Shown piece after piece: positions 1 through 41,141 of a stretch of 41,141 nucleotides of DNA. A program made the position numbers and the translations under genes. Below the pieces are notes generated by a model. The model saw nothing but the letters and a program-made list of their open reading frames with translations. It was not told the DNA's origin and made no database searches. Origin of the DNA: a virus. The stretch is from the IMG/VR virus record IMGVR_UViG_3300045988_104990, positions 1-41,141 of that record; one strand, given 5' to 3'. Within the stretch, counting starts at the first letter, position 1. The number at the start of each line of letters is the position of its first letter.

Positions 1-99
1 TATTGACGACACGAAAGACGCCGATACAGACGAGTACGCAGCTAAGACACAGGGCAAGACAGACCCTGACGCCAAGAAAGACGCAGAGAAGAAAAAAGA
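1..99. repeat. 99-bp terminal overlap, identical to 41043..41141
   Basis: Direct comparison of both window ends: tattgacgacacgaaagacgccgataca...gagaagaaaaaaga occurs at both. Confidence 0.95.
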
Positions 100-310
100 G
101 CTTGAAACCACAGCGATAAGCGCAGCGGAAGCCAAAACCTTAAAGGGACTAATCGAGATGACCGGCACAGACGAGAAGAAGCTGCTGAAATCATACAAGG
201 CGGCAACCATAGAAGCGCTTTCAAAGGCTCAGTGGGCGCAGGCGGTTAAGATTTTAAGCGAGAGGAAAGAAAAGCAGACAAGTGAAGTGCAAGACGCACT
301 TTTCGGATAA
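1..310 (+). CDS. erf: ERF-family single-strand annealing recombinase, C-terminal part (continues ORF 40705..41141 across the circular junction)
   Basis: Frame 2 is open from the window edge to TAA 308-310. It is in phase with the ORF starting at ATG 40705 once the 99-bp overlap is collapsed. Confidence 0.85.
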   Translation, partial: IDDTKDADTDEYAAKTQGKTDPDAKKDAEKKKELETTAISAAEAKTLKGLIEMTGTDEKKLLKSYKAATIEALSKAQWAQAVKILSERKEKQTSEVQDALFG

Positions 311-319
311 GGAGCTGTG

Positions 320-1000
320 ATGAAAGCACATTTACTTTTTGAACAATCAGGCACATTTAAGAATGCTTTCAAGAAGAATGGCATAGACGCTTTCGATTAC
401 GATATACAAGACGAATTCGGCGAAACAGATTATATTATTGACCTGTTTGGCGAGATTGAAAAGGCATACGTGGGGGGGCAAAGCATTTTTGACAGCTTTG
501 ATTGCGAAGATATTATAATAGCGTTCTTCCCCTGCACAAGATTTGAAGCGAGAATACCCTTATCATTCAGAGGACAGTCAACGCAGCAGAAGAAGTGGAC
601 TGACGAACAGAAGCTTGAGTACGCAATGGGGTTGCACGAAGAACTCCACAAGCTGTATGTGCTTCTCTCAATGCTTGTTATCGTAGCAATACGGAAAGGC
701 CTGAGAATGATAATCGAAAACCCATATACGCAACCACACTACTTGACAACATACTGGTGCATTAGACCTAAACTGATAGATAAAGACAGAACGGTGAATG
801 GAGACTTTTACAAAAAGCCAACACAGTATTTCTTTATTGGTTTTGAACCAAAAAATAATTTTCTGTTTGAACCTATCGAGTGGGTTGAAAAAAAGACTAT
901 TGCACACGTTACTGGAACGGCAAGCACAAGCCGTCAGACAGAAAGAAGTATGATGCACCCGCAATATGCGGACAGATTTATAAGACAATATGTACTTTGA
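320..1000 (+). CDS. Small DNA (cytosine-5-like) methyltransferase-like protein
   Basis: GGAG at 311-314, then ATG 320. Motifs resemble C5-MTase motif I (LFEQSGTF), motif IV (FFPCTRF) and motif VI (IIENP). At 226 aa it is short, with no clear TRD or motif X. Confidence 0.5.
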   Translation: MKAHLLFEQSGTFKNAFKKNGIDAFDYDIQDEFGETDYIIDLFGEIEKAYVGGQSIFDSFDCEDIIIAFFPCTRFEARIPLSFRGQSTQQKKWTDEQKLEYAMGLHEELHKLYVLLSMLVIVAIRKGLRMIIENPYTQPHYLTTYWCIRPKLIDKDRTVNGDFYKKPTQYFFIGFEPKNNFLFEPIEWVEKKTIAHVTGTASTSRQTERSMMHPQYADRFIRQYVL

Positions 1001-1013
1001 AAGGAGAAAAAAT

Positions 1014-1760
1014 ATGAAACAGAATGAATGGGCTAAGAATGAAGTGAAACTAGCTTGTGAAAGAGAAAAGAGAATGTGCACTGAGGACAATCGTCCGGAG
1101 GATGCTAATTATGGAATTGCCTGCTATAAAAGTGCTCTTAAAGCTTTTAACAGTTTGTGTAAGGACGGGCATAGCGGATGTAGTATAGGAATAACAAGGG
1201 CTATATTAGATGCGCTCATTGATGGTAAACCTCTAACTCCTATTGAGGATACTCCAGAGGTTTGGGGTCCGCCTGAGGATTGGAGAGAAGGTTGTTTGAT
1301 GTATCAGTGCAAACGTATGTCAAGACTTTTCAAGAAGGTAGACTCCGAGGGTAATGTTAGTTATGATGATGTCGATAGAGTTACTTACGTAGATATTAAT
1401 AATCCAACAGTAGCTTGGCATAATGGCATGGTTAGAAGAATTGTCGGTGAGATGTTCCCTATAACTATGCCGTACACAGGTGATGTAGAGTATATAGTTT
1501 ATGGAGAAGATTGCTTATTTGATCGCACTCGTGGAGATTATGATACACAAGGTTTTTACTATATTATCAAGAAAACCCCCGGTGGAAAAGAGGAAAAAAT
1601 AAAGCTAAACAGATATTTTAGGGAATCTCTCGAAGGTGAAAAAGAAGACATTGAATATCCCGGTTGGGTTGAAATTTCAAGAACAACTTATAACAGAAGA
1701 AAAAAGAAAGCCGAAGAAGAAGCGGAAAAACTTAGCGGATTACTGGCAGAAAGGAAATAA
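1014..1760 (+). CDS. Hypothetical protein
   Basis: AGGAG RBS before ATG 1014. Long ORF co-oriented in the early operon. No motif recognised. Confidence 0.6.
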   Translation: MKQNEWAKNEVKLACEREKRMCTEDNRPEDANYGIACYKSALKAFNSLCKDGHSGCSIGITRAILDALIDGKPLTPIEDTPEVWGPPEDWREGCLMYQCKRMSRLFKKVDSEGNVSYDDVDRVTYVDINNPTVAWHNGMVRRIVGEMFPITMPYTGDVEYIVYGEDCLFDRTRGDYDTQGFYYIIKKTPGGKEEKIKLNRYFRESLEGEKEDIEYPGWVEISRTTYNRRKKKAEEEAEKLSGLLAERK

Positions 1761-1763
1761 GCA

Positions 1764-2564
1764 ATGGAACTAAAAATCAAGGAGAACACATACACACCGA
1801 TTGTGGTAGAGAATTTTGACGAAATTAAATCACTGGTACAGGAGAAAGCAGACCATTATGCGAATATGGTCTACACAGAAGAAGATTTGCCTCAGGCGAA
1901 GAAAGACAAGGCAATGCTGAATAAATTTATCAAGGCGATAGAGGACAGGCGGAAAGAAATTAAAAAGGCTTGTATGCAGCCATACGAGAGTTTCGAAGCT
2001 CAGATAAAAGAACTGGTTGCAATCTGTAATCAGCCGGTAAAGGCGATAGACGAATTTGTAAAACTGATTGACAGTCAAACTAAAGCTGAAAAGAGAGCGG
2101 AAATCGAAAAACTGTACGAGGAGACAGAACACCCCGAATGGCTACAGCTTGAGCAGATATTCAACCCTAAGTGGCTAAATCAGACGGTAAAGGTATCTTT
2201 AGTAGATGAAGAGATAAAATCCCGTCTCAAGTCCATTGAGAGTGATATAAAGACTATTGCAACGCTAGAGTGTAGCTTTGAAGCACAGGAAGAATACAAG
2301 AGGTCACTAAGCCTAGCAGACGCAATAAGAGAGGGACAGCGAATTGCCGACATTCAGAAAGCAAAAGAGGGCGAAGTAAAACCTAAGATTGACTATTCAA
2401 ATGAACAGAGAGAATGGATAGCGTTTAAGGTTTGCATAACTCCAACGGAAGCAAGAGAGCTGAAAGCGTGGTTGATTCAGAAAGGAATTGAGATACGTGC
2501 ACAAGAGAGCGAAAGCCTGCGACATATCACAGGAAGTCAAAGCAAGGGTATGGGAGAGGGATAA
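1764..2564 (+). CDS. DUF1351-like phage protein (commonly linked to Erf/SSB modules)
   Basis: The N-terminal pattern (VENFDEIKSLV...AKKDKAMLNKFIKAIEDRRKEIKK...P...FE) resembles DUF1351 as I recall it. Synteny with erf and ssb fits. Confidence 0.5.
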   Translation: MELKIKENTYTPIVVENFDEIKSLVQEKADHYANMVYTEEDLPQAKKDKAMLNKFIKAIEDRRKEIKKACMQPYESFEAQIKELVAICNQPVKAIDEFVKLIDSQTKAEKRAEIEKLYEETEHPEWLQLEQIFNPKWLNQTVKVSLVDEEIKSRLKSIESDIKTIATLECSFEAQEEYKRSLSLADAIREGQRIADIQKAKEGEVKPKIDYSNEQREWIAFKVCITPTEARELKAWLIQKGIEIRAQESESLRHITGSQSKGMGEG

Positions 2565-2817
2565 AGGCTGCTGTATTATCTGCGGCAGTCCGATAGCCGC
2601 CCCGAACGCTCACTATATCCGCAGGTCACAAGGCGGACTGGGAATTGAGCAGAACATTGTCACGCTTTGTATGGACTGTCACAACGAATTCGACAACGGA
2701 AGCGGTAAATATTCACAGGCGATTAAAAAAGCGGTCAGAGACTACTTACAAGGGCAGTACGACGACTGGAGCGAAAAAGATTTGATTTACGACAAGTGGA
2801 GGGAGTACCCGGTATGA
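2488..2817 (+). CDS. HNH endonuclease
   Basis: CxxC...H...N...CxxCH arrangement (CCIICGS...NAHYIRR...NIVTLCMDCHNEFD). ATG 2488 overlaps the upstream ORF by 77 nt. The stop overlaps the next start as ATGA. Confidence 0.8.
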   Translation: MRYVHKRAKACDISQEVKARVWERDKGCCIICGSPIAAPNAHYIRRSQGGLGIEQNIVTLCMDCHNEFDNGSGKYSQAIKKAVRDYLQGQYDDWSEKDLIYDKWREYPV

Positions 2818-3335
2818 GAATAACCAAAAAAAACATACTGCGAAGCGAAACGAACGCAAAGGAGGTTGTCCTGATGATAACTACTCCCGACAGGCAGGCG
2901 GCACAAGCCTTTATGGACCTTAAAGCTGCGGAAGTAGAGATAAAGCCGAAGAAGAAACGCCGCTCGCTTGACGCCAACGCATATATGTGGGTGCTGTGTG
3001 ACAAGATAGCCAAAGTAGCAGGAACGACTAAAGAAGCTGTGTATCTTGACACTATACGAGATGTGGGAGTATTTGATTATCTTATGGTATCAGACAAGGC
3101 GGTAGACGCATTTATCGACAAGTGGAAATCAAACGGTATCGGGTGGCACGCAGAAAAGCATCACAAGGCAAAGGTGGACAACTGCACTGTGGTAATAGCC
3201 TACTATGGGAGCAGTACATACGATACAAAGCAGATGTCAAGACTGGTAGATATGATAGTTCAAATTGCAAAGGAATTGAACATCGAGACAATGGCACCTG
3301 CGGAATTAAAAAGATTAAAGGAGATGTGGAAATGA
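2814..3335 (+). CDS. NinB/Orf-like recombination mediator
   Basis: RSLDANAYMWVLCDKIA and YGSSTYDTKQMSRLVDMIVQIA parallel lambda NinB RSLDQNRKLWACLGDVS and GQSTSRMRVGEFAELLELIQ. Confidence 0.55.
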   Translation: MRITKKNILRSETNAKEVVLMITTPDRQAAQAFMDLKAAEVEIKPKKKRRSLDANAYMWVLCDKIAKVAGTTKEAVYLDTIRDVGVFDYLMVSDKAVDAFIDKWKSNGIGWHAEKHHKAKVDNCTVVIAYYGSSTYDTKQMSRLVDMIVQIAKELNIETMAPAELKRLKEMWK

Positions 3336-3511
3336 TTTTAACACGAGGAAAACTTGAAACAATTTTAGCATTTGAAAGAATGAAAATTCGCGCAGAATTA
3401 AAAGGTGAAAGTATATCAAGAGCATACAGGCTGCAAACAGAAATAAACGAGCTTAAGGAAGAAATAGCTAGATTAAAGGAGGCAATTGAGAATGATAGAA
3501 AAACTGATTAA
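3332..3511 (+). CDS. Small coiled-coil protein
   Basis: ATGA start/stop overlap with the upstream gene. 59 aa with a heptad-like charged sequence. The longer 3122 start lies in another gene's interior. Confidence 0.5.
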   Translation: MILTRGKLETILAFERMKIRAELKGESISRAYRLQTEINELKEEIARLKEAIENDRKTD

Positions 3512-3806
3512 CGAAGAACTGCAGAGCGCAAACAAGAAATTCCCGCTGTTTTCGTCTTGGCACGAAGCATATGCGGTAATACTTGAAGAAGTGGAAGAAG
3601 CAAATAACGAAGCCGACGTAATGTGTAATTTATATCTCGACAGACTATGGCACGACATAAAGGCGAAAGCGTCAAGTGAAGCAGACAGATTTGAGGATAT
3701 AGGCATATTAAGAGGGCATGCAGTCAGAGCCATTGAGGAATTAATACAGGTAGCCGCTATGTGCGACAAGGCGGTAATGAGCTTAAGAAAGGAGAGAAAA
3801 GAATAA
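3492..3806 (+). CDS. Hypothetical protein, weak MazG/DUF550-like helical NTP-pyrophosphohydrolase resemblance
   Basis: AGGAGG RBS before ATG 3492. The SWHEAYAVILEEVEEA motif resembles the HEGxAVIxEExDE motif of MazG-like phage proteins. The match is weak. Confidence 0.5.
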   Translation: MIEKLINEELQSANKKFPLFSSWHEAYAVILEEVEEANNEADVMCNLYLDRLWHDIKAKASSEADRFEDIGILRGHAVRAIEELIQVAAMCDKAVMSLRKERKE

Positions 3807-4180
3807 TGCTTAATGTGGTCGTTTTGATTGGCAGACTTACACGCGATCCGGAAGTTCGCTATACGCAGGACGAAATGGCAATCGCAAGATTTTCTATCGC
3901 AGTAGACAGATTTGCAAAAGGCGAGAAAAAAGCAGATTTTATTGACATTCTAGTTTTTGGCAAGTCAGCGGAAAACTGCGAAAAATACCTTGCCAAAGGC
4001 AGAAAGGTAGCCATAGAGGGCAGAATACAGACAGGAAGTTATACAAAAGACGACGGAACAAAGGTATACACAACAGATGTTGTTGCAAACAGGGTAGAGT
4101 TCATCGAGTGGGGCGAGACGAAAGAGGACGACACGCCACCGGGATTTGAAGCACTGGAAGAGGAGTCGATACCATTTTAA
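3806..4180 (+). CDS. ssb: Single-stranded DNA-binding protein
   Basis: The N-terminus MLNVVVLIGRLTRDPEVRYT is a typical OB-fold SSB start. The acidic C-terminal tip EEESIPF is also typical. Confidence 0.92.
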   Translation: MLNVVVLIGRLTRDPEVRYTQDEMAIARFSIAVDRFAKGEKKADFIDILVFGKSAENCEKYLAKGRKVAIEGRIQTGSYTKDDGTKVYTTDVVANRVEFIEWGETKEDDTPPGFEALEEESIPF

Positions 4181-4195
4181 TTATGGAGGTTTAAG

Positions 4196-4267
4196 ATGAA
4201 ATGGAAAGATATACCAAATAATTGGTCGAAAAGAGGGATACATATCGGCAATGAAAAAACAAAATAA
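4196..4267 (+). CDS. Possible 23-aa micro-ORF
   Basis: Strong GGAGG 6 nt upstream of ATG 4196. Very short, no homology inference possible. Confidence 0.25.
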   Translation: MKWKDIPNNWSKRGIHIGNEKTK

Positions 4268-4319
4268 AAACGAAAACGAGCAGTTTAAATGGCAACAATG
4301 CGACTTCTAGGAGGTAAAT

Positions 4320-4583
4320 ATGCAGATCAAGAAAGGGAAATACATACTCAACAGCGATAAGAGCTGTTACTGGGTAAGCGAAATAAAGACCAGTAAGCAG
4401 GGGAAGGAGTACGAGGTAATCGTAAGCGGCTATCACCGAAAGATAGCAGACCTTGCAGACAGTTTTATAGAGGGCGCTGTGAGAGGTTCAGAAGCCGAGG
4501 ACATAAAAACCCTTGTAAGCGAGATAAACAACGCTGTACAGGTCGCTCAAGACCTTGTAAGGGAGGTGCAGAATGAGAGGTAA
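4320..4583 (+). CDS. Hypothetical protein
   Basis: AGGAGG RBS, ATG 4320, 87 aa. Confidence 0.6.
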   Translation: MQIKKGKYILNSDKSCYWVSEIKTSKQGKEYEVIVSGYHRKIADLADSFIEGAVRGSEAEDIKTLVSEINNAVQVAQDLVREVQNER

Positions 4584-4944
4584 AGCAGTAAGCGGTGAGG
4601 AATATATCAAGTTATGCGAGGAACACACAGCAAGTGAGATAGCGGAGATAATGGAAGTAAGCAAAGGGCTCGTGTCAAAACTACAGGCAAAGCACAAAGT
4701 CAAGCCGAAAAGAGAGTGCAGCGAGTGTCACAAGCGGTTTGATCCAGTACGCAACGAAAAGATGTGTCCTGAATGCCGAAAGACAAAGAAATACAAATAT
4801 GAACCGACACCGCAAAAGGTGTACCAAAAACCGAGGAAATCAAGAGTATTCGAGATTGAAAGGGAAATGAGAAAGCAAGGCAAGTGCTACGCTGATTATC
4901 AGAAAGCGCAGACGATTGCAGAATATGCGAGGGTAGAGATATGA
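4573..4944 (+). CDS. Putative DNA-binding protein (HTH plus CxxC..CxxC zinc ribbon)
   Basis: ASEIAEIMEVSKGLVSKL is an HTH-like segment. It is followed by CSECHKRF...CPECRK. Confidence 0.55.
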   Translation: MRGKAVSGEEYIKLCEEHTASEIAEIMEVSKGLVSKLQAKHKVKPKRECSECHKRFDPVRNEKMCPECRKTKKYKYEPTPQKVYQKPRKSRVFEIEREMRKQGKCYADYQKAQTIAEYARVEI

Positions 4945-5231
4945 AGTACGAAGAAGTAATGGAGGCGAAAAAAGGCTTCAAAACAGAAAGTGTTAACGTT
5001 AGAAAGCAAACAATGACAATAACAGTGTCAACTGATTGGATTGAAACTGTTTCTGACGCGGTAGATAAGCAGATAGCTGTAAAGCTAATACCGGACGGCA
5101 AATGCCAGTACAGCGGGAAAACCATTTATAAATGCCCTGTATGCGGAGATGATTGGAATTGCAACGAATTTGAAATGAAATTTTGTTGGGAGTGCGGACA
5201 GAAATTAGATTGGAGTGATGATAATGACTAA
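4941..5231 (+). CDS. Zinc-ribbon protein (paralogous C-terminus to 7568..7822)
   Basis: ATGA overlap with the upstream gene. C-terminal CPVCG...CWECGQKLDW. Confidence 0.6.
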   Translation: MKYEEVMEAKKGFKTESVNVRKQTMTITVSTDWIETVSDAVDKQIAVKLIPDGKCQYSGKTIYKCPVCGDDWNCNEFEMKFCWECGQKLDWSDDND

Positions 5232-5640
5232 TTATGAAAAATACAAAACCGAAATAGATATTATATTAGACAAGAACACATTTGTGGCTGTAGATAGAAA
5301 CACAAACAAACTTGCGACTTGTCGTAATTTAAGTTGTGAAGATTGCTTGTTCTTTCGCAAACATAATGATGGTACAAACTGCGATGTGAACGCTTTCAAA
5401 TGGCTAGTCGCAGAATACAAAGAACCCGAAATTGACTGGTCTAAAGTACCGATTGATACACCAGTGCTGATATCCGGAGACGGCAAAGAATGGTACAGAA
5501 GATATTTTTCAGGTGTTGACGAAAATGGAAGTCCTACAGTGTTTTGCTGTGGGACAACACGGTGGAGCAGCAAGAATTACGACGAAAACGAAAACACTTG
5601 GAACGTTAATCATATAAAACTAGCGGAGGTGGAAGAATGA
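5218..5640 (+). CDS. Hypothetical protein
   Basis: Alternative starts at 5215, 5218 and 5224. ORF is co-oriented, with an ATGA overlap to the next gene. Confidence 0.6.
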   Translation: MIMTNYEKYKTEIDIILDKNTFVAVDRNTNKLATCRNLSCEDCLFFRKHNDGTNCDVNAFKWLVAEYKEPEIDWSKVPIDTPVLISGDGKEWYRRYFSGVDENGSPTVFCCGTTRWSSKNYDENENTWNVNHIKLAEVEE

Positions 5641-5930
5641 AATACAGAACAAAATTAGTAACAGTAGAAGCGTTTAAGTATGACGGCGACTTGATGGATA
5701 AAGACGGGAATTATTATGTTCCGCAGTGGGCAGTGGAAGCGTATAAAAATGGAACGCTGTTCTATGGTTGCGGAGTAGGCGGAGACGAGTTATTTATTGA
5801 GGCGACACCCGAAAGCGTTCATCGTGTCGGTGTGGGCGACTACATTGTCAGAAGTGCAACAGGCAAGATTTATCCTTGCAAGCCTGACATATTTGAACAG
5901 ACATATGAGGAATGGAGTGAGCAGGAATGA
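5637..5930 (+). CDS. Hypothetical protein
   Basis: 97-aa ORF ending in the conserved junction motif GTGAGCAGGAATGA. Confidence 0.65.
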   Translation: MKYRTKLVTVEAFKYDGDLMDKDGNYYVPQWAVEAYKNGTLFYGCGVGGDELFIEATPESVHRVGVGDYIVRSATGKIYPCKPDIFEQTYEEWSEQE

Positions 5931-6154
5931 GTAAAATATACGAATACAAAGGTAAGACATATTATGAAGGAATGGAGATAGGTAACAGTTCTTGTGAAGG
6001 AGATTTGTACGACCTTTACCTATGCTTGAAAGATGAAGGTAAAGTTGATGAAGAAACGATATATTACTTTGACTGCGAATGCTACAGCAGTCCCGAAGAA
6101 CTAATTAAGGATAATCTCGAAGAATTAGGTATTGAGGTAGGTGAGCAGGAATGA
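5927..6154 (+). CDS. Hypothetical protein
   Basis: Starts and ends in the conserved junction motif. Confidence 0.6.
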   Translation: MSKIYEYKGKTYYEGMEIGNSSCEGDLYDLYLCLKDEGKVDEETIYYFDCECYSSPEELIKDNLEELGIEVGEQE

Positions 6155-6528
6155 TGAATAAACTTACAGATAAACAGAATCAGAATAAGCTTAAAGTAAC
6201 AGAGGCTGAAATTATTGTTCGTGGTACAGTTGATAAACCATATTTTGAAATCAAATACCACGAAGTTGGTAAGCTGTATAACAACATAGGATTCGGCTCG
6301 TACAGTCTTGAAAATGTATTCAAGTGGAAAGATGAGTATTTTGAGATTGTAAAGAGGGAAAGTGCAAATGAAAATAATGCAAAAATGACAGTTACAGAAG
6401 CAAAGGAATTATTACTGAAGTGGTTTCAACCAACAACTGAGCCGGAAGAAAGGGGTCGTGCGATTGTTGCACTTGGTATGGCAATCAATGCACTTGATGA
6501 ATTGGAAAAGAAAGGTGAGCAGGAATGA
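6151..6528 (+). CDS. Hypothetical protein
   Basis: Starts and ends in the conserved junction motif. Confidence 0.6.
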   Translation: MMNKLTDKQNQNKLKVTEAEIIVRGTVDKPYFEIKYHEVGKLYNNIGFGSYSLENVFKWKDEYFEIVKRESANENNAKMTVTEAKELLLKWFQPTTEPEERGRAIVALGMAINALDELEKKGEQE

Positions 6529-6656
6529 AATGCAATAATACACATTGCAAACATTATGTGTCTGCAGAAAAATACATACTTTTCGGTTGGATATGCTTGA
6601 CAGATGGTGGCTGCAAGTACGCATATTGCAAGAAGAACAAGAAAAAGGGTAGGTGA
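6525..6656 (+). CDS. 43-aa Cys-rich protein (below the ORF-track size cutoff)
   Basis: Hand translation gives MKCNNTHCKHYVSAEKYILFGWICLTDGGCKYAYCKKNKKKGR. The start lies in the junction-motif ATGA and the stop inside the next motif copy. Confidence 0.45.
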   Translation: MKCNNTHCKHYVSAEKYILFGWICLTDGGCKYAYCKKNKKKGR

Positions 6657-6662
6657 GCAGGA

Positions 6663-6827
6663 ATGATATATGAAGAAGTAAAAATGGTGTTAGACAAGGT
6701 TATTGAACAGGTAAAAGCAGACGGCTGCAGCGGCTGTGCATTTATAAACACAGAAGAATGGGAAATGCCTTGCGTTAGGTGCAAGAGAGGCTGCAAAGAC
6801 TATTGGAGGGCGGCAATATATGACTAA
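6663..6827 (+). CDS. 54-aa Cys-rich protein (below the ORF-track size cutoff)
   Basis: Hand translation gives MIYEEVKMVLDKVIEQVKADGCSGCAFINTEEWEMPCVRCKRGCKDYWRAAIYD. It starts at the ATG of the fourth junction motif. Confidence 0.5.
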   Translation: MIYEEVKMVLDKVIEQVKADGCSGCAFINTEEWEMPCVRCKRGCKDYWRAAIYD

Positions 6828-7074
6828 AAAGTATCCGCAGATGAAACCACTTGTACGGCAGATGTGGCAAGGGAAGTTAATCAACCAGTTGAGGGCAGGA
6901 GAAGAGTTTTTGCAAACGTCCGCATACGGAATACCAGACCAAGAAAGAAAGTTAATTATGGACGGCGATGAAGCTATAGCACAACTTAAAAAGCTAGTGG
7001 GTACTTGCGGTAACGAAAAAGACGTTGTTGCTTTAAACGTAGCGATAGACGCGATAAACGAGGTGTGGAATTGA
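6820..7074 (+). CDS. Hypothetical protein
   Basis: 84-aa ORF in the + operon. Confidence 0.6.
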   Translation: MTKKYPQMKPLVRQMWQGKLINQLRAGEEFLQTSAYGIPDQERKLIMDGDEAIAQLKKLVGTCGNEKDVVALNVAIDAINEVWN

Positions 7075-7373
7075 TACCAAGAGCAAAAAAACCGAAAAAG
7101 AAAGCGATACACAGATCTGCCAAGACGCCTTTTGAATACGTCAAGGCGACAAACTATCTGAACATCGCCGCAATGGTAAGAACCCTTGCTACGGTATATG
7201 ACTGGAACAAGGAACAGATAGACGAATTTATGGAATCTCATATGGCATTATTGCAGGAGATTTCAGACCATAGGACAAACATAAAGCGGTTTGTGGCGGA
7301 CACCGAAGAAATTACCGGTGTGAATATTACAGGCCTAATAGACAAGACCTGCGAGGTCATAGAAAGGAGTTAA
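7065..7373 (+). CDS. Hypothetical protein
   Basis: GTG 7065 or TTG 7071 start, uncertain. About 100-aa ORF. Confidence 0.55.
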   Translation: MELIPRAKKPKKKAIHRSAKTPFEYVKATNYLNIAAMVRTLATVYDWNKEQIDEFMESHMALLQEISDHRTNIKRFVADTEEITGVNITGLIDKTCEVIERS

Positions 7374-7376
7374 GCA

Positions 7377-7553
7377 ATGAAAGGACTAAAGAAGTGTCCC
7401 AAATGCGGCGGAGAGCCCGAGAGAGTTGCAACGTGGTATGCAGATGGCAAAAACGGCTACACAAAGGAGGTCGTACGCTGTACAGTATGCGGCAAAAATG
7501 TCGCAAGAAAAACTGGACAGGAAGCGGTCAAGGCGTGGAACAGATTGAAGTAA
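7377..7553 (+). CDS. lar: Lar-family restriction-alleviation-like protein (58 aa, not in ORF track)
   Basis: Hand translation gives MKGLKKCPKCGGEPERVATWYADGKNGYTKEVVRCTVCGKNVARKTGQEAVKAWNRLK. The CPxCG...CxxCG...eAvxaWNr pattern matches the Lar family as I remember it. AGGAG lies upstream. Confidence 0.6.
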   Translation: MKGLKKCPKCGGEPERVATWYADGKNGYTKEVVRCTVCGKNVARKTGQEAVKAWNRLK

Positions 7554-7567
7554 GGAGGTGAAAAGTA

Positions 7568-7822
7568 ATGTATGAAGCAACACTCGAAAAATTCCGCGAA
7601 ATGTACGAGCGAAACGAAGACTGCTGCTGTCCCGCAGAGTTTATCCCGATAGAAGAAGCCCTAAAAAAACAGATACCCCAAAAGCCGAAAGACCTAAGGT
7701 TGCCACGAGACGTCCATTTCTTTGCGATAGGCGACTGCCCCGTATGCAACCGTACGGTAGACAGCAACGAACATTATTGCTTCAACTGTGGGCAGCGGCT
7801 TGATTGGGAGGCGGACAAATGA
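7568..7822 (+). CDS. Zinc-ribbon protein (paralogous C-terminus to 4941..5231)
   Basis: AGGAGG RBS. C-terminal CPVCN...CFNCGQRLDW. Confidence 0.6.
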   Translation: MYEATLEKFREMYERNEDCCCPAEFIPIEEALKKQIPQKPKDLRLPRDVHFFAIGDCPVCNRTVDSNEHYCFNCGQRLDWEADK

Positions 7823-8265
7823 TTTACATCGGAATAGATCCGGGCAAGAACGGCGGCATTGCCGTCCTTACCCCCGAAATAGGCGGCGTTATAGCAGAAG
7901 CCTATAAGTACTCAGATGACAAGCTGGTAGAGGTTATCAAGACAAGCGAGGGCAAGGCAAGGGCGTGCGTTGAGAGAGTGGCGGCAAGACCACAACAGGG
8001 CGTTGTGAGTATGTTCAGCTTCGGGCAGTCCTACGGAGCAATAAAGGGCATTTTACAGGCGTTAGACGTGCCGTACACGACAGTTACGCCGCAGAAGTGG
8101 AAGAAGTCTCTGCAGGTCACAAAGGACAAAGGAACATCAATAGAAAAGGCAAAAGAACTATACCCCGGAGTTAATCTGCTTGCAAGTCCACGCTGCCACA
8201 AGGACCATGACGGTATGGCGGAAGCCCTGCTGATAGCCACATACGGCTACTGGAGCGGCATATGA
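7819..8265 (+). CDS. RuvC-like Holliday junction resolvase (Gram-positive phage type)
   Basis: MIYIGIDPGKNGGIAVL start, ERVAARPQQGVVSMFSFGQSYG, TPQKWKK, and DGMAEALLIATYG. Confidence 0.8.
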   Translation: MIYIGIDPGKNGGIAVLTPEIGGVIAEAYKYSDDKLVEVIKTSEGKARACVERVAARPQQGVVSMFSFGQSYGAIKGILQALDVPYTTVTPQKWKKSLQVTKDKGTSIEKAKELYPGVNLLASPRCHKDHDGMAEALLIATYGYWSGI

Positions 8266-8432
8266 CAGGCGAAAAGTGTATATCCTGCAACGACAGATTT
8301 CCCGGCTGTCAGGACCACTGCGAGTACGGGAGAGCAGCAAAGGCAGAGCGGCTGCAGCGGAAAGACCAAAAAGAAAAGCAATCACAGAACGAGGCGCGCG
8401 ACTACTACGCCGCCAAGAGATATAGGAGGTAG
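8262..8432 (+). CDS. 56-aa Cys-rich protein (not in ORF track)
   Basis: ATGA overlap with the resolvase stop. Hand translation gives MTGEKCISCNDRFPGCQDHCEYGRAAKAERLQRKDQKEKQSQNEARDYYAAKRYRR. Confidence 0.45.
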   Translation: MTGEKCISCNDRFPGCQDHCEYGRAAKAERLQRKDQKEKQSQNEARDYYAAKRYRR

Positions 8433-8434
8433 AA

Positions 8435-8851
8435 GTGCTTGAGAGTTACAGAAAAATCAACGTTGAAGAGTTCTTGAGAGATTACCGGGACAACTGCGCC
8501 AAGCTGGCAGAACTGAAAAGAGAAAAAGACTACCTGCTAGGAGCCGCAGGCGTTGACACAACAAAAGAAACGGTTAAAGGCGCGCCAAGTTCGCCGACAG
8601 AGAACGCAGCGGTGGCAAGAGAACGAATCGACCGCAAGATAGCAGCCCTTGAGGAGTACTTCCGGGCATTCAACGCGGCTATGGACTTTCTTGACGACAC
8701 AGACCGGCAGATAGTCCAAGAGTTCTACGTTGCGAATAACCCGACAGCCCTATCAGCGACAATGCGGCTGCAGCGGTTAGGCTACAGCGACAGAGCTATC
8801 AGAGCGAAGCGAGAAAAGGCGATCAAGCGGTTGTACCACTTTTTCAATTAA
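8435..8851 (+). CDS. ArpU/RinA-like late-gene transcriptional activator (sigma region-4-like)
   Basis: GTG start after AGGAGG. Size of 138 aa, its position as the last gene before the packaging module, and the C-terminal HTH-like LGYSDRAIRAKREKAIKRL. Confidence 0.55.
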   Translation: MLESYRKINVEEFLRDYRDNCAKLAELKREKDYLLGAAGVDTTKETVKGAPSSPTENAAVARERIDRKIAALEEYFRAFNAAMDFLDDTDRQIVQEFYVANNPTALSATMRLQRLGYSDRAIRAKREKAIKRLYHFFN

Positions 8852-8870
8852 ATCGCTGTAAAACAAAAAC

Positions 8871-8899
8871 AGCCCCCTTTACGGGGGCTTTGTGTTTTT
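8871..8899. terminator. Bidirectional rho-independent terminator
   Basis: AGCCCCC-tttac-GGGGGCT, followed by TTGTGTTTTT and preceded by an A-run. It sits between convergent genes. Confidence 0.8.
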
Positions 8900-9062
8900 A
8901 TCTAGCCTCTACTACTTCATACCATGATTCGTAGTAGCTTTCTTTTTCGGCAGCAATCACTGCCGCTTCTTTTTCGGCTTCCTCGAAGCTGTCGGCACAA
9001 ACGCCGTACACCCTTGTTTTGCAGCCGCTTTCGCAGCTTCTGAAGATAACATCATAATTCAT
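8898..9062 (-). CDS. 54-aa acidic Cys-containing protein (not in ORF track)
   Basis: AGGAG RBS. Hand translation gives MNYDVIFRSCESGCKTRVYGVCADSFEEAEKEAAVIAAEKESYYESWYEVVEAR. Confidence 0.5.
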   Translation of the reverse strand: MNYDVIFRSCESGCKTRVYGVCADSFEEAEKEAAVIAAEKESYYESWYEVVEAR

Positions 9063-9077
9063 TGCTTAGCTCCTTTC

Positions 9078-9272
9078 CTATACCTGAAAATCATTATGAC
9101 TTTCTCTATATTCCCGCAGGGCTTTTTTAATTAAGCCCTGCTTATTGTTTGTTTTTGCTAACATATCTAGTATGTCAGCGTCTGTTCGATAATTTAATTT
9201 TATTGTTTGATAGGTCGTGTTTGACCTATCCCACGCCGCCTTTTGGGCGTTTCTTTTTTCCGGGGATACCAT
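9078..9272 (-). CDS. Small protein, possible ribbon-helix-helix DNA-binding fold
   Basis: YQTIKLNYRTDADILDMLAKTNNKQGLIKKALREY resembles Arc/MetJ-type RHH proteins, weakly. Its start overlaps the upstream stop by 1 nt. Confidence 0.5.
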   Translation of the reverse strand: MVSPEKRNAQKAAWDRSNTTYQTIKLNYRTDADILDMLAKTNNKQGLIKKALREYRESHNDFQV

Positions 9273-9454
9273 TACGCCAGTTCCTCTCTTGTGTCGCCTC
9301 GTACAACAGCGTAGAAGTTCGGCTGATACATTCCTTCTTCTTTGTCGTGCGCCTCATATTCAGCTATAAGGGCAAGGCCTGCTTCAACGCTTTCAACTTT
9401 CTCGATTAAGTTGCCGGCTTCTCTGTCGGCTGTCCAAATTTCGTACTTCTTCAT
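9272..9454 (-). CDS. 60-aa strongly acidic protein
   Basis: ORF with GGAGAAAAAAC-ATG RBS. High Glu/Asp content. Confidence 0.55.
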   Translation of the reverse strand: MKKYEIWTADREAGNLIEKVESVEAGLALIAEYEAHDKEEGMYQPNFYAVVRGDTREELA

Positions 9455-9512
9455 TGTTTTTTCTCCTTTTCTTTTTATTATGCCCCTGTAAGGGGGCGAG
9501 TGTCAATTGTTT

Positions 9513-9776
9513 TTAGAAGCTTATCGCTTCGCCTACAGCTTCATAGCTTGTAAGCAGGTGATACTTTAACGCCTTGTAGCTGTCAAGGTTCTTTGCAATC
9601 AGGTCCTTGACAACGTCCTTGTTTACCTTGACGTTCAATCTGTCGACAACGCCGAACATAAACTCAACGTTGTACAGTCCGGGCGAATCGTAATAATTCG
9701 ACAGAACGTTATATGCAATTTTTTGTTCGCCGCAGCACACCTCACGCGCCACGTTTCTTATTTTTGTTGTTTTCAT
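9513..9776 (-). CDS. Hypothetical protein
   Basis: GGAGG RBS before the ATG at 9776. 87 aa. Confidence 0.55.
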   Translation of the reverse strand: MKTTKIRNVAREVCCGEQKIAYNVLSNYYDSPGLYNVEFMFGVVDRLNVKVNKDVVKDLIAKNLDSYKALKYHLLTSYEAVGEAISF

Positions 9777-9849
9777 TTCATTACCTCCATTGCTTAGCCT
9801 GTTTCGCTCTTGCTCATCAGTGCCGGACTTTTACCGGCAGACAGGGGGG

Positions 9850-10005
9850 CTATATCCTAACCCCTAACAGCATACAAGTACGTTTTGCCTCGCAGAGTGT
9901 GAGCCAGTTCTCAGAGCTCATGTCTGCTATGTAGTTGGCTCTTGCTTTCATATATACTGCCTTTGCCTCGGCTTTTCTGTCTTCTAACTGTTTTAAATGT
10001 GTCAT
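9850..10005 (-). CDS. 51-aa protein
   Basis: GGAGGTG RBS 6 nt before the internal ATG at 10005 (MTHLKQLEDRK...). The longer 10074 start would overlap the upstream gene. Confidence 0.5.
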   Translation of the reverse strand: MTHLKQLEDRKAEAKAVYMKARANYIADMSSENWLTLCEAKRTCMLLGVRI

Positions 10006-10007
10006 CT

Positions 10008-10169
10008 TTACACCTCCCACGCTTCCGCTTCTTCTAATGTGCGGAAGTATTTTCCGCAGCCGCAGTAGCACCAAGTCTTACCGCCGTCTATGCTGCGCCA
10101 TATCTGCGCATTGTAGTTATAACCGTCTACTGGAAGCTCTAGCTTCTTTATTTCTTTCTTTTCTAACAT
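10008..10169 (-). CDS. 53-aa protein (not in ORF track)
   Basis: GGAGAAAAC RBS. Hand translation gives MLEKKEIKKLELPVDGYNYNAQIWRSIDGGKTWCYCGCGKYFRTLEEAEAWEV. Confidence 0.5.
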   Translation of the reverse strand: MLEKKEIKKLELPVDGYNYNAQIWRSIDGGKTWCYCGCGKYFRTLEEAEAWEV

Positions 10170-10225
10170 TTTTGTTTTCTCCTTGCTTAGCTGTTGTTTT
10201 CGACGGTGTCCCCGTCTGTGATTAC

Positions 10226-10255
10226 ATCATAGCACCGCACCCCCGGAGCTGTCAA
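10226..10255 (-). promoter_or_regulatory. Sigma-70-type promoter driving the minus-strand small-gene cassette
   Basis: On the minus strand: TTGACA (10255..10250), an 18-nt spacer, then TATGAT (10231..10226). It lies about 60 nt upstream of the first cassette gene. Confidence 0.6.
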
Positions 10256-10290
10256 CACTTTTTTTCAAAGTTTTTTCAAAAACCGCTGAG

Positions 10291-10309
10291 ACCGTTGAAA
10301 TTCCAACGA
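10291..10309. repeat. 19-bp element ACCGTTGAAATTCCAACGA containing palindrome CGTTG-n6-CAACG (copy 1)
   Basis: Identical at 18 of 19 positions to 11158..11176. The internal inverted repeat was read directly. Confidence 0.85.
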
Positions 10310-10498
10310 AAAAATTTTGAAAATGTGCCAACAGGAAGCCAAGCGGCGCGCATATAATGTATTATAATATATATAAATAAAAGTATTTCTTCTAAAACTG
10401 ATTGTTTCATAGTTTTAATTTACTCCTTGAAAATTATTCGGACGACAGCGGGACAAAATCCTGCTGTTTTTCGTTATACAGGAGGAAAGGGGGCACAT

Positions 10499-11011
10499 AT
10501 GGCAGTAATAGAGACAACAGCACAGGTAATAGACATAGAGGCCCCAGGGGGCAAGGTAGATCGCCGTAAGGGCAGAGGCAGGGGCTTCGGAACTGGAGCA
10601 GGCAGCAAGAGAGCCTTTGAGAGCGGCCAACAGCTGATAGATGAACTCGAAAAGTACTGCGACTACCTCAAGAGTACTAACTATCAGGAGTACCCAACCA
10701 AGATGGGATTTGCTGACTTCTGCGGGAAGAACAGATCCACCGTATGGAATGCTGTTAATAACTTTTACCCGGAAATAAAGAAACAATGGCAAGAGACTAT
10801 AGAGCAAGTACTAGTTAACGGCGTTAATGCAGGAGTATATCACGTTACCATGACTATATTCATACTTAAGAACTGGTGCGAATGGACGGATAAAAGGGAA
10901 ACTGTCACGACTGAAAAAAAGCCCGCAATCGCTTCAAAACAGGAGCTTCGGGACGCTATACAGCAGTACTTGCAAGCGCCAATAGAGGAAGACAGCGAGC
11001 AGACAGAGTAA
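10499..11011 (+). CDS. terS: Terminase small subunit
   Basis: AGGAGG RBS before ATG 10499. P-T-K-x-GFADFCG-x-NRSTVW HTH-like segment and FILKNWCEWTDKRE, typical of Terminase_2-type small subunits. Located upstream of terL. Confidence 0.75.
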   Translation: MAVIETTAQVIDIEAPGGKVDRRKGRGRGFGTGAGSKRAFESGQQLIDELEKYCDYLKSTNYQEYPTKMGFADFCGKNRSTVWNAVNNFYPEIKKQWQETIEQVLVNGVNAGVYHVTMTIFILKNWCEWTDKRETVTTEKKPAIASKQELRDAIQQYLQAPIEEDSEQTE

Positions 11012-11012
11012 A

Positions 11013-11155
11013 GCATAAACATACATTCGTTTGTATAAAAGTATCAGAATATCCCGAGGAAATACCTCAAATATTGCATAAACAGCGTATATCCATTGCA
11101 TAAAGCAGCATAACAGAATATGCATAGATACAGCATATAGACCATAAAACAGCTA
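11013..11155 (+). repeat. Array of 5-6 degenerate GCATAAAC(AGC)-like repeats downstream of terS
   Basis: GCATAAAC at 11013. ATTGCATAAACAGC at 11074. ATTGCATAAAGCAGC at 11095, which is 21 bp later. GCATAACAG at 11107, TGCATAGATACAGC at 11121, CCATAAAACAGC at 11142. Confidence 0.7.
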
Positions 11156-11157
11156 TA

Positions 11158-11176
11158 ACCGTTGAAATACCAACGA
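11158..11176. repeat. 19-bp element ACCGTTGAAATACCAACGA (copy 2)
   Basis: 18 of 19 positions match 10291..10309. The two copies bracket terS. Confidence 0.85.
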
Positions 11177-11199
11177 TTACAGGCAATACAGGCATGCAA

Positions 11200-11229
11200 C
11201 TATTCCGAAGATAAGGATTTTCGGAATAG
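11200..11229 (+). promoter_or_regulatory. Perfect 10-bp stem hairpin CTATTCCGAA-n10-TTCGGAATAG
   Basis: Read directly. Followed by only a short T-run, so its function (terminator or protein site) is unclear. Confidence 0.6.
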
Positions 11230-11442
11230 TTTAAACATACATATACCCCGAAGAAATTTTTTTGAGGGGTACAGGGGGGACTGGGGGATACCGGGGTACC
11301 GGGTAGTGAATACCGGTATGGTCCGGAGAGTAAGTATCAAATCTGAAACGACCCCCTCGTCGAAATCTTCCCCCGTAGGTAGGGTACCTCACCCGTGCAA
11401 CCCAATTTCAAAACACCCCCTACCAAAAAATAGGTGGTATAT

Positions 11443-11512
11443 GCCGACGTAGCTCAGATGGTAAGTCCCGTTAAGCACAAGGTCGCAGGTTCAAGTCCTG
11501 CTGTCGGCGCCA
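11443..11512 (+). tRNA. tRNA-like element or degenerate tRNA: acceptor stem, T-arm and encoded CCA intact, but no foldable anticodon arm
   Basis: GCCGACG pairs with TGTCGGC for a 7-bp acceptor stem. The T-arm is GCAGG-TTCAAGT-CCTGC, followed by discriminator G and CCA. The D-loop start is GCTCAGATGGTA. Only 67 nt lie before CCA. No 5-bp stem with a 7-nt loop can be drawn in positions 14-42. Confidence 0.45.
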
Positions 11513-11564
11513 GCAATCCATATAATTACCTCCGAAGCATTTCGGGAAAATCCTTTTAAGTCGT

Positions 11565-11592
11565 GGCAGGAGACTGAAAACCCTGCCTTTTA
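11565..11592 (+). terminator. Hairpin plus T-run downstream of the tRNA-like element
   Basis: GGCAGG-n11-CCTGCC followed by TTTTAAT. Confidence 0.5.
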
Positions 11593-11594
11593 AT

Positions 11595-11762
11595 ATGATA
11601 GTAGACATAAATAAAAACAGGCCACACGAAGTATCAGAGCTTATCTGTTTAAAGTGCCTGCACAGATGGATAGGAGTATATCCGAAAGACACGCCATTAA
11701 AAGACATTGTATGTGTATGCGGTGAAAGCGGCTATGTAATAAAAACAGGGCAGACATTATGA
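11595..11762 (+). CDS. Possible 55-aa CxxC..CxC protein upstream of terL (not in ORF track)
   Basis: Hand translation gives MIVDINKNRPHEVSELICLKCLHRWIGVYPKDTPLKDIVCVCGESGYVIKTGQTL. ATGA overlap with the terL start. No convincing RBS. Confidence 0.35.
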   Translation: MIVDINKNRPHEVSELICLKCLHRWIGVYPKDTPLKDIVCVCGESGYVIKTGQTL

Positions 11763-13216
11763 ATGAAGAACAACTGTACCGAATGATACTGCAAAACGAC
11801 TACGCAGAGTATGTGCAGTATACATCTAGGGGACAATGGAAAAAGACAAAATTTCATAGATACCTGTGCGAAGCAGTACAGAGCTTCATTGAAACCGATA
11901 CGGGACATGCTGCAGACATACTTGTTTTATCGGTCCCGCCGCAACACGGCAAGAGCGTTACCATAACAGAGAGCTTAGTGTCATGGTATATGGGAAAGCA
12001 CCCAAACCATTCCTGCATAATAGCCTCATACAATACAGACTTTGCGGAGAGGTTCGGCAGACGTAACAAAGAGAAGATAGAGCAGTACGGAGAGGCGATA
12101 TTCGGCATAAGCGTCGGCGGTAAAAGCTCCAATCAGGAGTTTGAATTAGACGGAACAGCAGGTAGATGTGTCTCAAGAGGTATGCTGTCGGGTATTACAG
12201 GTAACTCCGGTCACTTAATCATCATAGACGACCCTTTAAAGACAAAAGAGGAAGCGTATTCGCAGACCACAAGGGACAAGCTGTGGGAAGAATGGAGTTT
12301 CTCCATCAAGTCACGTTATCAGGACGTAACAAAAGTAGTTGTGATAATGACGCGCTGGCACGATGACGACTTAGCAGGTCGGATAATCAAGAATGAAAAC
12401 AACGTCACTGTAATAAACCTGCCCTTAGAAGCAGAAGCTGACGATCCGTTAGGGCGTAAAGTCGGAGATTCCCTGTGCCCTGAGCTCGGCAAAGACAACG
12501 CATGGGTAAAGGAATTCAAAGAGGGCTTCCTAAAGACCGAGGGTGGAACAATGGCGTGGAATGCTTTAATGCAGGGACACCCGACATCAGAAGATGGCAA
12601 CATGCTTAAAAGGGAGTGGTGGCAGTACTACGACGAACTGCCCGAATGCGGCGACTGGCTTATGAGCGTTGACGCAGCCTTTAAAGACGGAGACGACAAC
12701 GACTATGTAGCAATACAGGTATGGGGCAAACGAGACGCCAACATGTATCTTATCGACCGAGTTAAAAAGCACCTTGATTTTCCGTCCACATTAAGAGAGA
12801 TAAGACGTCTGAGAGGGCTTTATCCGAAAGTAAAACAGGTACTGATAGAAGACAAGGCAAACGGTTCTGCTGCAATACAGGTTTTAAGACGTGAAATGCA
12901 TGGCGTAATAGGAATCAATCCGCAGGGCGGTAAAGTTTCAAGAGTAAACGCAGTATCGGGCGCAATAGAAAGCGGTAACGTATGGCTTCCGAAAAACAAA
13001 GTATGGACACACGAATTTGTTGACGAATGCGCGGCGTTTCCTAACGGCGTACACGATGACGAAGTAGACTGCTGCTCACAGGCATTAACAAGATTTATGT
13101 ATTATCGCGGCAAAGTGCCGGAGATGATAAAAAAGAAGAAGACACTATCCGACGTATTCAATATGGGTACGAAAAGAAAGAGATTAGACATAGGAGACAG
13201 AATCAATGTTGTATAG
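11759..13216 (+). CDS. terL: Terminase large subunit
   Basis: Walker A-like SVPPQHGKS, Walker B LIIIDDPLK, coupling motif TRWHDDDL. C-terminal nuclease acidic residues (SVDAAFKDGDDNDY, HDDEVD). Confidence 0.95.
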   Translation: MNEEQLYRMILQNDYAEYVQYTSRGQWKKTKFHRYLCEAVQSFIETDTGHAADILVLSVPPQHGKSVTITESLVSWYMGKHPNHSCIIASYNTDFAERFGRRNKEKIEQYGEAIFGISVGGKSSNQEFELDGTAGRCVSRGMLSGITGNSGHLIIIDDPLKTKEEAYSQTTRDKLWEEWSFSIKSRYQDVTKVVVIMTRWHDDDLAGRIIKNENNVTVINLPLEAEADDPLGRKVGDSLCPELGKDNAWVKEFKEGFLKTEGGTMAWNALMQGHPTSEDGNMLKREWWQYYDELPECGDWLMSVDAAFKDGDDNDYVAIQVWGKRDANMYLIDRVKKHLDFPSTLREIRRLRGLYPKVKQVLIEDKANGSAAIQVLRREMHGVIGINPQGGKVSRVNAVSGAIESGNVWLPKNKVWTHEFVDECAAFPNGVHDDEVDCCSQALTRFMYYRGKVPEMIKKKKTLSDVFNMGTKRKRLDIGDRINVV

Positions 13217-13442
13217 TTTATCAACGCTGTTACTTTGCATGGTAATGGCTTTTTTAGTTCCGTTAGTTGTCATAAAGGCATTTATAGCAGGCTTTAAGTT
13301 CCAAAAGGGAGAAGATATCCTTGTCCCTAAAAAAAAGGCTGTAAAGGTCACTGAAAGCGACACAGAGCGCAAGAAAAAGATACTTGAAGCCAACATAGAA
13401 AAATATGACGGCACATCTACAGGACAGATAGAGGTTAAATAA
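13206..13442 (+). CDS. Small membrane protein
   Basis: 78 aa with an N-terminal hydrophobic segment LLLCMVMAFLVPLVVIKAFIAGF. Lies between terL and portal. Confidence 0.5.
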   Translation: MLYSLSTLLLCMVMAFLVPLVVIKAFIAGFKFQKGEDILVPKKKAVKVTESDTERKKKILEANIEKYDGTSTGQIEVK

Positions 13443-15409
13443 TGGAAACAACATCAATATGGGTTAAATACCAAAAAGGTAAAGAATTCATTAATAAGAA
13501 AGCACTCATACAGAACACGCAGAAGAACTGGAACTTTTATTTAGGCAATCAGTGGGAGGGGCTTGAAAGCGGCGGCGAGAAAATGCCGATGTTCAACTTC
13601 ATCAAAGGCGTTGTAAAGTACAAAGTTGCGGTTATTTCGCAAAACAAAATGGCTGCAAGGTACATTGATCCCGAAAGCCGCCCCGAATACAAGGGAATCT
13701 GTGAAGCGCTGAACAAAAACTTTGAGAAACTGTGGGAAAACGGCAAATTTGACGTCAAGTCGTGGAATACCGTTAAAGGCGCTGCTGTAGTAGGCGACGC
13801 ATATCTGTTTTGGGGCAATTCAGACGCTACAGACACACAGGTTTTGCCTAATGTAAACGTGCTTTTAGGTGACGAACAGCAGCCGGACCTGCAGAAACAG
13901 CCGTACATTCTGATAATTGAGCGTCTAAGAGTAGGCGAAATCAAGAGAATGGCAAAGGAAAACGGCTTGCCGCAGGAGAAAATAGACCTTATTGTGCCGG
14001 ACGAGGAAAAAGAGCTTGTCATAGGCGACAAAACAGAGGTTCAAAACCCCGATGACGAAAAATGCCTGTCAATTCTCTATATGGACAAAGACGAAAACGG
14101 CTATGTCAGAGTAGGCAGAGCAACAAAGACGGTAGAGTATGAGCCGGTAGAGCCTTTAACAAGAAAAAATCAGCGTGGAGAGGCTACAGGAGGCTTAAAG
14201 GCATACCCGATAGTAAGTTACATATGGGAAGACGCACCGAACTCAGCAAGAGGGCTTGGAGAAGTAGAACAGCTTATTCCAAACCAGCTTGAATTAAATA
14301 AAACACTTGCAAGACGTTCAATCACAGTCAAGCAGACAGCATACCCGCGCATAGCGTATGACAGAAGTGTGATTGATAACGAAGAGGATATAAACAGAAT
14401 AGGTGCTGCAATCGCGTTAAACGGCGGCGGCGCACAGTCTGTATCGCAGATGATTTCATACTTAAATGCAACATCAATGTCAGCAGACGCACAGTATCTG
14501 TCAAACGACTTGCTTGAAATAACGAGAGACCTTGCCGGTGCAGGAGACGCAGCAACAGGTAATGTAGACCCTGAGAAAGCCTCAGGAGAAGCTATCAATG
14601 CAGTAAAAGACGCTGCACAAATGCCGCTTAATGAACAGGTGGCAAAATACAGCCAGTTTGTAACAGACATTGCATATATAGCATTAAACTTATGGTTTGC
14701 ATACAACAAGGATATTACTGTCTCATACGAAGACGACTTCGGACAGCGGCAGGAACTGCAGATAACGCAGGAAGATATAAACGCACTGCAGCCAAATATC
14801 AAGATAGATGTATCCTCAGACAGCCCTTGGAGCAAGCAGGCTGAACAGCAGGAGATAAAGGAACTGTTTATGCAGGGCCACATCACCTTAGAGGAATACA
14901 CAGAGCTTATGCCGGACAACTCATACATTCCAAAAGCGAAACTGAAAATCATTCTTGACAAGAGAAAAAATCAGATGATGAATCAAACGCCTATGGGACA
15001 AATACCTATGGAACAGATGGAACAAATACCTGCAGAGCCTGACGACGACGAAGAGGCGGCGGCAATAGATGAAATGGCACTTCAGATGATGGAAAGCGAG
15101 CCTGACGATGACGAAGAAGCCGCAGCTATAGACGAAAGAGCAATGCAGATGATGCAGGGCGAGGGACTTGTAGACGAAAACGGCGAGCTGTCAGACGGAG
15201 CATTAGACGAAGACGCACTTGTAGATAAATTACTGGCAGAAGCAGAAGCCGCAGAATGGCAGAATAGCCGTTCAGTCAATAAAGAACTTAAAGAAATCCT
15301 TGATAAATGCCTTGAAGAGGGGCTTATCGACAAGGAAGATTACGAAAAGGCTTTGCAGAATGGCTTATCGGAAGAAGAAATTGAATACCTAAAAAATTTA
15401 CTCAGTTAA
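13442..15409 (+). CDS. Portal protein with acidic repeat-containing C-terminus
   Basis: 655 aa directly after terL. N-terminal NWNFYLGNQWEG is a portal-like motif. Position and size fit. Confidence 0.8.
   Translation: METTSIWVKYQKGKEFINKKALIQNTQKNWNFYLGNQWEGLESGGEKMPMFNFIKGVVKYKVAVISQNKMAARYIDPESRPEYKGICEALNKNFEKLWENGKFDVKSWNTVKGAAVVGDAYLFWGNSDATDTQVLPNVNVLLGDEQQPDLQKQPYILIIERLRVGEIKRMAKENGLPQEKIDLIVPDEEKELVIGDKTEVQNPDDEKCLSILYMDKDENGYVRVGRATKTVEYEPVEPLTRKNQRGEATGGLKAYPIVSYIWEDAPNSARGLGEVEQLIPNQLELNKTLARRSITVKQTAYPRIAYDRSVIDNEEDINRIGAAIALNGGGAQSVSQMISYLNATSMSADAQYLSNDLLEITRDLAGAGDAATGNVDPEKASGEAINAVKDAAQMPLNEQVAKYSQFVTDIAYIALNLWFAYNKDITVSYEDDFGQRQELQITQEDINALQPNIKIDVSSDSPWSKQAEQQEIKELFMQGHITLEEYTELMPDNSYIPKAKLKIILDKRKNQMMNQTPMGQIPMEQMEQIPAEPDDDEEAAAIDEMALQMMESEPDDDEEAAAIDERAMQMMQGEGLVDENGELSDGALDEDALVDKLLAEAEAAEWQNSRSVNKELKEILDKCLEEGLIDKEDYEKALQNGLSEEEIEYLKNLLS
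15035..15160 (+). repeat. 2 x 63-bp in-frame tandem repeat (EPDDDEEAAAIDE.A.QMM) in the portal C-terminus
   Basis: Read directly from DNA and translation. Confidence 0.85.
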
Positions 15410-15410
15410 T

Positions 15411-15436
15411 AAAGGACCTTAACAGGTCCTTTTATT
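15411..15436 (+). terminator. Hairpin AAAGGACC-ttaaca-GGTCCTTT after portal
   Basis: Perfect 8-bp stem immediately after the stop codon, followed by TATTAT. Confidence 0.55.
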
Positions 15437-15468
15437 ATACAAATTTTAAAAAGAAGGAGACGTAAAAA

Positions 15469-16101
15469 ATGAGCGAATATCTCGACAACATAGGCGCAGA
15501 AGAGCAGGAAGTCGCCGAACCTGCAGAAGAAGTTGTCACAGGCGAAGAAGAGCAGGAGGTCGCCGAACCTGCAGATAAGAGTGATGCCGCATTTGCGGAA
15601 ATGAGACGTGAAAACGAGCGGTTAAGACTTGAAAATGCACGCAAAGATAAAGCGTTAGGGTTTTACTTTGACGGAGACAACAAGGAAGTACAGGCAATAG
15701 CGCACGCTATGGGACAGGCTCCCGAAGATGTGCAGAAAGCACTTGATACTGACGCTGAGATTTCACAGTTAAGAGCAGACCTGCAAAAGGAAAGGGCAGA
15801 GAGGGCAATGGAAAAGGACCTTGCCGAAATTCAGAAGATTGATCCTAACGTCAAATCTCTTGACGACTTAGGAGAAGCTTACGCCAATTACATCAGAGCA
15901 GGCTTATCGGGAGTAGAGGCATACGCCGCCATAAAGGCAAAGGAAAACCTCAACACCGAAACGCCGCCTAAGACCATTGGCAACCTTTCAACAGAGCCTG
16001 CTAAAAAAGACTTTTTCACAAGTGAAGAAGTAGACAGAATGTCTCCTTCCGAACAACTTGCAAATCACGACGCCATTATGGCAAGTATGGCCAAATGGTA
16101 A
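15469..16101 (+). CDS. Scaffolding protein
   Basis: Acidic, coiled-coil-rich 210 aa between portal and capsid. DLAEIQKIDPNVKSLDDLGE is a typical scaffold motif. Confidence 0.7.
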   Translation: MSEYLDNIGAEEQEVAEPAEEVVTGEEEQEVAEPADKSDAAFAEMRRENERLRLENARKDKALGFYFDGDNKEVQAIAHAMGQAPEDVQKALDTDAEISQLRADLQKERAERAMEKDLAEIQKIDPNVKSLDDLGEAYANYIRAGLSGVEAYAAIKAKENLNTETPPKTIGNLSTEPAKKDFFTSEEVDRMSPSEQLANHDAIMASMAKW

Positions 16102-16118
16102 AAAGAAAGGAATAAAAA

Positions 16119-16955
16119 ATGAGCTTTAACAACTTCAAACCTCAGATATGGTCAAACGAGGTAACGACACAGCTTGAGAGAAAATGCGTTTTTGCAGGTC
16201 TTACAAACAGACAGTATGAGGGACAGGTAAAAGACGCAGGCGACAGCGTAAGAATACTTGGCGTTGCAAGACCTACAATCTCACAGGCAAACGAAACAAA
16301 CTTTACACTTGCAGATCCGGAAGAAGTACCAACTTCCGCTACAACTCTTAACATCAATCAGATTAGAACATTCAACTATATGGTTGGTGATATAGACCAG
16401 CAGCAGATGAAAGGCAATTTAAAGCCGGTATTATCCGGAGAGACCACAAATGCACTTGCAGAGGAAATCGACAGCTATATTGCAGGAATGGCGCTCACAA
16501 AGGAAGCTAAGCTGATGAACGCTTCAGCACTTAAAATTGAAACTACAAACATCTTAACAGAGCTTGATAAAGCTTGGCAGTACCTTGTAGAGAACAACGT
16601 TCCTACATCTGAGACTATCAACGTAGTAATGTCGCCTAGATTCTGGGTACTCTTAAAACAGAGAATCATCGACTTAGACACTGACAACTCTAAGTTAATC
16701 AAAACAGGACAGATGGCAAAATACTCAAACATGAACCTTATCATGTCAAATGCCGTTGCAACTACTAACAGTGGCGCTGTTGACAACATTATGGTTATGT
16801 CAGAAAAGGCGATTGCATATGTAAATCCGCTTACAAAGACAGAAGCCTACAGACCCGAAAAGAAAATGGCAGACGCTATTAAAGGATTCACTCTGTTTGA
16901 CGCAAAAATCGTTAGACCTAAAGAACTTATCGTAATGAACGTTAAGTACGCGTAG
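16119..16955 (+). CDS. Major capsid protein
   Basis: Position after the scaffold. N-terminal FKPQIWSNEV...AGDSVRI is a pattern typical of HK97-fold or P22-coat-like capsid proteins. A strong terminator lies downstream of the operon. Confidence 0.8.
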   Translation: MSFNNFKPQIWSNEVTTQLERKCVFAGLTNRQYEGQVKDAGDSVRILGVARPTISQANETNFTLADPEEVPTSATTLNINQIRTFNYMVGDIDQQQMKGNLKPVLSGETTNALAEEIDSYIAGMALTKEAKLMNASALKIETTNILTELDKAWQYLVENNVPTSETINVVMSPRFWVLLKQRIIDLDTDNSKLIKTGQMAKYSNMNLIMSNAVATTNSGAVDNIMVMSEKAIAYVNPLTKTEAYRPEKKMADAIKGFTLFDAKIVRPKELIVMNVKYA

Positions 16956-16969
16956 AAAGGAGATAGAAA

Positions 16970-17338
16970 ATGGCTAATACAAACGTGACACCTGTAAAGG
17001 TAAAAGACGTAAACACTATTTCTCCAAAACTGATAGACAACGCTGTAGCAGCAACGACTGACAGCTTTATTGTAGACGTTGCACAGTCAATGGACAAAAA
17101 GCTTGTATTCATTGCTGACAACTCAGCAAGCACATCTGCAGCCACAACAATCACAGTTAAGGCAGGAGCAAATGTGGCAGGCGTAAACGACCTTACTCTT
17201 TCCGTACCAAAAGGGGAAAAGGCATTTTTCCAGTTAGACAGCAACGCTTACATGAACGCAAGCGGCGTTAATAAAGGGAAAATCGTTATCGCAGTTAGTT
17301 CGGCAGACTGCAAACTGGCAGTAGCAGAGCTTCGATAG
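16970..17338 (+). CDS. Virion-associated protein (possible head decoration)
   Basis: 122-aa beta-rich Ala/Thr/Val sequence just after the capsid gene. Function is inferred from position only. Confidence 0.5.
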   Translation: MANTNVTPVKVKDVNTISPKLIDNAVAATTDSFIVDVAQSMDKKLVFIADNSASTSAATTITVKAGANVAGVNDLTLSVPKGEKAFFQLDSNAYMNASGVNKGKIVIAVSSADCKLAVAELR

Positions 17339-17344
17339 TTTAAT

Positions 17345-17376
17345 GAGGGCAGTTTAATACTGCCCTCTTATTTTGT
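17345..17376 (+). terminator. Rho-independent terminator after the capsid genes
   Basis: GAGGGCAG-tttaata-CTGCCCTC followed by TTATTTTGT. Confidence 0.8.
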
Positions 17377-17391
17377 ATAGGAGAAAGACCT

Positions 17392-17799
17392 ATGACGTGG
17401 TTAGAATTAAAAAACATAATCAAAACGCTTGGTTTTGAGGAAAATTCAATATTAACAGAATATCAGGAAATAATCATAAATGCCTGCAATCTCTCAGTAT
17501 CGACAATAAATGATATTGTAGTATCACGACTTCAAGGCTACTTCAAATCACAGGACAAGGATTGGGTTAAGCCGGAGATAACGCCGTTCACAGCGGAAAC
17601 TCCCGACGATTTTGAACTTGAAATGCCGAAACTGGTACACAAACTCGTACCGTACTTGGCGGCATATCATGTATGGCTTGACGATGACGAGCGAAAAGCA
17701 ATCTACTACTACAATATGTATCAGGATATGAAAGATGAACTGGTAGGCGAATACACAAGAGCAATGAAAGCAACGATTGTTGGAGGGTATGACATATGA
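17392..17799 (+). CDS. Head-tail adaptor/connector-like protein
   Basis: Size of 135 aa and position. Helical sequence. No firm motif. Confidence 0.45.
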   Translation: MTWLELKNIIKTLGFEENSILTEYQEIIINACNLSVSTINDIVVSRLQGYFKSQDKDWVKPEITPFTAETPDDFELEMPKLVHKLVPYLAAYHVWLDDDERKAIYYYNMYQDMKDELVGEYTRAMKATIVGGYDI

Positions 17800-19808
17800 G
17801 CAAAATGAATGTTCCTGCCGCTCCCACACTTTATCATACATACTATAAGGAATTAAAAGGGGCTGACTTTTCAAGGGACAGAACAGAAGTTGACAGAAGG
17901 AGATCACCCGACCTTTTAAATATGATTTCTGATAACGGCGGAAACCCAATTAAAAGGCTAGGTTGGCGAAAAGTCGCAGACACATCGGGAGAGAAGATAG
18001 TAGACATATTCCATACAGGCGGCTCTTTTTATGTAATCACATCGTCGCACCTGTTTAAGTTTAATGAATCGTGGGTAAAAGATGACACATTCACGATAAC
18101 CCACACATCAACAAACCCAAAAGGCTTTGTGTTCGGCGGAAACATATACTTTTTCTTAGGCACAAAGATAATTTACATAGACACTTCAGACACATCACAC
18201 ACAATAGCAGACCTTACAGGTCAATATCCTGCAGGCGAAGCAAAGATACCGAGAGTATCAATATCAAGAAGTCCCGCAGGAAAAGACGGCACATTACTGG
18301 AAGATGTCAATATGCTTACTCCTTGGCAGTGTAACACATTCTTAGGCGACAGTACATCAAAGGACTATATCTTATCGTCTAAGAAGATATTAAGCGGTGC
18401 AGAGTATATAAAGGTCTATGTAATGGATTCAAGCGGCGAATTTCAGTTAAAGACCTATGGTACAGACTACACACTTCCTGCAGCTGTAGAAACCACAGGC
18501 AAGGGTGTAAACGGAGCAAGTTATACATTCAATGTGTGCGACGGAAAAATCACTTTCAAAGAAGCACATGCACCTGTAGTCACAGGACAGGATAATGTCA
18601 AAGTAGAGTTCATATCCTTTGACGAAAAAAACGGACTTTATAAGGACAGGAAAGGTATAACAAACCCATACGATGTTGTAACATACGGCTATTCAAAAGA
18701 GGATAGAGTATTCATCGTTTCATCGTCAGAGCGAAACAAGATATTCTACTCAGAGGTTGAAAGCGTGGCATACTTCCCTGACCTCAATTACCTCACTGTA
18801 GGTAATGTTACTGCTGACATAGTAGGCTTTGCACGAATGAGTTCATACCTTGCAGTAATCAAAGAGGAAGTTTCAACAGATTCAACAGTCTTTCTGATAA
18901 GCGGCACAACAGTAGAGAATCTTACAGCGTTTCAGTGTACCCCTGCAAAAGCGGGTGTCGGCGGAATTGCTCAAAAGTCCATTGCAATGCTAGGTGACGA
19001 GCCGCTGTTTTTATCTCAGACAGGAGTTTACGGCATATCCAACTACTATGTATCAAGTGAATACATAGTACGAAACAGGTCATACCTGCTTGATAAGAAA
19101 CTGTTAAAAGAGCCAAACCTTGATAAAGCAGTGGCGGTACAGTGGAACAGATACTATATTCTGTGCGTCAATTCACACTGTTATGTGCTAGACGGACGGA
19201 ACAAGGCAAACGACAAGAACAACAACACAGACTTCTTGTATGAGGGTTATTACTGGGAAGATGTCCCTGCAGTATGCTTTGCCAATATCGGAAACGAGCT
19301 GTTCTTTGGCACATCTGACGGGCGTATATGCAAGTTTAACTCAGACGTACCAAACATCACAGCGTACTGCGACAACGGCACAGCAACAATAGGTGACGCA
19401 GGAGAAATACTGCTTACAGACGGCAAAGCAATTAAATGTGTGTGGTCTACTCCGCTTGATGATGACAACTACCCACAATACTTTAAAACGCTAAATAAAA
19501 AAGGCACACTGCTTACCCTTATGCCTTATGACAGAACAAGTGTTAAGGTACGGATAATTAAAGACGGAATAGAAGCCGCAGCACTCGAAACGGAAACATT
19601 TGATATATTCAACTGGACCTTAATCGACTTCTCACGATTTACCTTTAACGGCAATACGACAGCACAAAACGACTACTTCAACAAGAAAATCAAGAAGTAT
19701 GTCAGACTTCAGATAATACTTGAAAACGAGGGTATATATGAGCCTTTCGGAATACTCGGTATAACAAAGACCTACAGCGTAGGTAATTTCTCAAAGAACA
19801 GGAGATAG
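17796..19808 (+). CDS. Large tail structural protein (hub/nozzle-type candidate)
   Basis: 670 aa, beta-rich, ATGA-coupled to the adaptor gene. Function is inferred from position. Confidence 0.45.
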   Translation: MSKMNVPAAPTLYHTYYKELKGADFSRDRTEVDRRRSPDLLNMISDNGGNPIKRLGWRKVADTSGEKIVDIFHTGGSFYVITSSHLFKFNESWVKDDTFTITHTSTNPKGFVFGGNIYFFLGTKIIYIDTSDTSHTIADLTGQYPAGEAKIPRVSISRSPAGKDGTLLEDVNMLTPWQCNTFLGDSTSKDYILSSKKILSGAEYIKVYVMDSSGEFQLKTYGTDYTLPAAVETTGKGVNGASYTFNVCDGKITFKEAHAPVVTGQDNVKVEFISFDEKNGLYKDRKGITNPYDVVTYGYSKEDRVFIVSSSERNKIFYSEVESVAYFPDLNYLTVGNVTADIVGFARMSSYLAVIKEEVSTDSTVFLISGTTVENLTAFQCTPAKAGVGGIAQKSIAMLGDEPLFLSQTGVYGISNYYVSSEYIVRNRSYLLDKKLLKEPNLDKAVAVQWNRYYILCVNSHCYVLDGRNKANDKNNNTDFLYEGYYWEDVPAVCFANIGNELFFGTSDGRICKFNSDVPNITAYCDNGTATIGDAGEILLTDGKAIKCVWSTPLDDDNYPQYFKTLNKKGTLLTLMPYDRTSVKVRIIKDGIEAAALETETFDIFNWTLIDFSRFTFNGNTTAQNDYFNKKIKKYVRLQIILENEGIYEPFGILGITKTYSVGNFSKNRR

Positions 19809-19811
19809 AAA

Positions 19812-21176
19812 ATGGCGTTATTAAATGCAAAGATACTGGAAACAGAACGAAATGCTGTTTATGTCAAATCTGTACCCGGTGAAAGACTGACAGGAAATGT
19901 TCAGCAGAACAAAGATGTATTTGATAAGTTCCCACAGCTCATTATGGGTAAATATAATGACCTTGTGGACCTTCTCATATCTCTTAATCTTGACAACATA
20001 ACAACAGACTTATCGGACAGATACACAAAGACAGAAGCAGACGCAAAAATAACAGAGGAAACCAACAGCCTTGTGGCTAATGTAACGATTAACACCGACA
20101 CAGGAGTAATCACCATTACAAAGAAAGATGGAACATCTCAATCTGTAGATACTGCACTTGAGAAAGTTCCTGCAACATTTGAATTTGTAGAGGATACAGA
20201 AAACGATAAATACTACTTAAAGATAACAAATGTTGACGGCTCTACATCACAGACAGAAGTAACAAATCTGATGAACCAGTTTACATTTACTTCGGGTGAT
20301 ATTGTTACATTCTCACAGAACACAAACGGCACGACAACGACAATTACAGCCTCAATTAAGGCAGGCTCTATTGGTTTTAACGAATTAAAAAGCGAAGTCA
20401 AGGCTTATATTGACACTAAGGCGGCTGATATTTCAGCAGACAAGGAAATAGTCCTTGCCGCTAAAACAGAGGTTCTTAATGCTTCTCAGAGCGTCACAGC
20501 CAACACTACAATTGTACTTAATGCTAAAGACGACGCTACGGCACAGGCTAACAAAGCCAAATCATACGCTGTCGGTGGCACAGGCACAAGAGAGGGCGAA
20601 GATACTGATAACGCACAGTACTATTCAAATCAGGCTAATTTAAGAGCTAATGATGCTCACAATTCGGCTGTAGCTGCAGAAGAAGCCAAAAACAAAGCAC
20701 AGGAAATCGTAGGCGGCGATTTCCTTACTAAGACAGGTGACGGAAGCAATCTGACTGCGGCTTTTACTGAAGCAGCTTCAAGAACAAACATTGCAACAGG
20801 TGAAAAGCTTTCTGTGCTTTTCGGCAAGATAAAAAAGTTCTTCGCTGACTTAAAAACAGTAGCATTTACAGGCAGTTATACTGACCTGAGCAATAAACCG
20901 ACAATACCTGAAAAGAATAAAGTTTTAACTGGCTCACTTACTGTCGCAGGGTGGACTGCTGAAACAGGCGGTTTCAAGCAGACTTTAACTATATCGGGAC
21001 TTGCTACAAGCGGATACACCTATACAGTTTACCCTAATTCCGCACAGTATAAAGTATGGACAGAAGCAGGGATATACGCAGATGATGTTTCAACAGCTAA
21101 TCAGATAACATTCCATTGCACCGAAAAGCCTACAGTTGCAGTTACAGTAAACATCAAGAAAGAGCAGGTGGGATAA
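19812..21176 (+). CDS. Tail fibre/spike protein
   Basis: 454 aa. The N-terminal LTGNVQQNKDVFDKFPQLI motif is seen in Gram-positive phage fibre proteins. The middle is Thr/Ala-rich and repetitive. Confidence 0.5.
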   Translation: MALLNAKILETERNAVYVKSVPGERLTGNVQQNKDVFDKFPQLIMGKYNDLVDLLISLNLDNITTDLSDRYTKTEADAKITEETNSLVANVTINTDTGVITITKKDGTSQSVDTALEKVPATFEFVEDTENDKYYLKITNVDGSTSQTEVTNLMNQFTFTSGDIVTFSQNTNGTTTTITASIKAGSIGFNELKSEVKAYIDTKAADISADKEIVLAAKTEVLNASQSVTANTTIVLNAKDDATAQANKAKSYAVGGTGTREGEDTDNAQYYSNQANLRANDAHNSAVAAEEAKNKAQEIVGGDFLTKTGDGSNLTAAFTEAASRTNIATGEKLSVLFGKIKKFFADLKTVAFTGSYTDLSNKPTIPEKNKVLTGSLTVAGWTAETGGFKQTLTISGLATSGYTYTVYPNSAQYKVWTEAGIYADDVSTANQITFHCTEKPTVAVTVNIKKEQVG

Positions 21177-22333
21177 TGGGTAATGTAATCAATATGATAG
21201 GCGGCGGCGAAAATGTCAATGCCGAAGTCGCTACGCAAAAAACAGATATTGAACTGCTTGCAAAACAGATAGCTTCTGTACAGCTAGACTTCAACAGTAC
21301 ATATGTATGGGGTAAATATACAGCTTCGGGCGGTGATTTACTTGATTATGTGTACTCTACGGATAGTTCAGCGTATCCCGATGGCGGTACACAAGGCGGT
21401 TACTACTATAAGATTGCAAGACCAGTATTGACTGGCATATCAATAACTACACAGCCTAATATAACAACATATGCTGTGGGCGGTAGCTTTGACAGCACAG
21501 GTATGGTAGTTACAGCAACATATGATACAGGAAAAACTAAGGAAGTTACAGGGTTTACATTCTCACCGCAAACATTCAGTTCGGCAGGAACTAAGACAGT
21601 AACAATATCCTATACAGAAAACGGTGTTACAAAGACTGCGACACTAAGCGTAACTGTAATACAGGTTGGTGCTTTTGCTACATCAACTTGGGCGGAGATA
21701 AAAGCCGCAGTACAGGCAGGAATAGGCGGTTTAGATTTATCTGAACATTGGGCTGTAGGCGATACAAAATCAGTAACACTTACAACAAATGAATCCATAG
21801 AATTACAGATTGCAGGATTTAATCACGATACATATTCAGACGGCGTAACTGCGCCAGTAACCTTTGTAATGAAGAATTGTTTAAATACAGCATCTGCAAT
21901 GAACAATTTCGATGATAACACAGGCGGCTATCCCGCAAGTGCAATGAAAACATATGTAGAAACAAACATCTACAACAAACTGCCTAGCGATTTGAAAGCC
22001 ATAGTAGCACCTGTTAAAAAGAAATGCTATACAACATACAATCAAGCAAGCTCACTCAGCGAAGCAAACTATAATGTATGGCTACTGGCAGAAGCAGAAG
22101 TATTTGATAGTGCTTATTATACAGTAGGCAGTGGCGAGGGTACGAAGTATCCGATATTCACAGACGATGCAAGCAGAGTTAAAAAAACAGGCAATCTTGG
22201 CTACAACTGGTGGTTGCGTTCGGCTTATTCGAGCCATTCGAATCGCTTTGTTAACGTCCTTTCGAGTGGTGCCGTCTACTTCACCTATGCGTCGAGTGTT
22301 ATTGGTGTAGTAGTCGGCTTATGTGTAAGATAA
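21176..22333 (+). CDS. Receptor-binding/fibre protein with bacterial Ig-like domain and DUF6273-like C-terminal domain
   Basis: TAATG overlap start. Big-like segment ITTQPNITTYAVGGSFDSTGMVVTATYDTGKTKEVTGFTFSP...GTKTVTISY. Also WAVGDTK, IAGFNHD, and WWLRSAYS as in DUF6273. Confidence 0.6.
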   Translation: MGNVINMIGGGENVNAEVATQKTDIELLAKQIASVQLDFNSTYVWGKYTASGGDLLDYVYSTDSSAYPDGGTQGGYYYKIARPVLTGISITTQPNITTYAVGGSFDSTGMVVTATYDTGKTKEVTGFTFSPQTFSSAGTKTVTISYTENGVTKTATLSVTVIQVGAFATSTWAEIKAAVQAGIGGLDLSEHWAVGDTKSVTLTTNESIELQIAGFNHDTYSDGVTAPVTFVMKNCLNTASAMNNFDDNTGGYPASAMKTYVETNIYNKLPSDLKAIVAPVKKKCYTTYNQASSLSEANYNVWLLAEAEVFDSAYYTVGSGEGTKYPIFTDDASRVKKTGNLGYNWWLRSAYSSHSNRFVNVLSSGAVYFTYASSVIGVVVGLCVR

Positions 22334-22343
22334 GGAGGTAATT

Positions 22344-22769
22344 ATGAGCAATAAAAAAATACTACAAGGTCATAATAAAGCCTTAGAGAGTTTAGCTACT
22401 ATAGCAGGAATACAGATAAAAGAAAAAATAAACCCCGAATTGTTCGGTTGTACCAAATTTGAAAAAGGGACGTTTACACCCTCCTCAGCGGTGACAAGTG
22501 CAACGATAAACCATTCCTTAGATGTGAAGCCTAAAATTTCTATAGTTAGGGCAAAAGGTAATCCTACAGATACAACACTTATGGCAATCACTGAATATTC
22601 GTTAACAACAGCAGGCAGAGGGGCAAAAATATTAGAGTTAACAGACGGCGACGTAATTGGTAATCTAGTTCCAAGCGGTCTTATAAGTAGCACAACACAG
22701 GTTTCGTTTGTAACAAATAACTGGGGTTTTAAGCAAGGTGTAGAATATGAGTACATATTAATGGCATAA
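22344..22769 (+). CDS. Hypothetical tail-associated protein
   Basis: GGAGG RBS, 141 aa. Confidence 0.55.
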   Translation: MSNKKILQGHNKALESLATIAGIQIKEKINPELFGCTKFEKGTFTPSSAVTSATINHSLDVKPKISIVRAKGNPTDTTLMAITEYSLTTAGRGAKILELTDGDVIGNLVPSGLISSTTQVSFVTNNWGFKQGVEYEYILMA

Positions 22770-22782
22770 GAAAGGAGTAGCT

Positions 22783-23148
22783 ATGTATTACAAACAAGTA
22801 GAAAACAATATAATACTGTCAATAGGAACTTTAGAAGTCGCTAATGACAGCCTAACTGAAATAACAGAAACAGAATACAATAACCTCTTAGCCATTATGA
22901 AAAAAGCACCGCAAGACGGAGCAGAGTATGGCTATCACTTATCAGCAGAAACACTACAGTATGAGTTTTATGTCAAGCCAAGAGAAGAAGCTGTTGACTG
23001 GTATGTAGGTAAAATTCTGAATGAAGAAATGACTATTAACGATGTTCCCGAAACATACAAAGAAGAAGTAAAAGCTAAGTTACCAGAGCAGACATATACT
23101 CTTGATGAAGCGGCAACAATCATTGCGCAGGAGGTGAGTGCAGAATGA
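22783..23148 (+). CDS. Hypothetical tail-associated protein
   Basis: AGGAG RBS, 121 aa. Confidence 0.55.
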   Translation: MYYKQVENNIILSIGTLEVANDSLTEITETEYNNLLAIMKKAPQDGAEYGYHLSAETLQYEFYVKPREEAVDWYVGKILNEEMTINDVPETYKEEVKAKLPEQTYTLDEAATIIAQEVSAE

Positions 23149-23564
23149 AACACACAGACTTAGTAGCCTTTATGAGGGCGGCAAGACTTACTGTAGATGA
23201 TGAAACAGCCTTAACAGGTAAAGAACTCTATCCTGTATGGGCAGAAAATATATCAGTATCAGTAAACGATAGATACCAGTACAACGACAAATTGTACAAA
23301 TGCGTACAGGCTCATACCACGCAAGCAGATTGGACGCCCGATGTTACCCCTGCACTATGGGCTGTAATTGACGTAACTCACGCAGGAACTATAGAAGATC
23401 CTATTCCTGCAAGCAGAGGTATGGAATATGTCAAAGGGTTGTACTATATCGAAAACAATGTAATCTATCTGATGAATAGACAGGGTATGCAGGACGGCGA
23501 AAGCGTTGTATTACAGTATATGCCGAGCGAGTTAGTCGGGCAGTATTTTGAAATTGTCGGATAA
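23145..23564 (+). CDS. Protein with CBM5/12-type (chitin-binding type 3-like) carbohydrate-binding motif
   Basis: YQYNDKLYKCVQAHTTQADWTPDVTPALWAVI fits the Y-x-G-x-Y-x-C-x-Q-x-H-x(4)-W-x-P-x(4)-LW pattern. Confidence 0.6.
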   Translation: MKHTDLVAFMRAARLTVDDETALTGKELYPVWAENISVSVNDRYQYNDKLYKCVQAHTTQADWTPDVTPALWAVIDVTHAGTIEDPIPASRGMEYVKGLYYIENNVIYLMNRQGMQDGESVVLQYMPSELVGQYFEIVG

Positions 23565-23617
23565 TGTGACACACTGCCACACCCACAAATGCTATACTTA
23601 AATCGGGAGGTGGCACT

Positions 23618-23773
23618 ATGAGTAACGCAGAAAAATTCGGACAAATACTCAGAGAGGGTATGGCAGAGCAAGACAGAAAAGACGCATACAAAGTATTAGA
23701 GATGTTGTGGGAGTACGACAGGCTCCCGAAATGGAAAAAGATAATTTACAGAATAAAACGCAGGCTTAAATAG
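23618..23773 (+). CDS. 51-aa basic protein (not in ORF track)
   Basis: GGAGG RBS. Hand translation gives MSNAEKFGQILREGMAEQDRKDAYKVLEMLWEYDRLPKWKKIIYRIKRRLK. Confidence 0.4.
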   Translation: MSNAEKFGQILREGMAEQDRKDAYKVLEMLWEYDRLPKWKKIIYRIKRRLK

Positions 23774-23786
23774 TCTGCGTTTTAAC
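23755..23786 (+). terminator. Hairpin AAAACGCAG-n11-CTGCGTTTT
   Basis: 9-bp stem ending in a T-run. It overlaps the stop of the 51-aa ORF. Confidence 0.5.
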
Positions 23787-23801
23787 TTGAAAGGACTTGT
23801 T

Positions 23802-24776
23802 ATGGCGAAAAACAAAATAAAAAACGCGTTGGCAGGCACCATTAATACTGTGAGTGGTGGCAGCAAAGCCGCAGCCGCAGTAGCAGGAGCGAAAAATTCA
23901 TTGATGAAAGCGGCAAACAACGCCAAAAACGCATATCAAGAAGCACAAGGCAGAGCGGCTTCGCAACAGGCACGATTGGCAGATGAACGAGAGCAACAGC
24001 GACAGCAGGAAGAGCGAGAAAGGCAAATGCAGGAGTTTTTAAACAACTACGCACCGTCTGTAGACTTTATGGGCGTCTACAACGACTATGCAAACAGAAT
24101 GGGGAATATCCTGCAACAGCAGAAAGACGCACTAAGTCAGCAGACAACCTCAAAGGCAAGAAGTGCGTATGTCGCTAACGAGCAGAGCAAAGCCGAGATA
24201 CCAAGACTTTTATCAAACGCAGGGCTAAGCGGCGGAATTGCAGAAAAGGTAAGAGGAAACCAAGACACCTCATATCAGCAGAATATCGCAAACATACTAA
24301 GCGAGAACGCAACGCAGGGAGCACAGCTTGAAAGAAACAACGCAAATCTTATCAGTGAAGCATACAAGGAAGCAATGAGCAATCAACAGGCTGTAGACAA
24401 CGAGAGAGCACTTGCAGCACAGCAGTATGCAAACCAGTTAGCACTGCAGCAACAGCAGCAGGAATACGCTAGACAGCAGGCGGAACAGGAAGCAGCCGAT
24501 TCAATAGCTTCTGCGTCACTTGGCAGGGTAAGCGGTGACATTTACAAGAAGAAAAACGGCAAAAAGGTGCTTTCAAGTTCGCAGGCTAATCAGATTGCTT
24601 CAATTTACAATACTGCAAAGTCAAGCGGAGCTTCACAGTCAACACTCAATCAGCTAGAATCTGCAATGACGGAAGCGGCAACACAGCGTTGGAATGAGAA
24701 GTACGGCTCAAAGAAAAATCCGTCAATATCATATCAAGCATACATCAAGAAATATGTTACTGACAGAATTTCGTAG
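23802..24776 (+). CDS. Gln/Ala-rich internal virion (ejection-type) protein candidate
   Basis: Low-complexity Q/A/N-rich helical protein. First of three consecutive genes after the fibre genes. Confidence 0.5.
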   Translation: MAKNKIKNALAGTINTVSGGSKAAAAVAGAKNSLMKAANNAKNAYQEAQGRAASQQARLADEREQQRQQEERERQMQEFLNNYAPSVDFMGVYNDYANRMGNILQQQKDALSQQTTSKARSAYVANEQSKAEIPRLLSNAGLSGGIAEKVRGNQDTSYQQNIANILSENATQGAQLERNNANLISEAYKEAMSNQQAVDNERALAAQQYANQLALQQQQQEYARQQAEQEAADSIASASLGRVSGDIYKKKNGKKVLSSSQANQIASIYNTAKSSGASQSTLNQLESAMTEAATQRWNEKYGSKKNPSISYQAYIKKYVTDRIS

Positions 24777-24788
24777 AAAGGACAAGCT

Positions 24789-26108
24789 ATGAGCAGTAAA
24801 AAAAACGTGATACAAGACGCTTATAAATCAGGTCTATCGAACCTCTCAGGCAGCGGAGCGCTTAAAGGGTTAGGGCTTGCAAGTCTTGTAACAAAGGCTA
24901 AAAGTCCTACAGACTTAACAAAATACTTAATGACAGGGGCAAACCTGCTTAATACGGTGGGCAAAGTGAGAACTGCAATGGACAAGGCAAATAATGCAAG
25001 CAGTAAGACAAGCGCCGCAGGGGTTACCAACCCTACTGAGATACCAACAACGGTTTACCCGACAGTCACACCAAGAGCCAACTACTCAGATATGTATAGC
25101 GCATATGAGCAAGCGATGAACGCAAGGGCAAACGCCTACAACGCACAGAGCAACGCTGAAGCGGCGGATATTGCACGACAGCTACAGATTATCGGAAATC
25201 AGAATAAAAACGCTCTATATGGCACTCAAGGCGTGAGAGGGCAAGATGTTTCTGAAACCTCACTTCTGCAAAACGAAATGTCAACAGGAACAACTCAAAG
25301 CGGTGTAAGGTCTGCTTATGATACAGCTATGAGAGAAGTCGGAATGTCAAAAGACCAAAACCTTGCAGAAACAGACAGGCTAATGGGTAATCAGCAGGTC
25401 AACTACGAAAACCAAAGGCAAGAGCTTGCAAACCAGTACCTAAGAGATGTTGACGACTTCAACAGGCAGAAAGAATACAACGCAGAATTAAAAGCCATAT
25501 CGGACAAAGCCAACGACACAATCTACAAACAGCAGGCATTTGAGGACTTTGGTACAGACTACTCTACTGTAAAGGCTTACAACAAGGCAATATCCAAGCT
25601 GAAAAGGGATAAAACCCCAAGCAACGACTGGAAGATTAACTACCTTAGAGAAAAACGAGACGCACTTCAGAAAGAAGTTGACAAACAGAAACTTGCGGCA
25701 CAGAAAAACGCATACAGCAAATCTCTCACCAAGTACAAATCAACAGACCAAATCGACAGAGCTATTGCCAAGATCCTGTCAGACGGAAACACAAGCAATG
25801 ACTGGAAGCTGCCATATCTGAACAAATACCGCACAATCCTCAACAGGCAGGAAGTAGCAGCAAGGAAAGCGGCAAAAGCGGCTAAGAAAGGCAGAAGCAA
25901 AAGCAAAGGCGGCGGCGGTGGCAAGAGCAGCAGCAAAAGCAACAATAACAATAATAACAACAATAATAATAATGGCAACAACAAGAAGAAAAAGAAAGAT
26001 AAATATGCGGGAGTTTCATTAGACAGCTCAAATAAATTCAATGTAAATTACTTTAACACTCCGGCAAACTTCGAGGAAATCAACAGAGCCTTAAAGAAAA
26101 TAAAGTAG
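24789..26108 (+). CDS. Asn/Gln-rich internal virion protein candidate with poly-Asn/Lys tail
   Basis: 439 aa. Run NNNNNNNNNNNGNNKKKKK encoded at about 25941-26000. Confidence 0.5.
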   Translation: MSSKKNVIQDAYKSGLSNLSGSGALKGLGLASLVTKAKSPTDLTKYLMTGANLLNTVGKVRTAMDKANNASSKTSAAGVTNPTEIPTTVYPTVTPRANYSDMYSAYEQAMNARANAYNAQSNAEAADIARQLQIIGNQNKNALYGTQGVRGQDVSETSLLQNEMSTGTTQSGVRSAYDTAMREVGMSKDQNLAETDRLMGNQQVNYENQRQELANQYLRDVDDFNRQKEYNAELKAISDKANDTIYKQQAFEDFGTDYSTVKAYNKAISKLKRDKTPSNDWKINYLREKRDALQKEVDKQKLAAQKNAYSKSLTKYKSTDQIDRAIAKILSDGNTSNDWKLPYLNKYRTILNRQEVAARKAAKAAKKGRSKSKGGGGGKSSSKSNNNNNNNNNNNGNNKKKKKDKYAGVSLDSSNKFNVNYFNTPANFEEINRALKKIK

Positions 26109-26117
26109 GTGACTTAT

Positions 26118-29100
26118 ATGGCGACAATATTCGATAAACTGAATAAAAAAGCTGAAAAGGCAGCTGACAAAGGGGCGAAAAAGAAAAAGAAATATAGCCC
26201 TCAAAGAAAACAGCAGGTAAAGAGCGGATCCGTTTCTGTTGCTAAGAATAAAAAGAAAACCAGTAAAAACCTTACTTCTAATGAAGCTTTACTTCTTCAG
26301 AACCTATCCCGCACCGGCTCACCCAAAGTAGTAAAACAGGGTGTAAAAAACGCTGAAAAGACTTTACGGACTTCAAAGACAAAGACAAATGAGTATAAAA
26401 ACCTCAGTAAAAAGACCGAAAGGAAGAAGTCAAAGCCAAGTAAGCAGTTATCATCTAACGAAAGTCTGTTACTTCAGAACTTAACAAGAACAGGCACGCC
26501 AAACGTAGTCAACAAAGGCTTAAAGGGTGCAGAGAAAACATTACGAACTTCAAAGGCAAAGACAAATGAGTATAAAAACCTGAACAAGAGGGTAGCAAAG
26601 CAGGACGAGAAGTTTTTAAACTCCTCGCCTTTTGCTTATGGCTTTATGGCGGGAACTTCGCCTATTCCGTTAAAGGAAACACTCGAACTGCAGACAGGTC
26701 AGAAGATCGACACGTCTAAAGCAGAAAAGTCTGTCGGTTACAAGGCAGGCTATATGACAGGGCTTGCCGCTGAATATGCGACTACTGGCGGAATAGCAAG
26801 GGACGCAGTACAACAGAGCATAAAAACAGCCTTAAAACAGGCGGGAAAGAAAGCGGGCAAAGAGGCTGTAAAGGATGTTGCCAAAGACGCAAGTAAACAG
26901 ATAGCCAAGAACAGCACAAAACTTACCAAGATAGGTAAAAGAGTATTGCCGGGTATTGCAGCAGACACCATTACAGGCATACCTACCAATGCACTTGAAG
27001 CAGGCAAAGAGGCTTCTAAAGCACCTAAGGGCGAAAAGGGCAAAGAATTTGCCAAGTCACTGGCAGCAAACACAGCGTTTGATGTCGGTATGGGTGCTGC
27101 GGGTGAGGTTATTCCTGCGGCAATCAAGTCTGCCAAAGCAGCGAAAGCAAGCAGGAGTTCGTACATTCCTGCAAACACAGTGCCTAAAGAAAGCAAAAAG
27201 GTTTATAAAGAGTATACAAAAGCAAATAATAAGCAGATTGCGGACTATGCTAAAAAAGTTCAAAACAAAAATCAAGGCAAACAAAAATTTGTAGAAGTAA
27301 CCAAAGTAAACAAGCCTAACTCAGACAAAATAAATGAGTTGACCGGTGTTGATACTACAGGCTATACCATTAAGCTGAGAGGACAAACTTTAGAACAGCA
27401 TATAACGCCAAGACACGGAGCAAATGGCAACGCCGACAAATCAATGGCTGATATAAACGACTTATCAAGAATGGGATACATAATAGATAATGCAGACAGA
27501 ATAGATTATGTGTACGATAAGAACGGACGGCCAAAGGTGAGTAGGGAGTATACCAATAAAGACAGTTCGAGAGCAAACTTGATAATGTTTGAGAAGAAAA
27601 TTGACGGACATTATTATGTTGTGACTGCTGTGCCCGACACAAAAGACAAGTCCCTGCAGGTAGTTAGTTCATATATAAAAAAGGCGGGTCAGACAGGAAA
27701 TGAAAAAAACCTTTCCCAGTACGTCCGAAACGCTTCTGAAACCACTACCTTTAGTGACAGTGTAGCACCGTCCGCAACAGCTGTCAAGCCTTTAGATGAG
27801 AGGTTGTCAGTCGTTAGAGAAGCAAGGGAAGAAGTTCCGAAAGCCTCAGAAAACATATCGTATGAGAATATGACACAACCCGAAATCATCAAAAAGGCTG
27901 AACAGCGAAAGGTCCAACAGGTGGCAATGGAGAAGTCCGCACTTGAAAAAGATTTGGGTGCTGACATCAATAGAGTAAAAGACACAACGGAAGAAAACAT
28001 CAAGGAATACGGACAGTTTGTTAAAGACGGCAAACGCACCAACGTGCCACAAGCAACAGCATACGGAGACACCACGCAGGGAGCTGTCAATATCAGAAAC
28101 AGCAAAGAATTTGAGGAAGCCAAAGACGCTATCGACAAAGGTATAAACGAGGGAAGCTTTGCAAAGCATACAGAAACGCAGAAAACCGCACTGTCAAGAG
28201 CAGATGAAACCATAGCCAATGACGGACTAGACGTTGCAGCCGGGAAAGTGGCAGGTTATACCGAAAGCACAGCCAAAGTGAAAAAAGAGGTTTCTCAAGA
28301 TCAGATTATGTTAGGCTACAAGGTAGCACAGAAATATCTTGATGAGGGCAATATTGAAAAGGCTGTTGATGTTTTATCTGATACAGCAATGCTTGAAAGT
28401 GAAGCCGGTAGAGCGCTGCAGGCGGCAAGGATATTTTCTTCACTGACACCGGCAGGCAAAGTTAAATCCGTAACAAAGGCTGCTGATAAGCTAAGCAAGG
28501 AAAAGAATGTTGACATAACACTCAACAAAGAACTTCTTGAAAAGTTGGCAAAGACTACAGACGCAGACGAAGCAGCAAGAATACAGAATGATATTGCTGT
28601 CGATATGTGGAACCAAGTACCGCCTACCATTATGGATAAAATCAATGCGTGGAGATACACAAGTATGTTATCATCACCAAAAACACATATCCGTAACATG
28701 CTGGGCAATGCCATGTTTGTACCATTCAGAATAATATCAAACGGGCTGCAGGTGGGAATGGAAAAAGCCTTTGTGAAGGAAGCAAACAGAACAAGGGCGA
28801 TATTAAACCCTGCAACAGACAAAAATCTTATAAAAATGGGAGCGGAAGACTACAAAAAAGTAGAATTCACTCTTAGAAACAATACAAAGTACATTGACAC
28901 ACGCAGACCTCAGGACGCAAGGGTATATAAACTTAAACCTTTAGAGAGTGCAAGAAAGTTCGTATCATGGTCTCTTGACGCAGAGGACGGATTGTTTATG
29001 AAGTACCACTACTCAAGAGCATATGCAAGGTATCTGAAGGCACAGAAAATCAAAGGAAAAGTTCCTGCAGAGGTGGCGGAAAAAGCAAGAGCCTTTGCTT

Positions 29101-30629
29101 CACAGGAAGCCTTAGAGGGAACATACAGAGACGCCAATGCATTATCTGATTTTCTCAACAACACAAGGAAGTCGTGGGCTAACGCAGACAATAAAGTGTT
29201 GGCAAAACTCAGCACAATGATGTTAGATACCACAGTACCTTTTGTAAAAACTCCTGCCAACATCTTAAAGCAAGGTGTGAGATATTCACCTTTAGGGCTT
29301 GCTGAAGGTCTTGTAAGAACAGGAATATATGGTGTTAAAAAGTCATTCAGAAGCCCTGAGCAGGTAAGTAAGATTATCAAAGAAATATCAGAGGGGCTTA
29401 CAGGTACAGGAGTGACAGCCTTAGGAGCATATCTCGCTTATGAGGGACTGCTTAATACCTCAATGGATACGCAGAGCAAAAAAGGGCAGTACGACAAAAT
29501 GTTAGGCGAGCAAGAATACTCAGTCAACATAGGCGACTATACATACACTGTAGACTGGACCATACCGGCGTCAATGCCAATGATGATAGGTGCAGAGATA
29601 GCTAAGTTTACACAGGAAAAAGGACTGTCATTTGTCGATACGCTTAACGCCATAAGTAACATTGCAGAGCCTTTATTAAATCTGTCAATGCTTAGTGGTA
29701 TCGAAAACACATTCAATACAGCCTTTTCGCAGGAAAGTACATTTAAAGAGATTGCCAAAAACACAGCAGAAGGTTATGTGTCGCAATTCTTCCCAACATT
29801 ACTTTCGCAAATAGCCAAAACAACAACAGAAACAAGGAAATCAACGACAGCCACCAACAAATCACTAGCCGAAAGAGATATGAAAAGGTATCTTAATCAG
29901 CTCACAAACAAGATTCCGTTGGCAAACGAAAACCTTGCTGATTACATCAATTTGTGGGGCGGCAAAGAAACAAAGTATTCAAACTCGGACTATTTTGTAG
30001 CATTGTTACAGAATGTATTTTCTCCCGGCACTCTTAAAAAGAAAGAGACAACATCTGTTGATAGAGAGTTGTTATCTTTATATGACAGGCTAGATGACGA
30101 TACTGCAAATACAATTATTCCGAAAAACACACCAAGCGGATATGGTGTAGCTTTTGCCGGCACAGAATATCAGATGTCAGAAAAGGATCTGCAAAAATAT
30201 AAAGAGACGCGAGGCAGGCAATCATACGAAGAAGTTCACAAACTTATAAATACCAGCAAATATAGAAATATGAGCGACGAAGACAAGGCGAAAGCTATAA
30301 AAGAAATCTATAGCGACGCCGGGACATATGCAAAAGAAGAATTTTTGAGGTCGAAAGGCGTGTCTGACACAGATATCCAATTCAACAAATTGCATAAAGA
30401 AACAAAAGCAAAGTTCAACAATATGCCGTCAAATGTGACAAAAGAAGCGTATGTTGCTGTAATGAGTTCAAAAGGCAAGGCTAAAGCAGACACAGACGGA
30501 AACGGAAGCATACGACAGGTTGAAGCCAAGGCATATTTAGATACACTGCCATACTCAAACAGCGTTAAGGCAGAACTATGGCAAGCCTATAACGCAGGTT
30601 GGGCGGCAAGAAACAACCCTTACAGATAG
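26118..30629 (+). CDS. Large polyvalent virion/ejection protein with central Barnase-EndoU-ColicinE5/RelE-like (PBECR-type) nuclease-like domain
   Basis: 1503 aa from ATG 26118. Segment YTIKLRGQTLEQHITPRHG...DINDLSRMGYIIDNADRIDYVY...ANLIMFEKKIDGHYYVVTAVPDTKDKSLQVVSSYIKK (about nt 27330-27690) resembles PBECR domains described in phage polyvalent proteins. A Gly/Ala-rich hydrophobic region lies upstream. Confidence 0.6.
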   Translation: MATIFDKLNKKAEKAADKGAKKKKKYSPQRKQQVKSGSVSVAKNKKKTSKNLTSNEALLLQNLSRTGSPKVVKQGVKNAEKTLRTSKTKTNEYKNLSKKTERKKSKPSKQLSSNESLLLQNLTRTGTPNVVNKGLKGAEKTLRTSKAKTNEYKNLNKRVAKQDEKFLNSSPFAYGFMAGTSPIPLKETLELQTGQKIDTSKAEKSVGYKAGYMTGLAAEYATTGGIARDAVQQSIKTALKQAGKKAGKEAVKDVAKDASKQIAKNSTKLTKIGKRVLPGIAADTITGIPTNALEAGKEASKAPKGEKGKEFAKSLAANTAFDVGMGAAGEVIPAAIKSAKAAKASRSSYIPANTVPKESKKVYKEYTKANNKQIADYAKKVQNKNQGKQKFVEVTKVNKPNSDKINELTGVDTTGYTIKLRGQTLEQHITPRHGANGNADKSMADINDLSRMGYIIDNADRIDYVYDKNGRPKVSREYTNKDSSRANLIMFEKKIDGHYYVVTAVPDTKDKSLQVVSSYIKKAGQTGNEKNLSQYVRNASETTTFSDSVAPSATAVKPLDERLSVVREAREEVPKASENISYENMTQPEIIKKAEQRKVQQVAMEKSALEKDLGADINRVKDTTEENIKEYGQFVKDGKRTNVPQATAYGDTTQGAVNIRNSKEFEEAKDAIDKGINEGSFAKHTETQKTALSRADETIANDGLDVAAGKVAGYTESTAKVKKEVSQDQIMLGYKVAQKYLDEGNIEKAVDVLSDTAMLESEAGRALQAARIFSSLTPAGKVKSVTKAADKLSKEKNVDITLNKELLEKLAKTTDADEAARIQNDIAVDMWNQVPPTIMDKINAWRYTSMLSSPKTHIRNMLGNAMFVPFRIISNGLQVGMEKAFVKEANRTRAILNPATDKNLIKMGAEDYKKVEFTLRNNTKYIDTRRPQDARVYKLKPLESARKFVSWSLDAEDGLFMKYHYSRAYARYLKAQKIKGKVPAEVAEKARAFASQEALEGTYRDANALSDFLNNTRKSWANADNKVLAKLSTMMLDTTVPFVKTPANILKQGVRYSPLGLAEGLVRTGIYGVKKSFRSPEQVSKIIKEISEGLTGTGVTALGAYLAYEGLLNTSMDTQSKKGQYDKMLGEQEYSVNIGDYTYTVDWTIPASMPMMIGAEIAKFTQEKGLSFVDTLNAISNIAEPLLNLSMLSGIENTFNTAFSQESTFKEIAKNTAEGYVSQFFPTLLSQIAKTTTETRKSTTATNKSLAERDMKRYLNQLTNKIPLANENLADYINLWGGKETKYSNSDYFVALLQNVFSPGTLKKKETTSVDRELLSLYDRLDDDTANTIIPKNTPSGYGVAFAGTEYQMSEKDLQKYKETRGRQSYEEVHKLINTSKYRNMSDEDKAKAIKEIYSDAGTYAKEEFLRSKGVSDTDIQFNKLHKETKAKFNNMPSNVTKEAYVAVMSSKGKAKADTDGNGSIRQVEAKAYLDTLPYSNSVKAELWQAYNAGWAARNNPYR
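26262..26590 (+). repeat. Two tandem copies of a 177-bp (59-aa) repeat in the N-terminus of the polyvalent protein
   Basis: SKNLTSNEALLLQNLSRTGSPKVVKQGVKNAEKTLRTSKTKTNEYKNL versus SKQLSSNESLLLQNLTRTGTPNVVNKGLKGAEKTLRTSKAKTNEYKNL. The period of 177 nt was read from coordinates 26262 and 26439. Confidence 0.85.
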
Positions 30630-30639
30630 GAGAAAGAAG

Positions 30640-30966
30640 ATGTTAACAACAACCCAAATTATCACAATTATTGGATTTATCTTTGCTTCAAATGGCTTTT
30701 GGGCGTTTCTTACAAACCGAAGTCAGTGGAAAAAAGCAAACCTCGAGCAAATGCAGACGGATATTGCTGTTCAGAAAAAATCAAACAAGGCACTACTACA
30801 CGACAGGCTCACAGATGTCTGCCTTTTGTGTATACGGCGGCAGTGCGTATTCCCTGATGAACTCGACAACATAGAGTATATGTTTGAGCCATATGAGGAA
30901 TTGGGCGGAAACGGAACTGTTAAAAAATTAGTTAAAGACGTTAGAAAACTCCCTGTAAGGGAATAG
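30640..30966 (+). CDS. Membrane protein of the lysis module (function unknown)
   Basis: N-terminal TM segment IITIIGFIFASNGFWAFL. Immediately upstream of the holin. Confidence 0.5.
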   Translation: MLTTTQIITIIGFIFASNGFWAFLTNRSQWKKANLEQMQTDIAVQKKSNKALLHDRLTDVCLLCIRRQCVFPDELDNIEYMFEPYEELGGNGTVKKLVKDVRKLPVRE

Positions 30967-30979
30967 AAAGGAGAAAAAA

Positions 30980-31171
30980 ATGTCTAAGAAATGGTTAAAA
31001 GCAGCTCTCGTGAGGGCTGTAAAAACGATTGCACAGACAGCAGTTGCAACAATAGGCACTTCAATGGTTATCTCAGAGGTTAACTGGATAATGGTAGCAA
31101 GTGCGTCAGTGTTAGCAGGAGTAATTTCAATCTTAACTTCTGTTGCAGGACTGCCGGAAGTGGAGGAATAA
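30980..31171 (+). CDS. Holin (phiLC3-type)
   Basis: 63 aa. KAALVRAVKTIAQTAVATIG...SILTSVAGLPEVEE matches the phiLC3 holin family pattern. Precedes the endolysin. Confidence 0.8.
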   Translation: MSKKWLKAALVRAVKTIAQTAVATIGTSMVISEVNWIMVASASVLAGVISILTSVAGLPEVEE

Positions 31172-31172
31172 T

Positions 31173-31916
31173 ATGCGAATCAATGTACATTGTGGGCATA
31201 ACGCCGCAGGTAAAGTTGCCTGCGGCGCTGTGTCTATTCTAAACGAAAGCCGAGAGAACAGAAAAGTCGGGAAGGAAGTCATCAGACTTCTGAGAATTGA
31301 TAATACTGTTTATGATTGTACGGTAGATAATGCGAAAGATGTGAACAAAAACCTGCAAGAGATTGTAGCAAAATGCAATGCTCACGAAGTTGACCTTGAT
31401 GTTTCAATTCACTTTAACAGCGGAGCGAAAAATCAGAAAGGCAACGGCAAGGTTACTGGCACAGAAGTATGGGTTACCGAAAACAAGGGCATAAAAAGAG
31501 TTGTCGGCGAAAACATATGCAACAATATGAAACGATTAGGCTTTACGAATCGTGGGATAAAGAAAACAAGCGGACTTTATGTCCTTAATCATACAAAGGC
31601 AAAAGCAATTCTTATAGAGGTATGCTTCGTTGACGACTTAGACGACGCCAAGCTGTACCGCAAGGTAGGTTACAAGGCTGTAGCAAGAGCCATTGCGGAG
31701 GGAATTGTCGGACACAAAATCGACGAAAGACCAAAGTATAAGGCGGTGAGGAATGTCAATATCAGAAAATCCCCTACAATCCACTCAGATAAGCTAGGAG
31801 CAATTAAAAAGGGCGAGACGATAAAAGGTATACCCGTAGAGAATAACTGGCTGAAAACGGACAGGGGATATATAAAAATTAAAGGTCTTAAAACATACTT
31901 AAAGAGGGAGAAATAA
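31173..31916 (+). CDS. Endolysin: N-acetylmuramoyl-L-alanine amidase (Amidase_3, CD27L-like) with C-terminal SH3-like wall-binding domain
   Basis: INVHCGHN, DLDVSIHFNSG, GTEVWV, RGIKKTSGLYVLNHTKAKAILIEVCFVDD. The C-terminal YKAVRNVNIRKSPT...GETIKG...NWLKTDRGYI is SH3-like. Confidence 0.9.
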   Translation: MRINVHCGHNAAGKVACGAVSILNESRENRKVGKEVIRLLRIDNTVYDCTVDNAKDVNKNLQEIVAKCNAHEVDLDVSIHFNSGAKNQKGNGKVTGTEVWVTENKGIKRVVGENICNNMKRLGFTNRGIKKTSGLYVLNHTKAKAILIEVCFVDDLDDAKLYRKVGYKAVARAIAEGIVGHKIDERPKYKAVRNVNIRKSPTIHSDKLGAIKKGETIKGIPVENNWLKTDRGYIKIKGLKTYLKREK

Positions 31917-32008
31917 TGCTAGCAACAGATGTTTTAAAAAGGCTGAAAAGGCAAAACTTAATTCTGACTATTGCAGTATGCGTACTGCTGATTAAGAAAA
32001 GAGGCTAA
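31916..32008 (+). CDS. Possible 30-aa membrane peptide
   Basis: TAATG overlap with the endolysin stop. Hand translation gives MLATDVLKRLKRQNLILTIAVCVLLIKKRG. Very short. Confidence 0.3.
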   Translation: MLATDVLKRLKRQNLILTIAVCVLLIKKRG

Positions 32009-32014
32009 CTAAAA

Positions 32015-32236
32015 TTGAGAAAGGTAGTAAAGGTATGCGAATTTATTGAGCCGGAACTGGACCAGTTCAGGGCAATATGTAATTTCGTAGGGCTTGAAAA
32101 AGATGTATTTGAATTAAGAGCAAGAGGTTATTCATTATATGAGATGTCAGATACACTTGACGTTGATTACGATACTGTCAAGAGAACAAGCCAAAAGGTC
32201 ACACACAAAATCATAAAAGCAATTCCATACACTTAA
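32015..32236 (+). CDS. Small sigma-region-4/LuxR-like HTH protein
   Basis: TTG start, with no in-frame ATG near the 5' end. AAGAGG lies 9 nt upstream. LRARGYSLYEMSDTLDVDYDTVKRTSQKV is HTH-like. Confidence 0.45.
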   Translation: MRKVVKVCEFIEPELDQFRAICNFVGLEKDVFELRARGYSLYEMSDTLDVDYDTVKRTSQKVTHKIIKAIPYT

Positions 32237-32245
32237 TACACTCTT

Positions 32246-32286
32246 AACACACACTAATCTGTACGTGATTGGTGTGTGTTTTTTTA
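32246..32286 (+). terminator. Strong rho-independent terminator
   Basis: AACACACAC-TAATC...GATT-GGTGTGTGTT followed by TTTTTT. Confidence 0.8.
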
Positions 32287-32315
32287 TTATGCTGTAAGCG
32301 AAAGGAGATAAAGAT

Positions 32316-32660
32316 ATGTACGGTTTTAATCCTTATACAATGCCACAAGCCCCTGTGGGCGTGGTAAACAGCAACAGAGGGGAATTAATCAGAGTAACAG
32401 GTTTTGACGGTGCTAAAGCCTATCAGATGCCCCCTAACAGCAGTGTAGCACTCTTTGACAGCAACGAGGACATATTCTACGTCAAGACTACTGACGGAGC
32501 AGGCTTTCCTACAATCAGAGCTTTTAAGTTTACTCCAATGGAAACACAGCAGCCTGCAAGTGAATTTGTAACAAGAGATGAATTTGAGAGATTAAGGCAG
32601 GAGGTATTAAGTTATGGCAAGCAGTTTGTTCCAAACGAAGAAGCTCAGCAATCAGAGTAA
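32316..32660 (+). CDS. Hypothetical protein (accessory cassette gene 1)
   Basis: AGGAG RBS, 114 aa. No motif recognised. Confidence 0.6.
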   Translation: MYGFNPYTMPQAPVGVVNSNRGELIRVTGFDGAKAYQMPPNSSVALFDSNEDIFYVKTTDGAGFPTIRAFKFTPMETQQPASEFVTRDEFERLRQEVLSYGKQFVPNEEAQQSE

Positions 32661-32841
32661 TATAATTTCACTGATAAAGGGAAATCCGGTGCAGGCATTA
32701 ACAGGGATCCTGCAGAAAAACCCACATATAAAAAACACGCTAGACGCTATGGTAAAAGGGAAAGATCCGAAAGAGGTCTTTTATCAGAAGTGCAGCGAAA
32801 TGGGATACGATCCGGAAGACATTTTAAAACTGATACGCTAG
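32614..32841 (+). CDS. Hypothetical protein (accessory cassette gene 2), start embedded 47 nt inside gene 1
   Basis: Strong AGGAGG 9 nt before ATG 32614. 75 aa. Confidence 0.5.
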   Translation: MASSLFQTKKLSNQSNIISLIKGNPVQALTGILQKNPHIKNTLDAMVKGKDPKEVFYQKCSEMGYDPEDILKLIR

Positions 32842-32883
32842 CCTTTAAGGCTTTTGTAAATAAACTCAGAAAGGGGTATTGAG

Positions 32884-33465
32884 ATGGACAACAACTTATC
32901 ACTAGCAGACATTGCAGCAGTAAGCGGCAAAGAGGGAGCAAGCGGCGGCGGACTATGGATATTCGCTCTGCTTATACTTTTACTTATCGGAGCAGGCGGC
33001 GGCGGCTTCTTTGGCGGCAGTGCAGCGTCAAATGCAATGACACAGGCTGACTTATGTATGAACTCACAGTTCCAGAACTTAAATCAGAATGTGAACGATA
33101 TCGGGCAGAGACAGTTCATGCAGGCCAACGAGCACACTAAGGACATTGCCACAGCTTCGGCAGCAATGCTCACAGGCTTTGACACAGTAGGCTCTAAGAT
33201 TGATAACTGCTGCTGTGAGACAAACAGAAATATCGACAGCGTAAAGTTCGATATGGCAAACTATGTAGCCTCAATTAATGCTACGTCTACAGCCAACGCA
33301 CAGAAAATCTTAGATAAAATGTGCGAAAATCAGATGTCTGCAATGCAGAATGAAATTCAGACACTGAAACTGCAGCAGGCAATGTGCGGTGTTCCAAAAA
33401 TCAATCCTTACGGATATGGAATTGTGCCGACATTCAGTGGCTGCGGAAATCTGACAAACATCTAG
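32884..33465 (+). CDS. Membrane protein with Gly-rich TM segment and Cys clusters (accessory cassette gene 3)
   Basis: GGGLWIFALLILLLIGAGGGGFFGG TM segment, then a Q/N-rich helical region containing DNCCCETN, MCGVPK and SGCGN. Confidence 0.6.
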   Translation: MDNNLSLADIAAVSGKEGASGGGLWIFALLILLLIGAGGGGFFGGSAASNAMTQADLCMNSQFQNLNQNVNDIGQRQFMQANEHTKDIATASAAMLTGFDTVGSKIDNCCCETNRNIDSVKFDMANYVASINATSTANAQKILDKMCENQMSAMQNEIQTLKLQQAMCGVPKINPYGYGIVPTFSGCGNLTNI

Positions 33466-33475
33466 TCGAGGGGAT

Positions 33476-33500
33476 AAAAGAGGTCTTACGGACCTCTTTT
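33476..33500 (+). terminator. Hairpin AAAAGAGGTC-ttacg-GACCTCTTTT (terminator or attenuator inside the cassette)
   Basis: Perfect 10-bp stem with a T-rich 3' side. Confidence 0.6.
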
Positions 33501-33516
33501 GAGAAAGGAGAAAAAA

Positions 33517-33921
33517 ATGAGCTGTAAATCGGGAATATACACAGCAAACACTACGCAGGGTACAGCCGTTGCTAACGGCGGAATATTACCTTTAGGTAAT
33601 ATCATCAGACGATACGGACAGCATATCAACTTAGGCGGTAACGGTATCACTCTTACCGGTGGCGGATATTACGATGTAGACGCTACAGTAACAGTAACAG
33701 CTGCAGCGGCAGGTCCTGTATCAGTGGCATTATACTTAAACGGCGTTGCTGTGCCGGGAGCGGTTGCTACAGTAACAGCGGCAGCAGATGGGATTGTAAC
33801 ACTTCCTGTTTCTGCACTGGTAAGGCTTAACGGCTGTAATGCAGAGGGAACCCTTACTCTTGTAGTCGGCGGACAGGCTGTAACCACATACAACACAGCA
33901 ATGGTTGTAGAGAAGATATAA
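33517..33921 (+). CDS. Beta-rich Ala/Val/Thr/Gly protein, possible TNF/C1q-like jelly-roll (accessory cassette gene 4)
   Basis: AGGAG RBS before ATG 33517. The pattern GYYDVDATVTV...VALYLNGVAVPGA...GIVTLPVSALVRL...GTLTLVV...MVVEKI resembles BclA-C-terminal or spore-appendage-type beta domains. This is a memory-based, weak call. Confidence 0.55.
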   Translation: MSCKSGIYTANTTQGTAVANGGILPLGNIIRRYGQHINLGGNGITLTGGGYYDVDATVTVTAAAAGPVSVALYLNGVAVPGAVATVTAAADGIVTLPVSALVRLNGCNAEGTLTLVVGGQAVTTYNTAMVVEKI

Positions 33922-33933
33922 GGCGGTGATGTT

Positions 33934-34374
33934 ATGGGCTTGAGAGATATCACAGACAAAATCTACGCCTTAGACGACAAAGAGAAAAAGGAAAAGGCTA
34001 ACGACCTTTACTACAAGTCAGCACAAATGCTAAAACATCATAATCCGCAGGCATATGAGCAGCTTGTCAGAGAAGCAGAAAATATCTTTTATGACATTGA
34101 CGAAGAAAAGGCTGTACTGATAGTCAGGAAGATGATACCTTTCGGCGAACGGTGGACTTACGACACAATAAAACAATTTATCGCCACAAAAGGAATTACA
34201 GACAGGTGCATTGAATACTACTTAGCGATGAATATGGCATACAATGACTATTACGAAGTGGCTGCCAAATACGGCAATGATAATGAGGATTACTTCTTTG
34301 ACATAGCTAAAGCATTTGTAGATGATAAAGACGCAGTGCCGAATAAGGTTGCAAAATACTTTATGCTGACATAA
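33934..34374 (+). CDS. Helical hypothetical protein (accessory cassette gene 5)
   Basis: 146-aa ORF. A terminator lies immediately downstream. Confidence 0.6.
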   Translation: MGLRDITDKIYALDDKEKKEKANDLYYKSAQMLKHHNPQAYEQLVREAENIFYDIDEEKAVLIVRKMIPFGERWTYDTIKQFIATKGITDRCIEYYLAMNMAYNDYYEVAAKYGNDNEDYFFDIAKAFVDDKDAVPNKVAKYFMLT

Positions 34375-34375
34375 A

Positions 34376-34412
34376 GACAAAAACCACAGTTTTACCTGTG
34401 GTTTTGTCTTAT
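34376..34412. terminator. Bidirectional terminator between the accessory cassette and attP/int
   Basis: GACAAAAACCACAG-ttttac-CTGTGGTTTTGTC, a 13-14 bp stem with one bulge. Confidence 0.75.
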
Positions 34413-34423
34413 AAGAAAGGTCA

Positions 34424-34632
34424 CATAAAAGTACTAAAAAGGTACTAAAAAGTTATTTAAAACGCTTTTTTTCGCATATAATAGCCAAAATCAGCGTATT
34501 AAAAACGTTGAAATATCAATATTCATCAAAATCTATCAAATTCCAAGAGTTACTAGCTAACTAGCTTTATAGTGATATTATACTGTAAATTTCAACATTT
34601 TGCAAGATACAAAGTACTAAAAAGGTACTATT
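34424..34632. repeat. attP-like region: 20-bp direct repeats AAAGTACTAAAAAGGTACTA (34428, 34611), built from 11-bp GTACTAAAAAG units, flanking an AT-rich segment
   Basis: Repeats were read directly. The second copy abuts the integrase stop codon. Between them lie ACTAGCT-A-ACTAGCT (34552-34566) and three (T/C)ATCAA(A/T) motifs. Confidence 0.6.
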
Positions 34633-35647
34633 CTATCATAGAAACAAACTCTTCCTGTTTGTTCGGATAAAGATGGGAATATGTAGCAAGGGCTGTTCCC
34701 GGTGTGTCGCCAAGTCTTTCAGCGACAAGCAGTATATTACAGCCAAGCTCAATCATCATAGAAGCATGAGAATGTCTCAAGTCGTGCATTCTGATAACAG
34801 GCAAGTCCTGTTCTGCCAATGCACGTCTAAACTCATTCCTTAGTGGTGTTCTACTGGCTTTGAACAGCGTGTCAGACGGCGTCAAGCCATACCTTGCATT
34901 TATATAGTCCCTAAGTTCATCAACAAGGAAGCCGGGAATAATAACCTTGCGTATGGAATTAGGTGTTTTTGGCTTTGTAACTACTTTCCTTTGGGATATG
35001 TTTTTGTTTATGTTAATGCTTTTGTTCTCCAAATCTATATCTGCTAGCGTCAGGGCGAGACATTCCCCTAGACGCATGCCCGTATAAAATAGAGTATCAA
35101 ACACAGCTTTGTATGTAAGGTTGGAGAATTTAAGCTGTTCGTATTGTTCTCGTGTAAGTATTGTATAGTTGCGTTTTTCTTTTGGTACAATATGCTTTGC
35201 AGTTCTGACGGGGTTTTCCTGCAGACCGCAAAAGGTGATCCCCCAGTTAATAATGCAGCTTAAAACTGCGGTTATATTTCTAATGGTGGTTGAAGCAAGC
35301 CCCTTTTTCTGCAGAGAGTACTGCCAGTTCTTAATTGCAAGAGGTGTTACCTCAGACGCAGAACACTTGAAAAAACCGAGAATATGGTTGTCTGCCATAG
35401 ATTTATGTTTAATGTATGTGCTTTCTTTTACCCTTGCCTTTAAGTCCACAAGATACTTATTAACAAGGGTGTCAAAGCTAATATCGTTGTTGACAGCAGC
35501 GTGATTTTCAATAAAATCTCTTTCCCACGCAAGAGCTTCTTTTCTCAAGTCAAAGCCTGACTTCTTCTTCTGCTTTCTTTCTCCCGAATAGTCTTTATAG
35601 TAGAATTTGCAGTACCATTTCCCGTTTTTGTCTTTATATGCAGGCAT
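34628..35647 (-). CDS. int: Tyrosine integrase
   Basis: N-terminal arm-binding-type MPAYKDKNGKWYCKFYYKDYSGERKQKKKSGF. C-terminal catalytic RLGE...HDLRHSHAS...LGDTPGTALATYSHLY. Confidence 0.95.
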   Translation of the reverse strand: MPAYKDKNGKWYCKFYYKDYSGERKQKKKSGFDLRKEALAWERDFIENHAAVNNDISFDTLVNKYLVDLKARVKESTYIKHKSMADNHILGFFKCSASEVTPLAIKNWQYSLQKKGLASTTIRNITAVLSCIINWGITFCGLQENPVRTAKHIVPKEKRNYTILTREQYEQLKFSNLTYKAVFDTLFYTGMRLGECLALTLADIDLENKSININKNISQRKVVTKPKTPNSIRKVIIPGFLVDELRDYINARYGLTPSDTLFKASRTPLRNEFRRALAEQDLPVIRMHDLRHSHASMMIELGCNILLVAERLGDTPGTALATYSHLYPNKQEEFVSMIE

Positions 35648-35661
35648 AGTACACCTCCTTT

Positions 35662-35967
35662 TTACTGTATTACACTTTCAATTTCGGCATATATCTCAGT
35701 GTCGGAATACTTGTCCATTATTTTTTGCCAGTCATCACGATCAATAAAAACAAACTCCTCACTCAATTCGGCTCCAACACAATCTTGGCAGAGCAAATCA
35801 TCTGCTTCGTAGTTTAGCGGATATTCGCCACCATCAGTGTAAACCTCAATGTCAATGCCACACTGAGGACATATAACATAAGCTTCTTTCGGAATTTGTG
35901 TACAAGAACATGTGAATATTAAAATCAAAACAAACGTTAAGGTTAAAATTATTTTCTTCATTCTCAA
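35662..35967 (-). CDS. Exported or lipoprotein-like small protein with CxxC..CxxC ectodomain
   Basis: Signal-like MKKIILTLTFVLILIFTCSC, then YVICPQCGIDIEVY...LLCQDCVG. Confidence 0.6.
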   Translation of the reverse strand: MRMKKIILTLTFVLILIFTCSCTQIPKEAYVICPQCGIDIEVYTDGGEYPLNYEADDLLCQDCVGAELSEEFVFIDRDDWQKIMDKYSDTEIYAEIESVIQ

Positions 35968-35973
35968 ACTCCT

Positions 35974-36411
35974 TTACCAACACACGCTGCAAGCGTCATA
36001 TCCTGCGCTCTCAGCTTCGTAAGAACTTTCATAATACGATAAATCGTCTTTCCCCGACACATACTGACACCATATATGATGATATTTTGAGCCTGTACGT
36101 GTAACGTAAGCATAATTTTCTTCCGAAACAGCGTCATTGTCATAACTGTAATCAGAGTTGCTTCGCAATTCCTGTTCGATTTCATCGCGCAGCTGTTTGC
36201 TTATACATTGTCTGCAAGTTGTTGTGTATGTACCCTCAGTACTATTGTAATACAGATATATATTACGACCACAAGTGCTACAAATAGCGTATGTATCATC
36301 TTTATCTGTAACTTTGTACAGGAGGTAACCATTTAGAACTAACGATACGATAAGGGCAACAGTCAAGAATATCAAAGCAAATTTATTGTTCGTTTTCTTT
36401 TCTTCGTTCAT
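35974..36411 (-). CDS. Membrane-anchored protein with CxxC..CxxC ribbon and C-terminal YH-x3-C...GY-x-AC-x2-C metal-binding motif
   Basis: TM segment FALIFLTVALIVSLVLNGYLLY. YAICSTCGRNIYLY...TTCRQCIS is paralogous to the previous protein. C-terminal GSKYHHIWCQYV...AGYDACSVCW. Confidence 0.6.
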   Translation of the reverse strand: MNEEKKTNNKFALIFLTVALIVSLVLNGYLLYKVTDKDDTYAICSTCGRNIYLYYNSTEGTYTTTCRQCISKQLRDEIEQELRSNSDYSYDNDAVSEENYAYVTRTGSKYHHIWCQYVSGKDDLSYYESSYEAESAGYDACSVCW

Positions 36412-36415
36412 TTCA

Positions 36416-36865
36416 TCACCTATACATAATTATTATCTTATCCCTAAACCTGTCGTACTCCAATTTTGCGTAATCATTCCCCCGAATAAAAATATAAGTA
36501 TAGCTTCCCGGGCGTGAATAATCAAATCCCAGTACAACCATACTTTCCACATAAGTCCTTATAATTTCAGTAACGGGCAATCCGTCACAGTTCTTCGAAA
36601 CTTTAATACTGTCATAAGTAATCTTACTGTATTCAGCCTTACGTCTGACAGCAGCAGGCGAAGTATTTGTGAACTCGCCAAAATTAATAATTGCGGTTTT
36701 CCCATAGCGTACTAACTGATGTATACATTCGTCATTGCAAGGCAATATGGTACTCTCTGCATACGCAGTACACCTCTGCGACATTCCCACAATAATAAAT
36801 GCACTTGTCGTGAGCATTACCGTCACAACGATAAAGGACAGTATGCTTTTTAATTTTATCTTCAC
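36416..36865 (-). CDS. Exported protein (signal anchor) of unknown function
   Basis: GTG 36865 is 19 nt after the cI-like stop. VKIKLKSILSFIVVTVMLTTSAFIIVG is a signal/TM segment. The longer 36988 start would overlap the repressor gene. Confidence 0.5.
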   Translation of the reverse strand: MKIKLKSILSFIVVTVMLTTSAFIIVGMSQRCTAYAESTILPCNDECIHQLVRYGKTAIINFGEFTNTSPAAVRRKAEYSKITYDSIKVSKNCDGLPVTEIIRTYVESMVVLGFDYSRPGSYTYIFIRGNDYAKLEYDRFRDKIIIMYR

Positions 36866-36884
36866 AGCGTAGCCTTTCTCGCTC

Positions 36885-37256
36885 TTATGCGTCTTGATAA
36901 ATATCACACAGCCGTATAGATTGCTCAATATTATCAATAATAATTTTTCTGCTAAAGTCGTCCAGTGTGTCGCCTGAATATTCAACATTAGCGGAATTTC
37001 TTAGTAAAAACGCCAGTTTTGTAAGTTCCAACTTGACGTCAAATGGTGGTATTTCGGTTTGTTCCCCTTTTAGTATATAAGCTACAGGGGCTCCGAGATA
37101 TGCACTCAGCTTGTTTAGGGCAGGAACAGACGGTACTGTATTTTTCCATTTGCAAGCGTTACCTCTAGGGAAGCCTATATCTCTTTCCATTTGAGCAACA
37201 GTTACTCCTTGTTTTTCGCACAATGCCTTTACTCTATCGTATACTGTTTCGCCCAC
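36885..37256 (-). CDS. cI-like XRE-family repressor
   Basis: GTG start after GGAAAGGAGG. N-terminal HTH VYDRVKALCEKQGVTVAQMERDIGFPRGNACKW. Divergent from the cro-like gene. Confidence 0.8.
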   Translation of the reverse strand: MGETVYDRVKALCEKQGVTVAQMERDIGFPRGNACKWKNTVPSVPALNKLSAYLGAPVAYILKGEQTEIPPFDVKLELTKLAFLLRNSANVEYSGDTLDDFSRKIIIDNIEQSIRLCDIYQDA

Positions 37257-37287
37257 GACAAAAACCTCCTTTCCTTAAAAAATATTA

Positions 37288-37366
37288 GACATACGCAAAA
37301 AACCTATTGACAGTCGTACCGACATACGCTAGAATAAGAGTGTGAGATACGACACACAATCGTATC
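37288..37366. promoter_or_regulatory. Operator-like repeats: GACATACGC at 37288 and 37321, and inverted repeat GATACGA-n7-TCGTATC at 37346-37366
   Basis: One repeat copy lies inside the promoter spacer. The inverted repeat lies just downstream of the -10. Confidence 0.55.
37307..37335 (+). promoter_or_regulatory. Early rightward promoter (TTGACA-17 nt-TAGAAT)
   Basis: -35 at 37307-37312 and -10 at 37330-37335, read directly. Confidence 0.65.
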
Positions 37367-37510
37367 GAACTACGATTAAATCAGCGGCAAACTGAAATTT
37401 AAGCGGAATCAATACGGCAAAAGTGCCCAATTTAGTGTATGTAGTTGTTTGCGTATTATTAATGTACACCAGATTGCGTAAATTGTCAATATAAATTCGT
37501 ATTTATTTCA

Positions 37511-37750
37511 GTGCTAAAATGTGGAAAGGAGTTGGAGAAAAGTTTGAAAACAGAAATTATTATCAAGAATATTGAAGAAGTGGCAAAACGCAAAGGTTTA
37601 TCCATTGCGGCACTCGAAAGAAAAGCAGGCCTTGCTAGAGGTCATTTCTACAAGCTGAAAAGCACAGCGATGCAGCTTGAAACTCTTGCAAGAATAGCAG
37701 ACGCACTGGACGTTTCTGTTTCCTACCTGCTTAGAGAAAGAAAGGAGTAG
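37511..37750 (+). CDS. Cro-like XRE-family HTH regulator (start may be TTG 37544)
   Basis: NIEEVAKRKGLSIAALERKAGLARGHFYKLK is an HTH. Divergent from the repressor gene. A GGAG lies 7 nt before TTG 37544. Confidence 0.75.
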   Translation: MLKCGKELEKSLKTEIIIKNIEEVAKRKGLSIAALERKAGLARGHFYKLKSTAMQLETLARIADALDVSVSYLLRERKE

Positions 37751-37752
37751 AA

Positions 37753-37929
37753 ATGCTAAAGAAAACAGGGTTTTACACCGTCAAAGACGTGATGAACATC
37801 TTAGGCGTAAAAGAGGCTAAAGCCTATCGTGAAATCCGAAAACTGAATGAAGAACTAGCTGCAGAGGGATATATCACTGTAGCGGGGAAAATACCCGTAA
37901 AGAGGTTTAACGAGAGGTTTTATCAATGA
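37753..37929 (+). CDS. Small HTH protein of the excisionase/MerR-like (HTH_17-type) class (58 aa, not in ORF track)
   Basis: Hand translation gives MLKKTGFYTVKDVMNILGVKEAKAYREIRKLNEELAAEGYITVAGKIPVKRFNERFYQ. The pattern is typical of Gram-positive mobile-element Xis or regulators. Confidence 0.55.
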   Translation: MLKKTGFYTVKDVMNILGVKEAKAYREIRKLNEELAAEGYITVAGKIPVKRFNERFYQ

Positions 37930-38489
37930 AATTAAAAAGTATAGGTAAGACGGGGGCAATACCCGTAATAGCATTTCTGCTGCTTATAAGCTGTACACCT
38001 ACCAGTGAAGTAGTAGACGCACAGGAAATGCCAAAAAATGAAACGACCGCCCCGGCTGTCGAAGTACAAAAATGGCAACCGTGGGCGGAGGTTCCGCTAA
38101 GCAATGAATTGCAGGAGTACATTCATACACTATGTGAAGAACATAATCTTGCATACTCATTCATTATAGCATTAATCGAAACCGAAAGCAACTTCAATTC
38201 TGACATTGTTTCAGCAACAAATGATTACGGCTTAATGCAGATTAACGCCTGTAATCACAGAGAAGATTTTGACTACTTAGACCCATACGACAATGTAACT
38301 ATGGGAATCGAAATGCTGCCAGATTTAGCGGAAAAATACTCCGATGTTGAAAGCGTTTTAATGGCTTACAATCTCGGAGAAGCAGGGGCTGTAAACCTTT
38401 GGAATCAGGGCATTTACAGCACCGAATACACGAGAAAAGTATTAGACAGAAAACTGGAATATGAGAAAGAACATAGAGGTGATTTATGA
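37926..38489 (+). CDS. Lipoprotein lytic transglycosylase (SLT domain)
   Basis: Lipobox LLLISC. SLT motifs IALIETESNFN, DYGLMQIN, MAYNLG. Confidence 0.8.
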   Translation: MKLKSIGKTGAIPVIAFLLLISCTPTSEVVDAQEMPKNETTAPAVEVQKWQPWAEVPLSNELQEYIHTLCEEHNLAYSFIIALIETESNFNSDIVSATNDYGLMQINACNHREDFDYLDPYDNVTMGIEMLPDLAEKYSDVESVLMAYNLGEAGAVNLWNQGIYSTEYTRKVLDRKLEYEKEHRGDL

Positions 38490-38794
38490 TATTTGAAACG
38501 AAAAACGAAACAGACCTTGAAAAAATAAACAAATTTGCTGAGTTGCTTAACCTGAGAGCAATTTCGCTAGATGTCAAGGTGGCCTTAGATGGCGTTAATG
38601 TTGAGTGCAAGGTTAACGAGATTGCCAAAAGGTTGCTGTTAGACATTTTCGGCATGCCGGAAGAAGATTTTGAAAGTCTCGCCGATATTGTGAGCAAAAC
38701 AGCACACGAAATCGGCACAATTTTGGAGAAGTACGCAAAAGAGGTAACAAATGAGAGTACGAAGAAAGACGAGGAACAGCCAGTTACTGATTGA
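38486..38794 (+). CDS. Hypothetical acidic protein
   Basis: ATGA overlap with the upstream gene. 102 aa. Confidence 0.55.
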   Translation: MIFETKNETDLEKINKFAELLNLRAISLDVKVALDGVNVECKVNEIAKRLLLDIFGMPEEDFESLADIVSKTAHEIGTILEKYAKEVTNESTKKDEEQPVTD

Positions 38795-38939
38795 TTCGGG
38801 GAAGTGCGACAAGCCGATAAAGCGGAGCAAGGAAGCTGCAGGTTGGGAATGTAAAGGCGATTGTATTAACTGCTTCTGCTTCATCGTCAAGACGACAACA
38901 GGAGATTGGGAGCATATATCCCCAGTGGACGAGAGGTAA
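38751..38939 (+). CDS. Cys-rich 62-aa protein, start embedded 44 nt in the upstream gene
   Basis: GAGG RBS. GKCDKP...WECKGDCINCFCF. Confidence 0.45.
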   Translation: MRVRRKTRNSQLLIDSGKCDKPIKRSKEAAGWECKGDCINCFCFIVKTTTGDWEHISPVDER

Positions 38940-38943
38940 TAAT

Positions 38944-39696
38944 ATGGCAGAAAGAAGAATGTTTGCAAAAACGATAATAGACAGTGACACCTTTATAGAC
39001 ATGCCGCTGTCAGCACAAGCTTTATATTTTCACCTGAGTATGAGAGCTGATGATGACGGATTTGTTAATAGCCCAAAAAGAATACAGCGAATGATAGGTG
39101 CAGCAGACGACGATATGAAGTTGCTAGTTGCAAAATCATTTCTCATACCGTTCGAAAGCGGCATAGTGGTTATAAAACACTGGAAAATACACAACTACAT
39201 AAGGGGAGATAGAAAAAAACAAACCGTACACTCCGACGAAATGCTATTGCTAGAAACAAAAGAAAACGGCGTGTATGAATTGAATGTCAGTCAAATGTCA
39301 GTCAAATGTCAGTCAAATGTCAGTCAAATGTCAGCACAGGATAGGTTAGGTAAGGATAGGTTAGGTAAGGATAGGTTAGTAGAGAGTATAGCCGCAGACG
39401 ACACGCCGCCTGCTCCCGCCCCCGCAAAAACAAAGCATAAGTATGGTGAGTACAACAATGTCAGATTGACCGACGACGAAATAAACAAGCTGAATGAGGA
39501 ATTAGGCGCACATATGACTACAGCCTGTATCACTTTCCTAGATGAATATATCGAGATGAAAGGCTATAAAGCCAAGTCACACTACCTAGCGATTAAAAAA
39601 TGGGTTGTAAGCGCTGTAAAGGAACGGCAGCCAAAAGAACAGGACAGGCTTGCTTGGTTAGACGAAATAGATTGGAGTAGTGCAGATGACAATTGA
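38944..39696 (+). CDS. Phage replisome organizer (origin-binding initiator)
   Basis: N-terminal MAERRMFAKTIIDSDTFIDMPLSAQALYFHLSMRADDDGFV...IKHWKIHNYIRGDR matches the replisome-organizer N-terminal domain. Iterons lie inside the gene. Confidence 0.85.
   Translation: MAERRMFAKTIIDSDTFIDMPLSAQALYFHLSMRADDDGFVNSPKRIQRMIGAADDDMKLLVAKSFLIPFESGIVVIKHWKIHNYIRGDRKKQTVHSDEMLLLETKENGVYELNVSQMSVKCQSNVSQMSAQDRLGKDRLGKDRLVESIAADDTPPAPAPAKTKHKYGEYNNVRLTDDEINKLNEELGAHMTTACITFLDEYIEMKGYKAKSHYLAIKKWVVSAVKERQPKEQDRLAWLDEIDWSSADDN
39283..39334 (+). repeat. ori iterons set A: AATGTCAGTCA x 4.6 (11-bp period)
   Basis: Read directly. Units start at 39283, 39294, 39305 and 39316, with a partial unit at 39327. Confidence 0.9.
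39339..39379 (+). repeat. ori iterons set B: GGATAGGTTAGGTAA x 2.7 (15-bp period)
   Basis: Read directly. Units start at 39339 and 39354, with a partial unit at 39369. Confidence 0.9.
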
Positions 39697-40219
39697 CGAA
39701 TTTAGAATACTGACAAAAGCTATGAAAGCCGTATACACATCGCCAACCTTTCTACCGGACGCATATGCGGTAAAGCTATGGTATCAAATGCTTAAAGATA
39801 TACCATACGATCAAGCCACAGCGGCGATACATGAATATATGTTAACCAACAAGTTCCCGCCTACCATAGCAGACATAAGAGAAATGGCAACAGTAAGCGA
39901 GGTACAGGACTGGGGGACAGGTTGGCAGAAAACACTTAGCGTAATCCGAAAGTACGGGTGGTGCAGACAGAAAGAAGCACTTGAAGAACTTGACGAGCTT
40001 ACAAGGCAGACAGTACAGCGGCTTGGCTATATGGAGCTGTGCACATCAGACAACCTAATGGCAGACAGGGGCAACTTCAGAATGATTTACGAGGAGCTGT
40101 CGGAAAAAGAAAAGACAAGGGAAAAACTCCCCGAAAAACTAAGAAAGGAGCTAAGCAATGAGAGTAGAGGAATTACTGGACCTGCTGAGCGGCAAGCCAG
40201 TGACAAGGAGAGAGATTAG
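39686..40219 (+). CDS. G39P-like helicase loader
   Basis: GGAG RBS before ATG 39686. The pattern W...L.D.PYD.A..A......N.FPPTIADIRE resembles the SPP1 G39P loader family. Lies directly after the organizer. Confidence 0.55.
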   Translation: MTIDEFRILTKAMKAVYTSPTFLPDAYAVKLWYQMLKDIPYDQATAAIHEYMLTNKFPPTIADIREMATVSEVQDWGTGWQKTLSVIRKYGWCRQKEALEELDELTRQTVQRLGYMELCTSDNLMADRGNFRMIYEELSEKEKTREKLPEKLRKELSNESRGITGPAERQASDKERD

Positions 40220-40469
40220 GCAGCAGACAGGCTACCCCGACAGAGAGATCAGACAGGCTGTCAGAGATTTACGGCTCAGCGGAGTAAGGGTAGTGACAGC
40301 AGAGAACGGCGGTTACTACATAGCGAGAAGCGAAGAAGAATATATACCATTTCGCAACGCAATGATATCAAGAGTTGTGAAAATCATGGAAGTAGTTAAC
40401 GCAATGGACAGAAATTTGAACGGGCAGGTGATATTGGAATGTACTGGTGTGAAGAATGCGGAGCAGTAG
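40158..40469 (+). CDS. Winged-helix-like DNA-binding protein
   Basis: AAGGAG RBS. LLSGKPVTRREIRQQTGYPDREIRQAVRDLRLSG is wHTH-like. Confidence 0.5.
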   Translation: MRVEELLDLLSGKPVTRREIRQQTGYPDREIRQAVRDLRLSGVRVVTAENGGYYIARSEEEYIPFRNAMISRVVKIMEVVNAMDRNLNGQVILECTGVKNAEQ

Positions 40470-40720
40470 AAAAACCGCAGTTTGTGCATGACAGTACCGG
40501 AATGTACGAGGTTTGCCCGAACTGCAAAGGTGAATTAACCTACGCCGACAGGTGCGGCTGTGGGAACTGGATAGATCCGACAGAGTTCATATGCGAGGAC
40601 TGCAAGAAATTTATATCAAACATAGGCTTAACCCTACAGGACGAGTTCGACAGACAGACAGGCAGAGAGGTAAGTGAGGAACATTTAAAGGAGTTAATGG
40701 AGAAATGGATAAACTTATAG
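40439..40720 (+). CDS. Zinc-finger protein
   Basis: CEECG...CPNCKG...CGCG...CEDCKK. Confidence 0.55.
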   Translation: MYWCEECGAVEKPQFVHDSTGMYEVCPNCKGELTYADRCGCGNWIDPTEFICEDCKKFISNIGLTLQDEFDRQTGREVSEEHLKELMEKWINL

Positions 40721-41141
40721 CGATACAAAGTGAGCTGAAAGCACCGAAAGGGCAGTACAACAGCTTCGGGGAATACAAATACAGGAGTGCAGAGGATATT
40801 CTTGAAGCGGTAAAGCCGCTATGCGTAAAGCACAATGTACTGCTGACGCTGACAGACAGCATAGAGCTGATAGGCGAAAGGTACTATGTCAAGGCAACAG
40901 CAAGGGTATCAGACGGGACAAAGGCTGTAGAGGTTACGGCACTGGCTAGAGAAGACCTTGACAAAAAGGGTATGGACGGCTCACAGATAACAGGCACAGC
41001 GTCATCGTATGCTAGAAAATACGCCCTTAACGGACTGTTCTGTATTGACGACACGAAAGACGCCGATACAGACGAGTACGCAGCTAAGACACAGGGCAAG
41101 ACAGACCCTGACGCCAAGAAAGACGCAGAGAAGAAAAAAGA
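40705..41141 (+). CDS. erf: ERF-family single-strand annealing recombinase, N-terminal part (runs off the window, continues at 1..310)
   Basis: IQSELKAPKGQYNSFGEYKYRSAEDILEAVKPL...IGERYYVKATA...KKGMDGSQITGTASSYARKYALNGLFCIDDTKDADT closely parallels P22 Erf. Confidence 0.9.
   Translation, partial: MDKLIAIQSELKAPKGQYNSFGEYKYRSAEDILEAVKPLCVKHNVLLTLTDSIELIGERYYVKATARVSDGTKAVEVTALAREDLDKKGMDGSQITGTASSYARKYALNGLFCIDDTKDADTDEYAAKTQGKTDPDAKKDAEKKK
41043..41141. repeat. 99-bp terminal overlap, identical to 1..99
   Basis: Same as above. The ERF reading frame is continuous through it. Confidence 0.95.

Follow-up and report, generated by a model that had tools for sequence, protein, structure and literature searches.

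A hypervariable, inverted operon of small genes with a predicted hammerhead ribozyme and a ribbon-helix-helix-like gene next to terS of a temperate phage

What could be the role of six tiny genes that lie in reverse between the gene of a RinA/ArpU-type activator and terS in a phage genome? The locus that raises this question is part of a window of 41,141 nucleotides, which is the whole stretch of DNA analysed. Its genes read in the same direction as the lysogeny genes of the 41-kb window and opposite to all lytic genes, and the GC and AT skew change sign in 9001-10000 only. That the phage is temperate is indicated by a tyrosine integrase (34628-35647) and a CI/Cro-like pair in the same window. 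The closest terL relatives are those of Staphylococcus and Bacillus siphophages, at 46% identity, and a DNA search of GenBank phages gave no match. A preliminary description of this DNA had proposed an inverted cassette wedged between the late activator and terS, and both this position and the six minus-strand ORFs are borne out here; it had counted four ORFs below 60 aa, where we find three, as ORF D is exactly 60 aa long. The six ORFs are the following.

10169-10008, minus strand: ORF A, 53 aa, pI 5.3, with one Asp-box-like motif (SIDGGKTW) and a CYCGCG stretch; no family
10005-9850, minus strand: ORF B, 51 aa from its ATG, basic and predicted to be helical; no family
9776-9513, minus strand: ORF C, 87 aa, pI 8.5; an ORFan
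9454-9272, minus strand: ORF D, 60 aa, pI 4.5, net charge -7; a small beta-beta-alpha-beta domain
9272-9078, minus strand: ORF E, 64 aa, basic (pI 9.6); ribbon-helix-helix (RHH)-like
9062-8898, minus strand: ORF F, 54 aa, pI 4.4, net charge -6, three Cys; no family

In the ORF list made by a program, ORF B appears as a 74-aa ORF with a TTG start.

To compare the locus with its relatives, we used 18 loci in which the flanking activator is at least 98% identical, and a wider set of 20 cassette versions. A coding-like pattern in related phages had been named in the preliminary description as what real genes should show, and purifying selection was found on all six ORFs. Across the related loci, pN/pS is between 0.05 and 0.22 for ORFs A (0.05; present in 9 of 18 loci), B (0.22), C (0.08; 6 of 18 loci), E and F (0.05). 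For ORF D it is 0.53 among the 60-aa copies, which have few changes and three variable sites, all at third codon positions, and 0.30 against a diverged homologous domain. Each of the six ORFs is preceded by a GGAG-type ribosome-binding site; that of B lies within the last codons of A, and D and E overlap in TAATG and are translationally coupled.

The signals that could make the cassette a transcription unit are as follows.

10226-10255, minus strand: promoter P1, TTGACA (10255-10250), an 18-nt spacer and an extended -10 element TGc-TATGAT (10234-10226); 11 of 12 positions match
10202-10216, minus strand: palindrome or 5'-UTR hairpin GACGG-GGACA-CCGTC, about 10 nt past the -10 element of P1
9477-9506, minus strand: internal promoter P2, TTGACA, an 18-nt spacer and CATAAT; 11 of 12 positions match; upstream of ORF D
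8871-8889, both strands: bidirectional intrinsic terminator with a 7-bp GC stem and T-runs on each strand
10170-10495, no strand assigned: divergent control region between cassette and terS, highly conserved among the related loci, which holds P1

The near-consensus promoter noted before (TTGACA-18-TATGAT, 10255-10226) is one of five sites with at least 11 of 12 matches in the 41-kb window, where 1.0 would be expected. It points away from terS, is kept in all 20 related loci, and recurs in the same design in the distant phages L026 and L047. At the other end, the proposed bidirectional terminator is indeed present as a hairpin with T-runs on both strands, and is predicted to end both the cassette and the plus-strand activator operon; the block of homology common to all relatives stops exactly there, at 8897/8898. 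With a strong, conserved promoter and a terminator of its own, the cassette has what the proposed independent transcription calls for. The divergent control region presumably also contains an activator-dependent late promoter. A 44-aa ORF within it (10410-10276, upstream of P1) was considered as a seventh gene and is probably not coding, its length ranging from 44 to 72 aa across loci with a pN/pS of 0.68. The internal promoter P2 contains a GC palindrome (GCCCC-TTACA-GGGGC) within its spacer and is conserved wherever the 60-/90-aa F1 gene or the 178-aa gene of L003 comes next; in L003, L010 and L014 the 3' end of the element described below runs directly into it.

Between ORFs B and C, the transcript is predicted to carry a self-cleaving RNA with a hairpin at its 5' side.

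9796-9847, minus strand: type III hammerhead ribozyme between B and C, with predicted cleavage at 9840|9839
9846-9864, minus strand: hairpin 5' of the hammerhead, GGGGUUA-GGAUA-UAGCCCC, overlapping the stop codon of B

The catalytic core of the hammerhead is complete, with CUGAUGA, a stem II of 2 bp (GC-AAGA-GC) followed by GAAA, the U16.1-A15.1 pair next to stem III (CCUG/CAGG) and a GUC cleavage site; stem I is UGCCGG-UAAAAGU-CCGGCA, and the MFE fold gives a three-way junction. The Rfam model RF00008 aligns over its full length with 28.1 bits (E = 0.0024), below the gathering score of 48.5, and a scan in gathering mode gave no match in the window. The shortfall is due to stem II, which at 2 bp is about 12 nt shorter than the model expects, and it means that this subfamily, some 20 bits under the gathering score, is overlooked by standard annotation. 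Our own covariance model (R1) scores the site at 79.8 bits and finds it as the single site of the 41-kb window, with no second hammerhead.

That the hammerhead is maintained as a structure came from 24 distinct copies in other phages, in which 94.6% of the positions to be paired are paired (stem I 100%, stem III 88%) and 8 of 14 pairs have double changes. None of 500 shuffles reached this covariation score, and controls slid along the sequence pair at 24-43%. Since the copies were gathered with the exact core and stem II as bait, the covariation is informative for the pairs outside the core and stem II and not for these. A stable hairpin is found at the 5' side in 32 of 32 distinct copies with unrelated sequences (mean z = -2.7); to judge from its position, it would lie close to the 3' end of the upstream product once the RNA is cut. 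The hammerhead directly follows B in every locus that has one except L005, while L009 has B without a hammerhead; in the distant phage L033, a B homologue of 68% identity is also found upstream of a hammerhead.

Hammerheads of prophages have been reported to flank variable genes and often to have a stem II of 2 bp, and processing of a polycistronic prophage RNA was observed in vitro (Perreault et al. 2011; PMC3088659). The present element resembles those type III hammerheads (PMC3088659; RF00008) in its complete core, its three helices with loop-closed stems I and II, its short stem II, and its place between genes of a polycistronic unit of a temperate phage with inconstant gene neighbours (PMC3088659). 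It differs from other prophage hammerheads in its fixed stem II (GC-AAGA-GC), its conserved 7-nt loop I (UAnnAGU) and its obligatory 5' hairpin, and in belonging to a fixed frame that also comprises a strong promoter and an RHH gene and has a defined place in the genome.

One could argue that the ORFs are not genes and that the likeness to a hammerhead is fortuitous and the region a spacer separating two operons, as the products are all tiny and without a named family and the Rfam score is under threshold. Such a spacer would not be expected to show purifying selection on six ORFs, a ribosome-binding site at every one of them, a skew that fits coding on the minus strand, 266 cluster representatives of E homologues and confident AlphaFold2 models of E and D; nor would a chance hammerhead show double changes in 8 of 14 pairs among 24 distinct copies. 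We consider this explanation extremely improbable, and effectively refuted by the comparative data.

How constant is the cassette? The synteny comparison had been predicted to show hypervariability if the locus were an island, and this is what we observed: in the 18 loci, where the activator is 98-99% identical, 16 families are arranged in 15 gene orders. Its frame nevertheless persists in distant phages. In L026 and L047 (terL 59% identical), the inverted cassette fills the interval from terS to the activator and again comprises a promoter, an RHH gene and a hammerhead, and in L033 (terL 57%) the hammerhead follows the B-like gene beside terS-terL on a contig that ends before any activator. 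No empty locus was seen: every relative, including those with 59% identical terL, has a filled cassette, the smallest being the three genes of L067. Alone among the genes, ORF E occurs in all 20 versions. D accompanies it in 15 of the 18 loci, with L001, L002 and L003 having E without D. ORF F occupies an exchangeable last slot, which in other loci holds Cys-rich proteins of 60-117 aa; a Cas11a-like match of one alternative last-slot protein (E = 0.002) is too weak to be used. In a frequent alternative cargo of 85 aa (MIKKLLAAVLALSITTG...), the N-terminus resembles a signal peptide or that of a lipoprotein, and small membrane proteins are among the cargo of distant cassettes. For ORF C, a search of 5.8 billion proteins found no relatives beyond near-identical ones. 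Neither P2, nor the hammerhead (9847-9796), nor E as an invariant anchor had been part of the preliminary description.

Breakpoints of these cargo swaps are found where short junction motifs lie, where the ribozyme ends on its 3' side, and at the terminator.

9790-9798, minus strand: junction motif GCTAAGCAA(TG), with more copies at 10191-10183 and 9070-9062

The motif GCTAAGCAA has six exact copies in the window, where 0.74 would be expected, and coincides with breakpoints between cassette variants; the cassettes of L011, L015, L016 and L018 have the appearance of deletions from one copy of it to another. It was considered as a regulatory box and rejected, as it also precedes genes at 7377 and 40158. 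Judged from where its copies lie, the motif is better explained as the spacer that this phage favours from ribosome-binding site to ATG, which inside the cassette would also serve as a recombination joint. A far-reaching reading of these joints is that the locus is a gene-cassette exchange platform of metagenome-derived (probably gut) temperate phages, in which promoter, RHH governor and hairpin-hammerhead form the frame, the junctions are recombination joints for integron-like swaps of small counter-defence genes, and ribozyme cleavage is the functional core. We hold this to be rather unlikely. If it were true, cleavage would make every inserted block an mRNA that is stable and translatable on its own and, in many sister copies, would free a Shine-Dalgarno sequence paired inside stem III, which would give a concrete function to phage hammerheads, whose biological role is unsettled.

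As ORF E is the constant gene, its identity is central to the question. The proposal that its product may be an RHH protein agrees with the AlphaFold2 model (pLDDT 92.9), in which an extra N-terminal helix (residues 4-18) is followed by an extended segment (19-31), a helix (32-40), the turn NNKQG and a helix (44-58). After its extra helix, the monomer model thus has the RHH layout of an N-terminal strand and two helices joined by a short G-containing turn, and the family consensus is KLNxxTDADIIxxLxxxxNKQGxIKxxIR. The similarities at family level are all weak and all to RHH proteins, namely pSK41-type ParR, NikR, BrnA, VapB and 56B. The E profile has four matches in the PDB, including ParR 2q2k (E = 0.57) and NikR (E = 0.9), ParR NF010497 is matched by 7 of 61 family members with E values down to 6e-4, and single members match BrnA, VapB or 56B_RHH weakly, every RHH-family sequence match of E itself being below significance. 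A Foldseek search with the monomer gave no RHH match, and no close relative turned up when E was searched against a collection of one genome per species. Tandem-duplicated E homologues occur naturally (P0003, P0015), which fits an obligate-dimer fold. The best relative, itself sub-significant, is the N-terminal RHH domain of pSK41-type ParR (2q2k; NF010497), with which E shares the register of strand, helix and helix. Unlike ParR, E has the extra N-terminal helix 4-18 and lacks a C-terminal ParM-interaction domain, a partner ATPase and a centromere-like repeat array.

The palindrome near P1 offers a candidate operator for E and/or a 5' stem-loop that may stabilise the mRNA. All 20 versions have this palindrome some 10 nt past the -10 element, and in L005 its pairing is kept by a compensatory change (GACGC...GCGTC), while L003 and L004 have AACGG...CCGTT instead, with a second copy within the P1 spacer. 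The alleles of the E strand region go together with those of the palindrome. The strand YQTIKLNYRT occurs with GACGGGGACACCGT in 17 loci including L067, SQTIKLNNNV with GACGCGGAGGGCGTC, and RVTVTLYHST with AACGGAACA(G/A)CCCGTT, whose second copy is inside the P1 spacer; this pairing stays while the cargo from P1 to E is reshuffled. Such tracking suggests autoregulation like that of Aca or Arc, and we presume E to be the repressor of P1; as there are three alleles, with the minority ones in one and two loci, common descent could also explain the pairing. The palindrome in the P2 spacer is invariant with respect to the E allele, so that control of P2 by E is not indicated. The versions GACGGGGACACCGTC and AACGGAACAGCCCGTT are candidate targets for E and its 75-aa allele.

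RHH-controlled units are known from phage P22, where immI (arc-ant-mnt) is embedded among late genes. E could, by this comparison, be an RHH antitoxin or an Arc/Mnt-type repressor whose partner, D or other cargo, is a toxin or an antirepressor that controls prophage maintenance or induction. RHH folds are common among antitoxins, the weak matches to BrnA and VapB point the same way, and D and E are translationally coupled and together in most loci. D is an acidic protein of 60 aa that does not look like a toxin, and in sister loci its domain is the C-terminal repeat of three-repeat proteins of 211-223 aa; E does without it in three loci, no cargo protein matches a toxin or antirepressor (Ant/KilAC) family, and the recognisable toxin that always stands beside the antitoxin in type II systems is not found here. 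An addiction module or immI-like switch is in our opinion improbable.

What could the cargo do? The preliminary description had suggested anti-defence proteins, perhaps DNA mimics, in view of several strongly acidic products. We found D and F to be acidic, though moderately rather than strongly so, and confirmed that no member falls into a family that can be named, with no match in Pfam, PHROGs, NCBIfam, PADLOC or PDB sequences. The same databases gave no match of any of the 16 cargo families to known anti-defence, defence, toxin or exclusion proteins, and D and F have no sequence similarity to solved DNA mimics of the Ocr/ArdA type. The D model (AlphaFold2 pLDDT 90.9) is a compact beta-beta-alpha-beta domain, not an elongated acidic helical mimic; Foldseek found nothing in the PDB at E <= 0.001, and in BFVD uncharacterised phage proteins only (TM 0.71-0.74). 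The long F1 form as a query likewise retrieved near-identical relatives only. Of the six proteins, E and D were modelled; the models give E an RHH-like layout, and D resembles no solved structure. Of the earlier interpretation, the transcription unit, the hypervariability and the RHH-like E stand, while the anti-defence and DNA-mimic functions lack support, no cargo protein having a known family or fold.

Operons of similar layout are known from counter-defence. Anti-defence genes in such operons are repressed by the RHH regulator Aca14, which acts on an inverted repeat at the -10 element, and 5'-UTR hairpins are also bound by Aca proteins (bioRxiv 10.64898/2026.07.27.740549). Here, too, a strong promoter of constitutive type drives small, fast-changing genes without families together with one conserved small protein predicted to bind DNA, an inverted repeat lies at or next to the -10 element with a structured 5' UTR, and the regulator (E, 20/20) is stable while the cargo varies; the likeness to acr-aca and Aca14 operons is one of operon layout. 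Unlike in acr-aca operons, all 20 versions are devoid of known anti-CRISPR or anti-defence genes and their homologues, E does not stand last in the operon, there are an internal promoter and a ribozyme, and regulation by E is inferred.

Superinfection exclusion, or a cluster of morons, would fit the same anatomy equally well. In the latter case, the genes would be expressed in the prophage and benefit the lysogen rather than the infecting phage, for example by excluding superinfecting phages, by supplying small secreted or membrane factors, or by defending it against other phages. Like lambdoid morons and P22 immI, the latter controlled by small RHH repressors, the cassette has its own host-type promoter and factor-independent terminator, which is the anatomical definition of a moron, and runs with the lysogeny genes against the lytic genes of a temperate phage; the candidate CI operator repeat taken from the immunity region was not found at P1 or P2, and the 85-aa cargo and the membrane proteins of distant cassettes could act in a lysogen. 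Unlike morons and immI, the locus is filled in all relatives and varies in content alone, so that it is not "more DNA" in the strict sense; in no relative is it absent with the flanking genes adjacent. Its composition is typical of the genome (GC 43.7% against about 42% in the rest), and it has no antirepressor. Moreover, the cargo is mostly soluble, tiny and often acidic, without a match to a defence or exclusion family, and an autorepressing RHH protein with a strong promoter would suit a burst better than steady expression. We regard a moron cluster as a possible but less likely explanation.

We lean, with modest confidence, towards an autonomous accessory operon, governed by an RHH protein and processed by a ribozyme, whose exchangeable cargo serves counter-defence or superinfection exclusion. 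We propose that P1 would be fired by the host RNA polymerase without phage factors, either at once on infection or in the prophage. The hammerhead would then cut the transcript between 9840 and 9839, leaving an A-B message whose 3' end, a protective hairpin, carries a 2',3'-cyclic phosphate, and a C-D-E-F message that begins with a 5'-OH followed by the stem I hairpin. Like an insulator, this cut could uncouple the stability and translation of the two halves. Dimers of E on the P1 palindrome may, as with Aca or Arc, silence the operon once a burst has passed, while the cargo proteins would target the host, or rival phages, as factors of counter-defence or superinfection exclusion.

Prophage hammerheads have been known since 2011, and here one is a fixed part of a delimited, hypervariable operon of small genes. 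On the practical side, Rfam's curated threshold overlooks the present hammerhead subfamily, and the 16 cargo families offer a short, prioritised set of dark-matter phage proteins that could be screened for anti-defence or exclusion activity. Nature also provides the controls: near-isogenic phages exist that have or lack the ribozyme, that differ in their cargo, or that carry one of three regulator alleles with its matching palindrome. They make two questions testable in one system: what self-cleavage does in a phage operon, and whether an RHH protein is the governor of an accessory, possibly counter-defence, island of Firmicutes-type phages.

Here, we have established the anatomy and coding status of the inverted cassette between the activator gene and terS, the fold of the ribozyme that it carries, its variability among related phages and the invariance of its gene E. 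The preliminary description proposed six minus-strand genes at this position, and all six ORFs were recovered together with the regulator that precedes them:

10169-10008, minus strand: ORF A, 53 aa
10005-9850, minus strand: ORF B, 51 aa counted from the ATG
9776-9513, minus strand: ORF C, 87 aa
9454-9272, minus strand: ORF D, 60 aa
9272-9078, minus strand: ORF E, 64 aa
9062-8898, minus strand: ORF F, 54 aa
8435-8851: RinA/ArpU-family regulator (phrog_36, E = 2e-14; TIGR01636, 29.3 bits, slightly below cut-off)

Each ORF is preceded by a GGAG-type ribosome-binding site, that of B lying within the final codons of A; a TAATG overlap joins D to E. In a genome that is otherwise plus-strand, the GC and AT skews flip sign only in the 9001-10000 bin. 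Comparison across related loci shows purifying selection on all six ORFs: five of them (A, B, C, E and F) have pN/pS values of 0.05-0.22 and vary mostly at third codon positions, while D gives 0.53 among its 60-aa copies, where changes are few, and 0.30 against a 66%-identical homologous domain. The short ORFs are real, three rather than the claimed four being below 60 aa, and D and F are acidic (pI 4.5 and 4.4), moderately rather than strongly so. The flanks agree with the preliminary description and comprise a RuvC-like resolvase, the RinA/ArpU-family regulator, terS, which most likely starts at 10496, and terL. The spacer between terS and terL (11012-11758) is variable. Rfam calls a tRNA in it at 11443-11509 (34.1 bits, threshold 29) and ARAGORN finds none; 11599-11757, missing from sister loci, carries an ORF of 55 aa, rich in Cys (11595-11762) and overlapping the start of terL. 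The terL of two sister loci (L009, L018) encodes 812 aa rather than 477-485 aa with a weak LAGLIDADG match, probably an intein or homing endonuclease inserted in the terminase gene.

The promoter proposed at the head of the cassette, P1 (10255-10226, minus strand; TTGACA-18-TGcTATGAT), stands out as one of just five sites in the 41-kb window matching at least 11/12 positions, compared with 1.0 in shuffles. The bidirectional terminator is likewise borne out by a hairpin at 8871-8889 with T-runs on both strands. A second near-consensus promoter that had escaped notice, P2 (9506-9477, minus strand; TTGACA-18-CATAAT), lies immediately upstream of D, and its spacer is a GC palindrome. The divergent control region (around 10276-10410 and 10300-10400) is highly conserved, with an AT-rich block adjoining GCGCGCC (TATATATATTATAATACATTATATGCGCGCC, minus strand). 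The 44-aa ORF that crosses it (10276-10410, minus strand) varies in length and has a pN/pS of 0.68, and the activator-dependent late promoter of terS is probably located within this region.

The 73-nt gap between B and C contains a complete type III hammerhead ribozyme (9847-9796, minus strand), also unnoticed before, with the following elements read from the sequence:

minus strand: stem III, CCUG/CAGG plus U16.1-A15.1
minus strand: cleavage triplet GUC, predicted cut at 9840|9839
minus strand: stem I, UGCCGG-UAAAAGU-CCGGCA
minus strand: core, CUGAUGA, closed by GAAA
minus strand: stem II, GC-AAGA-GC

A default Rfam scan called no hammerhead at 9847-9796; a permissive scan matched the full RF00008 model at 28.1 bits (E = 0.0024 for that scan; gathering score 48.5). 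Since the copies of sister phages are nearly invariant, we searched IMG/VR for wider copies with the 20-nt core and stem II as bait and obtained 38 stretches from many metagenomes; genome assemblies of Clostridia and Bacteroidia added four more copies whose stems are proper. In a gap-free alignment of 24 distinct copies, stems I and III are strongly backed, with 94.6% of cells paired as against 24-43% with slid partners. Compensatory double changes occur in 8 of 14 pairs, pair 1.1-2.1 uses U-A, A-U, C-G and G-C, and none of 500 shuffles reached the observed covariation. Despite the variable stems, loop I (U-A-n-n-A-G-U) is conserved, which is what a tertiary contact would require. When the window is scanned with a covariance model made from these copies, a single site is found (79.8 bits), and the minimum-energy fold recovers the three-way junction. 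Directly 5' of stem III, all 32 distinct copies have a stable hairpin of unrelated sequence (mean z = -2.7); in the window it spans 9864-9846 and overlaps the B stop codon. For prophage hammerheads, Perreault et al. 2011 (PMC3088659) reported that a 2-bp stem II is frequent, that the flanking single genes or short gene blocks are of inconstant identity, and that polycistronic RNA is processed in vitro. Because of these features, the hammerhead in the window is a newly found member of this known class, from a subfamily below curated thresholds. In many subfamily copies (L021, L023, L026, L028, L033 and others), stem III has GGAG(G) as its 3' strand with an ATG 5-10 nt on, so that the downstream gene has its ribosome-binding site paired inside the ribozyme; the site could become exposed once the ribozyme is cleaved and the short 5' strand lost. 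The window differs in that the ribosome-binding site of C is ∼10 nt downstream of the hammerhead.

Searches of IMG/VR, ENA and Logan assemblies with the activator and exact copies of D and E yielded 18 loci including the window, and every contig with E is below 50 kb. The variability for which a check had been proposed is pronounced: at 97.8-99.3% activator identity to the window, the interval from the activator stop codon to terS holds 15 gene orders drawn from 16 protein families, with cassettes of 1.2 to 2.9 kb. Homology breaks at four places, namely the terminator (8897/8898), the hammerhead 3' end (joined to GCTAAGCAATGGAGG or straight to P2), P2 itself, and the short motif GCTAAGCAA(TG). 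This motif occurs six times in the window, three of them inside the cassette, against 0.74 expected; it is the spacer that the phage prefers between a ribosome-binding site and the ATG, and is found ahead of the genes at 7377 and 40158 too. Four loci (L011, L015, L016, L018) look like deletions between two of its copies. The parts that stay constant in 18 of 18 loci and in two further ones (L067, L068) are P1, the palindromic hairpin that directly follows it and gene E; the D-type domain is found in 15 of 18 and the hammerhead in 12 of 18.

Comparison with distant relatives indicates that the cassette design is old. Two loci (L026, L047) whose terL, activator and terS are 59%, 32% and 26% identical to those of the window keep an inverted cassette between terS and activator, with a TTGACA-17/18-TGcTATGAT promoter, an RHH-type gene, a hammerhead and unrelated small cargo; their 5'-UTR hairpins differ by a compensatory change. 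The hammerhead copy of L047 has no recognisable GUC site or stem I and may be degenerate. In L033 (terL 57%), a hammerhead follows a 68%-identical B-like gene and adjoins terS-terL, the contig stopping before any activator. In another phage group, the same hammerhead subfamily is flanked by homologues of two alternative cargo proteins, one J-domain-like and of 165 aa (phrog_15863), the other of 137 aa.

Gene E had been suspected to encode a ribbon-helix-helix (RHH) DNA binder, and the structural model and weak family matches agree. Among 1.84 billion cluster representatives, searched exhaustively, there are 266 relatives at E <= 1e-3, most of 55-90 aa, with the consensus W-D-x-x-N-T...KLN-x-x-TDADII-x-x-L-x(4)-NKQG-x-IK-x-x-IR. 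One match, the 775-aa P0008, has ∼10 tandem degenerate repeats resembling a translated DNA repeat and is probably a gene-calling artefact. The AlphaFold2 model made with the family alignment (pLDDT 92.9) has a helix at 4-18, an extended segment at 19-31 and helices at 32-40 and 44-58, and as modelled E is an RHH unit with an additional N-terminal helix. Family-level similarities are all weak, yet point in the same direction: a PDB profile search gave just four matches at E <= 10, the best being the RHH domain of pSK41 ParR (2q2k, E = 0.57) and the third NikR (E = 0.9); the ParR model NF010497 is matched by 7 of 61 family members, and BrnA, VapB or 56B_RHH by single members. Foldseek with the E monomer as query was uninformative. 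An RHH strand pairs only once the dimer forms. Tandem fusions of the E domain occur naturally (P0003, P0015), as expected for an obligate dimer.

E occurs as three alleles that differ chiefly in the predicted strand region, each paired with its own palindrome ∼10 nt past the -10 of P1:

YQTIKLNY(R/K)T: palindrome GACGGGGACACCGT(C), 17 loci
SQTIKLNNNV: palindrome GACGCGGAGGGCGTC, stem preserved by compensatory change, L005
RVTVTLYHST: palindrome AACGGAACA(G/A)CCCGTT, L003 and L004

L003 and L004 have a second, near-identical palindrome copy, AACGGGACAGCCCGTT, within the P1 spacer. Such pairing would be expected if E reads the palindrome, as DNA operator or as RNA hairpin, the minority alleles being seen in one and two loci. 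With so few loci, shared descent could also produce the association; the cargo between P1 and E varies inside the allele groups, and the palindrome in the P2 spacer is constant across alleles. A close functional precedent for E reading the P1 palindrome is Aca14, an RHH protein that represses anti-defence operons via an inverted repeat at the -10, and 5'-UTR hairpins can be bound by Aca proteins (2026 preprint, 10.64898/2026.07.27.740549).

As the preliminary description found, no cassette member falls in a nameable family: A-D, F and ten alternative cargo proteins gave no meaningful match in Pfam, PHROGs, NCBIfam, PADLOC or solved-structure sequences. The signals seen are a single Asp-box motif in A, a weak J-domain signal and an unannotated PHROG for the 165-aa alternative protein, and a Cas11a match (E = 0.002) for a 117-aa last-slot protein. 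The J-domain-like cargo (165-173 aa; cassettes of L005, L013 and L047, and L021-L057) has HSD replacing HPD in its N-terminal segment (Pfam DnaJ, E = 8e-4), a W-rich C-terminal motif and a strong match to the unannotated phrog_15863 (3.6e-41); in several phage groups it is again a neighbour of this hammerhead subfamily. C is an ORFan confined to this phage group. The D domain has close relatives only and forms the third repeat of a 211-223-aa protein in sister loci; its model (pLDDT 90.9), a beta-beta-alpha-beta unit, has no neighbour in the PDB and in BFVD resembles uncharacterised phage proteins only (TM 0.71-0.74). Since the cargo lacks meaningful matches and the D fold a PDB neighbour, the anti-defence or DNA-mimic reading is a candidate rather than a supported one. 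The traits that had suggested it, namely independent transcription, tiny proteins, hypervariability and a small DNA binder, are all present, but morons expressed from a prophage and superinfection-exclusion loci have them as well. A tyrosine integrase (34628-35647) and a CI/Cro-like pair mark the phage as temperate; the cassette is oriented like the lysogeny genes, and the N-terminus of one common alternative cargo protein resembles a signal peptide. The candidate CI-operator repeat is absent from P1 and P2.

That repeat, GACATACGC(A/T)A, occurs at 37288 and 37321 with an inverted partner at 37444-37463, in the immunity region (37257-37510), which has the CI-like gene (36885-37256, minus strand) on one side and the Cro-like gene (37511-37750, plus strand) on the other; these are likely operators, and an 11/12 promoter lies at 37307 (plus strand). 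Elsewhere in the window, a 256-aa early-region protein (990-1760, plus strand) followed by a DUF1351 protein strongly matches the Pfam family of Tad3, which inhibits type I Thoeris (PF25185, E = 1.7e-27, residues 11-137), so a recognisable anti-defence-type gene lies in the plus-strand early operon, outside the cassette. A 58-aa protein (7377-7553, plus strand) matches Lar, a protein of restriction alleviation (PF14354, E = 1e-7), and is found in all sister loci, twice in some.

Taken together, we lean slightly towards the following scheme. P1 would be fired by host RNA polymerase without phage factors, and the 5' hairpin after it would stabilise the transcript, serve as target of E, or both. 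Hammerhead cleavage at 9840|9839 would leave an A-B message ending in a hairpin and cyclic phosphate, and a C-D-E-F message starting with a 5'-OH and then the stem I hairpin; with such ends, the two halves are proposed to decay and be translated independently. P2 would give D-E-F a separate input, E dimers would feed back on P1, and the cargo would target host or competitor functions, counter-defence and benefit to the prophage being about equally likely roles. Precedents exist for each ingredient (prophage hammerheads, morons, and RHH proteins that regulate accessory operons); the novelty lies in combining them in one conserved frame, at a fixed genome position, in a diverse metagenome-derived phage lineage. 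The natural variants of this frame open the roles of the ribozyme and the regulator to experiment.

What the first reader, a model, noticed from the sequence alone, without database searches (positions are those of the whole stretch)
11012..11758. terS and terL are separated by about 750 bp of non-coding DNA packed with repeats, G/C-run hairpins and a tRNA-like element
Terminase subunit genes are normally adjacent or overlapping. Here the gap contains several distinct elements. There is a CATAAA(C)AG(C) repeat array at 11013-11155, including ATTGCATAAA twice exactly 21 bp apart. There is a palindrome-bearing 19-mer at 11158 and a perfect 10-bp hairpin at 11200-11229. A G-run/C-run region at 11245-11440 carries three (A/G)TACCGG(G/T) repeats and potential long-range GAGGGG (11263)/CCCCTC (11354) pairing. 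An ACCCCCTA-n8-TAGGTGGT hairpin lies just before the tRNA-like element. The 96-aa ORF called here (11162-11452) has a TTG start and looks non-coding. The region could hold the pac site and/or a structured ncRNA processed together with the tRNA-like element.
Basis: seen in the sequence. Interest (0 to 1): 0.65.

Follow-up and report, generated by a model that had tools for sequence, protein, structure and literature searches.

The report
Terminase-gap leader with decayed tRNA
The gap between this phage's two DNA-packaging genes is a mosaic: a conserved non-coding leader that sits in front of the large terminase gene in a small phage clade, a slot for phage tRNA genes that here holds a tRNA-Asn crippled by a 7-base deletion, and an inserted small gene. 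It is moderately interesting and built mostly from known kinds of parts.

Summary
The gap is real (11012-11758), but it is not 750 bp of non-coding DNA and it is not one element.

- **Small gene.** 11595-11762 is a real 55-aa gene. It is an indel, absent from many relatives.
- **tRNA-like element.** 11443-11512 is a tRNA-Asn(GUU) that has lost 7 nt (D-stem 3' strand and anticodon-stem 5' strand). The same slot in relatives holds intact tRNA-Thr(UGU) and/or tRNA-Asn(GUU), other anticodon-less derivatives, or nothing. The acceptor and T arms of the remnant are invariant while the flanks vary, so it may still act as an RNA-processing signal.
- **Conserved leader.** 11012-11442 is non-coding and conserved across the clade. 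It always lies upstream of terL, and in tRNA-less relatives it directly abuts terL.
- **No support for pac.** Two terS alleles with different helix-turn-helix regions share the same gap. In more distant relatives, related sequence motifs lie more than 1 kb upstream of an adjacent terS-terL pair.
- **RNA evidence is weak.** No Rfam family other than tRNA matches, and covariation is inconclusive.

My best reading is a cis-acting late-mRNA leader for terL, with an upstream promoter/operator-like part, into which a dynamic tRNA cassette was inserted. Its function is inferred, not shown.

The parts
10279..10309 (+). Copy 1 of a 31-nt direct repeat upstream of terS. Its core is the 16-bp palindrome CGTTGAAATTCCAACG (10293-10308). 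It lies between a minus-strand promoter-like site TTGACA-N18-TATGAT (10257-10228) and a plus-strand TATAAT (10353-10358).
   Evidence: scan on relative L001.
10499..11011 (+). terS (170 aa). It is a P22 gp3-like small terminase, supported only by weak matches.
   Evidence: PF16677 E=4.4e-4, below the Pfam cutoff; phrog_606 E=5.3e-6. Two alleles exist among relatives.
11013..11155 (+). AT-rich array of short GCATA(A)(A)CAG(C)-type repeats spaced 10-22 nt apart. It is a candidate binding region for a late activator.
   Evidence: 6 GCATA against 0.23 expected. Conserved in close relatives. Each distant lineage has its own short repeats at this place.
11146..11176 (+). Copy 2 of the 31-nt repeat (84% identical to copy 1). 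Its core palindrome is CGTTGAAATACCAACG (11160-11175). TTGAAA resembles a -35 hexamer.
   Evidence: In L001 both copies score as promoter-like at 9 of 12, but the number of such sites is not above shuffles.
11198..11231 (+). H1, a 34-nt quasi-palindrome (AACTATTCC...GGAATAGTT). It is the most widely conserved motif of the gap.
   Evidence: Found in L010, L014, L127, L345 and L346. The arms are conserved as sequence, and position 10 of each arm varies independently.
11244..11271 (+). H2, a hairpin UACCCC/GGGGUA that encloses the T7 run.
   Evidence: L345 has AUGCACC/GGUGCAU around its T-run, and L347 repairs an internal mismatch (read from the sequence).
11264..11333 (+). G-run cluster (GGGG, GGGGGG, GGGGG, GGGG), three TACCGG repeats and a hypervariable patch (about 11305-11330).
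   Evidence: The patch has two haplotypes with no compensating changes, and the G-runs are absent in L346.
11334..11442 (+). C-rich conserved block. It contains small hairpin H3 (11337-11346), ACGA-CCCCC-TCGT (11348-11360), GGTAGGG (11378-11384), CCCTACC (11418-11424) and TAGGTGGT (11431-11438).
   Evidence: 96% identical to L006 where coding DNA is about 80%. The motifs are invariant or nearly so in 14 sequences (one mismatch in L346's GGTAGGG). CCCTACC is complementary both to GGTAGGG and to TAGGTGG. In L346 the block ends 12 nt before the terL ATG.
11443..11512 (+). tRNA-Asn(GUU) remnant with encoded CCA. A 7-nt deletion (AGCAGGT) lies between 11465 and 11466. The acceptor stem and T arm are intact, and there is no anticodon stem.
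11531..11546 (+). Small hairpin UCCGAA-GCAU-UUCGGG downstream of the tRNA slot.
   Evidence: Read from the sequence. Conserved in relatives that carry tRNAs.
11565..11594 (+). H7, hairpin GGCAGG-N11-CCTGCC followed by TTTTAAT, directly before the ancestral terL start codon. The only AGGAG lies inside it.
   Evidence: Core invariant except for loop substitutions in L001-L007, L344, L345 and L347. In L345 it is followed by CCCCCTAT, so it is not a conserved terminator.
11595..11762 (+). Inserted small gene for a 55-aa CxxC...CxC protein. Its stop codon overlaps the terL ATG (ATGA).
   Evidence: 270 homologous protein clusters. Elsewhere the homologues sit among small early genes. Present in window, L007, L125 and L344; absent in L001-L006, L124 and L345-L347.
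11759..13216 (+). terL, the large terminase subunit.
   Evidence: PF03237 and PF17289; phrog_38 E=1.8e-101.

Best explanation
The gap is a composite of three things.

**1. A late-mRNA leader for terL (11012-11442).** This clade-specific non-coding module has two parts.
[quoted passage not shown] It looks like a promoter/operator region.
- The downstream part holds the H2 hairpin, G-runs and a C-rich block that ends in ACCCCCTACC-N6-TAGGTGGT. I infer that this part acts in cis on the plus-strand RNA and sets translation, processing or stability of terL.

**2. A tRNA slot inserted in the leader, right after TAGGTGGTATAT.** I infer that the slot once held tRNA-Thr(UGU), with or without a third tRNA-like element, plus tRNA-Asn(GUU). 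In this genome only a tRNA-Asn with a 7-nt deletion is left. It cannot decode. It keeps an intact acceptor/T-arm minihelix plus CCA, which is the minimal substrate for RNase P and 3' processing. I infer that it still works as a cleavage 'punctuation' mark between the leader and the terL message.

**3. A mobile 55-aa gene inserted at the terL start codon**, now translationally coupled to terL.

**Shown:** the anatomy, the homology, the indels, the conservation pattern and the non-coding status. **Inferred:** transcription of the leader as RNA, RNase P/Z cleavage, and any regulatory effect on terL.
For: **Anatomy and tRNA origin**
- Searches give the layout. Searches show that L002 equals the L125 tRNA-Asn minus AGCAGGT.
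- Searches show that L347 carries Thr+Asn, that L344, L348 and L349 carry Thr+X+Asn, and that L345 and L346 carry none.

**The leader abuts terL when the slot is empty**
- In L346 the sequence reads TAGGTGGTCAAGAGAAATT|ATG.
- In L345 it reads TAGGTGGT, then 27 nt, then H7, then ATG.

**Constraint**
- The C-rich block is 96% identical to L006, where terS and terL DNA is 70-84%.
- Its motifs are invariant or nearly so in 14 sequences that span 76-99% TerL identity.

**Non-coding status**
- There are frame-breaking indels and no family match.
- A 1-nt indel separates L010 from L014 in the conserved tail.

**Local hairpins with some compensating changes**
- H3 changes G-C to A-U in the window. H3 in L345, H2 in L345 and a register shift of H4 in L345 and L347 also compensate.
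- Four pairs change on both sides, against 1.6 in shuffles; 11 of 500 shuffles reach that number.

**tRNA remnant under constraint**
- Among the window, L001 and L002 there are 3 variable sites, all within 11460-11470, and none in the other 59 nt.
- The flanks have 12-16% variable sites.
- A second, independent derivative (L007 and L125, from tRNA-Thr) has its anticodon arm replaced by CCGAAAGG and is otherwise identical to the intact gene.
- L127 has a third anticodon-less tRNA-like element.

**Promoter-like upstream part**
- A RinA/ArpU-like gene lies at 8435-8851. Such activators bind DNA repeats upstream of the late operon (PMC3753634).
- In L001 both palindrome copies score as TTGAAA-N16/18 promoter-like sites.
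Against: - There is no transcript data.
- RNAalifold covariation terms are positive, meaning no support, on both strands. Consensus energies are equal at -66.1 and -65.3 kcal/mol.
- The covariation score is not above shuffles; 160 of 500 shuffles reach it.
- Sub-regions do not fold better than shuffles, with z between +0.35 and -0.9.
- Conservation is mostly of sequence, not of pairing. That fits protein-binding DNA equally well.
- Promoter-like sites are not more frequent than in shuffled sequence.
- In the window itself the -10-like hexamer (CAATAC) fails the scan.
- The order of H1 and the palindrome is swapped in L010, L014 and L127. This argues that those two are DNA sites rather than parts of one RNA fold.
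- The invariance of the tRNA remnant could reflect a recent spread of one allele by recombination rather than selection.
Confidence: 0.5

Rival explanations
1. The gap holds the pac site. TerS binds the repeats, palindromes or G/C runs, and TerL makes the first headful cut here.
For: - The region is next to terS.
- It holds phased short repeats and inverted repeats, and the densest G/C-run cluster in the genome.
- The C-run/T-run/G-run layout (11246-11269) superficially recalls the herpesvirus pac1 signal (my own knowledge).
- TerL's nearest isolated relatives (at most 46% identity) are Staphylococcus, Bacillus and Listeria phages. The genome assembles as a circle, which is compatible with headful packaging.
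Against: - terS alleles A and B differ through the putative helix-turn-helix (NRSTVWNAVNN against DPKTIWLTIER) but share an 86-100% identical gap. In P22-type systems pac lies inside terS (my own knowledge), and that is exactly the segment swapped here.
- In L127 and L008, motifs related to the leader lie more than 1 kb upstream of terS, separated from it by promoter-like sites, terminator-like hairpins, tRNAs or ORFs.
- The 16-bp palindrome is not specific to this phage. It occurs in more than 119 viral contigs in 83 distinct contexts.
Confidence: 0.13
2. Most of the conserved sequence is regulatory DNA. It would be a second late promoter with activator repeats and operators (repeat array, palindrome, H1), and the rest would be spacer. 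On this view nothing acts as a folded RNA.
For: - The 31-nt repeat is shared with the terS promoter region.
- A RinA/ArpU-like gene is present, and the literature describes repeat-binding late activators.
- The motifs are conserved as sequence without covariation.
- H1 and the palindrome swap order between lineages.
Against: - The best-conserved part is the 3' C-rich block (11334-11442), 150-250 nt downstream of the promoter-like part and flush against terL or the tRNA slot. That position suits a leader, not a promoter.
- Some hairpins show compensating changes.
- The promoter-like scores are weak.
Confidence: 0.25
3. 11190-11442 encodes a free-standing small or structured RNA. Its 3' end would be made by RNase P cleavage at the tRNA(-like) element, and it would act in trans, for example through its C-rich motifs on G-rich ribosome-binding sites.
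For: - Five conserved C-runs fall within 90 nt.
- terS has a GGGGG-type ribosome-binding site.
- Conservation runs right up to the tRNA 5' end.
- Large phage RNAs (ROOL, GOLLD) are often next to tRNA islands (PMC12286853).
Against: - No Rfam match.
- In L345, L346, L010 and L014 there is no tRNA to define a 3' end.
- No promoter or terminator pair brackets the region.
- No covariation.
Confidence: 0.12
4. The tRNA-like element is just a dead gene, a recent deletion in a dispensable phage tRNA with no remaining role. The tRNA slot exists for codon supply or to replace tRNAs cut by host anticodon nucleases.
For: - A simple 7-nt deletion explains it.
- Slot content varies freely among close relatives, including empty slots.
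- ACA makes up 60% of Thr codons.
- Thr(UGU) and Asn(GUU) are two of the three main targets of the PARIS nuclease AriB (PMC12409363).
Against: - All 3 variable sites sit in an 11-nt stretch, and none in the other 59 nt, although the flanks vary at 12-16% of sites.
- The truncated allele is found with both terS alleles.
- Anticodon-arm loss with otherwise perfect arms has happened at least twice more.
Confidence: 0.35

Closest known systems
Phage-encoded tRNA genes and tRNA islands, including decayed copies
   Same: [quoted passage not shown] It shares their acceptor stem, T arm and CCA exactly.
   Different: It lacks an anticodon stem and cannot decode. It sits between terS and terL. Its surviving arms look constrained.
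tRNA-like processing signals: the RNase P-processed C4 RNA precursor of phages P1/P7, mascRNA at the MALAT1 3' end, and tRNA 'punctuation' of mitochondrial transcripts (my own knowledge)
   Same: An acceptor/T-arm minihelix with CCA is embedded in a longer transcript, where cleavage would separate an upstream RNA from a downstream message.
   Different: No cleavage has been shown here. The element is visibly derived from a decoding tRNA by a recent deletion.
Late promoter regions of Gram-positive phages controlled by RinA/ArpU/Ltr activators (PMC3753634)
   Same: [quoted passage not shown] Short DNA repeats and a weak promoter-like site lie in front of packaging genes.
   Different: In the described systems the site lies upstream of terS. 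Here a partial duplicate also lies downstream of terS. The matches to RinA and ArpU are below the curated cutoffs.
pac sites of headful phages: P22 gene 3 and SPP1 pacL/pacC/pacR (my own knowledge)
   Same: Proximity to terS, with repeats and inverted repeats.
   Different: The region is not linked to the terS allele. Related motifs lie far upstream of terS in relatives. No end mapping is available.
ROOL and GOLLD, large phage RNAs near tRNA islands (PMC12286853)
   Same: A conserved non-coding phage sequence immediately next to tRNA genes.
   Different: No match to the Rfam models. It is much shorter (about 250-430 nt) and has no ornate covarying structure.
Ribosome-binding-site sequestering leaders (translational switches)
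   Same: CCCTACC can pair either with the upstream GGTAGGG or with the downstream TAGGTGG. In L346 the TAGGTGG lies 12 nt before the terL ATG.
   Different: There is no covariation and no excess stability. In most genomes tRNAs separate TAGGTGG from terL, and no ligand or trigger is known.

Membership tests
tRNA (Rfam RF00005) | Score at or above the curated gathering threshold | tested here: met
   34.1 bits against 29.
tRNA (Rfam RF00005) | Complete cloverleaf with a 5-bp anticodon stem and 7-nt loop | tested here: not met
   13 nt where the model has 18. ARAGORN finds no gene. The fold shows only the acceptor stem, T arm and one odd central hairpin.
tRNA (Rfam RF00005) | Orthology to a functional tRNA gene | tested here: met
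   Same slot and flanks as the intact tRNA-Asn(GTT) in L003, L007, L125, L344 and L347. L002 differs from the L125 copy only by the deletion of AGCAGGT.
RNase P/RNase Z substrate (tRNA-like processing signal) | 7-bp acceptor stem stacked on a T stem-loop, with 3' NCCA | tested here: met
   GCCGACG/UGUCGGC, GCAGG-UUCAAGU-CCUGC, then G-CCA.
RNase P/RNase Z substrate (tRNA-like processing signal) | Cleavage at the mature ends in vivo or in vitro | not testable with these tools
   No transcript or enzyme data.
pac site of a headful phage | Recognition sequence co-inherited with the TerS DNA-binding domain | tested here: not met
   Two terS alleles with different helix-turn-helix regions share the same gap.
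pac site of a headful phage | The first packaging cut maps here | not testable with these tools
   No reads or virion DNA. Contig starts are arbitrary permutations, and the window has a 99-nt terminal overlap.
Any described structured RNA family (Rfam 15, including ROOL, GOLLD, riboswitches and T-box) | Match to a covariance model | tested here: not met
   Only tRNA at E of 10 or less in 10300-12300, and at gathering score in the whole window and in relatives.
Structured non-coding RNA (generic) | Base pairs kept through compensating changes beyond chance | tested here: inconclusive
   Four pairs change on both sides against 1.6 in shuffles (11 of 500 shuffles reach this). The covariation score is not above shuffles (160 of 500). 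The two strands are indistinguishable.
Ltr (RinA/ArpU)-dependent late promoter | [quoted passage not shown] | tested here: inconclusive
   8435-8851 matches TIGR01636 at 29.3 bits (cutoff 31.9), TIGR01637 at 25.7 bits (cutoff 43.1), and phrog_36 and phrog_248.
Ltr (RinA/ArpU)-dependent late promoter | DNA repeats upstream of a weak promoter, with an activator-dependent start site | tested here: inconclusive
   The repeats are present. TTGAAA-N16-CATTAT scores 9 of 12 in L001, but the window's own hexamer fails. The start site cannot be tested.
Intrinsic terminator (for hairpin 11565-11594) | G+C-rich hairpin followed by a conserved U tract | tested here: not met
   The hairpin is conserved, but in L345 it is followed by CCCCCTAT. 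The scan does not list it.

The most novel reading that the evidence does not exclude
Anticodon-less tRNA-like elements are made repeatedly from phage tRNA genes in this leader and are kept by selection. At least three independent cases are seen: Asn-derived here, Thr-derived in L007 and L125, and a mini element in L127. They would serve either as RNase P/Z punctuation that separates a conserved regulatory leader RNA from the terL message, or as non-decoding decoys for host anticodon nucleases. The slot's intact genes, Thr(UGU) and Asn(GUU), are two of the three main PARIS/AriB targets. The invariant GGTAGGG / CCCTACC / TAGGTGG triad would then be a new kind of switch that controls large-terminase expression.
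Probability: 0.2. Interest if true: 0.65.

Novelty: new variant of a known kind. Interest (0 to 1): 0.45.

Why it matters
Terminase genes are usually adjacent, and their relative dosage matters for packaging. A conserved leader wedged between them, or in front of them in relatives, points to a layer of control over large-terminase expression. No described family or paper found here covers it for this clade of uncultured, probably clostridial, temperate phages.

The tRNA slot shows how fast phage tRNA cassettes turn over. Among genomes with 76-99% identical TerL it holds Thr, Asn, both, truncated forms or nothing. It also offers a natural series for asking whether a tRNA that has lost its anticodon arm is kept as a processing signal or decoy.

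For annotation, the practical lesson is that a tRNA-model match at threshold can be a non-decoding remnant, and that a 'non-coding gap' can hide a real 55-aa gene.

Tried and rejected
- **Rfam.** At a permissive E-value on 10300-12300 and at gathering score on the whole window and on relatives, only tRNA matched.
- **DNA search of deposited phage genomes.** No match.
- **Species-representative genomes.** The best TerL relative is only 38% identical, so the host was not identified. The only named relative is a Christensenellales MAG at 56% identity.
- **PDB sequence searches.** TerL gave no hit and TerS only chance-level hits (E>=0.1).
- **Metagenome contig scan by TerL.** It added only three close contigs and L127.
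- **Pattern scan for TCGTAA-N-CCCCACTSGTT in viral contigs.** It returned only chance or coding hits apart from the contig already known.
- **Literature search for the palindrome sequence.** Nothing found.
- **Coding reading of the 96-aa ORF and of minus-strand ORFs.** Rejected, because of indels, a lack of three-base periodicity in the variable patch, and no family hits.
- **Long-range G-run/C-run helix.** Rejected as a conserved feature. It is broken in L006, and L346 has no G-runs.
- **G-quadruplex as the conserved feature.** Rejected, because L010, L008 and L346 lack four G-tracts.
- **The element as attP.** Rejected. The integrase lies 23 kb away and the slot holds whole tRNA genes.
- **TGGTATAT as an extended -10 promoter for the tRNA.** Rejected, because the transcription start would fall inside the tRNA.
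- **Shared contig ends of L003 and L125 near window 10355 as a physical genome end.** Not pursued. They fall in a low-complexity TATAAT-rich stretch and are more likely assembly breaks.
Full report
**Setting.** The window is a complete temperate phage genome assembled as a circle. Its first 99 nt are repeated exactly at the end.
- It encodes a tyrosine integrase (34628-35647, minus strand), a portal protein and a T4-type large terminase (11759-13216).
- The 170-aa protein at 10499-11011 matches P22 gp3-type small terminases only weakly.
- No deposited phage shares DNA with the terS-terL region.
- The closest isolated phages reach at most 46% TerL identity. They are Staphylococcus epidermidis, Bacillus megaterium and Listeria phages.
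- Species-representative genomes hold nothing closer than 38%.

**Observation.**
- GCATA occurs six times in 143 nt against 0.23 expected.
- Eight G or C runs of 4 or more fall within 250 nt, the maximum in the genome.
- There are three TACCGG repeats, the 19-mer palindrome, and the perfect hairpin, which extends to 11198-11231.
- Three corrections apply. The ATTGCATAAA copies are 22 nt apart, not 21. Two coordinates are off by one. The last 168 nt are coding.

**The small gene.** ORF 11595-11762 encodes a 55-aa CxxC...CxC protein.
- It has 270 homologous protein clusters in metagenomes at 70-98% identity.
- In other phages the homologues sit in arrays of small early genes, not near terminase.
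- In relatives L001-L006, L124 and L345-L347 it is absent, and the sequence before it joins directly to the terL ATG.
- It is therefore a mobile small gene inserted at the terL start codon, with an ATGA stop/start overlap. Its function is unknown.

**The tRNA-like element.**
- Rfam's tRNA model scores 34.1 bits (cutoff 29), with 13 nt where the anticodon arm needs 18. ARAGORN calls nothing.
- Relatives with 76-99% identical TerL carry real genes at exactly this place, between ...TAGGTGGTATAT and GCAATCCA....
  - tRNA-Asn(GTT) alone: L003.
  - tRNA-Thr(TGT) alone: L004, L005, L124.
  - Both adjacent: L347.
  - Thr, then a third tRNA-like element, then Asn: L344, L348, L349.
  - A Thr derivative whose anticodon arm is replaced by CCGAAAGG, then the third element, then Asn: L007, L125.
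  - A decayed third element: L006.
  - Nothing: L345, L346.
- The window, L001 and L002 share a tRNA-Asn that lacks AGCAGGT, the 3' strand of the D stem plus the 5' strand of the anticodon stem. L002 is the exact deletion product of the L125 copy.
- The element is therefore a tRNA-Asn(GUU) remnant that cannot decode.
- Its decay is not uniform. Among the three truncated copies, all 3 variable sites lie within 11460-11470 and none in the other 59 nt. Flanking non-coding blocks have 12-16% variable sites.
- The acceptor stem, T arm and CCA, which form the minimal RNase P substrate by established knowledge, are intact.
- Together with two further anticodon-less derivatives (L007/L125 and L127 1268-1330), this suggests a retained role as an RNA-processing signal. 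It does not prove one. Recent spread of a single allele is the alternative.

**The conserved non-coding module (11012-11442).**
- It is non-coding. Relatives have 1-7 nt indels, the hypervariable patch at about 11305-11330 shows no three-base periodicity, and no ORF matches a family.
- It is conserved in every relative down to 76% TerL identity.
- Against L006, whose terS and terL DNA is 70-84% identical, the block at 11350-11400 is 96% identical.
- Across 14 sequences these motifs are invariant or nearly so: the H1 arms, ATCCGAAACGACCCCCTC, GGTAGGG (one mismatch in L346), ACCT, ACCCCCTACC and TAGGTGGT.
- Related motifs recur in the 59-62% TerL lineages. These are H1, the palindrome, a G-run followed by TCGTAA-N-CCCCACT(C/G)GTT, and GGGTAGGTAG.
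  - In L010 and L014 they lie between terS and terL, without a tRNA.
  - In L127, L008 and L009 terS and terL are adjacent, and the motifs lie more than 1 kb upstream of terS. In L127 they come with two tRNAs and a mini tRNA-like element.
- The relatives without a tRNA are the most informative.
  - In L346 the module ends ...ACCCCCTACCCAAAAATAGGTGGTCAAGAGAAATT, followed directly by the terL ATG.
  - In L345 TAGGTGGT is followed by 27 nt, the GGCAGG...CCTGCC hairpin and the ATG.
- The module is therefore the sequence immediately in front of terL, and the tRNA cassette is an insertion into it.

**RNA or DNA?**
- *For an RNA-level role.* The position is that of a 5' leader. Conservation runs right up to the tRNA or terL boundary. 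Several local hairpins show compensating changes:
  - H3 changes G-C to A-U in the window and U-A to C-G in L345.
  - H2 reads UACCCC/GGGGUA here and AUGCACC/GGUGCAU in L345.
  - H4 shifts register in L345 and L347.
  - CCCTACC can pair alternatively with the upstream GGTAGGG or with the downstream, Shine-Dalgarno-like TAGGTGG.
- *Against.* Covariation terms are not favourable. The two strands score alike. On a hand-specified six-hairpin structure, four pairs change on both sides against 1.6 in shuffles, but the covariation score is not above shuffles. The sub-regions are no more stable than shuffled sequence.
- The upstream third looks more like DNA sites.
  - The 31-nt repeat is a partial duplicate of the terS promoter region.
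  - H1 and the palindrome swap order between lineages, and the H1 arms are conserved as sequence rather than as pairs.
  - A RinA/ArpU-like gene is present. Such activators bind repeats in front of the late operon (PMC3753634).
- I therefore read the gap as a promoter/operator-like part (about 11013-11235) followed by a transcribed leader (about 11240-11594). This reading carries moderate confidence.

**Why not pac?**
- Relatives carry two terS alleles that differ throughout the putative helix-turn-helix, yet share an 86-100% identical gap and upstream region.
- The segment that is exchanged is the interior of terS. That is where P22-type phages keep pac (my own knowledge).
- In L127 and L008, the related motifs are separated from terS by promoter-like sites, terminator-like hairpins, tRNAs or ORFs.
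- The 16-bp palindrome is not specific to this phage.
- Only end mapping can exclude pac. I give it about 13%.

**Comparison with known systems.**
- The tRNA remnant is a new member of a known kind: phage tRNA genes and their decayed copies.
- If functional, it would work like the RNase P-dependent tRNA-like signals known from P1/P7 C4 RNA, from mascRNA, or from mitochondrial punctuation (my own knowledge).
- The leader matches no described RNA family. ROOL and GOLLD share only the neighbourhood of tRNA islands (PMC12286853).
- The intact slot genes, Thr(UGU) and Asn(GUU), are two of the three main targets of the PARIS nuclease AriB (PMC12409363). They also fit the phage's codon use, where ACA makes up 60% of Thr codons. 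Either could explain why the slot exists.

**Verdict.** The finding is a moderately interesting, clade-specific variant of known themes. The open question is what the invariant C-rich leader does.

Noticed in passing
Eighteen of these have at least 3 further complementary flanking pairs. Many sit between an A-run and a T-run, or directly after a tRNA 3' end (for example L244, L252, L294 and L308), as if the motif were the conserved tip of terminator-like hairpins. No paper contains the sequence.
   Followed up: partly
L005 2813-5275; also L006 and proteins P0121, P0125: In some relatives TerL is about 810-820 aa because a roughly 335-aa intein with a LAGLIDADG homing endonuclease (LLAGLIDTDG, ends in HN followed by S) is inserted in the Walker A motif (PPQHGK|...|SVTITE).
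   Followed up: partly
window 10531-10766 and the equivalent region in L002, L003, L005, L007, L124 and L125: terS exists as two alleles that differ mainly in an N-terminal insertion and the putative helix-turn-helix, flanked by nearly identical non-coding DNA. This looks like a cassette exchange, possibly carrying its own pac site.
   Followed up: partly
window 10228-10257 (minus strand) and 8898-10169: A near-consensus promoter TTGACA-N18-TATGAT, also conserved in L014, drives a minus-strand cluster of five small ORFs (53-87 aa, no family matches). The cluster lies between the RinA/ArpU-like gene and terS and is a moron-like insert.
   Followed up: no
window 8435-8851: [quoted passage not shown]
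   Followed up: partly
window 10444-10472: A hairpin plus T5 lies directly upstream of the terS ribosome-binding site. Its 3' half (AAATCCTGCTGT) resembles the T-arm/acceptor 3' strand of the tRNA-Asn (AAGTCCTGCTGT). It may be a terminator/attenuator or a relic of another tRNA.
   Followed up: no
L344, L347, L348, L349 (slot between TAGGTGGTATAT and GTAATCCA): [quoted passage not shown] These are two of the three main tRNA targets of the PARIS nuclease AriB. The Thr gene has the U36-A-A-U-C|A41 sequence at which E. coli AriB cuts.
   Followed up: partly
L127 1268-1330; L007 3283-3349 and about 3450-3520: Further tRNA-like elements have normal acceptor and T arms but abnormal middles. One has a 6-bp stem with an AGGGG loop, one has CC-GAAA-GG, and one has a 6-nt 'anticodon' loop and no variable region.
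   Followed up: partly
L127 about 985-1160; L008 about 2415-2545: A homologous strong promoter (TTGAnACCAGTCTCA...TGnTATAAT) is followed by a short non-coding stretch and an intrinsic terminator. In L127 the stretch is a C-run cluster flanked by GAAAGAGAGAGAGAAAG repeats. These are candidate small RNAs in the same upstream region.
   Followed up: no
L014 1307-1370 (minus strand): A type II hammerhead ribozyme (52.7 bits, cutoff 37) lies in the prophage related to this clade.
   Followed up: no
window 1-99 and 41043-41141: An exact 99-nt terminal overlap shows that the window is a circularly assembled complete genome of about 41,042 bp.
   Followed up: yes
window 11610-11627 and 11738-11755: An 18-nt direct repeat (AATAAAAACAGGsCAsAC) lies inside the 55-aa gene, near its start and near its end. 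It may be a footprint of how the gene was inserted or duplicated.
   Followed up: no

Follow-up and report, generated by a model that had tools for sequence, protein, structure and literature searches.

What does a compact block of small genes do for a phage when it lies between the lysis genes and the integrase? In temperate Firmicutes phages, the site between the lysis genes and attP is where moron cassettes reside. A block of this kind is present in the viral record IMGVR_UViG_3300045988_104990, which was analyzed over its whole length of 41,141 nucleotides and is referred to here as the window. A preliminary description, made from the letters of the DNA, had read the block as an accessory cassette with a structural or exclusion role at the cell envelope or the spore surface.

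Organization of the cassette

All six ORFs (g1 to g6) were found at the coordinates given in the preliminary description, as were three hairpins, the protein with a Gly-rich transmembrane helix and a CCC motif, and the BclA-like protein (Table 1). The surroundings were also as described, with holin and amidase endolysin genes upstream and a tyrosine recombinase gene downstream, and a terminator scan together with folding energies supported a terminator-bounded accessory cassette between the lysis genes and the integrase. Homologues are plentiful for every ORF (664 for g5, 1156 for g4, and 740 for g2); the ORFs are genes and not products of chance. The proposed unit of five genes plus an HTH gene did not hold. 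The conserved core is the four collinear genes g2-g3-g4-g5, and g1 upstream and g6 downstream are optional. Among 175 loci compared, g4 was present in 172; in a count over 172 loci, g1 (the last gene ahead of the terminator) was present in 63 (about 37%) and g6 (the last gene) in 46 (about 27%). Other loci carry unrelated small genes at the g6 position, including a 52-aa plus 103-aa gene pair in L001 to L004. We conclude that the cassette is a self-contained operon of four to six genes.

Table 1. Features of the cassette and its flanks in the window.
Feature	Coordinates	Strand	Description
Holin gene	30980-31171		Upstream of the cassette
Amidase endolysin gene	31143-31916		Upstream of the cassette
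g1	32015-32236	+	73 aa, TTG start; stand-alone HTH of the LuxR/GerE / sigma-70-region-4 type
Intrinsic terminator	32246-32286	+	14-bp stem, 7-nt loop, T tract
-10-like hexamer TATTAT	32285-32290	+	Fused to the terminator T tract; putative promoter element
g2	32316-32660	+	114-aa core protein; PHROG 21718 (unknown function), E 1e-14
g3	32614-32841	+	75-aa core protein; Met/Gln/Asn/Pro-rich, helical
g4	32884-33465	+	193-aa core protein; PHROG 16490 (unknown), E 1.4e-9
Hairpin plus short T run	33475-33501	+	g4/g5 gap; -14.2 kcal/mol, z -3.1 versus shuffled sequence
g5	33517-33921	+	134-aa core protein from ATG; ORF extends from TTG at 33499
g6	33934-34374	+	146-aa helical DUF7841 protein; Pfam PF25223, E 4.2e-13, above its cut-off
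Terminator-like hairpin	34374-34410	.	A tract and T tract, bidirectional type; -18.7 kcal/mol, z -5.7 versus shuffled sequence
Tyrosine recombinase gene	34628-35647	-	Downstream of the cassette

The earlier statement that the cassette has no described counterpart held up in Pfam, NCBIfam, PHROGs, PADLOC, the PDB sequences, and the literature, none of which yielded one. The cassette encodes no toxin, enzyme, or known exclusion protein; its proteins contain no enzymatic or nucleotide-binding domain and, in family profile searches, gave no holin, spanin, or XhlA match. Signal peptides were absent from g2, g3, g5, and g6.

Distribution and synteny

Sequence comparisons place the cassette in hundreds of otherwise unrelated phages and prophages of gut bacteria, and the block was found in the same order in >150 distinct loci. 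The order g1-g2-g3-g4-g5-g6 on one strand was identical in all labeled loci except L030, where the ORF labeled g5 is an implausible 564-aa ORF overlapping g4. This synteny is kept even though the median pairwise identity of the core genes is 26-42%, and the divergences of the core genes are correlated (Mantel r 0.40-0.55, p 0.001). The conserved order, the correlated divergence, and the conserved RNA signals described below all indicate that the genes act together.

The cassette usually follows unrelated lysis cassettes and precedes Tyr or Ser integrases. Its upstream neighbors include endolysins of at least seven Pfam families and holins of at least five, its downstream neighbors are Tyr integrases, Ser recombinases, or Rep3, and homologues occur in phages labeled as siphoviruses, podoviruses, and myoviruses. 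Conservation of the block independently of the phage backbone, which the preliminary description had proposed to look for, is evident from its presence amid such varied endolysin, holin, and integrase families. In about 10 of 11 informative loci, the lysis genes came first and the cassette followed. In L181 and some other phages, the cassette is flanked by tail genes on one side and the holin gene on the other; in Dulem virus 36, among other loci, it directly follows tail/RBP genes; and in Clostridium phage CPD1 it is found amid small genes, 3.3 kb from the holin gene. It is always on the late-gene strand, near lysis genes. These comparisons point to a moron-type accessory operon that is a mobile unit of many unrelated gut-Firmicutes phages. 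Among close relatives, the module evolved no faster than its neighbors.

The hosts are mostly Clostridia, and the samples came from human, lemur, rabbit, horse, chicken, and rumen gut. The cassette was also found in two non-spore-formers, on contigs of 125 kb (Faecalibacterium) and 289 kb (Collinsella), and in Butyrivibrio phage Ceridwen, which is probably virulent and whose host, Butyrivibrio fibrisolvens, does not sporulate. One related prophage adjoins a SASP gene, so some hosts do sporulate. Given the late-strand, lysis-adjacent position and the probably virulent carrier, a late lytic function fits as well as, or better than, lysogenic conversion.

Terminators and a candidate promoter

Hairpins had been claimed at 32246-32286, 33476-33500, and 34376-34412; all three were confirmed, each with a folding energy well below that of shuffled sequence. 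The upstream hairpin (32246-32280) with its T tract has a folding energy of -19.6 kcal/mol (z -6.0 versus shuffled sequence), and the terminator was also called on the + strand in the terminator scan. It is predicted to part g2 from the late/lysis transcript, which would include g1. A hairpin plus T run is present at the g1-g2 junction in 52 of 53 distinct g1-bearing loci, with differing stem sequences; of 163 distinct loci, 99 have a terminator ahead of g2. Between the hexamer TATTAT and the g2 ATG, which lies 25 nt downstream, is the ribosome-binding site AGGAG. A -10-like hexamer follows within 22 nt of 41% of g2-upstream terminators, compared with 7% of terminator-like sites elsewhere (odds ratio 9.4, p 1.7e-20) and with 3 of 35 post-module terminators; the other 59% of g2-upstream terminators are not followed by such a hexamer. 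No convincing -35 element was seen for TATTAT, and a promoter scan of the window made no call there. The hairpin plus T run in the g4/g5 gap recurs in 95 of 134 distinct loci and is probably an attenuator or mRNA-stability element. The last hairpin closes the cassette ahead of the attP/integrase region and was called on the minus strand only, since its T tract belongs to the stem.

Proteins encoded by g1, g2, g3, and g4

The product of g1 matched the PHROG 1190 sigma factor (E 8.8e-5), with the match confined to region 4. Among the 44 members of its family, 15 matched Pfam GerE and 10-11 matched Sigma70_r4 or r4_2, whereas the g1 of the window itself gave weak Pfam matches only; the earlier view of this protein as sigma-region-4-like is thus borne out at the level of the family, a sigma-region-4/LuxR-GerE HTH. 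The g2 protein, present in 153 of 172-175 loci, starts with a Pro/Tyr/Gln-rich peptide, continues with a small conserved beta-rich core (V.G..GA.AY...S..L.D....FY.K.TDG.G..T...F.F in the alignment), and ends with a helix (YVTR.EFE). It matched nothing in Pfam or the PDB, and none of its homologues is named. The start of g3 overlaps the end of g2 by 47 nt and is supported by conservation of the MASSLF N-terminus in the homologues; the alignment shows a conserved N-terminus (MASSLF/MNPL) and a C-terminal motif (FY..C.Q.GI.P..I). A g3 gene was labeled in 130 of 172-175 loci, most of the others hold an unlabeled 60-90-aa gene in the same slot, and no family match was obtained in Pfam, PHROGs, or NCBIfam searches.

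The g4 protein contains GGGLWIFALLILLLIGAGGGGFFGG as well as CCC, MCG, and GCG cysteines, so the Gly-rich transmembrane helix and the Cys clusters attributed to one protein are both there. An acidic N-terminal tail precedes a single Gly-flanked hydrophobic helix at residues ∼24-37, which is followed by two long helices (54-116 and 125-166) with an invariant CCC and by an aromatic/Pro/Gly/Cys-rich C-terminal tail. Of 150 proteins, 146 had the CCC motif, and the median number of cysteines was eight. The family has no Pfam entry, and its profile retrieved 2116 clusters at 50% identity; one relative is present in N4-like Vibrio phages. An AF2 model of g4 alone was poor (pLDDT 50) and informative for secondary structure only. 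The flanks of the hydrophobic helix show a weak positive-inside signal that leaves the orientation ambiguous, and N-in/C-out is suggested by P0424, a variant whose N-terminal anchor is of the classical kind. In one case (P0506), a natural C-terminal fusion joins g2 and g4.

The BclA-like protein encoded by g5

Conservation of an N-terminal MSCKS supports the g5 start at 33517, and the gene was labeled in 145 of 175 loci. The AF2 monomer model (pLDDT 94.4) matched BclA (3twi/1wck) with a TM score of 0.80 and ExsFA (7r1m) and BxpB (8d02) with 0.76-0.78 in Foldseek, the best structural matches all being exosporium proteins; further matches were F-BclA (9h38), C1q, EDA, PRD1 P5, and many collagen-like phage fiber proteins. 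The family profile matched BclA among PDB sequences (E 8.6e-5), and the match to Pfam BclA_C (E 1.5e-6, 28.5 bits) fell under the cut-off of 38, so we regard g5 as a distant relative of that domain family. The model, the Foldseek matches, and the profile match bear out the earlier impression that this protein recalls a TNF/C1q-like BclA C-terminus, and g5 is predicted to be a stand-alone jelly roll of the BclA-C-terminal-domain/ExsFA/C1q/TNF type.

The protein consists of the globular domain only. Collagen repeats were absent (NCBIfam GXX_rpt, E 0.27), no NCBIfam exosporium leader model matched at E≤1, and the first strand directly follows the N-terminal MSCKSGIY. Neither DUF3992 (Ena) nor DUF4183 matched g5 in Pfam at E≤1. 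About 23 loci carry an unrelated small Cys-rich protein (g5') in place of g5, and thus the BclA-like fold is not indispensable; the g5' proteins also gave no DUF3992 or DUF4183 match in Pfam at E≤0.05-0.1. Many g5 proteins have no N-terminal cysteine, and some g5 and all g5' proteins start with Cys-rich peptides. A chromosomal remnant retains an intact g5 without any phage. None of the other proteins of the window phage has a g5-like domain or is an obvious docking partner.

Discussion

We tentatively propose, as a possibility and not as the probable answer, that the cassette is an autonomous accessory operon whose products form a g4/g5 complex, tethered to the membrane, that works at the cell envelope. 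Transcription of g2 to g6, apart from the lysis transcript, would probably be driven by a sigma-A-type -10 element continuous with the T tract of the upstream terminator and, where present, the g1 HTH protein, encoded last on the late transcript, would probably tune this putative promoter. The g4 product would be a single-pass membrane protein in which a Cys-rich two-helix stalk leads to the aromatic/Pro/Gly/Cys tail, and g5 would assemble as a BclA/ExsFA/C1q-type trimer. ExsF/ExsFA captures proline-rich leader peptides in inter-subunit clefts at trimer interfaces (PMC12357932). By analogy, the g5 trimer could dock on terminal peptides, namely the C-terminus of g4 and/or the N-terminus of g2, with the Met/Gln-rich helical g3 protein as an assembly partner. 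In the infected cell or the lysogen, this complex would sit in the envelope, tethered to the membrane, and alter the envelope to the benefit of the phage, most plausibly by excluding competing phages or by sparing progeny from loss on debris. Were the g4 stalk to face outward, g2, g3, g5, and g6 could not meet it before lysis because they have no signal peptides. A more specific version, in which exosporium docking is used outside sporulation and g5 trimers capture the proline/aromatic-rich end peptides of g2 and g4 to form a self-assembled membrane-tethered layer or fiber, seems to us quite unlikely; if true, such a layer or fiber on infected or lysogenic gut bacteria would be a previously unrecognized phage-built envelope structure.

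Other roles have to be weighed against the same observations. It is unlikely that the cassette is an accessory of lysis or release, with g4 acting in the membrane at lysis as a single-pass coiled-coil protein like an i-spanin, XhlA, or BhlA, and with g5, g2, and g3 leaving through holin lesions to help dismantle or bind outer wall layers. The cassette almost always adjoins holin and endolysin genes on the same strand, g4 has an i-spanin-like predicted layout (a hydrophobic helix near the N-terminus and then two long helices, with cysteines that are conserved), and one carrier is probably virulent. The N4-like Vibrio phage K479 has a g4 relative near its endolysin gene (two genes lie between, one on the opposite strand) and, unlike Escherichia coli N4, no gp60-type i-spanin gene between endolysin and portal. 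Nevertheless, in most loci a strong terminator stands between the cassette and the lysis genes, monoderm hosts offer no outer membrane to fuse, no o-spanin-like lipoprotein is encoded in or beside the Vibrio gene, and no holin, spanin, or XhlA family was matched. Furthermore, the window already carries a holin and an endolysin, and the CPD1 cassette is removed from the holin gene. A virion accessory, in which g5 trimers would form a decoration or the tip of a fiber and g4 would be a hydrophobic protein for ejection or anchoring, would be assembled in the cytoplasm, which would account for the absence of signal peptides from g2, g3, and g5. C1q/TNF-type jelly rolls are common as receptor-binding or spike heads, the Foldseek matches include PRD1 P5 and collagen-like fiber proteins, and the cassette is on the late-gene strand and follows tail/RBP genes directly in Dulem virus 36 and some loci. 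We consider this role distinctly unlikely, however, in view of the association of the same cassette with sipho-, podo-, and myovirus-type backbones, its insulation by a terminator from the structural and lysis operon, its usual place after the lysis genes, the intact g5 in a phage-free chromosomal remnant, and the lack of a second g5-like domain or obvious docking partner in the window phage.

Abortive infection or defense, in which a cytoplasmic sensor (g5 with g2/g3) would gate g4 as a glycine-zipper membrane effector in the manner of RexA/RexB, appears very unlikely. An autonomous operon where prophages carry conflict genes, a Gly-rich single helix in g4 that could oligomerize, and a very diverse family in which g4 is followed by either g5 or g5', an exchange that would be expected in arms-race genes, are consistent with it, but PADLOC models returned only coiled-coil noise for g4 (E 0.06-0.12), enzymatic and nucleotide-binding domains are lacking, a probably virulent phage carries the cassette, and close relatives show no accelerated evolution. 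The spore-surface reading of the preliminary description, recast as exosporium remodeling by an ExsFA/BclA-like g5, a Cys-rich ExsY-like partner g4, and a GerE-like late mother-cell regulator g1, did not survive the host data. The exosporium matches of g5, the GerE matches of the g1 family, the absence of signal peptides (as in proteins assembled in the mother cell), and the SASP gene beside a related prophage would fit such a role. Because the hosts include non-spore-formers and one probably virulent phage carries the block, this reading is unsupported: the cassette is on non-sporulating Faecalibacterium and Collinsella contigs and in a B. fibrisolvens phage, and g4 relatives occur in Vibrio phages. 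In addition, g5 has neither exosporium leader nor collagen repeats and no DUF3992 (Ena) match at E≤1 (DUF4183 was sought in the same output), and GerE and sigma region 4 share one generic HTH clan. A spore-surface function as the general role is largely refuted, and we regard it as extremely unlikely.

None of the four core proteins is named, and three of them have no match to any curated family. If the membrane-tethered complex acts at the envelope, the cassette would be a common route by which gut prophages alter the host surface or susceptibility to other phages, and it would be the first bacterial role of the BclA/ExsFA/C1q fold outside spores. Defining the unit by its core genes, optional genes, and terminators allows consistent annotation of thousands of 'hypothetical' prophage genes and provides a compact target for experiments.

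Comparison with known systems

The g5 protein has the same predicted jelly roll as the BclA C-terminal domain and ExsFA/BxpB of the Bacillus cereus-group exosporium (1wck, 3twi, 7r1m, 8d02, and 9h3d; TM 0.76-0.81) and, like ExsFA, is a single free-standing domain (about 130-170 aa) that has no signal peptide. Unlike BclA, it has no collagen-like GXX stalk and no exosporium leader, and the identity is 14-20%. The exosporium systems have no membrane protein like g4, whereas g5 is phage-encoded, always paired with one, and found also in phages of non-spore-formers. The endospore appendage subunits Ena (DUF3992) and F-ENA (DUF4183) are small, have a jelly-roll or beta-rich fold, and carry cysteines in their N-terminal peptides, as do some g5 and all g5' proteins, but g5 matches neither domain, many g5 proteins have no N-terminal cysteine, and cassette hosts are often non-sporulating.

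With the i-spanins (lambda Rz and N4 gp60), g4 shares the holin/endolysin neighborhood and, going by a low-confidence model and an ambiguous topology, may share the N-terminal hydrophobic helix, two long helices, and conserved cysteines. It differs in showing no sequence or profile similarity to them, in having no o-spanin partner nearby (for the Vibrio homologue, no lipobox ORF in or adjacent to the gene), in its monoderm hosts, and in the intervening terminator. The lysis cassettes of Bacillus prophages encode the small membrane/coiled-coil proteins XhlA and BhlA, with XepA/YomS as soluble beta-rich partners, and g4, beside lysis genes, has a predicted layout that may be comparable. The cassette resembles morons in its position, its upstream and downstream terminators, its candidate promoter, and its backbone-independent distribution. 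It is unlike typical morons in encoding no toxin, enzyme, or known exclusion protein and in occurring in hundreds of phages, even one that is probably virulent; and whereas a typical moron is one sporadic gene, the cassette is a four-gene collinear unit kept down to 26-42% identity.

Gene map of the window phage

The window is a complete temperate phage. Six plus-strand ORFs (g1 to g6) had been reported between its endolysin and integrase genes in the preliminary description, and all were found at the positions given there; the start of g3 at 32614 was confirmed because its N-terminus, MASSLF, is conserved in homologues. The counterpart of the large polyvalent-type protein in a related phage has a Pfam LPD38 polyvalent-protein domain, and the same place in another cassette-bearing lineage is taken by a 3225-aa MuF_C/ART-PolyVal protein. 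A 30-aa ORF with a hydrophobic stretch (MLATDVLKRLKRQNLILTIAVCVLLIKKRG, 31916-32008), whose start overlaps the endolysin stop (TAATG), may have arisen by chance or may encode a small membrane peptide associated with lysis. On the minus strand at 35662-36411, between the integrase and the repressor-side genes, lie two small Cys-rich proteins (CxxC...CxxC), one of 101 aa with a signal/lipoprotein-like N-terminus (MRMKKIILTLTFVLILIFTC) and one of 145 aa with an N-terminal membrane helix. This site is often home to lysogen-expressed exclusion proteins in temperate Firmicutes phages.

Positions of phage genes, cassette ORFs, hairpins, and g5' genes (window coordinates unless a locus is named)
Feature	Position	Strand	Remarks
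Large terminase	11759-13216
Portal	13442-15409
Major head protein	16119-16955
Polyvalent-type protein	26109-30629		1506 aa; no PHROG match
Holin	30980-31171
Amidase endolysin	31143-31916
g1	32015-32236	+
Hairpin 1	32246-32280 + T tract	+	terminator-scan call; -19.6 kcal/mol, z -6.0 versus shuffles
g2	32316-32660	+
g3	32614-32841	+	overlaps g2
g4	32884-33465	+
Hairpin 2	33475-33501		-14.2 kcal/mol, z -3.1 versus shuffles
g5	33517-33921	+
g6	33934-34374	+
Hairpin 3	34374-34410		-18.7 kcal/mol, z -5.7 versus shuffles
Tyrosine recombinase	34628-35647	-
g5' of Clostridium phage CPD1 (gene 040)	L177 5397-5774
g5' of Dulem virus 36	L015 6630-7010

Conservation of the block

Homologues of g2 (740), g4 (1156), and g5 (664), all unnamed, were recovered, and in a set of 1.84 billion representatives the g4 profile matched 2116 clusters at 50% identity, almost all of them stand-alone proteins of 180 to 230 aa. 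A blastn comparison of the cassette with 50,697 phage records gave no match. A set of 175 loci was assembled from viral contigs, species-representative genomes, and individual look-ups, and its ORFs were labeled with iteratively built HMMs. In these loci g4 occurred 172 times, g2 153, g5 145, g3 130, g1 63, and g6 46 times, and a g3 or g5 slot that received no label was nearly always occupied by a gene of the same size. The order g1-g2-g3-g4-g5-g6 on one strand held for all labeled loci except L030, in which the ORF labeled g5 is an implausible 564-aa ORF overlapping g4. Median pairwise identities across 116 distinct loci were 26%, 42%, and 28% for g2, g4, and g5, respectively, with correlated divergences of the three genes (Mantel r 0.40-0.55, p 0.001), and in one protein (P0506) g2 is naturally fused to the C-terminal half of g4. 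On the basis of gene order, correlated divergence, and this fusion, we conclude that the core is g2-g3-g4-g5, with g1 and g6 optional. The earlier grouping of five genes and an HTH gene into one block is thus upheld as to co-conservation and narrowed to four core genes.

Several loci carry local rearrangements. L017 is a relative 96-99% identical to the window phage; in it, a ~0.7-kb insertion with a 237-aa minus-strand ORF replaces g3 (5092-5995), and the adjacent g4 is just 88% identical. In Clostridium phage CPD1 (MH999280), gene 038 (207 aa, L177 4065-4688) is inserted between g3 and g4; it looks to be of the homing-endonuclease type and had no Pfam match at E<=0.1. In a defective prophage (L181 6001-7164), the C-terminal half of g4 has been joined by a deletion to the first 285 aa of a tape-measure protein (PhageMin_Tail); g5 and the genes for a holin and a CHAP endolysin lie downstream of the fusion. 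The fusion protein (P0507) was rejected as a functional clue, being a deletion product. Faster evolution of the cassette than of its neighbors was not seen among close relatives.

Independence from the phage backbone

A Pfam scan of three genes on each side of ~40 distinct viral loci placed endolysins of at least seven families (Amidase_2, Amidase_3, Amidase_5, GH25, glucosaminidase, M15_3, and CHAP), holins of at least five families, and occasional tail genes upstream of the block, and tyrosine integrases (14), serine recombinases (4-5), and HTH repressors downstream, where lysis genes are rare. The block most often occupies the moron position proposed earlier. Some phages (L181) have it between the tail genes and the holin and endolysin; CPD1 carries it 3.3 kb downstream of the holin; and in one lineage it stands directly 3' of the gene for a 3225-aa MuF/ART polyvalent protein and ahead of a Rep3 replication gene. 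Structural relatives of g5 are present in phages labeled Siphoviridae, Podoviridae, and Myoviridae. The block moves independently of the phage backbone. In a chromosomal remnant (L005 8001-8869 and L006 2919-3787), only g5 and two genes coding for 52 and 103 aa are left; their ORFs are intact and are flanked by a TetR gene on one side and, on the other, by the NUDIX gene that also borders a complete related prophage (L001).

Hairpins and a candidate promoter

The three hairpins previously noted in the window are real, each having a folding energy below that of shuffled sequence. Among distinct loci with g1, 52 of 53 carry a strong hairpin and T run (-10 to -31 kcal/mol) in the g1/g2 gap; the stems vary in sequence by locus and several loops are of the GNRA type, suggesting a function at the level of RNA. 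Of 163 distinct loci, 99 have a terminator-like site ahead of g2. A -10-like hexamer lies within the 22 nt downstream of 41% of these sites (e.g., TTTTGTTATAAT and TTTTACAAT; TTTTTTATTAT in the window), but of only 7% of terminator-like sites elsewhere (odds ratio 9.4, p 1.7e-20) and of 3 of 35 terminators 3' of the block. The window's candidate promoter has no -35 element and was not called by the promoter scan. The g4/g5 gap holds a hairpin and T run in 95 of 134 loci. We read the layout as terminator, putative promoter, g2-g3-g4, probable attenuator, g5 (with or without g6), and terminator.

The encoded proteins

Searches of the six cassette proteins against Pfam, NCBIfam, PHROGs, and PADLOC returned only weak BclA_C, DUF7841, generic HTH, and unknown-function PHROG matches. 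The sole match of g1 was to region 4 of a PHROG sigma-factor model (E 8.8e-5), and in its 44-member family Pfam GerE was matched by 15 and Sigma70_r4 by 10 to 11 members; its description as sigma-region-4-like was therefore apt, and g1 is a stand-alone HTH protein. g2 belongs to PHROG 21718, of unknown function, and its family alignment begins with a peptide rich in Pro, Tyr, and Gln, continues with a small, conserved, beta-rich core, and ends in a helix. g3 is helical and rich in Met, Gln, Asn, and Pro, and g6 is a DUF7841 protein (Pfam, E 4e-13). In g4, an acidic N-tail is followed by one Gly-flanked hydrophobic helix, then by a pair of long helices and finally by a tail rich in aromatic residues, Pro, Gly, and Cys; of 150 family members, 146 contain CCC, and the median number of Cys is 8. 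The AF2 model of g4 (50-sequence alignment) had a pLDDT of 50 and was used for secondary structure only. A g4 variant (L182 529-4522, the same as L108) has a classical N-terminal membrane anchor in place of the Gly-rich one; on this 4.6-kb contig a g5'-type gene follows it and a radical-SAM gene lies two genes upstream. As single proteins or profiles, g2 and g4 had no Pfam, NCBIfam, or PDB-sequence match; the g2, g4, and g5' family profiles gave nothing below E 0.4 against PDB sequences, and no member of the g2 or g5' family had a Pfam match when scanned individually.

The AF2 model of g5 was confident (pLDDT 94.4), and its best structural matches were the BclA C-terminal domain (TM 0.80), F-BclA, ExsFA/BxpB, C1q, and TNF-family ligands. 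The g5 family profile also found BclA by sequence (E 8.6e-5), the Pfam BclA_C score of g5 itself being sub-threshold (28.5 versus 38 bits). Both results bear out the initial likening of this 134-aa protein to BclA C-terminal, C1q, and TNF-like domains. An Ena-like connector role for the N-terminal Cys of g5 was rejected because many homologues lack that residue, and a role as soluble decoy of the phage's own receptor-binding head was rejected because the window holds no second g5-like domain. In ~23 loci, including CPD1 and Dulem virus 36, the place of g5 is taken by g5', an unrelated protein of 110 to 135 aa with a Cys-rich N-terminal peptide (e.g., MACKPVCKLCD) and a beta-rich core. No relationship of g5' to g5 was detected (hhalign probability 0.8%), and the type of g4 tail correlated only partially with the choice between them, so it was rejected as a predictor.

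Hosts and possible roles

Matches in species-representative genomes were mostly from Clostridia (Oscillospiraceae, Lachnospiraceae, Christensenellales, Ruminococcus), with further hosts in Faecalibacterium, Collinsella (a 289-kb contig), Slackia, Atopobium, Bulleidia, and Mogibacterium; phage-sized contigs binned as Bacteroidota or Proteobacteria, possibly mis-binned, were excluded from host inference. A 125-kb Faecalibacterium contig holds two cassette copies, in prophage regions ~39 kb apart (L120 and L121) with near-identical gene maps around the block. Butyrivibrio phage Ceridwen (MN882553), judged probably virulent by its authors and with a non-sporulating host (PMC7372960), carries g2, g4, and g5 downstream of its endolysin and a terminator. 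N4-like Vibrio phages have a clear relative of g4 that shares the CCC and ILDKLCENQ motifs; its gene is located between those for a tail protein and for the endolysin. One related prophage adjoins a SASP gene, so some cassette hosts sporulate; as a general explanation, the spore-surface function first proposed fails on the block's presence in Faecalibacterium, Collinsella, and Ceridwen and on the Vibrio g4 relative, and we regard a spore-surface system as highly improbable.

The main lead is the conserved pairing of g4, a putative membrane protein, with g5, a predicted ExsFA/BclA-like trimer, together with the peptides at the ends of g2 and g4. In the clefts between its subunits, ExsF captures leader peptides rich in proline (PMC12357932). 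This pairing, the Pro/aromatic-rich end peptides, and the ExsF precedent suggest a membrane-tethered complex of g4 and g5, in which g5 would form the trimer and g2 and g3 would be partners. An accessory function at the envelope is suggested by where the cassette lies and by its design as an autonomous operon; the most plausible one is exclusion of other phages or protection of progeny. We hold the envelope complex as a tentative, somewhat doubtful model. g2, g3, and g5 have no signal peptides; the charges flanking the g4 helix are nearly neutral, leaving its topology ambiguous, and the classically anchored variant suggests N-in/C-out; in every case the block lies on the late strand beside lysis genes; and it is present in a probably virulent phage. 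These weak points keep lysis-accessory, virion, and abortive-infection roles as candidates. We consider a lysis accessory unlikely; g4 as a spanin was rejected, the Vibrio homologue having no lipoprotein ORF within it or nearby, E. coli N4 having no g4 homologue, and N4 gp60 being of the classical i-spanin type. That the products are virion proteins seems decidedly unlikely, late strand notwithstanding, and defense or abortive infection, for which no cassette component matched a PADLOC defense model, is quite improbable.

Comparison with known systems

g5 belongs, as a distant member, to the BclA_C/C1q fold family, but it is not a BclA because the collagen stalk, the leader, and the spore context are missing; collagen repeats, an exosporium leader, and a signal peptide were all absent from g5. 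g4 resembles i-spanins only in its predicted layout, differing in partner and host. A literature search on BclA-like, C1q-like, and DUF7841 phage or prophage proteins and on CPD1 found no description of the cassette. Because these comparisons, with those to morons and defense models, give no described counterpart, we rate the cassette as a real, widespread system outside every described kind. It behaves as a moron but differs in being a four-gene unit held across very deep divergence.
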